This document shows, in pieces, positions 1-20,000 of a stretch of DNA of 20,000 bases. Source of the stretch: an uncultured virus (IMG/VR IMGVR_UViG_3300042294_002635) (taxonomy: Duplodnaviria; Heunggongvirae; Uroviricota; Caudoviricetes); IMG/VR virus record IMGVR_UViG_3300042294_002635; one strand, 5' to 3'. Under the pieces are notes generated by a model. That model ran no database searches and was not told where the DNA came from. It worked only from the letters and a program-made list of their open reading frames with translations. Every line of letters starts with the position of its first letter. Within the stretch, counting starts at the first letter, position 1. The position numbers and the translations under genes were made by a program.

Positions 1-78
1 AAATTCGACTCCGGAGCCCCCGAGGAAGAAGTGAAGCCCCCAGTCATTCTGGCACGACCTGTTTACAGGAAGCCCTAA
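1..78 (+). CDS. 3' end of an upstream ORF (partial, unknown product)
   Basis: Frame 1 is open from the window edge (KFDSGAPEEEVKPPVILARPVYRKP) to TAA at 76-78. It is too short to verify. Confidence 0.35.
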   Translation, partial: KFDSGAPEEEVKPPVILARPVYRKP

Positions 79-127
79 AGTTACGGCAACACCCCCAAGA
101 TAAACTAAACCATAACAATTCAACGAC

Positions 128-3058
128 ATGAGAACCAGCGAACTCGGCTACCCTGTCCTGTCTACTCCACTGCACAATAAGGTTTTCGGCAGACAAAAGG
201 CAGCTTCAATGGGAGTTAAGGCACGTCAAAAGGCCGAACGACTCTTAAAGCAATTTGGAATATCTGTCCCTGTTGATCACCCTGACAACCTATACGATGG
301 CCCCTTGCCCCTTCCAAGCTTAAGGGGGGGCACTTTACAGGAGCACTTTGAGAATATAGCAACAGAGCAGGTAGGGGTGTACAAAAACCTTGCGAATTCT
401 CTAGCGGGGTGCAAACTCCCAAAACTCCCTGCAGTTTCCGACTTCGTCTATCAGGCGGGATGGACACGCTATGAGTTTGTAGACGGAAAGTTTCTTGTAG
501 AGTCCGTACCATACCCACTCGAAGAAGCTTTCACGTACGACACTGAAACCTTCGTGAAAGCGGGTGCGTTTCCGATTATTGGGACGGCGCTAAGTGAAAA
601 AGCAACCTACATTTGGCTCGCGGCAGAGCTTATTGACCCAACCATACCGGAGGAAGAGTGGGACCAACACGATCTCATTCCCATTGGGGAGAACAGGTTT
701 GTAGCGGGACACAATATTAGCTACGACCGAGTGAGAACACGGGAAGGATACTCACTTAGCCGTAACAAGCCTGAAAACTTCTACTTTGACACACTCTCCG
801 CGCATATCGGAGTGTCGGGTTTGGCTTCAGGTCAACGGTGGTTGTACCTTCTTGCGGCAAAAGACCCCGAAAACCTGACTGAAGAGGAAAAGAGAAAACT
901 CAGGTATGCACCAAAGTGGCTAGACGAGGGCTCAACAAACAGCTTGGTGCAATGCTACAACTTTCACGTTTACGAGGTTCGTAAGTACTTTGGCGATGAG
1001 ACTGTCCGTCCACTCAACCAAGGGGACAAAAAGATACGAGACATTTTCGTAGACGCTACGCATATCTCGCAAATCACAGCGGTTCTTGAGAAGGCTGTAG
1101 AGTACGCGGTGAGGGATGCATTTTACACAGCGGAGCTTTTTCAGGCTTTGTGGCCGAAGTATCTCGACAGTACACCGTCAATGGTTGGACTTTGTGGTCA
1201 CTACCACCTGAACGGATCAGTCGTCCCCTTGGTGGAAGACTGGGCTGAGTGGATTCAGAACACAGAAAGAGTGTTCCATGAGCACAGCCAGGAAATGACT
1301 GAGTTGTGCAGGGAGCTTGTGTGGAAAACGTACAACGAGTGGAAGACTGTCCTTAACAGCGTGGAGGACCCGGAGCGGGGCCTCGCGAAAGCACAGGAAT
1401 GGACAGAACATGACCCCTGGGTGTCCCAGCTTAATTGGGAGCTTCGGAGCAGAAAAGGCAAGTACGCTTGGGTTCCCTCGTGGGTTCAACCCTTTGTGAA
1501 AGACCCTCAACAGCACATCGGAGTAAAGTCGCAATTGGCGCACTTGCTGTTGAAGCTCAAATATGAGGGATCACCTATTATTCAAACCAAAACAGAGGGT
1601 TGGTGCTACTACGATGGAACGGGTGGCCTTGTGAAAGTCCCCCACCCAAAAGGAACTGGAGACAATACCGGAGTGTTACTCAGCAAGGACTTTGTCCAAG
1701 ATATGGAAACCGGGAGGCTAAGTAGCGATCTCCCTGAAGCTAAGAGAGCTCTGGAGATTTCAAACGCTATTTCTTACTGGACTTCTGTTCGTAAGCGGGT
1801 GATGGATCGGATATTCCTTGATACTGAAAACCCGCTTGGTTCGTCCGCTCTCGTGACTCTTCCCGAGATTCTCTGCCACGGGACGGTAACTCGAAGAACC
1901 GTTGAAAGCTTGATGGCAACCATGTGCTCCACGAAAAACTGGAGAATTGGCACGGAGCTGAAAACACGAGTGCAGGCCCCCGAAGGCTGGAAAATTGTAA
2001 GCGCCGACTACGATGGTCAAGAGCTTCAGATCGCATCCATATACAGCGATACTTGGGAGGGTGGCTTTGTCGGATGCTCGCCGATGGGCTACAATGTCCT
2101 GTCAGGATCCAAGGAAAACGGCACTGATCCTCACACCGCTCTTGCTCGTGCTATTCTCCCTGAGATGTATAGGGGGCTTGTGTGGGACAGGAAGCTAGGA
2201 ATTTGTTACAGTCATGAGAGTGAACCGTTGAATGTACCAAATTGTGTAAAGGCTGGAGAAAAATGGTTAAGCCCAATTGAACCCCAGTTGTACAAACTCC
2301 TGGCGAAAGCCAGAGACCTGAGCAAGATTGTAGGCTTCGCAACCTTGTACGGAGGTAGCGTAAGAGCCCTAAGCACTCCAATTCGACGAACTTTTCCTGA
2401 GAAAGGGGAGAGAGAAGTTAAGGATTTCGCACTGAAAGCACTGTCATCGAAAAAGGGGGTACTGGTGAACGGAGTGTATGAAGGTGGTTCTGACTCCGGC
2501 GCATTCAACTTGATGGAGCAAATCTCCATGAAGACAAAGGTTCCTCAGCTGCCTTGCCTTGGTACCAAAATTTCCACTGCAATGCGACCTGCGGCAGTTG
2601 GCACCGAATTTAGGACAGGACGCACAAACTGGGCCATTCAAGCATCGGGTGCCGAAATTCTATCTATAACGCTCACGGCTGTCGCGTGGCTAGCGGAAGA
2701 GTACAAAATCCCCTACCGCTTCATTATCAGCATCCATGATGAACTCCACTTCATGACCCCTGAGAGGTACGCCACTCAGTTTGCCGTGCTGTTCCAAATC
2801 GCCCACCTTTATACCTGGGCGAATTTTCACAGCGCGATGGATATACCGGAGCTTCCACTTAGTCGTGCGTTCTTCTCCTCAGTAGCAATTGACTCTCGGA
2901 TTCGTAAATCCCCGAAAGAGTGTACGGTTACACCTTCAAACCCCCACGGTGCGAAAGAACCTAACGGAGTTGAGTACTCGATGACCGAACTCGGTGAGAC
3001 TGGGGCTGTAGACAAGCTAAAGACACGATACGAAGCTATTCAAAAAGGACTGATTTGA
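128..3058 (+). CDS. Family A DNA polymerase, mitochondrial Pol-gamma-like, with 3'-5' exonuclease
   Basis: ExoI FTYDTE; ExoII VAGHNISYDRVR; FDTLSAHIGVSG; KVPHPKG..NTG..LSKDF; GTVTRRTVE; RIGTELK..VQAPEGWKIVSADYDGQE (motif A); RDLSKIVGFATLYG (motif B); RTNWAIQASG; RFIISIHDE (motif C); AFFSSVAIDSRIRK. These match Pol gamma/Mip1 blocks in order. Confidence 0.95.
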   Translation: MRTSELGYPVLSTPLHNKVFGRQKAASMGVKARQKAERLLKQFGISVPVDHPDNLYDGPLPLPSLRGGTLQEHFENIATEQVGVYKNLANSLAGCKLPKLPAVSDFVYQAGWTRYEFVDGKFLVESVPYPLEEAFTYDTETFVKAGAFPIIGTALSEKATYIWLAAELIDPTIPEEEWDQHDLIPIGENRFVAGHNISYDRVRTREGYSLSRNKPENFYFDTLSAHIGVSGLASGQRWLYLLAAKDPENLTEEEKRKLRYAPKWLDEGSTNSLVQCYNFHVYEVRKYFGDETVRPLNQGDKKIRDIFVDATHISQITAVLEKAVEYAVRDAFYTAELFQALWPKYLDSTPSMVGLCGHYHLNGSVVPLVEDWAEWIQNTERVFHEHSQEMTELCRELVWKTYNEWKTVLNSVEDPERGLAKAQEWTEHDPWVSQLNWELRSRKGKYAWVPSWVQPFVKDPQQHIGVKSQLAHLLLKLKYEGSPIIQTKTEGWCYYDGTGGLVKVPHPKGTGDNTGVLLSKDFVQDMETGRLSSDLPEAKRALEISNAISYWTSVRKRVMDRIFLDTENPLGSSALVTLPEILCHGTVTRRTVESLMATMCSTKNWRIGTELKTRVQAPEGWKIVSADYDGQELQIASIYSDTWEGGFVGCSPMGYNVLSGSKENGTDPHTALARAILPEMYRGLVWDRKLGICYSHESEPLNVPNCVKAGEKWLSPIEPQLYKLLAKARDLSKIVGFATLYGGSVRALSTPIRRTFPEKGEREVKDFALKALSSKKGVLVNGVYEGGSDSGAFNLMEQISMKTKVPQLPCLGTKISTAMRPAAVGTEFRTGRTNWAIQASGAEILSITLTAVAWLAEEYKIPYRFIISIHDELHFMTPERYATQFAVLFQIAHLYTWANFHSAMDIPELPLSRAFFSSVAIDSRIRKSPKECTVTPSNPHGAKEPNGVEYSMTELGETGAVDKLKTRYEAIQKGLI

Positions 3059-3066
3059 GACTAACT

Positions 3067-3264
3067 ATGAAAACACCCATCAAGATCAAAAAGCCACGAG
3101 TTCAATCCGCAGACATATACCCATGCAGAACAAAAGTAGGCATGTACTGGTGGCCGATCCCGTTTGACAAGAACGGAAGATTCATCCCGTCGTCTGTGGA
3201 CTGTTTGTATTCACAAGAGTACTTCTCCCAAGGTGATGCAATTCGCATGCTTCGTTCTCTATAA
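3067..3264 (+). CDS. Hypothetical protein
   Basis: Short ORF directly after the polymerase. ATG at 3067 is preferred over TTG at 3055. Confidence 0.6.
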   Translation: MKTPIKIKKPRVQSADIYPCRTKVGMYWWPIPFDKNGRFIPSSVDCLYSQEYFSQGDAIRMLRSL

Positions 3265-3281
3265 CTAACAAGAGCTTAATT

Positions 3282-3758
3282 GTGGGACACTACTTAGAAA
3301 AGCTACTAAAGTGGTTGGGGTTTGGTTCTGATAAAAGGGACTCAGTTTGCGCAGATTCGGGTAGCTCTATCGAGTTTTTAGAAAGCTGTGACGACTTTCT
3401 TGAGTGGGTGAATAACCCGACCACGTCTATCGCCGATCTTGAAAATTACGGAAAAGACAATCCCATAACATTTTTTGATAAAACCCTAACTTTCCCACCA
3501 AACCCCTCGAAAGGGCAAATATACCACTGTCCAGCCGAGGGTAGGAGGTATATTTGGATGGAGACCGCGAGTAGCTCAAACTGGGTGCCCCTGCTCGACC
3601 AAGCTTGTGTCTCACCCTTGGGAAGTCTTGTGCAGGGGTCCGGTGGTGCAGGTGGTGCTGGCGTAGTTAGTCTTATGCAGGGGTCCGGTGGTGCAGGTGG
3701 TGCTGGCGTAGTTAGTCTTATGCAGGGGTCCGGTGGCGCGGCGGGTGCGGCGGGGTAG
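3282..3758 (+). CDS. Hypothetical protein with FPxNPxxGQxY...YxW motif and Gly/Ala-rich repeats (possibly the 5' part of a frameshifted gene)
   Basis: LTFPPNPSKGQIYH...RRYIW...WV resembles a small module seen in phage structural proteins. The C-terminus consists of 15-aa repeats. Confidence 0.6.
   Translation: MGHYLEKLLKWLGFGSDKRDSVCADSGSSIEFLESCDDFLEWVNNPTTSIADLENYGKDNPITFFDKTLTFPPNPSKGQIYHCPAEGRRYIWMETASSSNWVPLLDQACVSPLGSLVQGSGGAGGAGVVSLMQGSGGAGGAGVVSLMQGSGGAAGAAG
3631..3736 (+). repeat. 45-bp tandem repeat: 2 perfect copies plus a partial third, in frame (QGSGGAGGAGVVSLM)
   Basis: tgcaggggtccggtggtgcaggtggtgctggcgtagttagtctta at 3631-3675 and 3676-3720; the first 16 nt recur at 3721-3736. 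Confidence 0.95.
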
Positions 3759-3916
3759 AGCTCGCGTATACTCCGTGGAACTACCTACCACCCACAAAAG
3801 CTGTTACAATTCTGGCGCACGAGAGCGGCGACAGCAACCACCCACCTTCAGGATCCTACATAGATGGTTCCACATGGGTTCACCCGTCGTCAGAAGAATC
3901 CCACCGACTTGTACTT

Positions 3917-4465
3917 GTGGTGAAAGAGGGTAAGTGGCGAGTCCACGGCCAGGAGGGTGCGTTGTCATTCTTAAGACTAGAGTCCTACTTGCGTTTGTAC
4001 CCCAACACAAGATTCAGTACTTACCTAACAAACACGCAAATTAGAGACGCTGTGAAGTTACTCTTGCTCAACACCCTTGGAAGTTTGGATCTCTTGGAAT
4101 ACAACATTTTAACTAAGCAGTTTGTATTTGGGGATGGGGACAAGACCTTGTGCCTACCTGAGGAGTCTTTGCACGATATGACTCCTTCTCTCTTTGTCGA
4201 GGGGATAGAAAAGGCCCGAATAGAGAAGGGGTGGAAGGGAATGGAGTACTACCACTGGCTAGAGCGACAACCACTAACAAAACTCAATTCTCAAGAAAAA
4301 CATCGGTTGAGGGAACAGCAGAAAAAGATACAAGAACAGACTCACAGAGTGTTGCGTCTAGAGAAGCAGTCGAATGACTCACGAAAGAAGCGTGAACAAG
4401 AGGGGCGCGAAACTTCGCAAAGTGTGCTAAGATCTCTGGCGAAAGTCAGGGACTTGTCGTCGTAG
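3917..4465 (+). CDS. Hypothetical protein with charged, coiled-coil-like C-terminus (start uncertain)
   Basis: 182-aa ORF with no clear RBS. The frame is open upstream to 3716 without another start codon. Confidence 0.6.
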   Translation: MVKEGKWRVHGQEGALSFLRLESYLRLYPNTRFSTYLTNTQIRDAVKLLLLNTLGSLDLLEYNILTKQFVFGDGDKTLCLPEESLHDMTPSLFVEGIEKARIEKGWKGMEYYHWLERQPLTKLNSQEKHRLREQQKKIQEQTHRVLRLEKQSNDSRKKREQEGRETSQSVLRSLAKVRDLSS

Positions 4466-4510
4466 TGTTTCAACCTTATTCCGAATACCACTTACTCACT
4501 CACACTCAAA

Positions 4511-4726
4511 ATGCCGTTCCCACTCCCCCTAGACCCTGACTTTCGGAAAGAAGTCATACAGAGTTGGATCGAAGACATTTACGATCGCCTAGGTGGTGGT
4601 GACGTAGAAAGTGCGAAGAAAAGTTGGGAAATAGCAAATAAGCTTTATCTCTCCCTCCCAGCTGGGCAGGGGGATTTTTTCATTGAGGAAAGGCTCTTAG
4701 AAGCTAGGGTAAAACTAGAGCGGTAA
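4511..4726 (+). CDS. Hypothetical protein (small, helical)
   Basis: 71-aa ATG ORF that fills the gap between co-oriented genes. Confidence 0.65.
   Translation: MPFPLPLDPDFRKEVIQSWIEDIYDRLGGGDVESAKKSWEIANKLYLSLPAGQGDFFIEERLLEARVKLER
4707..4715 (+). promoter_or_regulatory. GGGTAAAAC motif, candidate late promoter
   Basis: One of six copies located just upstream of structural genes; this one precedes the tail chaperone. Confidence 0.55.
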
Positions 4727-4741
4727 AGATACAACATCACC

Positions 4742-5065
4742 ATGCGAACTGTAACTACAGAACCAAACCCACCCGCAGAACCAAACACCAGACACGATCT
4801 TCTAACCTTTAGCGGAGCCTTGTCGGACGGAAGGCAGATCACAGTTCGTGAAATGACTGGACGAGACCTGCTCTATATCGAGGACGAGTTGTCGGCACTC
4901 GGGGAGACACGGCAGAGCTTTCACCTTGTTGAACGACTAAACGTGGGGCCTGAAAAAGTGTCCTTTGACGAAGTTGCAGACATGGGTGCTCGAGACCTGA
5001 AGGTTGTAGTCGGGTTGATTAAACAGGCTAACGGGTCCGAAGAAGGAAAGAAAGACCCAAAATAA
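4742..5065 (+). CDS. Tail assembly chaperone (Mu gp41 / P2 gpE-like)
   Basis: LSDGRQITVREMTGRDL...FDEVADMGARDL pattern; ends in the slippery heptamer C CCA AAA before TAA. Confidence 0.75.
   Translation: MRTVTTEPNPPAEPNTRHDLLTFSGALSDGRQITVREMTGRDLLYIEDELSALGETRQSFHLVERLNVGPEKVSFDEVADMGARDLKVVVGLIKQANGSEEGKKDPK
5056..5062 (+). other. -1 programmed ribosomal frameshift site (C CCA AAA)
   Basis: X XXY YYZ heptamer immediately before the chaperone stop. The -1 frame is open without stops from here to 5487. Confidence 0.75.
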
Positions 5066-5487
5066 CCGTTGAAGAACTCGAAGACTTTTCCTTTTTAGTC
5101 TCAGTAGGGCGAAACAAGGCAGTTCATGTTCGGGACATTGTCCCGAAAGACTTTATCTTCGCCAGAGTTCTACAAGACAAGGGTTTAAGTGCTATGGGGC
5201 TACTTGCCAGGTTAATTAAGAACCCTGAAAGTCTTGAGACTTTATCTTCCACCAACTTTCGAGCCCTCTACAAGTGGGTCACTGATAATATTCTCAACGA
5301 GAGTATTCTCACTCCGGAAAGTTGGATGGAGATTTCGTTTCACTTGAACAAGCAACGCTGGGACGGCGGAATAGACTGGTTGGACTCTCAACCAATGGCA
5401 CGAATAAAGCGCATGATCGAAATAAACCAGAAAGTTGCTGAGCAGCAGCAAGACGAGATCAAAAAGTCAAGGAGAGCAGGCCGCTAA
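5062..5487 (+). CDS. Frameshift extension of the tail chaperone (G-T type fusion, about 248 aa total)
   Basis: The ORF-track ORF 5194..5487 is open back to the slippery site: ITVEELEDFSFLVSVGRNKAVHVRDIVPKDF... Confidence 0.7.
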   Translation: MTVEELEDFSFLVSVGRNKAVHVRDIVPKDFIFARVLQDKGLSAMGLLARLIKNPESLETLSSTNFRALYKWVTDNILNESILTPESWMEISFHLNKQRWDGGIDWLDSQPMARIKRMIEINQKVAEQQQDEIKKSRRAGR

Positions 5488-5897
5488 TGTTCAAGTTTAG
5501 CCTAAGAACACCTTTCAGAGGTGAGCCATTCAACCCGAATTGGTGGGAACCAACGAAGTTAGAGTGGGCGCCTGTACTCCTGAACGAAAACAAGCCGTAC
5601 TGGAAGAACCAGACTGACACGAACGGTCGAGCCTGGCGCCCACTTACAACACAGTACCGTGCTTGGAAGAGAAAGCAGTACGGCGATCTCCCAATTCTCA
5701 GGGTAACAGGAAAGATGCAGGATACTGCAAAAGTCTTATCTTACCTTAAAAACGATCGCTTTGCGGTCCTTACAACTAGTGTAGGACCCTACCACCAGTT
5801 TGGTACAAAAAACATGGCTGCAAGGCCGTGGATGGGGGTGCCTAAGTCATCTCTCGAAAAACTTTCAGGAATCGCCTGGAAACACATTCTCAATTAA
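5487..5897 (+). CDS. Phage virion morphogenesis / tail completion protein (Mu gpG / P2 gpS-like)
   Basis: WRPLT..Y...K....PILRVTGKMQ and YHQFGTKNMAARPWMG motifs. Confidence 0.8.
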   Translation: MFKFSLRTPFRGEPFNPNWWEPTKLEWAPVLLNENKPYWKNQTDTNGRAWRPLTTQYRAWKRKQYGDLPILRVTGKMQDTAKVLSYLKNDRFAVLTTSVGPYHQFGTKNMAARPWMGVPKSSLEKLSGIAWKHILN

Positions 5898-5906
5898 CTC
5901 ATCACC

Positions 5907-6320
5907 ATGACAAAGACAAGAGCTAAGGACGACAAGGGACAATTTCTTGGAGACAACCCCGCAACGCCGGACGTAGACGAGGCGTGGGTCGAAGACAAGA
6001 GCGAAGTTGCACCTGCCGAGGGGAACAACGCCGATTCAACCGTTGAGGACAAGGTTGAGAAACTGTCGCAAGAGCCCGCCACGGTGGAGCTTAAGACATC
6101 TGAAACGACCGCAGTGAAAGAAAAGCAGAGCAAGGAGTCCATTGAAGCTTCCGTACAAGAAAAGCTCTCAAAAAGACTAGACGGTGAAGTAGACCCCTTC
6201 ATCCCGTCGGCACAGCTTCAAAAGGAAGTTAAAGAGATTGCAAGTCAGGAGGGTTTCCAACTCACACGTGGAACCGAAGCTGGTGCGGCTCTCATGGCCC
6301 GCGCACGTAGGTCTGCTTAA
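5907..6320 (+). CDS. Hypothetical protein, acidic, with N-terminal RAKDDKGQFLGDNPATPDVDEAW motif
   Basis: ATG ORF within the operon; low-complexity E/K-rich body. Confidence 0.75.
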   Translation: MTKTRAKDDKGQFLGDNPATPDVDEAWVEDKSEVAPAEGNNADSTVEDKVEKLSQEPATVELKTSETTAVKEKQSKESIEASVQEKLSKRLDGEVDPFIPSAQLQKEVKEIASQEGFQLTRGTEAGAALMARARRSA

Positions 6321-6322
6321 TC

Positions 6323-6685
6323 GTGAAATCATTTGTCTTCCAACCTGGAATGACATGGAGAAAGCTAGGGTACGGGTTTCACTCGGACTCCTTGGCTTAC
6401 CGTGAAGTTCTAAACTACAACCCCAAGTGGTCTGTCGTCGAGCTTCCCCCTCCAGGGACAGTTCTTCAAGAGGGGGCAAACACAGCAGGGTCAGGGGCAT
6501 CACAGCAGTCCCCAATATTCGGTAGAAGTTCAGGGCAGACATCCTTGGACTTCTACCCCTTTTCAAGCGAAGCAGAATACTTTTTGTCCTTGTCATCCTA
6601 CAATCGGTCCGCCCTTCGTGAAGTGAGCAGGTTGAACGGGTGGTCACTCGATAGCTCCGAAGTTGTTACCGGACAGGTAGGGTAA
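6323..6685 (+). CDS. Tail protein X / LysM-like baseplate protein
   Basis: N-terminal QPGMTWRKLGY.FH....YREVLNYNP......PPPGTVL resembles the P2 gpX LysM-like fold. Confidence 0.6.
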   Translation: MKSFVFQPGMTWRKLGYGFHSDSLAYREVLNYNPKWSVVELPPPGTVLQEGANTAGSGASQQSPIFGRSSGQTSLDFYPFSSEAEYFLSLSSYNRSALREVSRLNGWSLDSSEVVTGQVG

Positions 6686-6688
6686 AAC
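6680..6688 (+). promoter_or_regulatory. GGGTAAAAC motif, candidate late promoter
   Basis: About 95 nt upstream of the sheath ATG. Confidence 0.6.
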
Positions 6689-6783
6689 CTCTAGGTATAC
6701 ACCCTAAACCTTTGGCCTACGGGCACCACCGCCGGACTTATCCTCGCCGGCACAAAGGTAAGGAAAAGGAGGAATCTACCCAA

Positions 6784-9700
6784 ATGGCAACTTTTTCTTT
6801 CGGCACCGGTATCGTCCCCGGAGCACCAGGTACATATATCAACGAGCGTGTTGGAAATGTAGCTTCCACAGGTATTGCCTCGTTCAACACAACTTACATG
6901 TTGGTTGAAACTGAGGAAGACGTCACTGTCGCACGTTTCCCTTTCAACACACCAGTTCCAGTATCTTCACTAACCGACTACAAAGCCTTGGTAGGGAAAG
7001 TTCCCGAAACTCGTATTCCCCTCCTTAGCTACAACTGTGTGAATGCATTCTTTTTGAATGCGCAAGTTGGCGATCTTCGAGTCGTTCGTGTTGGAACTCC
7101 AAACCAGATTGTAGAAATAGAGATTCTTCCGTCGGGCTCCAAGATTAGTAGCACCGGCATTCCATCTACCCTTAAAGCTGGCGACGTAGTTTATGCTCAG
7201 CTTATTTTAAACGGGTTGAAGCTTGTTGCTGGAGACGGCTCAAACGGATACACATCCGAAGGGGAATGGCTCGGCGTGCCAACAGTAATTCCTGTTGATT
7301 ACATTTCCGGTGACAAGGTCAATAACCGCAAAATTTCTGCCGCAATTTCAAGCTCAATCGCCGCAGCTATTCAAAGTAACCCAAGTGTAAGCAGTGCCAT
7401 ATTCGTTCGTGACTCGGGCCTCGCAAACGATTTGCTCCCTTCTTCAAACTCGGAAAGCGGCTACGTAACAATTGCAGCAGCCACCTACGACGGGAGTGTT
7501 TCCGTAATAACCGAGCAGCTGCCAGTTGGAGCGCAAAAGGTCTTAATGCAGACCGCGTATAATATTCAAAATGTCGTTGGCCTTCAAAACAATCTTGAGC
7601 GAGTTCCTCAGGATTACGTTCAGTGTATTAACACTGCCTTTGACGGACAAGCAAACCAAGGGTACCTTGTAACTCCCACCGCGTACGCTCAGTTCGACGC
7701 CGAAGGCCGGTCTCTAGTTGGAGCAGCAGCTGCCGCACACTGCCAGGACAACAACTTTAAGTGGATGGCCGCAGCAGACCCAGGCTCCTTCCTTGTTACC
7801 GACGTAAACAAGTACAAAGAGTACACTCCGCATCAGCCCGCAGAAGACCTTGTAACCGACAACCTATACCTGGTTGATAACGCCATCTATCAGTGGAAGG
7901 GTGAAGAAGTAACATACGACCGTCTAAAACACCAGACCCTAGTTCCCGGCTACGACCCTAAGGTTGCTGTTCAGTCGTCAGTGGAGGGAGTAGCGGAGGG
8001 CGAAACTGTTGGCCTCCTAGACTTAGCCAAGTTCACAGTCACATCCTCTGCCTCTCTAGCCAACCGGGGAGTCTTCGCCCTGGGGTCAAGCACAGTTTGG
8101 CCGGTAGACTACCAGATTCAACGAGTAACATTGAGTGGCCTTGGCGCGGATTTTCTGCCCCTACTTCCACTTGGAGAAACCTCAACTGAGGTGTACTTCG
8201 TGGCACCCCCACTTTCCAGTGCCCAATACGGAACGTACCCATCAGACGGACAAGTACAATACGTTTATATCGCACAAACTTCTACTCAAGCTGTGTCAAT
8301 TCTGGCTGAAGTTACAGCCTTGGGGGGTACCAGTGCTGCATTAAACGCACCTTTAACTCCCTCCGGAGCATTCAGTGTTGCATCCCCAACTTCAAGTACA
8401 GCTCAAGCGACTTATACCACACCCCAGTGGGATTTACCTGTAACTATTGAGGGTCAGACCTCAAACTTGATTCACAATCTGACTGGTGCTCCTGCTTTTG
8501 TGAACACTCTCCACTTACCTGGAAGCTTACAGAACACCACCGATGACTACCGCCTATCCTTTGTAAGCCGCTCACTATTCAACCCCTCAACTGTGCTCTC
8601 CTCAAGCACTGTCCCAGGATACACCGGTGCCGTTTCCTTCGGAGTGACATCTCACAAATTAGTTAACGGACAGAAACTTTTCTTTACTAAGCCCATTCTG
8701 GCAGGCGCTGCAACCCTGTTTAAGGCAACAGTTAGAAACAATCTACAAGCTTATTATGTTAAGGTAATTGACCCCGATAAGTTTGTACTTGCAACTTCTA
8801 GCTCCAACTACCTTGCAGGTTCTTACGTTCCCTATCCTGTTGGGATGGTGAGCATTTCCACGAGTCCCACCATCCTATACACTTCGGTCCTAGGCGGCGG
8901 GTTAACTACTGTGAACCTCTCAGAGTTGAGCGTTGTTCCGCTGGTTCGAGGGAGAAAGTACGGTCTGGCTTCAGGTACAATCGCAGACCGTGCGTACGAT
9001 CACAACTTGCTCACGGCGAACGACGATCCAACTGTATCCCTGTACCTGAACTCAAGTCCCTTAGTTATTGGGTCGGAGCACGTCTACCCGTACGGTGAAA
9101 CTGCTAACGCGGGGTGGTTACCCTCTTTAGAACTTGTGGGGCCTGGGGAAACCTCAACGAGTGTTGAGAACTTTCTTTGCACCCCCACTGTGGACCAAAA
9201 CTTCTCTTCGGAAGCACACATCGTCCCTGTGATCGATCCGATTTTCGGAGGAAACTTCAGCGCAAGTACCACTGTTGTCCTCGGAAAGCTTGCTTCTGTA
9301 ACGCCATACGTCACCGCTTGTGGTCTCCTCGTTGACAGCACTGGAGTTGCAATTCAAGCAGCTCTATCAAAATTGAGCGGAGTTTATTTTAACGTTACGG
9401 TTGCACCGGCGAACTCCGTTGCTCCTGACGGAGTTACACGAGTCGTTGTCGGGGACAGGTTGGCGGTTACATTTGACGGCTCATCCTACAGTTGGGTTGT
9501 TGTGCCGGCGAACACCCTTGGCGGTGACTTGAGCACAGTTTCCACTGTTTGTTACGGTTCACAAGTTGAATTTGCCCTCACTCCTGAACAAACACCAAGC
9601 GCAAATCTGTGGAGATTCGAGACCATCACGTCTACCGAAATTATCGACGAAGCACTTCGTGGAGTTGGATTTGCAGGCGAACCTCAAGCTGTGTTTGTGG

Positions 9701-10437
9701 AAGCGGGTGTTGACAATGTCAACAGACTATTCGAGGACAGCCAGCGCTACTTCAATGCCTTCGGCTTCATCGCTTTCTACGGCCCATACGTGGAGAACTC
9801 GGCAGGACAATTTGTTCCCCCCTCTCCGTATGTGACCGGGATCGCAGCTCGCCGTTACCGCTCCGAAGGGTTCCAGTTCCCACCTGCAGGTACCAAGTAC
9901 CAACTCGCAGACGCTGCTGGCGTTCAAATTTCTGTAAACTCGGCTCAGCAAAACTTGCTCAACCCTGACGGCTGCAATGTTCTTCGTTCCTTGCCAGGGT
10001 ACCCTAACACTGCGGTGTTCGTCTGGGGTGGACGCACTCGAATCAACAAGGCAGTTGCGGATCAGCGTAAGTTCCAATTTGTGAACACTCGTGTGATTCA
10101 GAATGTTGTTTACGGTTCCCTTCGCAATGCTTTCGACAACCAGATCTTCTCGGTTGTTGACGGGTTTGGTATTGTGTTCAATCAAATTGTTTCCATTGGG
10201 AACAGCGTTCTGAGCCAGCTTTACCTCTCCGGTGCACTCTTCGGTGCGAGACCCTCGGACGCATTCCAAGTGATTTGTGACGAGCGCATTAACAGCGGAG
10301 ACAACCTCGAGAACGGTGTTGTTTTTGTGAAGGTGTTTGACACCCCCGTACCAACACTGGAAAGAATCGAGGTTGATCTTATTCGCGTCTCTGTTGGCCA
10401 AATGAATAGAGAACTTGATTCTCAGGGCCTAGGTTGA
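6784..10437 (+). CDS. Contractile tail sheath protein, unusually large (~1217 aa)
   Basis: Strong RBS (aaggagg) before ATG 6784; N-terminal APGTYINE; C-terminal AFYGPY, VPPSPYVTG, GFQFPPAG, LNPDGCNVLR, VWGGRT, FVNTRVI and FQVICDERIN sheath motifs. Confidence 0.92.
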   Translation: MATFSFGTGIVPGAPGTYINERVGNVASTGIASFNTTYMLVETEEDVTVARFPFNTPVPVSSLTDYKALVGKVPETRIPLLSYNCVNAFFLNAQVGDLRVVRVGTPNQIVEIEILPSGSKISSTGIPSTLKAGDVVYAQLILNGLKLVAGDGSNGYTSEGEWLGVPTVIPVDYISGDKVNNRKISAAISSSIAAAIQSNPSVSSAIFVRDSGLANDLLPSSNSESGYVTIAAATYDGSVSVITEQLPVGAQKVLMQTAYNIQNVVGLQNNLERVPQDYVQCINTAFDGQANQGYLVTPTAYAQFDAEGRSLVGAAAAAHCQDNNFKWMAAADPGSFLVTDVNKYKEYTPHQPAEDLVTDNLYLVDNAIYQWKGEEVTYDRLKHQTLVPGYDPKVAVQSSVEGVAEGETVGLLDLAKFTVTSSASLANRGVFALGSSTVWPVDYQIQRVTLSGLGADFLPLLPLGETSTEVYFVAPPLSSAQYGTYPSDGQVQYVYIAQTSTQAVSILAEVTALGGTSAALNAPLTPSGAFSVASPTSSTAQATYTTPQWDLPVTIEGQTSNLIHNLTGAPAFVNTLHLPGSLQNTTDDYRLSFVSRSLFNPSTVLSSSTVPGYTGAVSFGVTSHKLVNGQKLFFTKPILAGAATLFKATVRNNLQAYYVKVIDPDKFVLATSSSNYLAGSYVPYPVGMVSISTSPTILYTSVLGGGLTTVNLSELSVVPLVRGRKYGLASGTIADRAYDHNLLTANDDPTVSLYLNSSPLVIGSEHVYPYGETANAGWLPSLELVGPGETSTSVENFLCTPTVDQNFSSEAHIVPVIDPIFGGNFSASTTVVLGKLASVTPYVTACGLLVDSTGVAIQAALSKLSGVYFNVTVAPANSVAPDGVTRVVVGDRLAVTFDGSSYSWVVVPANTLGGDLSTVSTVCYGSQVEFALTPEQTPSANLWRFETITSTEIIDEALRGVGFAGEPQAVFVEAGVDNVNRLFEDSQRYFNAFGFIAFYGPYVENSAGQFVPPSPYVTGIAARRYRSEGFQFPPAGTKYQLADAAGVQISVNSAQQNLLNPDGCNVLRSLPGYPNTAVFVWGGRTRINKAVADQRKFQFVNTRVIQNVVYGSLRNAFDNQIFSVVDGFGIVFNQIVSIGNSVLSQLYLSGALFGARPSDAFQVICDERINSGDNLENGVVFVKVFDTPVPTLERIEVDLIRVSVGQMNRELDSQGLG

Positions 10438-10439
10438 AA

Positions 10440-10721
10440 ATGAGTGAGTTAACAGACAAGGAAGTAAATCTACAGATTCCTGACTCACTCTTTCTTTCAC
10501 TTACAAGAAAAGCAAAACAGCAGGGTGTCTCAATTGAGGCACTCTGTGTTTCTTTACTTGAGGGGGAGCAAGTTTTCGTAGAGCCATCCCTCTACCCTTC
10601 GATGGGTAATGGGGACTTGCGAACGGAAATTCAAAAGCTTATGCAAAGCTCCCTGCCGAAAGACGAGGTGAACAAGCGAGTGCGGAAGTTGGAAGCACAA
10701 CTCTTAAGGCTAATACGATGA
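10440..10721 (+). CDS. Ribbon-helix-helix (CopG/HicB C-terminal-like) DNA-binding protein
   Basis: VNLQIPDSLFLSLTRKAKQQGVSIEALCVSLL fits the RHH beta-alpha-alpha pattern. Confidence 0.65.
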   Translation: MSELTDKEVNLQIPDSLFLSLTRKAKQQGVSIEALCVSLLEGEQVFVEPSLYPSMGNGDLRTEIQKLMQSSLPKDEVNKRVRKLEAQLLRLIR

Positions 10722-11095
10722 CGGTACCGCAAACTTTATCACCCTTAGTACGAGGCTTGTCTTACCCGTTGAGGGTGTTGAACGGAAACTTAGCCACAAG
10801 TACGGACTATGACTTGAAGACGCAGGAAATTCGAAGTGTCGTTGAAACGAGGTTCTTTGAGCGAGTAATGAGGGCGGACTACGGCGTCGGAGACCACACC
10901 CTCGACATAATCGACCCCGGACAAATTAACTCAGAGTTTCAAAATTCGATACAAACCCATGTGTCCGGGTTGTCGTCCCTCGTTGTGAAGGGGGACTGGG
11001 TCACATCGGGAGAAGACGGAGTGTATAAGGTGTACATAATTTACCAAGTCAACGGAATTCCTCAACCGCCGCTCGAATTCTCCCTCGGAAACTAA
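10718..11095 (+). CDS. Baseplate wedge protein (T4 gp25 / gpW-like)
   Basis: GLSYPL...NG.LA and IRSVVETRFFERVMRADYGV match the gp25 T..GER.MRP.FG pattern. Confidence 0.8.
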   Translation: MTVPQTLSPLVRGLSYPLRVLNGNLATSTDYDLKTQEIRSVVETRFFERVMRADYGVGDHTLDIIDPGQINSEFQNSIQTHVSGLSSLVVKGDWVTSGEDGVYKVYIIYQVNGIPQPPLEFSLGN

Positions 11096-11097
11096 GC

Positions 11098-11106
11098 GGG
11101 TAAAAC
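11098..11106 (+). promoter_or_regulatory. GGGTAAAAC motif, candidate late promoter
   Basis: Intergenic, 50 nt upstream of the portal start. Confidence 0.6.
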
Positions 11107-11156
11107 CTATACAGGAAATAAATGCCGAAACCAAACACGTGTGAAAAGAGGTAACT

Positions 11157-12656
11157 TTGGCAAATAGGTTTAAGACAGCTCCGGTACCGAAGGGGGAGAT
11201 CTCAAGTTATACGAGCGACCCTTATAACTTATCCAGTATTTACATGTTTGGGAGCTCTTCTCCCTTTACTGGATCCGGAAATAGCATCGTTCGACCAAGT
11301 GACGACCTTCTCATCCAGAAGGGAGGAAACCGTGCGCTTTCCGTCTATCAGCGGCTTTTCTTTGACGAGCACGTACAAAGTTCGTTCTCAAAGTTAGTTC
11401 AAGAGGTTGTATCGAGACCGTGGTACGTTGAGGAATACAGCTCAAAGCCTGGCGATACTGCAGTAAGGGACTTCGTAGCAGAAATCCTCGAAGAACTACC
11501 CTTAGACGAGATATATAAGGGACTTGCTGAAGCCCTTATCGTGGGGTTTAGTGTTGGCGAAATAATGTGGAAGAAATCAAAACGCGGGGTGATACCCTTT
11601 GACATTAGAATTAGAGACCAGCGCCGATTTGTTTTCCAAGAAGCGGAAGACTCACAAACGGGCTTCACAATGAGGTGCTTAACTTTCAATCGTATGTTTG
11701 AGGGGGTTGAGCTCCCTGCTCGAAAATTCGTCGTAAATCGCTACTGGACTCAGCACAACGGGGACCCATACGGAACTTCGCTAGGGCGAGTTCTTTACCC
11801 TCTGGTAAAGTTCCGGAGAAGAGCCCTTGAGTCCTACGTTCTCTATGGGGACCGGTACGCAACACCCACAGCTGTTGCGACCGCACCCCTAAGCGCGTCT
11901 TCTGCTGAAATTGACACGATTTATGATCATATCTCAAACTTATCTCAGGAAACTGCGCTAATTTTGCCGGATGGGTACAAGCTTGAGTTTGTCAACCCGA
12001 GCGGAACTCCGGATGTGTTTAAGGGACTGATTGACTATATCGACAAGGAAATTAGCCTCATACTTTGCGGGGAAAACGAGGCTGGGCAAGCTGAGTCTGG
12101 ATCCAGAGCTTCTTCACAGGTTGCCAACGTTGTTCGAGTTGTGAAGGCAGCGGAAATTTCCGAAGCGATCTCTCACACTTTGACTCGCACCCTGGTACGA
12201 TGGATTGTAGACCTTAACTTCGGTGTAGACGTTGCAGCGCCAACCCTCACAAGGGAGTTTCGAATTGAGGAGTCTTCTCTCACTGCCACCGACCTGAGTT
12301 CCCTTATTGACAAGGGGTACAAACCGCGTAGGGAGTGGGTTGAGAGGCATTTTCGTATTGAGCTTGAAGACGAAGCTCCTGAGTTCACGACGAAAGAGGA
12401 AGAAGGGAATACCACCTATAGCCCTGACGAGGACGAGGACCTTTACGGATCTATTTTTGGTGCTGACGGAGAGTACCCCGAAGGAAGTCCAGAGGACGAG
12501 CCGGAGGGTGGCGACGAGCCAAAGCCGAAGGAAGAACCATCCGGTGAGCAAACCACGTACAACCCTGAAGAAGACGGAAACCTTTACGACTCAGTGTTCG
12601 GGAATGACTTAGAACCCACTGAAGAGGGCAAAAAGAAGGGTAAAAAACGTATATGA
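11157..12656 (+). CDS. Portal protein (Mu gp29 / DUF935-like)
   Basis: TTG start with aagaggt RBS; AL..GFSVGEIMW, DPYGTSLGR.LY, DRYATP, IDYIDKEIS.ILCG, GSRASSQV and LVRWIVDLNFG motifs; acidic C-terminal tail. Confidence 0.88.
   Translation: MANRFKTAPVPKGEISSYTSDPYNLSSIYMFGSSSPFTGSGNSIVRPSDDLLIQKGGNRALSVYQRLFFDEHVQSSFSKLVQEVVSRPWYVEEYSSKPGDTAVRDFVAEILEELPLDEIYKGLAEALIVGFSVGEIMWKKSKRGVIPFDIRIRDQRRFVFQEAEDSQTGFTMRCLTFNRMFEGVELPARKFVVNRYWTQHNGDPYGTSLGRVLYPLVKFRRRALESYVLYGDRYATPTAVATAPLSASSAEIDTIYDHISNLSQETALILPDGYKLEFVNPSGTPDVFKGLIDYIDKEISLILCGENEAGQAESGSRASSQVANVVRVVKAAEISEAISHTLTRTLVRWIVDLNFGVDVAAPTLTREFRIEESSLTATDLSSLIDKGYKPRREWVERHFRIELEDEAPEFTTKEEEGNTTYSPDEDEDLYGSIFGADGEYPEGSPEDEPEGGDEPKPKEEPSGEQTTYNPEEDGNLYDSVFGNDLEPTEEGKKKGKKRI
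12638..12646 (+). promoter_or_regulatory. GGGTAAAAA variant motif, candidate late promoter
   Basis: Immediately upstream of the protease/scaffold ATG; overlaps portal Lys codons, so it may be coincidental. Confidence 0.35.
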
Positions 12657-15232
12657 GTACAACGAGTAGCAAAGTGTTTTCAAAACGTGTTCATGTTTTT
12701 ACGGCGGGACCCCAGGTTTCTGCTCAGGGCGTGGAAAGGAACTTCACACCTCAAGACCTTCAGCAAGTTGTTGATTCCTACGACCCCCAAACACATGAGG
12801 CACCCCTTGTTATTGGTCATACTGGGGACAACGACAGTGTTCCTTCTTTTGGGTGGGTCAAAAAGTTGGTCAGAAGCGGAGAGAAGCTATACGCAGACGT
12901 TGACTTCACTGACACTGCTAAAGATTTAGTGAAAAAAGGGCATTACCGCAAAGTCTCCATATCCTTCTACTCTCCGAACTCTCCAATTAACCCGCATGAG
13001 GGACAGTGGAGCGTTCGGCATTTGGCACTTCTGGGAGCGTCGCCCCCTGCGGTTAAGGGCCTGGAGCCTTTCTCGTTCTCTGAGGAAGGTGACGGAGTGT
13101 TCAACTTCGCTTCAACCCTCTCTCCCGAAGACATCTTTGACGATGAGCTCGGCCCCACACTTCTTGTTGAGCGAGGCCCGTTGGAAATCCTAAAGGAAAA
13201 GCTTGAGGAAATTCGTGGAGACATGAGTTCTTCTATTCAAGAGCTACAAGAAAACCAAGACGATCAGACTGAAACAGACGTCGATTCGACACAAACTACA
13301 AATTCGGCGGATGAAAGTACCGCCCCCGAAAACCCTAACCAGCAATTTTCCGAAATGAAAAAGAAAATGGGGCGTGAAGGAGCTGAAGTCTCCGAATCCG
13401 CTCAAAGTCTAGCAAACATGGAAGACAAATTTCCAGAAGAGAAGTTCGACGAAGGAGTCTCTCGCAAAGTTGCGAAGGGTGCTCACGGCCACCATGTACA
13501 AGTTGTGGAAGAGGTTTTTGAAGAAGGCGACGAAGAACTCTCGGACGAACACCGCGAGATTCCCGCTGCTTTCAAGAAAAATATCGCTAAGATGAAGGCT
13601 AAGCACAAAGCCCACGATGAGGACGGGGAAGATGATGAAGACGAACTTTCCGACGAACACCCAGAAGTTCCTGCGGCTTTCAAGAAAAATATCGCTAAGA
13701 TGAAGGCCAAGACAGCGAAGGTGGAAGAATCCGACGAGGAAGATTCTGAGGGCGACTACGCTGAGGTAGGGTTTAAGAAAACTGCGAACAGACAGGCATC
13801 ATTTGGAAAACGTGCTGAGAAGGATTCAGGGGATCCAGCTGGTCGTTCTAAAACAGCACGGTCATCCGACGATAGCTACGGGGACCGTCAGTCGGTTGGA
13901 CAAGGGGATGAGGAAGACCGCGAAGGTTTGACTTCAGACGTGACGCAAGACACGGACCGTTTAAACACTGCTAAGGACGGTGACCAGGAGCAAGACCGAG
14001 AAGAGCTGGCGAAAGCACTCGACGGTGAAGGGGACGAAGATTCCCGTTGGGCCGACCAACCTGAGGGTCGCCGCCGTTCAATGGAAGACGACCAGTACAA
14101 CGACGGTGAGTACGGCCTCCCCGGAAGAAACAAGCCGGGAACCTCCGATGGAAACGACCCCCACGGTCGCGACGGCGGGCCAACAACCGTCTCTGAGGAC
14201 TCTGAGGAAGAGCCCGACACCGAAGATATTGCTGTGCCGCTTCAGAGCACCAAAGGCAACAAAGTTTCTCGCGTTCTCCACCAAACCTCTGGACAAAAGA
14301 GGGCGTCGGTCAAAGGTAAGGAAATTGCGGATCACAGCGAAGAGTCCGACGGTGTTACACGAACTGCGAAAAAGGCAGGTGTTTCTGCGGGGAACGATCC
14401 CCACGGTCGCGAAGACGGACCCACAAACTTCCCAGACCGGTCCGAGGAAGAGCCGGACGACCTCGACATTGCTGTCGACCTAGAAAGTGTCGTTGGTAGT
14501 CGCAAAGTTCGTGTGCTGCGTCAGCGATCGGGTGAAAAGCCTTCGATCGACCACGCTGAAGAAGACGATCTTGACATGGAAGAGTGTGGGACTTCCAGGA
14601 AAGTTTCTCGCAAGTTCGCAGAACGCGATCCAATGACTCGAACCGGAAAGGGCTCGACTTACGGGCAAAAGCGTCCCGCTATGGAAGAGGATCCGGACGA
14701 GGATGGCGACCGTGACGACAACGAATTCGCTGAAACTGACGACTTCTGCGGAATGGGGTCAATGGGACAGGCTAAGCCCATGGGATATCCGGTTCAAATG
14801 TTCGAGGAGTTCCAACGCGAGCTGGAAAATCTTAAGAATGAAAATTCTCGCCTGAAGAGAGAGTACCAGGAGCATCAGACCAAAACACGTAAGCAACGCA
14901 TCGCCGACTTTGTTGACAGCCTCTACACCGAAGGAAAGATGACCGACGGAGTAATTCCTCAGAGAGAGCTTCAAAACTACTGCGAAGGTCTTGAGTTCGG
15001 TACACTTGACTTCGCAGAAGGAGAAACTCCAACGACCAAGTTGTTTGCGCTGCTTGAGCGTTTGCCCAACATGGTTCACTTCGGTGAAGTTGTCGCAGAG
15101 GGACGTTTCAGTGACCCTGAAGATGACGAAGATCTAGACCCCCATTCTCGTGCAATGAAGATGGTTCAGGCTGGAGAGTGCGATTACGTTGAGGCAATCA
15201 AGCGTTCCATTCCTTGGGGAGGTCGGGGCTGA
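12653..15232 (+). CDS. Mu-like prohead protease fused to a long acidic scaffold
   Basis: N-terminal YDP..HEAPLVIGH, FGWVKKL, YRKVSISFY, RHLALLGASPPAVKGL; a repetitive acidic middle region; C-terminal coiled coil and IADFVDSL..EGK. Confidence 0.88.
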   Translation: MSTTSSKVFSKRVHVFTAGPQVSAQGVERNFTPQDLQQVVDSYDPQTHEAPLVIGHTGDNDSVPSFGWVKKLVRSGEKLYADVDFTDTAKDLVKKGHYRKVSISFYSPNSPINPHEGQWSVRHLALLGASPPAVKGLEPFSFSEEGDGVFNFASTLSPEDIFDDELGPTLLVERGPLEILKEKLEEIRGDMSSSIQELQENQDDQTETDVDSTQTTNSADESTAPENPNQQFSEMKKKMGREGAEVSESAQSLANMEDKFPEEKFDEGVSRKVAKGAHGHHVQVVEEVFEEGDEELSDEHREIPAAFKKNIAKMKAKHKAHDEDGEDDEDELSDEHPEVPAAFKKNIAKMKAKTAKVEESDEEDSEGDYAEVGFKKTANRQASFGKRAEKDSGDPAGRSKTARSSDDSYGDRQSVGQGDEEDREGLTSDVTQDTDRLNTAKDGDQEQDREELAKALDGEGDEDSRWADQPEGRRRSMEDDQYNDGEYGLPGRNKPGTSDGNDPHGRDGGPTTVSEDSEEEPDTEDIAVPLQSTKGNKVSRVLHQTSGQKRASVKGKEIADHSEESDGVTRTAKKAGVSAGNDPHGREDGPTNFPDRSEEEPDDLDIAVDLESVVGSRKVRVLRQRSGEKPSIDHAEEDDLDMEECGTSRKVSRKFAERDPMTRTGKGSTYGQKRPAMEEDPDEDGDRDDNEFAETDDFCGMGSMGQAKPMGYPVQMFEEFQRELENLKNENSRLKREYQEHQTKTRKQRIADFVDSLYTEGKMTDGVIPQRELQNYCEGLEFGTLDFAEGETPTTKLFALLERLPNMVHFGEVVAEGRFSDPEDDEDLDPHSRAMKMVQAGECDYVEAIKRSIPWGGRG

Positions 15233-15264
15233 TAGCTCCGATACTGCTGCCCGGAGATTAAGCT

Positions 15265-15972
15265 ATGGACCTTCTAACTTTGGTCGGGCAGGTAACGAAA
15301 AAGCGAGCGGACTACTTCTCTCAAGCAGAGGTCTTAGCTCGCAAAGCGAAAACACAAGAGAAGCTGGAAAGTCTCATGACAAACCAGTCGAAAGTTCTTG
15401 TGAAGGCTTTGCGAGACAAGGATATTCGCTGGGATGAGTATTCTCGAACTTTGATTGATAAAACGCTGTCGGCAGCCCTCGCTGCCGTTTACCTGGGGGC
15501 AGGGAAAGCCGCACCGAAAGCAAAAGTCGAACGGGCCTGGGGCACTGTGACCGGGCAAATGCTCCCACCTTTGTTGGAATTCTTGAGCCAAACTGAACTA
15601 GCCTTAAACGACGGGACTCTAATGCTCGGCGACGACCGCATAAATTTCTCGGAAATTGATCTTAAAGACATTTACGAAGGAGACGAAGAGGTGTTCCCAC
15701 CGAAGCCGAAAATGTCCTGGCTGAGCCTTGTTACCAGAGTCGTTCGCTACCTTGCAAACCCTTCCTACTCATTTTTCAACCTTGGTGACTCCTACGTCAA
15801 ACAAGAGCAGGGTTACCGGGAGATGCGGCGAGTGCCAGTATTGGACAGGAGAACTTGCCCCGACTGCATAAAGTTTGGGGAGATGGGGTGGCAGCCCTTT
15901 GGAACCCTGCCGATGCCGGGGCAAGAGTGCCGGTGCTACGATCGCTGCCGCTGCCGAATCGACTACCGTTGA
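15265..15972 (+). CDS. Head morphogenesis protein (Mu gpF / SPP1 gp7-like)
   Basis: C-terminal DRRTCPDC...LPMPGQECRCYDRCRCRIDY cysteine motif; located in the head cluster. Confidence 0.7.
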   Translation: MDLLTLVGQVTKKRADYFSQAEVLARKAKTQEKLESLMTNQSKVLVKALRDKDIRWDEYSRTLIDKTLSAALAAVYLGAGKAAPKAKVERAWGTVTGQMLPPLLEFLSQTELALNDGTLMLGDDRINFSEIDLKDIYEGDEEVFPPKPKMSWLSLVTRVVRYLANPSYSFFNLGDSYVKQEQGYREMRRVPVLDRRTCPDCIKFGEMGWQPFGTLPMPGQECRCYDRCRCRIDYR

Positions 15973-16013
15973 CTTTTAAACGAACTCACCATGGTTCAAA
16001 CTAAGGTGAAGCA

Positions 16014-16022
16014 GGGTAAAAC
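16014..16022 (+). promoter_or_regulatory. GGGTAAAAC motif, candidate late promoter
   Basis: Intergenic, upstream of the decoration gene. Confidence 0.6.
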
Positions 16023-16096
16023 CTGATTAACTAAGCTAGGTGAAAAACAAGTCCTAGAGAAACCAACAAAACCAATAACCCTTTGAAAATATCAAA

Positions 16097-16570
16097 ATGG
16101 CCTTTAACATTGCACCAGTTTACGGTAAGCAATTCATTCGTTACGCGGAGACTTTCACAGCTGCTACTGACAACCAAGGTGGAACGGCTGGAGTCGTTGA
16201 AATTCCTGAGTTCGCAGTTGTTGCTTACGCAACCTACGCCGGAGCTAACAAAGTTTGCGCCCCTGGAAACCTGACCGCTTTTGATGGGAAGATTGTAGGC
16301 GTGAATCAGTCCTACATTCCCACAGCCCTTTCCCAACCTCGCACCGCTCGTCAAGCTTCTGTGGCCACCAGTGGCTCCTTGCTTGTTGAAGTGAGTGCCA
16401 GCGCCGTGGCCCCCTTCGTACTCAACGCCCAGCTTTCAGTTGGTGCTGACGGCAAGGCGCTACCCACTGCGAATACCGGGACCAACGTCACTCTTGACGG
16501 TACTATCCCGCTCATTCGTGAAATCGTGCGAATCGGCGGTCGCACTGTCTTGCTGGTTTCATTCGCCTGA
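16097..16570 (+). CDS. Probable head decoration / capsid cement protein
   Basis: 157 aa, rich in Ala/Gly/Val/Thr; ASVATSGSLLVE...LSVGADGKA pattern; directly upstream of the major capsid gene. Confidence 0.6.
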   Translation: MAFNIAPVYGKQFIRYAETFTAATDNQGGTAGVVEIPEFAVVAYATYAGANKVCAPGNLTAFDGKIVGVNQSYIPTALSQPRTARQASVATSGSLLVEVSASAVAPFVLNAQLSVGADGKALPTANTGTNVTLDGTIPLIREIVRIGGRTVLLVSFA

Positions 16571-16578
16571 GAAAAGCT

Positions 16579-16599
16579 GACGCATTTCGGTGCGTTTTT
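16579..16599 (+). terminator. Intrinsic terminator 1
   Basis: gacgcat-TTCG-gtgcgtt hairpin running into a T-tract. Confidence 0.6.
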
Positions 16600-16602
16600 A
16601 CT

Positions 16603-16635
16603 AAGAGCCTTCAACTTTCGAGTTGGGGGCTTTTT
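16603..16635 (+). terminator. Intrinsic terminator 2
   Basis: agccttcaact-TTCG-agttgggggct hairpin running into a T-tract. Confidence 0.75.
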
Positions 16636-16647
16636 CGTGAAAAAGAA

Positions 16648-16656
16648 GGGTATAAC
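16648..16656 (+). promoter_or_regulatory. GGGTATAAC variant motif, candidate major capsid promoter
   Basis: Just after the terminators and about 90 nt before the capsid ATG. Confidence 0.55.
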
Positions 16657-16743
16657 TACAGTGACCCCAAAGTTTTCGGACTCGCGGGTCAGATTGCTTC
16701 GGCAATCTTTGAAGTCAACTTTACACACAAGGAAACATCTATT

Positions 16744-19700
16744 ATGATGAATCATAAAGGTTCCACTCAGAGGTGACTCTGATTGAAAATCGGGTGAATT
16801 GCTGGGATACCTTAGTTTTGCTTTTGCAAAATAGGCAATCAGCAGCCAAGGCCCCTAGGGATGGGGGCAAGGTTCAACGACTAACAGCGTACCACTAGAA
16901 CAGTGATGAGGCTGACACGAGTGCCCGACTCTTTGCTCAGGCAAAGATGATGATATAGTCTGAACTTTACAGAAATGTAGAGAAGTAAAGGATAAAGAGC
17001 CTTTACGATAACAAGTTGCTACAACAAACTTATGCAGGTGTGGATTAATTAGGGTCCCAACTTCCAAACAAAGTTGAAAATCGGGTGAATTGCTGGGACA
17101 CCTTAGTTTTGCTTTTGCAAAATAGGCAATCAGCAGCCAAGGCCCCTAGGGATAGGGGCAAGGTTCAACGACTAGATTAAGTAGCCTAGAACAGGCGAAC
17201 AATCCACGAGCGCCCGACTCTTTGCTCAAGCAAAGATGATGATATAGTCTGACCTGTATGGAAACATACAGAAGCAAAAGATAAAGAGCTTTTGCGATAA
17301 CACTGGCCAATCCTCACAACACTCGCACAAGGCTTCATGCTCCCTTTGGTGTAGGGGAAAAGAAATTGGGTGAACTGCGGGAAAGCCTACTTTTGCTTAG
17401 CAAAAGGGTCAATCCGCAGCCAAGCTTCCGGTACACCGGAAGAAGGTTCAGAGACTACCTGGGGGATTTAGTTCCCTTAATAACAGGCTAGAGCGCCCAA
17501 CGTTTTGTAAAGAAACGATAAGATAGTCCGACACTCTGTGTAAGCAGAGAAAACATACTGTCCACCAACATTGCGAATCGATAGGGTTCCACTCAGAGGT
17601 GACTCTGATTGAAAATCGGGTGAATTGCTGGGATACCTTAGTTTTGCTTTTGCAAAATAGGCAATCAGCAGCCAAGTTTACTTAGGGTCTCTACTAACTA
17701 TAGTAGTGTTAAGTAAAAAGGTTCAACGACTAGAAAGTGATCAACCCTGAAATAATCTTTCCACGAGCGCCCGACTCTCCCTTACACTACCAACGGTACA
17801 TAAAGTTTATCCTCTCCAGACCCCCAAGGAGTTTGACACGAGAACCCGGACACCACATTCACCATATAGTGCCCAAGTGCATGAAGGGTGGAAATGAAGA
17901 TGGTAACCTAATCAAACTCACCTACAGAGAGCACTACCTGTCTCACTGCCTACTGGCTCTAGCTTTCTCTTCCATAAAGAGGTTAGGCAAAGCTATAAAC
18001 TCTTTCAAGGAGTCTTCGAAAAACTCCAGAGTGTACGAAACCTTAGCTCATCATAAACACTCGGACGAAACTAGGTTTAAAATTGGCAAATCCAATAAAG
18101 GAAAGGCCAGACCCAGGAAAGTTCCAATGTCTGATAAAGAAAGATCCGCTCGTGCAGAATTATGCAAGAACAGAGTGTGGAGTGCAGAATCAAGACAGAA
18201 ACTTAAAGATAAGGCACTTAGTAAACCAACTATACAATTCGCCTTGCAAGCCGCTAATAGACCCGACCGGGATCGAACAGGCATTAAAAACCCTCGGGCT
18301 AATGTCGAAGTTTGGTCTAATTTAGGTTTATTGCATGAAGTTTGGGTTTCTAACGAAAAGTGTGGGGCCAGGAAGCTGTTCCGGCTAACCGGTCTAGGTA
18401 ATACTTGGCAGTCTCTGCGAACCGTTGTTAAAAAGTTTAAGGAAGATGATGATATAGTCTGATCTTTGCAGAAATGCGAAGAAGTGAAGGATAAAGAGCC
18501 TTCACGGTAACAAGTGTTTATCGCACCGGTTGTGGACACCCCTACCCGCGCTGGGAGAATTCTCAGATTTGGGAAGGAACAGTTTGCTATAAACGATTTC
18601 CGTCGTGCTTACGGAACTAACATCCCATACGTCCAAAGCCGCTACGACTCTGAGCCTTATGCTCTAGAGCAGGAAGTGGTCGCCTGGGAATTGCCTGAAG
18701 AGGTAATTGAAAATGCCGGGGAAGGGCCCGCGCAGGTGGATTATTTTTTACGTGCAATTTCGATCGCAGCGTAGGTCCACTATAAATTGGGTGAATTGCT
18801 GGAACCCCCGTGTGGGAAATCAGCAGCCAAGTTTACTACGTCGAATCAGTACTATACTGAAAGTAGTAAAAAGGTTCAACGACTAGATGTTGAGTTTCGA
18901 CAACAATAACGCATCCACGAGCGCCCAAAGCATTGTATGCCACTACTTAAACAAGTACGAGAAGTGGTATTGGAGTTTAATTGACAAGTACGAGAAGAGA
19001 GACCAACTCCCAGACCAATACGAGTGCCATCACCCCATCCCCAAAGAAATTTGGCCAAAAGGGTGGAGAGACTCTTCCGTAATTTGGACTGTTGGAGTTA
19101 CCTTTAGGGAGCACTTTATACTTCACCTTTTGCTGGTGAAGTCTGGTTTGTCTGGCTCTTGTGCCCTGAAAAGATTTTTAGATCAGTTCGGGCGCGGAAG
19201 AAACAAAACCTCTACAGCCACAAATCTTAAGCAGTTTTGGAAAGATTTCATGAACGCCAGGTTTGTCCCCCATAACAAAGGGAAGACAGGACTACCTTAC
19301 GTCACAGAAAGTTATAAACAAGCTGTAGGTAAAGGCGGAAGAGGGAGGTTGAACAACCCCTCCCTGGTATGCAAGCCTTGGAAAAATAACAAGGCATCAA
19401 ATGAAACCCTAGAAGTATGGGGCATTGCAGATTACCTTCACTTCCACTACCAGTTCGTCCCTAAAAAGAAAGGTAACAACGGTTGCTGGAGACTAGCAAA
19501 AGCAGTCGGCATCCCTCCCTCCACAACTTTGTCAAATATAGTCCAAGCTTTCAACGGAAAACTCAAATCTCTCTGTCCGAACGGGGGAAAGTGGGACCCG
19601 AACGAAGATCAAGACTGGATAACTTCCTCAATGTTATGATATAGTCTGAACATTGCCGACAACAAGGTAATGAATCAGCGGATAAAGAGCCGCTGAGTTA

Positions 19701-20000
19701 ACAAATTGCTTCGCGCAATCGAAACCAGGAATGCAATGTCCAGATTGATGAACAGCTACGAGTACACCGTTGCTCAAGCTGTTTCCGTCACCGCGACTTA
19801 CAACCCTTACGAGCCCTATAACGGAACCGCAGGTTCCCAGACCGGACTCGGTTTCACAACCTGGACAAACTTCAAGACAGCTTACGGCTCCGTTGCTGGA
19901 GACGCCGCCTGGTCTGGTGCTACTTCTAACCCAATTGAAGACATCCTAACCCTCAAGCGTGCAGTCGCCAACCAAATCGGTATCCGTCCAAACTCCGCAG
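16744..20000 (+). CDS. Major capsid protein, split by five group I introns, 3'-partial: join(16744..16752,17019..17045,17307..17345,17561..17578,18517..18741,19709..>20000)
   Basis: RBS aagga at 16729. The spliced product is MMN|LQQTYAGVD|PILTTLAQGFMLP|STNIAN|FIAPVVDTPTRAGRILRFGKEQF...GPAQVD|LRAIETRNAMSRL...WSGATSNPIEDILTLKRAVANQIGIRPNSA. VDPILTTLAQGF and W....SNPIEDI.......GIRPN are capsid-family motifs, and the gene position fits. Confidence 0.9.
16753..17018 (+). mobile_element. Group I intron 1 (266 nt, no ORF)
   Basis: P1 gaaU/Gttc; P AATTGCTGGGA; Q AATCAGCAG; R TTCAACGACTA; P3 tcgggtg/tgcccga; P8 tctttgc/gcaaaga; S ATGATATAGTC; terminal G at 17018. Confidence 0.9.
17046..17306 (+). mobile_element. 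Group I intron 2 (261 nt, no ORF)
   Basis: P1 ggaU/Gtcc; the same P, Q, R and S elements; begins with in-frame TAA; terminal G at 17306 restores VD|PIL. Confidence 0.92.
17346..17560 (+). mobile_element. Group I intron 3 (215 nt, minimal, no ORF)
   Basis: P1 tcccU/Gggga; P10 ttggtg pairs with exon caccaa; P AACTGCGGGAA; Q AATCCGCAG; R TTCAGAGACTA; S AAGATAGTCC; terminal G at 17560. Confidence 0.92.
17579..18516 (+). mobile_element. Group I intron 4 (938 nt) carrying an HNH endonuclease
   Basis: P1 gaaU/Gttc; 7-bp P10 cgatagg/tttatcg; complete P, Q, R and S elements; ORF expands P8; terminal G at 18516. Confidence 0.93.
17737..18462 (+). CDS. Intron-encoded HNH homing endonuclease with NUMOD3-like repeats
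   Basis: YQRYIKFI...HIHHIVPKCMKGGNEDGNLIKLTYREHYLSHCLL; HSDETRFKIGKSNKGK; WSAESRQKLK. Confidence 0.88.
   Translation: MINPEIIFPRAPDSPLHYQRYIKFILSRPPRSLTREPGHHIHHIVPKCMKGGNEDGNLIKLTYREHYLSHCLLALAFSSIKRLGKAINSFKESSKNSRVYETLAHHKHSDETRFKIGKSNKGKARPRKVPMSDKERSARAELCKNRVWSAESRQKLKDKALSKPTIQFALQAANRPDRDRTGIKNPRANVEVWSNLGLLHEVWVSNEKCGARKLFRLTGLGNTWQSLRTVVKKFKEDDDIV
18742..19708 (+). mobile_element. Group I intron 5 (967 nt) carrying an HNH endonuclease
   Basis: P1 gtggaU/Gtccac; P AATTGCTGGAA; Q AATCAGCAG; R TTCAACGACTA; S ATGATATAGTC at about 19636-19646; terminal G at 19708. Confidence 0.92.
18887..19639 (+). CDS. Intron-encoded HNH-type homing endonuclease
   Basis: KYEKWYWSLIDK...YECHHPIPKEIW...VTFREHFILHLLL, the same HNH subfamily pattern as the intron 4 ORF. 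Confidence 0.82.
   Translation: MLSFDNNNASTSAQSIVCHYLNKYEKWYWSLIDKYEKRDQLPDQYECHHPIPKEIWPKGWRDSSVIWTVGVTFREHFILHLLLVKSGLSGSCALKRFLDQFGRGRNKTSTATNLKQFWKDFMNARFVPHNKGKTGLPYVTESYKQAVGKGGRGRLNNPSLVCKPWKNNKASNETLEVWGIADYLHFHYQFVPKKKGNNGCWRLAKAVGIPPSTTLSNIVQAFNGKLKSLCPNGGKWDPNEDQDWITSSML

Follow-up and report, generated by a model that had tools for sequence, protein, structure and literature searches.

Three group I introns is the published maximum found for one phage gene (PMC11878797). Staphylococcus phage Twort has that number in orf142, with exon skipping (PMC11878797, citing Landthaler and Shub 1999), and the same source gives up to three for the DNA polymerase and terminase genes of the Bastillevirinae. 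Introns in phage capsid genes have also been described. Mycobacteriophage LittleE and lactococcal phage Tuc2009 both have them, that of LittleE with a homing endonuclease, and each capsid gene has a single intron, with neither a population of alternative sites nor micro-exons (PMC3706429). In Faustovirus E12, a eukaryotic giant virus, the major capsid gene is in 13 exons (13–527 bp) with 12 introns, of which five are group I (PMC6247863). A group IA2 intron of a freshwater cyanophage is the source of an HNH-type enzyme, I-PfoP3I (PMC3428280). In a literature search that did not extend to subscription journals or to supplements on bioRxiv, no report of a cyanophage or phage capsid gene with multiple introns turned up.

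The locus considered here encodes the major capsid protein of a freshwater jumbo cyanophage that has yet to be cultured, with a genome of about 277 kb; the gene has seven exons and six group I introns. It is like the Twort and Bastillevirinae genes in having several phage-typical group I introns, some with HNH ORFs (here predicted ones), and very short exons between them. It is unlike them in having six introns, with thirteen in relatives, where the maximum there is three, in encoding the major capsid protein rather than DNA-metabolism or tail-tube proteins, and in exons down to 9 nt, and to 5 nt in relatives. Six and thirteen exceed the published maximum found by a factor of two to four, and a first-pass annotation of this DNA had rightly called the gene unusually intron-dense for a phage. 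The gene shares with that of Faustovirus a capsid frame in many short exons, endonuclease ORFs in some of the introns and recognition by way of junction reads. Whereas Faustovirus has a double-jelly-roll capsid, mixed intron types and GIY-YIG endonucleases, the present gene is that of a tailed phage, its introns are all members of a single group I family and its ORFs are predicted to be HNH-type.

The window, by which is meant the whole 20,000-nt stretch of DNA that was analysed, covers three quarters of the gene from its 5′ end, all on the plus strand, and the remainder lies beyond position 20000. Exon 1 (16744..16752; 9 nt, codons 1–3) has the ATG start and matches the major capsid protein of Synechococcus phage S-CBWM1 from residue 1. 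It is followed by the ORF-less intron 1 (16753..17018; 266 nt, CDS site 9), exon 2 (17019..17045; 27 nt), the ORF-less intron 2 (17046..17306; 261 nt, CDS site 36), exon 3 (17307..17345; 39 nt), the ORF-less intron 3 (17346..17560; 215 nt, CDS site 75) and exon 4 (17561..17578; 18 nt). Exons 2 and 3 are each placed by colinearity with S-CBWM1 and by an RNA joint. The next two introns are longer and have endonuclease ORFs: intron 4 (17579..18516; 938 nt, CDS site 93) comes before exon 5 (18517..18741; 225 nt), and intron 5 (18742..19708; 967 nt, CDS site 318) before exon 6, of whose 577 nt the window has the first 292 (19709..20000). Within 2965 nt of gene, exons 1–5 sum to 318 nt. The first-pass annotation had arrived at these five introns and at exons of 9, 27, 39, 18 and 225 nt, and both stand. 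It had also foreseen that further introns might follow past the window, and a sixth is indeed present just beyond its end. The source is record G001, which matches the window at 100% identity through 4762 nt of shared sequence and extends 960 nt beyond. Intron 6 (L235 3724–4052, equal to L003 1494–1822; 329 nt, CDS site 895), whose boundaries were set by colinearity with S-CBWM1 and S-TIM5, and exon 7 (L235 4053–4213; 161 nt including the stop) complete a 1056-nt reading frame stretched across 4032 nt of DNA. Thus the earlier proposal of an intron-dependent capsid gene holds and its count does not: there are six introns rather than five, and the gene is one allele of a lineage with 0 to 13 introns.

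Removal of the six introns leaves an open frame for a 351-aa protein, continuous as had been claimed, and the peptide named at the outset as spanning a junction is in it. Compared with the intronless major head protein of S-CBWM1, the spliced protein is 67% identical from end to end, with just two gaps, both within exon 6; the colinearity with an intronless homologue on which the intron reading had been staked is therefore unbroken at every junction. Profile matches, obtained for exons 5 and 6 individually and for an intronless homologue (P0003), agree with the earlier identification as capsid. Phrog_1005 ‘major head protein’ is matched at successive profile positions by exon 5 (positions 33–100, 1.7e-8) and exon 6 (positions 109–177, 1.4e-6), and P0003 scores 42.5 bits with PF03864 (Phage_cap_E), the cut-off being 22.9; a Pfam search with exons 5 and 6 singly gave no match. 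On these matches the product is taken to be a major capsid protein, lambda gpE-like and of the HK97 class. Pfam and PHROG profile searches of the window showed no second capsid gene.

What are the intervening sequences? The Rfam group I model RF00028, in the Infernal search that had been suggested for checking, finds all of them. Its gathering score of 50 bits is exceeded by introns 1–4 and 6 (66–97.8 bits overall), with 88.2, 97.8, 66 and 72.2 bits for introns 1, 2, 3 and 4 (E 1e-15 to 1e-24) and 84.4 bits for intron 6, so that four of the window’s five lie above it; the fifth, intron 5, at 49.9 bits (E 5.6e-11), is 0.1 bit under. All six are alike in having a U at the splice site, a terminal G, a P1 pairing with U.G and an early in-frame stop, and the U-G pair and terminal G first noted for five of them are in every one. 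P1 is of 4–8 bp: 5 bp in intron 1, where the in-frame stop is at intron nt 22, 6 bp in intron 3 and 8 bp in intron 5. For intron 2, whose first three bases are its stop codon, P1 was read by eye with the family-conserved guide at intron nt 7–12, in preference to an automated partner judged spurious. Intron 3 is without the 3′ P9.1 hairpin present in the others, and in the RF00028 alignment the P8 region of intron 4 holds a long insertion.

Evidence on the fold comes also from a set of 80 distinct introns of this family, none with an ORF. In these, 97.7% of pair cells are paired, compared with 80.2% on shuffling and 35–45% when slid, 36 of the 53 base pairs have double compensatory changes, and none of 500 shuffles equalled the observed pairing and covariation values. 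P7, of 5 bp, has no variation at all in this set, and between P7 and P3′, the position of P7.1/P7.2, there is a long-looped helix of 3 bp that covaries (helix 7). The terminal T and G of the relatives were imposed by the alignment procedure and so are no independent evidence. Judged from their sequences, the six introns are one family, and the extra hairpins that they carry between P7 and P3′ may be IA-like. Rfam’s sRNA Bp1_684 has a hit within intron 5, at 19.6 bits for a cut-off of 44, taken as chance.

The ORFs of introns 4 (P0151; 17737..18462, plus strand, 241 aa) and 5 (P0152; 18887..19639, plus strand, 250 aa) are putative HNH-type homing endonucleases of one family. Both match phrog_655 ‘homing endonuclease’, at 1.3e-22 and 7.3e-8 respectively, and the PHROG search of the intron ORFs also gave phrog_12434 ‘HNH endonuclease’ at 1.2e-6. 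In the intron-4 ORF a NUMOD3 motif is at 21.3 bits, its cut-off being 20.4, and the Pfam HNH match, with E 0.16, falls short of significance; a Pfam search of the intron-5 ORF gave no match. Among 24 homologues two motif histidines, one proline and two further histidines are invariant or nearly so, with four His/Pro positions showing no variation, and 34 of 35 distinct intron ORFs, that of intron 5 included, fall in a single blastp family with 20–59% identity between sites. In I-HmuI an HNH domain is N-terminal and a helix-turn-helix domain C-terminal, and there are NUMOD motifs. The present ORFs are like nicking endonucleases of the I-PfoP3I and I-HmuI type in being putative HNH-type ORFs within phage group I introns, and differ from them in apparently having no sequence match to a solved structure and only weak fold matches. 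The intron-4 ORF, compared by sequence with PDB, had no match at E <= 1; Foldseek of the endonuclease ORF against PDB had nothing at E <= 0.001, its top rows being HNH domains at E >= 0.24, and the best Z of a wide VIA-align search, a middling 6.7, was for the C-terminal 56 residues with three-helix DNA-binding domains.

That the gene is transcribed and its exons joined can be seen in lake RNA. At least 78% of exon-6 words are present in 20 metatranscriptome runs from 15 studies. Joints were examined in four lake runs from four studies, as assembled contigs rather than raw reads, and the junction search proposed for this gene gave contigs crossing at the exact bases. In the numbering of L235, the exon 1 to exon 2 joint 190>457 is in three of the four runs, the fourth having a variant, 191>460, and all four have 483>745 (intron 2, site 36), 2179>3147 (intron 5, site 318) and 3723>4053 (intron 6). 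Exons 3, 4 and 5 are contiguous in two runs as joints and in two as loose ends, the letters of exon 4 being found inside RNA joint 784>1955. A single RNA contig of 1537 nt spans all seven exons and is ~99% identical to those of the window; its variant letters agree with allele L182, whose DNA has introns 1–5. Lake RNA thus contains exons joined at exactly the predicted bases. Joint 190>1955, by which exons 2–4 would be skipped, is absent from the joints listed in the four runs. Other joints (196>1023, 191>1049, 366>3074 and 3875>2304), considered as alternative splicing, lie in sequence common to introns and are read as strain variants or assembly jumps. Contig depth, 546 for exon and 19 for intron in X1, is splicing-like, and was set aside as evidence, since on that measure the parts of one gene cannot be ranked.

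Could the joined exons have come instead from strains whose DNA has no introns, with the window allele inefficiently spliced or dead? Near-identical DNA alleles without an intron do exist at sites 9, 93, 318 and 895 (L230, L183 and L182), and for this reason joints at those sites alone could derive from other strains; moreover RNA libraries may contain DNA, and contigs reveal neither strand nor abundance. However, sites 36 and 75 are the only ones for which the 64 related loci provide no near-identical DNA allele without the intron, none being >90% nucleotide-identical, and the closest fully intron-free allele, L187, has 79–90% nucleotide identity. The all-exon contig has ~99%. Against this reading also are the occurrence of the six-intron layout in six complete IMG/VR loci from different samples, the strong compensatory variation in the ribozyme helices and the want of a second capsid gene visible in the window. 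We regard it as very improbable. Far better supported is that this is the phage’s only major capsid gene, in seven exons with six group I introns that are spliced and that probably accumulated by homing, a conclusion held with high confidence.

Those 64 loci, all from IMG/VR, allow the array to be seen as one state among many. In them the same gene has from 0 to 13 introns, 199 in total at 16 sites, with at least one intron in 45 loci; four distant loci (L231–L234, 32–42% identity) were excluded from every intron count. Unconstrained spliced alignment misplaced micro-exons and put spurious exons of 7 nt and 5 nt inside introns, and a constrained alignment was used, its 3′ search window widened for introns of the intron 3 type. 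L174 served as control locus, and the placement of exon 4 in it needed the wider window since intron 3 is without the 3′ hairpin. An apparent ‘site 100’, in L193, L197, L199 and L226, was counted with site 93 because its P1 is homologous. For the L193-type intron at site 93 the 3′ boundary is ambiguous, as the G-ended version replaces the conserved FIAP motif and the version preserving the motif ends in A.

With arrays of repeated elements it has to be asked whether a metagenome assembler has stitched intron-like sequence into a gene where it does not belong, and there are stretches in introns 1, 2 and 4 that are 87–98% identical to each other, and RNA contigs that jump between homologous intron parts (196>1023, for instance, with 92 shared letters). 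Yet the same exon–intron order and boundaries are found in independent contigs (L167, L169, L170, L172, L173 and L174) and in G001, the 5′ guide segment of every intron is peculiar to its site and intron removal gives a perfect frame, all of which leaves mis-assembly with scarcely any probability. The intron array is real and expressed, and is an extreme form of a known type of mobile element.

Signs of its mobility come from the variation among relatives. ORF-bearing and ORF-less forms are both found at 10 sites: L167 has an endonuclease-bearing version of 899 nt at site 9 and an ORF-less form of 280 nt at site 318, and L173 an ORF-less form of 263 nt at site 93. Over 16.7 kb G003 and the window are 93–97% identical, yet G003 has a different intron set, and strains ~97% identical outside the gene have alternative, largely non-overlapping sets. 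Between alleles with different sets, runs of synonymous third-codon-position changes adjoin the sites, in one tract with every codon from CDS 291 to 315 changed; such runs beside occupied sites are as would be expected of homing with co-conversion. In two near-complete genomes most or all of the strong RF00028 matches are in the capsid gene (14 of 17 in G002, 7 of 8 in G003).

By established group I chemistry, each intron’s internal guide would pair with the last 4–8 exon bases, with U.G at the cut, after which free guanosine would attack, the terminal G dock and the exons be ligated. The stop codon 1–45 nt into each intron would halt ribosomes ahead of the ribozyme core. On co-infection, the enzymes of introns 4 and 5 would introduce a cut or a nick in alleles without the intron, and repair would copy in the intron and some flanking exon sequence, i.e., homing. 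One intron/endonuclease family would have diversified, reaching 11 or more target sites in the capsid gene, and the crowding would be due to that diversification in a conserved gene; endonuclease ORFs would later have been lost, giving ORF-less introns, and recombination would have shuffled the intron modules. The default reading is of selfish elements that have accumulated and, thanks to efficient splicing, are tolerated.

Might the array instead be adaptive? The HNH enzymes could be weapons with which a phage cuts the essential capsid gene of co-infecting relatives without the intron in a strain-level arms race, the carrier being shielded by an occupied site, even one with an ORF-less intron, or by a synonymously recoded target, so that intron number, 0–13, would reflect past competition and not neutral parasitism. 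There is precedent in an intron endonuclease of PhiPA3, shown experimentally to interfere with a co-infecting jumbo phage (PMC11620839), and the non-overlapping intron sets of close strains, the recoded tracts exactly adjoining sites, the splitting of one endonuclease family into at least 11 site-specific lineages and the concentration of strong matches in the capsid gene would all be in keeping. But every one of these patterns would also arise from ordinary homing in which flanking exon is co-converted, the DNA primase gene of G002 also has three introns, and the host is uncultured. An adaptive role is a possibility that we entertain tentatively, and selfish accumulation is kept as the default.

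The same population data nevertheless bear on whether introns act in phage–phage competition. The 16 sites, with both ORF forms, recoded flanks and shuffled modules, amount to a natural experiment on how endonucleases and introns colonise new sites, and exons of 5–18 nt indicate that a group I ribozyme needs little exon sequence on either side. For its most abundant virion protein this phage, itself abundant in lakes, relies on six accurate splicing events, and the gene is therefore a natural system for studying splicing efficiency and order and the coupling of splicing to translation in bacteria. There is a practical side also: gene callers split this gene into fragments (P0001, P0002, P0004 and P0005), in consequence of which these phages will be missed or misplaced when freshwater cyanophages are surveyed, or their phylogenies built, from capsid genes. 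As to initiation, a purine-rich motif at 16729..16735 on the plus strand, 8 nt upstream of the start codon, reads as a putative ribosome-binding site.

The major capsid gene, which starts at 16744 and runs past the window's end, is divided as the first-pass annotation proposed, its exon and intron coordinates matching exactly on recheck: exons of 9, 27, 39, 18 and 225 nt are followed by an open sixth exon, with five group I introns between them. In the window all exons end in T and all introns in G, and joining the exons leaves the frame open. With the Rfam group I model RF00028 (gathering score 50) four of these introns score 97.8, 88.2, 72.2 and 66 bits, and in a permissive scan of 16600-20000 the fifth gave 49.9 bits (E 5.6e-11); the only other match of that scan, to an sRNA model, was taken as chance. 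Each intron has a P1 helix of 4-8 bp with a U.G pair at the splice site (that of intron 2 identified by eye) and, 1 to 45 nt past the 5′ splice site and before the ribozyme core, an in-frame stop codon. The suspicion that more introns might follow was borne out beyond the window. G001, an IMG/VR genome record 100% identical to 15239-20000 over 4762 nt, extends 960 nt further, and in that extension is a sixth intron of 329 nt (RF00028, 84.4 bits), whose boundaries were set by colinearity with intronless homologues. The complete gene is 4032 nt, of which exons make up 1056 nt (26%).

Is what results from joining the exons a capsid protein? PHROG 1005 ‘major head protein’ is matched by exon 5 (profile positions 33-100) and exon 6 (109-177) in succession along the profile. 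The spliced product, 351 aa long, aligns over its full length, at 67% identity, with the major head protein annotated in Synechococcus phage S-CBWM1, whose gene is intronless. Both of the gaps in this alignment are within exon 6, so it is unbroken at all six junctions. With the S-TIM5 protein the identity is 39%, and an intronless homologue in the protein library, P0003, matches Pfam Phage_cap_E (42.5 bits, cut-off 22.9). By this homology the spliced product is a capsid protein. What gene callers give for related genes are fragments beginning or ending at intron sites (P0001, P0002, P0004, P0005).

At least 78% of the exon-6 words sampled are present in 20 metatranscriptome runs from 15 studies, mostly labelled lake water. 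Assembled contigs, not reads, from four runs (four studies) were placed on the whole capsid gene, L235, and their joints coincide with the predicted bases (the occurrence of joined forms in DNA runs was not reported). The intron 1 joint, 190>457 in L235, is in three runs, the fourth having the variant 191>460; the joints for introns 2 (483>745), 5 (2179>3147) and 6 (3723>4053) are in all four; and at introns 3 and 4 two runs join exon 3 to exon 5 through the 18 letters of exon 4, the other two having these pieces as loose ends. A single 1537-nt RNA contig carries all seven exons, and its variant letters (CDS 156, 184, 513, 681, 795, 1020) are those of the allele L182, whose DNA has introns 1-5. 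Could such joints reflect strains that lack the introns? DNA alleles with near-identical exons and no intron are known for sites 9, 93, 318 and 895 (L230, L183, L182), a site being numbered by the CDS position that the intron follows, and so the RNA joints at these four could stem from strains of that kind. At sites 36 and 75 no near-identical allele free of the intron occurs among the 64 related loci, and the closest fully intronless one, L187, has only 79-90% nucleotide identity. Splicing in vivo is regarded as shown for introns 2 and 3 and as very likely for introns 1, 4, 5 and 6. Introns 1 and 4 have an identical splice-site word and 5-nt guide (16748-16763 and 17574-17589), so pairing of intron 4 with exon 1 could in principle leave out exons 2-4, 84 nt in all and in frame, a kind of skipping that has been described for Twort; no such joint is among those listed for the four runs.

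How widespread is this arrangement? Searched with the exon-6 protein, IMG/VR gave 68 loci, of which the 64 with at least 80% identity were analysed and four distant ones dropped. Profile HMMs made from the six introns found cores on the gene strand only and within the capsid gene only, 0 to 13 per locus. Spliced alignment constrained by the HMM matches, which correctly recovered the control L174 with the window's structure, gave a stop-free CDS in all 45 intron-bearing loci, the other 19 having no intron. There are 199 introns, 120 of them distinct in sequence, at 16 insertion sites (9, 36, 41, 75, 93, 150, 160, 192, 273, 281, 303, 318, 356, 889, 895 and 927), of which the window occupies 9, 36, 75, 93, 318 and 895; six complete loci, which come from different samples, have that same arrangement (L167, L169, L170, L172, L173, L174). 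L193, L194 and L228 have thirteen introns each, the shortest exons being 5 nt, and independently RF00028 matches the capsid region of G002, the source record of L193, 14 times. In L193 (4018-4301), and also L197, L199 and L226, the site-93 intron has a divergent 3′ end: in the L193 clade the only in-frame boundary ending in G comes at the cost of the conserved FIAP motif, which it replaces, and a boundary preserving FIAP would leave the intron with a terminal A. G002 also has a second multiply split gene, L237 (G002:C1:18500-23500; ~1878-2955, minus strand), with three RF00028 matches (83.2, 64.7 and 58 bits) flanked by two ORFs, one matching the N-terminal and the other the C-terminal part of PHROG 25243 ‘DNA primase’. 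Core words (P3-P4/P6) conserved in this intron family are in >129 IMG/VR contigs, mostly with one copy per locus (scan of L038-L117); L070 has three in 1.2 kb.

In an alignment of 80 distinct ORF-less introns, RNAalifold predicted P3, P4, P5, P6, a P7.1/7.2-like helix, P8, P9 and P9.1, with double compensatory changes at 36 of 48 pairs. With P7 included, 97.7% of cells are paired, against 80.2% in shuffles (none of 500 reaches it) and 35-45% with partners slid, and the covariation score is 0.528 against at most 0.122; this covariation argues that the ribozymes are under selection. The alignment is modular: the 5′ guide segment is site-specific, and variants of P5, P6, P7.1/7.2, P8 and P9 reappear in differing combinations at different sites.

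Short (215-330 nt) and long (about 800-1020 nt) introns are both present at ten sites. The 57 long ones hold 35 distinct ORFs, 34 of a single family with 20-59% identity between sites, and across 24 aligned members two motif His, a Pro and a further pair of His are invariant or nearly so. The window's intron-4 ORF matches phrog_655 ‘homing endonuclease’ (1.3e-22) and NUMOD3 above cut-off, Pfam HNH at E 0.16 only, and its predicted structure (pLDDT 78) weakly matches an HNH domain and a three-helix DNA-binding fold. Some ORF-less introns (alignment rows s160_L199, s303_L168, s303_L176, s356_L186, s318_L225) keep the endonuclease start codon and first dozen codons, overlapping the P7.2/P3′ core, and seem to have arisen by deletion from introns with an ORF. 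Where alleles have unlike intron sets, runs of third-codon-position changes adjoin the sites: ‘318’ and ‘281+303’ alleles differ in every codon from CDS 291 to 315, ‘36/75/93’ and ‘41’ alleles have sixteen such changes between CDS 18 and 84, and alleles with an intron at 356 have nine between CDS 324 and 357, the remainder of the gene being 98-100% identical. Such tracts are what homing would be expected to leave if exon sequence beside the intron is co-converted from a divergent donor.

LittleE and Tuc2009 have one capsid gene intron each (PMC3706429), and the published maximum found for one phage gene is three, for Twort orf142 and for Bastillevirinae polymerase and terminase genes (PMC11878797). 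Of the 12 introns in the capsid gene of Faustovirus E12, five are group I; that virus, unlike the phage here, is a giant virus of amoebae (PMC6247863). A full-text literature search found no published account of the present lineage. Its multi-intron capsid gene is real, expressed and richer than first annotated, and is an extreme form of a mobile element whose kind is already known, not a new kind.

As the window's first 16700 nt are colinear, at 93-97% identity, with G003, a 277,244-bp record rated 98% complete, the window comes from a strain of a jumbo cyanophage of ~277 kb. The capsid gene introns of G003 differ, being at sites 9, 41, 281, 303 and 356. G003 also has a gene for a psbA-type reaction-centre protein (284 bits), which in this strain, the closest to the window, is an uninterrupted 359-aa open frame (L236, G003:C1:272210-273082). 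G002, a remoter relative (65-70% DNA identity; 279,339 bp, terminal repeats, rated 100% complete), has no psbA match at E <= 0.001. By their profile matches the genes upstream of the capsid gene are those of a large myovirus, among them a family-A DNA polymerase (128-3058) and a tail sheath of 1241 aa (6712-10437), then a portal of the Mu type (11157-12656) and a head protease of 859 aa (12653-15232). The protease profile spans only residues 9-397; the C-terminal ~460 residues, with no family match in profile searches, may be a fused scaffold. Two GC-rich hairpins with T runs after them, seen by eye at 16577-16645 between the ORF 16097-16570 and the capsid gene, look like terminators. The polymerase has a mitochondrial pol-gamma-type exonuclease domain (PF18136, 206.6 bits; phrog_22619, 1.6e-217), and the annotation of S-TIM5 likewise places a DNA polymerase gene near the capsid gene.

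Follow-up and report, generated by a model that had tools for sequence, protein, structure and literature searches.

Group I introns in a phage major capsid gene probably exchange sequence tracts at the DNA level, with the guide module tied to its site

Introduction

Group I introns of phages usually occur singly and mostly in genes of DNA and nucleotide metabolism. Fungal mitochondrial cox1 carries many group I introns with homing endonucleases of the LAGLIDADG type, and the presence of these introns varies between close strains. The introns of phage T4 belong to an IA2-like subgroup, have an endonuclease open reading frame (ORF) in a peripheral loop and reside in three separate nucleotide-metabolism genes. 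For those of td, nrdB and sunY, Bryk and Belfort reportedly described in 1990 that different introns recombine through their homologous cores. According to a 2025 survey, just over 100 phage introns are known in all, and the survey asks why those of Bastillevirinae have colonised only DNA- and nucleotide-metabolism genes (PMC11878797). As summarised there, three group I introns lie in one structural gene, orf142, of Staphylococcus phage Twort, where exon skipping also occurs (Landthaler & Shub 1999, in PMC11878797). In fungal rDNA, related group I introns at new sites are presented as circumstantial evidence of reverse splicing (Bhattacharya et al. 2005, in PMC3984707). The 'Jug' gut phages are described as carrying ~18.5 introns over 360-400 kb, with genes in two or three pieces and splicing checked with metatranscriptome reads; crAss-like phages are mentioned in the same report (PMC12880540). 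In cyanophage Pf-WMP3, an IA2 intron that interrupts the gene for DNA polymerase is reported to encode the nicking HNH endonuclease I-PfoP3I (PMC3428280). A literature search, with most subscription journals outside its scope, returned no report of a cyanophage-like phage whose capsid gene has multiple introns.

Here, a 20,000-nt stretch of DNA from an uncultured virus (IMG/VR record IMGVR_UViG_3300042294_002635; hereafter the window) was analysed together with related public loci. Like Twort orf142 as summarised in the survey, the capsid gene it contains belongs to the late structural genes of a large myovirus and holds several related group I introns, apparently of the phage type; instead of the three introns described for Twort, the gene has six here and as many as 13 in relatives, with exons down to 5 nt, in a population that ranges from 0 to 13 introns over 16 sites and shows documented signs of module exchange between sites. 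As in T4, endonuclease ORFs lie in peripheral loops, and conserved cores may serve as substrates for recombination between non-allelic introns. However, T4 inter-intron recombinants delete the DNA between the introns, whereas exchange here would be conversion-like with the exons kept, and the T4 introns occupy three separate genes, whereas the copies here share one essential capsid gene, at distances of tens of bases. The locus resembles cox1 in its packing of introns into one conserved, highly expressed gene, with presence or absence varying between close strains, but it differs in being a phage gene with 215-330 nt introns without ORF, HNH-type rather than LAGLIDADG endonucleases, and mostly a single intron family. 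Related introns at several positions of one gene, at sites matching a 4-6 nt guide, recall fungal rDNA as described in the cited account; unlike there, the host is a phage protein gene, likeness at shared targets is partial (5') and mosaicism at the DNA level is clear. With the Jug phages, as described, it shares a phage genome that has numerous group I introns alongside HNH-type endonucleases, but the Jug introns are dispersed, whereas here nearly all lie in one 1,056-nt gene of a ~277-279 kb genome. The freshwater cyanophage setting and the combination of a group I intron with an HNH-type endonuclease are like those of I-PfoP3I, a likeness by description only; unlike here, the Pf-WMP3 account concerns a single intron in a replication gene.

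Results

A major capsid gene interrupted by group I introns

The interrupted gene encodes a phage major capsid protein; it starts at 16744 on the + strand and runs past the window end, with five introns inside the window and a sixth just downstream (Table 1); the first 93 coding bases hold four of them. Its product belongs to the major capsid proteins (Phage_cap_E / phrog_1005) by the profile matches of exons 5 and 6 and by a capsid-module gene order, with portal, protease and a 157-aa gene upstream. The 1,056-nt coding sequence (CDS) yields, once spliced, an unbroken 351-codon ORF that is colinear with the intronless homologues L028 and L037; with the protein annotated as major head protein in Synechococcus phage S-CBWM1 it shares 57.5% identity.

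Table 1. Exons, introns, intron-encoded ORFs and repeated blocks of the capsid gene
Feature	Position in window	Strand	Description
Exon 1	16744..16752	+	9 nt, 3 codons Met-Met-Asn; spliced alignment, colinear with L028/L037, RNA joint 16752>17019
Intron 1	16753..17018	+	266 nt, no ORF; CDS site 9; RF00028 88.2 bits; mosaic
92-nt block	16759..16850	+	P1 3' strand with guide, P2, P3, P4, P5, start of P6
101-nt block	16783..16883	+	98% identical to 17074-17174; P3 to P7
Exon 2	17019..17045	+	27 nt; spliced alignment, intronless homologues, RNA joints
Intron 2	17046..17306	+	261 nt, no ORF; CDS site 36, after GTGGAT; RF00028 97.8 bits
Exon 3	17307..17345	+	39 nt; spliced alignment, intronless homologues, RNA joints
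Intron 3	17346..17560	+	215 nt; CDS site 75, after CTCCCT, guide GGGG; RF00028 66.0 bits
Exon 4	17561..17578	+	18 nt; spliced alignment; its letters sit within an RNA joint in X15 and X16
Intron 4	17579..18516	+	938 nt; CDS site 93, after GCGAAT; RF00028 72.2 bits
ORF in intron 4 P8 loop	17737..18462	+	241 aa; homing endonuclease, HNH-like
Exon 5	18517..18741	+	225 nt; phrog_1005 (major head protein) 1.6e-8, spliced alignment
Intron 5	18742..19708	+	967 nt; CDS site 318, after GTGGAT; RF00028 49.9 bits
ORF in intron 5 P8 loop	18887..19639	+	250 aa; second homing endonuclease; phrog_655 7.3e-8
Exon 6	19709..20000	+	first 292 of 577 nt; PF03864 Phage_cap_E 9.1e-11, phrog_1005 3e-24
Intron 6	beyond window (read in L003)		329 nt; CDS site 895
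Exon 7	beyond window (read in L003)		161 nt

All five elements in the window are group I introns by Rfam RF00028, intron 5 lying just below the gathering score of 50 bits (E 6.6e-11); for intron 6, the second public record G001 gives 84.4 bits. Each of the six is preceded by T and ends in G, and shortly 3' of every 5' splice site sits a guide complementary to the intron's own exon end (GGTTC, GGGTCC, GGGG, GGTTC, GGTCCAC and GCGT for introns 1-6). In all copies, the 5' strand of P7 is separated from the P3' strand by a 30-33 nt segment (S3), tentatively assigned to the P7.1/P7.2 hairpins typical of the phage-type subgroup IA2. The ORF of intron 4 matches phrog_655 (1.3e-22), phrog_12434 'HNH endonuclease' (1.2e-6) and NUMOD3 (2.6e-4), the PHROG hits being to homing endonuclease and HNH families; that of intron 5 is only distantly related to it, with 35% identity over just 40 aa. 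A His-His...Asn...His-like, His-rich stretch is visible in the alignment of these ORFs, which gave no Pfam HNH model at E <= 0.01 and no match in a PDB sequence search or NCBIfam.

Introns 1-5 are excised precisely and their exons ligated in RNA, as read from assembled contigs of two RNA runs from two studies (X15 and X16), relatives in public data including intron-free DNA alleles. Both runs carry the predicted joints 17045>17307 and 18741>19709, as well as a joint 17346>18517 with the letters of exon 4 between its two sides. The joint of intron 1 (16752>17019) is exact in X16; the X15 version is offset by one, with two letters between. None of these exon-exon joints occurs in the DNA runs X2 and X6. 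Unlike the exon skipping described for Twort, no joint from the 5' site of intron 1 to the 3' site of intron 4 was found among the X15 and X16 contigs, which does not imply its absence.

A polymorphic intron population in related phages

Insertion sites were mapped across 68 related public loci, in which the number of introns in this 1,056-nt gene ranges from 0 to 13, with 16 sites occupied in all (206 intron instances, 121 distinct). Loci were aligned with a T...G-constrained spliced aligner, twin introns at sites 36 and 41 were split by pattern, and sites 889 and 895 of L068 were placed by rule-based refinement. Partial use was made of the L065 5' end and of the truncated contigs L008, L013-L016, L025, L030, L041 and L050, and L076-L079, with capsids 42-43% identical, were excluded before mapping. 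In intron-dense relatives, ~82-84% of the capsid gene span is intron, and the shortest exons are 5 nt. Among four large related records, the capsid gene accounts for 11/14, 4/4, 4/4 and 1/1 of the RF00028 matches above cut-off, so that in a genome of ~277-279 kb nearly all introns sit in a single gene.

Presence and absence at a site are polymorphic among near-identical genomes, as expected of mobile introns. Capsid proteins 99-100% identical are encoded with different intron sets, such as {9,36,75,93,318,895}, {9,41,281,303,(356),(895)} and {9,36,75}, and such loci also differ in whether sites 9, 93, 318 and 895 hold the long or the short form. Intron turnover is thus rapid. At these four sites, forms with and without a homing endonuclease gene (HEG) differ across segments S2-S4, beyond the ORF, and therefore the cores appear to have been replaced as cassettes; at sites 303 and 356, the difference is confined to S4.

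Guide modules follow the site and cores move between sites

Module typing covered 114 of the 121 distinct introns, the other 7 being without one of four anchor motifs; types were cut at 90% by single linkage, an arbitrary threshold, and the comparisons here are nearest-neighbour and identity statistics. In the P1-P2 segment (S1), identity is 0.77 between same-site introns of different lineages and 0.40-0.42 between different sites. In the core segment (S2), the corresponding values are 0.73 for the same site in different lineages, and 0.72 and 0.69 for different sites. Same-site introns are nearest neighbours in 72/103 cases for S1, but in only 23/103 for S2 and 13/103 for S3. One S2 type was found at 7 sites, and 14 of the 15 tested sites carry an S2 variant at least 88% identical to the core of another site, with 100% identity at 8 sites. 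These statistics indicate that the P1-P2 guide module is site-specific and common to distant relatives, and that catalytic-core and peripheral modules are apparently exchanged between sites. The first-pass annotation, made from the letters of the window, had proposed that peripheral modules are shuffled between copies and that the introns multiplied within one gene; module typing and the mosaic map bear out the former, and the latter agrees with the finding that all introns but intron 3 form one cohesive family whose cores are shared between sites.

It had also held that this spread was recent. Against this, introns 3, 5, 6 and most of intron 4 are closest, segment by segment, to same-site introns of distant phages whose capsid gene DNA is just 77-86% identical; only intron 1 resembles its neighbours more than it does the same-site introns of other phages. 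Compared with the same-site intron of distant L026, intron 5 has identities of 1.00 in S5, 0.91 in S4, 0.89 in S2 and 0.87 in S3, and its S1 reaches 0.94 with same-site L067. Intron 3 is 94-100% identical to the same-site intron of distant L033 in S1, S2, S4 and S5 and 87% in S3.

Intron 1 as a mosaic

Direct string comparison reproduced both reported repeats: 16759-16850 and 17585-17676 are identical at 92/92 positions, with no extension at either end, and 16783-16883 and 17074-17174 differ at 2/101. An independent repeat search recovered the same repeat families (D1-D10). The reported exon words (ATGAAT before intron 1, GCGAAT before intron 4, GTGGAT before introns 2 and 5) were likewise read correctly, as was the presence of the guide in the 92-nt block, which begins with GGTTC. 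Differing alignment columns between introns 1 and 2 number 3/101 in the block vs 31/135 downstream (Fisher P = 7.6e-6), and those between introns 1 and 4 number 1/92 vs 39/52 (P = 4.7e-9). The identity of the blocks thus exceeds both chance and shared descent.

Along intron 1, positions 16753-16758 are its own, 16759-16850 read as intron 4 and 16851-16883 as intron 2, 16872-16909 resembles intron 6, and 16923-17018 matches same-site introns. Its S1 is 0.95 identical to intron 4 vs 0.75 to distant same-site introns, and its S2 is 0.98 identical to intron 2 vs 0.75. Introns 4 (S1, to L068) and 2 (S2) keep 0.87 to their own distant same-site relatives. Intron 1 is thus a recent mosaic with sharp breakpoints and would be the recipient, and intron 2 is the likely donor of the core block 17074-17174, a polarity read solely from how close each stands to the same-site introns of distant phages. 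One of the two mechanisms offered in the first-pass annotation, exchange between paralogous introns by recombination or gene conversion, appears to fit this mosaic best. Whole-intron transposition, followed by divergence or replacement of the 3' part, would leave introns 1 and 4 looking much as they do; the S1 likeness of sites 9 and 93 extends outside this lineage (0.80) and therefore points to an older duplication.

Other routes to new sites

The other mechanism offered was reverse splicing, in which excised RNA with guide GUUC (or GGUCC) would enter another GAAU (or GGAU) site, be copied to DNA and be recombined into the genome, making introns 1/4 and 2/5 recent whole copies. This is weakly suggested by the target words. 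Introns 1 and 4 have the target GAAT and an identical guide in common, introns 2 and 5 share GTGGAT, and GGAT occurs only twice in the coding sequence, both occurrences being occupied. The intron-less capsid mRNA has seven GAAU sites. For six random T-ending sites, the probability is 0.019 for at least two pairs with the same 4-mer, 0.0185 for a 6-mer pair and 0.003 for both. Sites 9 and 93 also have the top between-site P1-P2 identity in every lineage (0.95 here). However, when all 16 sites are considered, targets are re-used no more often than expected by chance (P = 0.16, 0.14), and at guide-matching sites it is the target words that are shared, not the introns over their whole length. Introns 1 and 4 are alike only in the 5' 92 nt, with differing P6, P8 and 3' parts, and introns 2 and 5 have the target word and guide in common but nothing else in P1-P2, their best S1 identities within the window being 0.69 (intron 2, to intron 4) and 0.55 (intron 5). 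In distant lineages, each of the four sites holds its own intron variant, and any reverse-splicing event would therefore be old. No reverse transcriptase was found in an RVT_1 domain search of four related records, two of them 98-100% complete; a host enzyme is possible. Reverse splicing thus seems an unlikely origin of the pairs, and exchange of tracts between DNA copies is preferred.

Colonisation of each site from the general pool of phage group I introns, with likeness due to the conserved ribozyme core, suits intron 3. Its similarity to any other site is at most 0.78 (best S2 0.78, S5 0.60), and introns of unrelated contigs reach 76-79% over 90-139 nt among the matches listed; intron 3 is probably an independent invasion with a lineage of its own. 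A core 14-mer also occurs in at least 122 stretches of other viral contigs, many of them probably by chance; 44 of 80 loci from the 14-mer matches listed show any intron similarity, a rough outgroup only. Megablast of 16000-20000 against isolate phages returned a single 67-nt core match, in Clostridium phage CPQ4. For the remaining introns, such independent origins are very improbable, given the exact or near-exact cores shared between sites and the concentration of above-cut-off RF00028 matches in the capsid gene. Moreover, other phage introns reach just 69-79% identity over 100-240 nt among the matches listed, and in a related complete genome three introns located in a different gene give only 33-42 nt matches to the capsid-gene introns. 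The earlier argument against five independent invasions holds for the family of other introns and probably fails for intron 3.

The repeated blocks are not an assembly artefact. G001 is 100% identical over 4,762 nt, L019 shows the same six-intron layout, and 14 DNA runs from 14 listed studies contain 83-97% of sampled words. In the independent lake run X2, contigs match the window with 0 differences, and the 92-nt block forms a separate piece at depth 65 next to neighbours at 23-32; such short contigs break at repeats, and linkage of 5' and 3' parts on one molecule lies beyond their reach. Mixed-strain metagenome assembly can itself yield chimeras at ~100 nt repeats, public data hold several haplotypes with differing intron sets together and contigs end at repeats, but, with long and short forms at one site differing in sequence and not merely in joining and with RNA joints that agree with the gene model, a mis-joined intron 1 or misassembled blocks can be set aside as exceedingly improbable.

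Discussion

The whole of these observations is best explained by capsid-gene group I introns that exchange tracts at the DNA level with the guide module fixed to its site, a reading to which we assign a probability of roughly three in four. Each intron would locate its own splice site via a short P1-P2 guide, paired to the final 4-7 bases of the exon and closing with U.G. The family has colonised at least 16 positions of one gene in related lake phages, whose host is probably a freshwater picocyanobacterium. The HNH-type endonucleases in the P8 loops of some copies presumably drive copying into intron-less alleles in mixed infections. Because the copies share long conserved cores and lie tens of bases apart, they would recombine as DNA, by gene conversion or double crossovers, perhaps stimulated by endonuclease breaks. 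P3-P7, P6, P7.1/7.2, P8 with or without its ORF, and P9 would be swapped between sites, and the guide module would remain with its site, since an intron splices only if its guide matches. The near-identical blocks would then be the freshest exchange tracts, with intron 1 having obtained P1'-P5 from the intron 4 type, P6-P7 from intron 2 (27 nt downstream) and P7.1/7.2 from the intron 6 type.

The splicing of this gene poses a puzzle: ribozymes must fold and splice properly with 5-10 nt exons between them, and also where two introns of one transcript have guide and target in common. The series from 0 to 13 introns makes three long-standing questions testable: the route to new sites, whether guide-directed or endonuclease-driven, the concerted evolution of paralogous ribozymes, and the gain and purge of endonuclease genes, for which replacement of the core cassette by a neighbouring HEG-less intron is a candidate route. 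Ordinary gene callers are blind to such genes, and capsid-based phage surveys miss or mis-annotate these phages.

The broader proposition, for which we see about even odds, is that the capsid gene serves as a breeding ground for a ribozyme family in which the guide is fixed to its site and the rest is freely exchanged, over at least 16 positions and with up to 13 copies per genome. If true, self-splicing introns would be packed more densely here than in any protein gene known from phages or bacteria, the locus would be a natural case of ribozyme retargeting through guide swap, and the endonuclease-bearing copies may act as weapons between co-infecting lake phages.

Capsid gene structure and genomic setting

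When the whole window was scanned with Rfam, group I introns were confined to 16739-19672; four exceed the gathering score and another reaches 49.9 bits. G001, a related public record 100% identical to the window over 15239-20000, extends 960 nt beyond it, far enough to include a sixth intron and the gene's 3' end. The gene model, built by comparison with intronless homologues and spliced alignment, places these introns in the major capsid gene (Table), whose first 93 coding bases contain four of them. Joined together, the exons form an ORF of 351 codons that matches Phage_cap_E and phrog_1005. Every intron is preceded by T and has G as its last base, and in each the guide is complementary to the end of its own exon. 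The P8 ORFs of introns 4 and 5 match phage homing-endonuclease families; in a 40-residue stretch around a His-rich motif they share just 35% identity.

By its profile matches, the window belongs to a large tailed phage, to which Synechococcus phage S-CBWM1 is the nearest isolate (portal 60.7% identical, capsid 57.5%); the S-CBWM1 capsid gene is uninterrupted (1,026 nt). A mitochondrial-polymerase-type exonuclease in a family A DNA polymerase has been reported for S-TIM5-like cyanophages. Relatives in public records extend to 277-279 kb, one of them with terminal repeats and rated 100% complete, and the sequencing runs containing this stretch are lake and freshwater metagenomes.

Table. Features of the window, with intron sites given as capsid coding-sequence positions
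Feature	Position	Detail
Family A DNA polymerase with mitochondrial-type exonuclease domain	128-3058	PF18136, 5.7e-61
Sheath-like protein	6712-10437	1,241 aa, unusually long; sheath homology only at residues 980-1232
Mu-type portal	11157-12656	
Head protease/scaffold protein	12653-15232	859 aa; head maturation protease match in N-terminal ~400 residues
Exon 1	16744-16752	
Intron 1	16753-17018	266 nt; site 9
Exon 2	17019-17045	
Intron 2	17046-17306	261 nt; site 36
Exon 3	17307-17345	
Intron 3	17346-17560	215 nt; site 75
Exon 4	17561-17578	
Intron 4	17579-18516	938 nt; site 93
Exon 5	18517-18741	
Intron 5	18742-19708	967 nt; site 318
Exon 6	19709 onward	577 nt
Intron 6	just outside window	329 nt; site 895
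Exon 7		161 nt
Capsid-gene intron sites, all mapped loci		9, 36, 41, 75, 93, 150, 160, 192, 273, 281, 303, 318, 356, 889, 895, 927

Evidence for splicing in environmental RNA

Contigs, rather than raw reads, of RNA runs X15 and X16 (two studies) and DNA runs X2 and X6 were placed on 16600-20000. Both RNA runs contain the joints 17045>17307, 18741>19709 and 17346>18517, the two sides of the last being separated by the other 17 letters of exon 4; the joint 16752>17019 is present in X16 and, in X15, is offset by one with two letters between. The exon joints seen in RNA were absent from the contigs of both DNA runs over this interval. These joints are good evidence of splicing but not final proof, because they come from contigs and because intron-free alleles occur in relatives. 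The intron pairs at sites 9/93 and 36/318 share guide and target within one transcript. Were they to mis-pair, exons 2-4 (84 nt) or exons 3-5 (282 nt), respectively, would be skipped, both deletions being in frame; no such exon-skipping joint was seen among the RNA contigs placed. An X6 contig of another haplotype joins the 3' end of an intron to exon 6 via 14 other letters (17019>19709), which shows that strains with different intron sets co-occur in the same lake sample.

Introns in related phages

With exon 6 as the query, a protein-guided scan of viral contigs returned 72 loci, of which 68 were mapped and four, with 42-43% identical capsids, were dropped. The full coding sequence is covered in 44 of the loci: 16 are intronless and 28 carry 1 to 13 introns. 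Three capsid genes (L039, L040 and L068) hold 13 group I introns each with intact spliced 1,056-nt ORFs (e.g. L039 2117-7897), spanning 5.8-6.6 kb with exons down to 5, 6, 8, 9 and 10 nt (5 nt between sites 36 and 41, 6 nt between 889 and 895, 8 nt between 273 and 281). The mapped loci together contain 206 intron instances, 121 of them distinct, at 16 positions, with 71 Rfam matches above the gathering score in 11 loci. Almost all RF00028 matches of four large related records lie inside the capsid gene; in G004, a complete 279-kb genome, the capsid gene accounts for 14 matches and a helicase/primase-like gene for 3. This second gene (G004 20378-21454, minus strand; L203 about 1879-2955) is split by three group I introns from a separate lineage, with only 33-42 nt core matches to capsid-gene introns, and its upstream fragment has a P-loop-like motif.

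A 277-nt site-93 intron (L036 3285-3561, also in L039, L040, L045 and L067) has a shortened 3' tail and no in-frame terminal G for the junction expected after GCGAAT; the sole in-frame solution is predicted to move both splice sites 7 nt upstream, changing Ala-Asn to Ile-Leu. At four of the ten empty sites in the window's coding sequence (150, 192, 303 and 927, exons 5 to 7), the codon ends in G, A or C, whereas intron-bearing relatives have the T needed ahead of the 5' splice site. This difference fits either invasion-resistant alleles or a co-conversion in which exon bases beside the intron were carried along.

Site-specific guides and cores shared among sites

For module typing, four conserved anchors served to divide each of 114 distinct introns into S1 (P1-P2), S2 (P3-P7), S3 (P7.1/7.2), S4 (P8 with or without ORF) and S5 (P7'-P9), five segments that were typed at 90% identity. 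S1 types are site-specific, the sole exception being a type shared by sites 9 and 93 in the window's lineage, whereas S2, S3 and S5 types turn up at numerous sites, with one S2 type present at seven. Introns at one site in different lineages have an S1 identity of 0.77 and introns at different sites about 0.41, while S2 identity carries no site signal (0.73, 0.72, 0.69); the nearest neighbour is a same-site intron in 72/103 cases for S1 and only 23/103 for S2. At 14 of 15 sites there is a core at least 88% identical to that of another site, site 75 (intron 3) being the exception. Long (ORF-bearing) and short forms at sites 9, 93, 318 and 895 differ throughout P6-P8, beyond the ORF itself, and an enlarged P6 is common to ORF-bearing introns of different sites. 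These sequence comparisons suggest that P6-P8 moves as a cassette carrying the endonuclease.

Within the window, the first-pass annotation had described 92 nt shared by introns 1 and 4 (16759-16850 and 17585-17676) and 101 nt, with two mismatches, shared by introns 1 and 2; both repeats are exact as described, with sharp breakpoints. Concern that they are assembly artefacts is answered by the recurrence of the six-intron layout in a related locus (L019) and by run X2, in which the 92-nt block stands as a piece of its own, about twice as deep as the sequence on either side. The accompanying proposal of recent local spread does not extend to introns 3, 5, 6 and most of intron 4, whose nearest relatives are same-site introns of distant lineages; intron 1 is the exception. 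Its first six bases and its last ~95 (16923-17018) correspond to same-site introns of its own lineage; in between, intron 4 is matched by 16759-16850 and intron 2 by 16851-16883, and 16872-16909 resembles intron 6. Introns 4 and 2 are nearer to their own same-site distant relatives (identity 0.87) than intron 1 is to its own (0.75), making intron 1 the likely recipient of the exchanged blocks. In close haplotypes intron 1 is long and ORF-bearing, with about its first 185 nt in common with intron 4, so the window's short form may have arisen when the core of an ORF-bearing intron was replaced by that of neighbouring ORF-less introns.

Mechanism and relation to known systems

Group I introns, HNH homing endonucleases and homing are all known components. 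Inter-intron recombination in T4 and the spread of fungal cox1 introns are among the closest cases. So too are Twort orf142, with three introns in the gene (PMC11878797), fungal rDNA intron spread (PMC3984707) and the intron-rich Jug phages (PMC12880540). The literature search found no report of such intron density in one phage gene, nor of introns that pair a site-fixed guide with an exchangeable core.

Reverse splicing, one of two mechanisms initially proposed, may account for the older origin of the 9/93 pair: in every lineage, no other two sites have P1-P2 modules so similar. Target re-use is nominally above chance among the six introns of the window's gene, but the effect vanishes when all 16 sites are taken; moreover, introns with common targets show only partial similarity, and no reverse transcriptase was found in the related records examined. 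The other mechanism, exchange at the DNA level, is the best fit: paralogous introns would exchange DNA through conserved core stretches, while selection would hold each guide matched to its exon.
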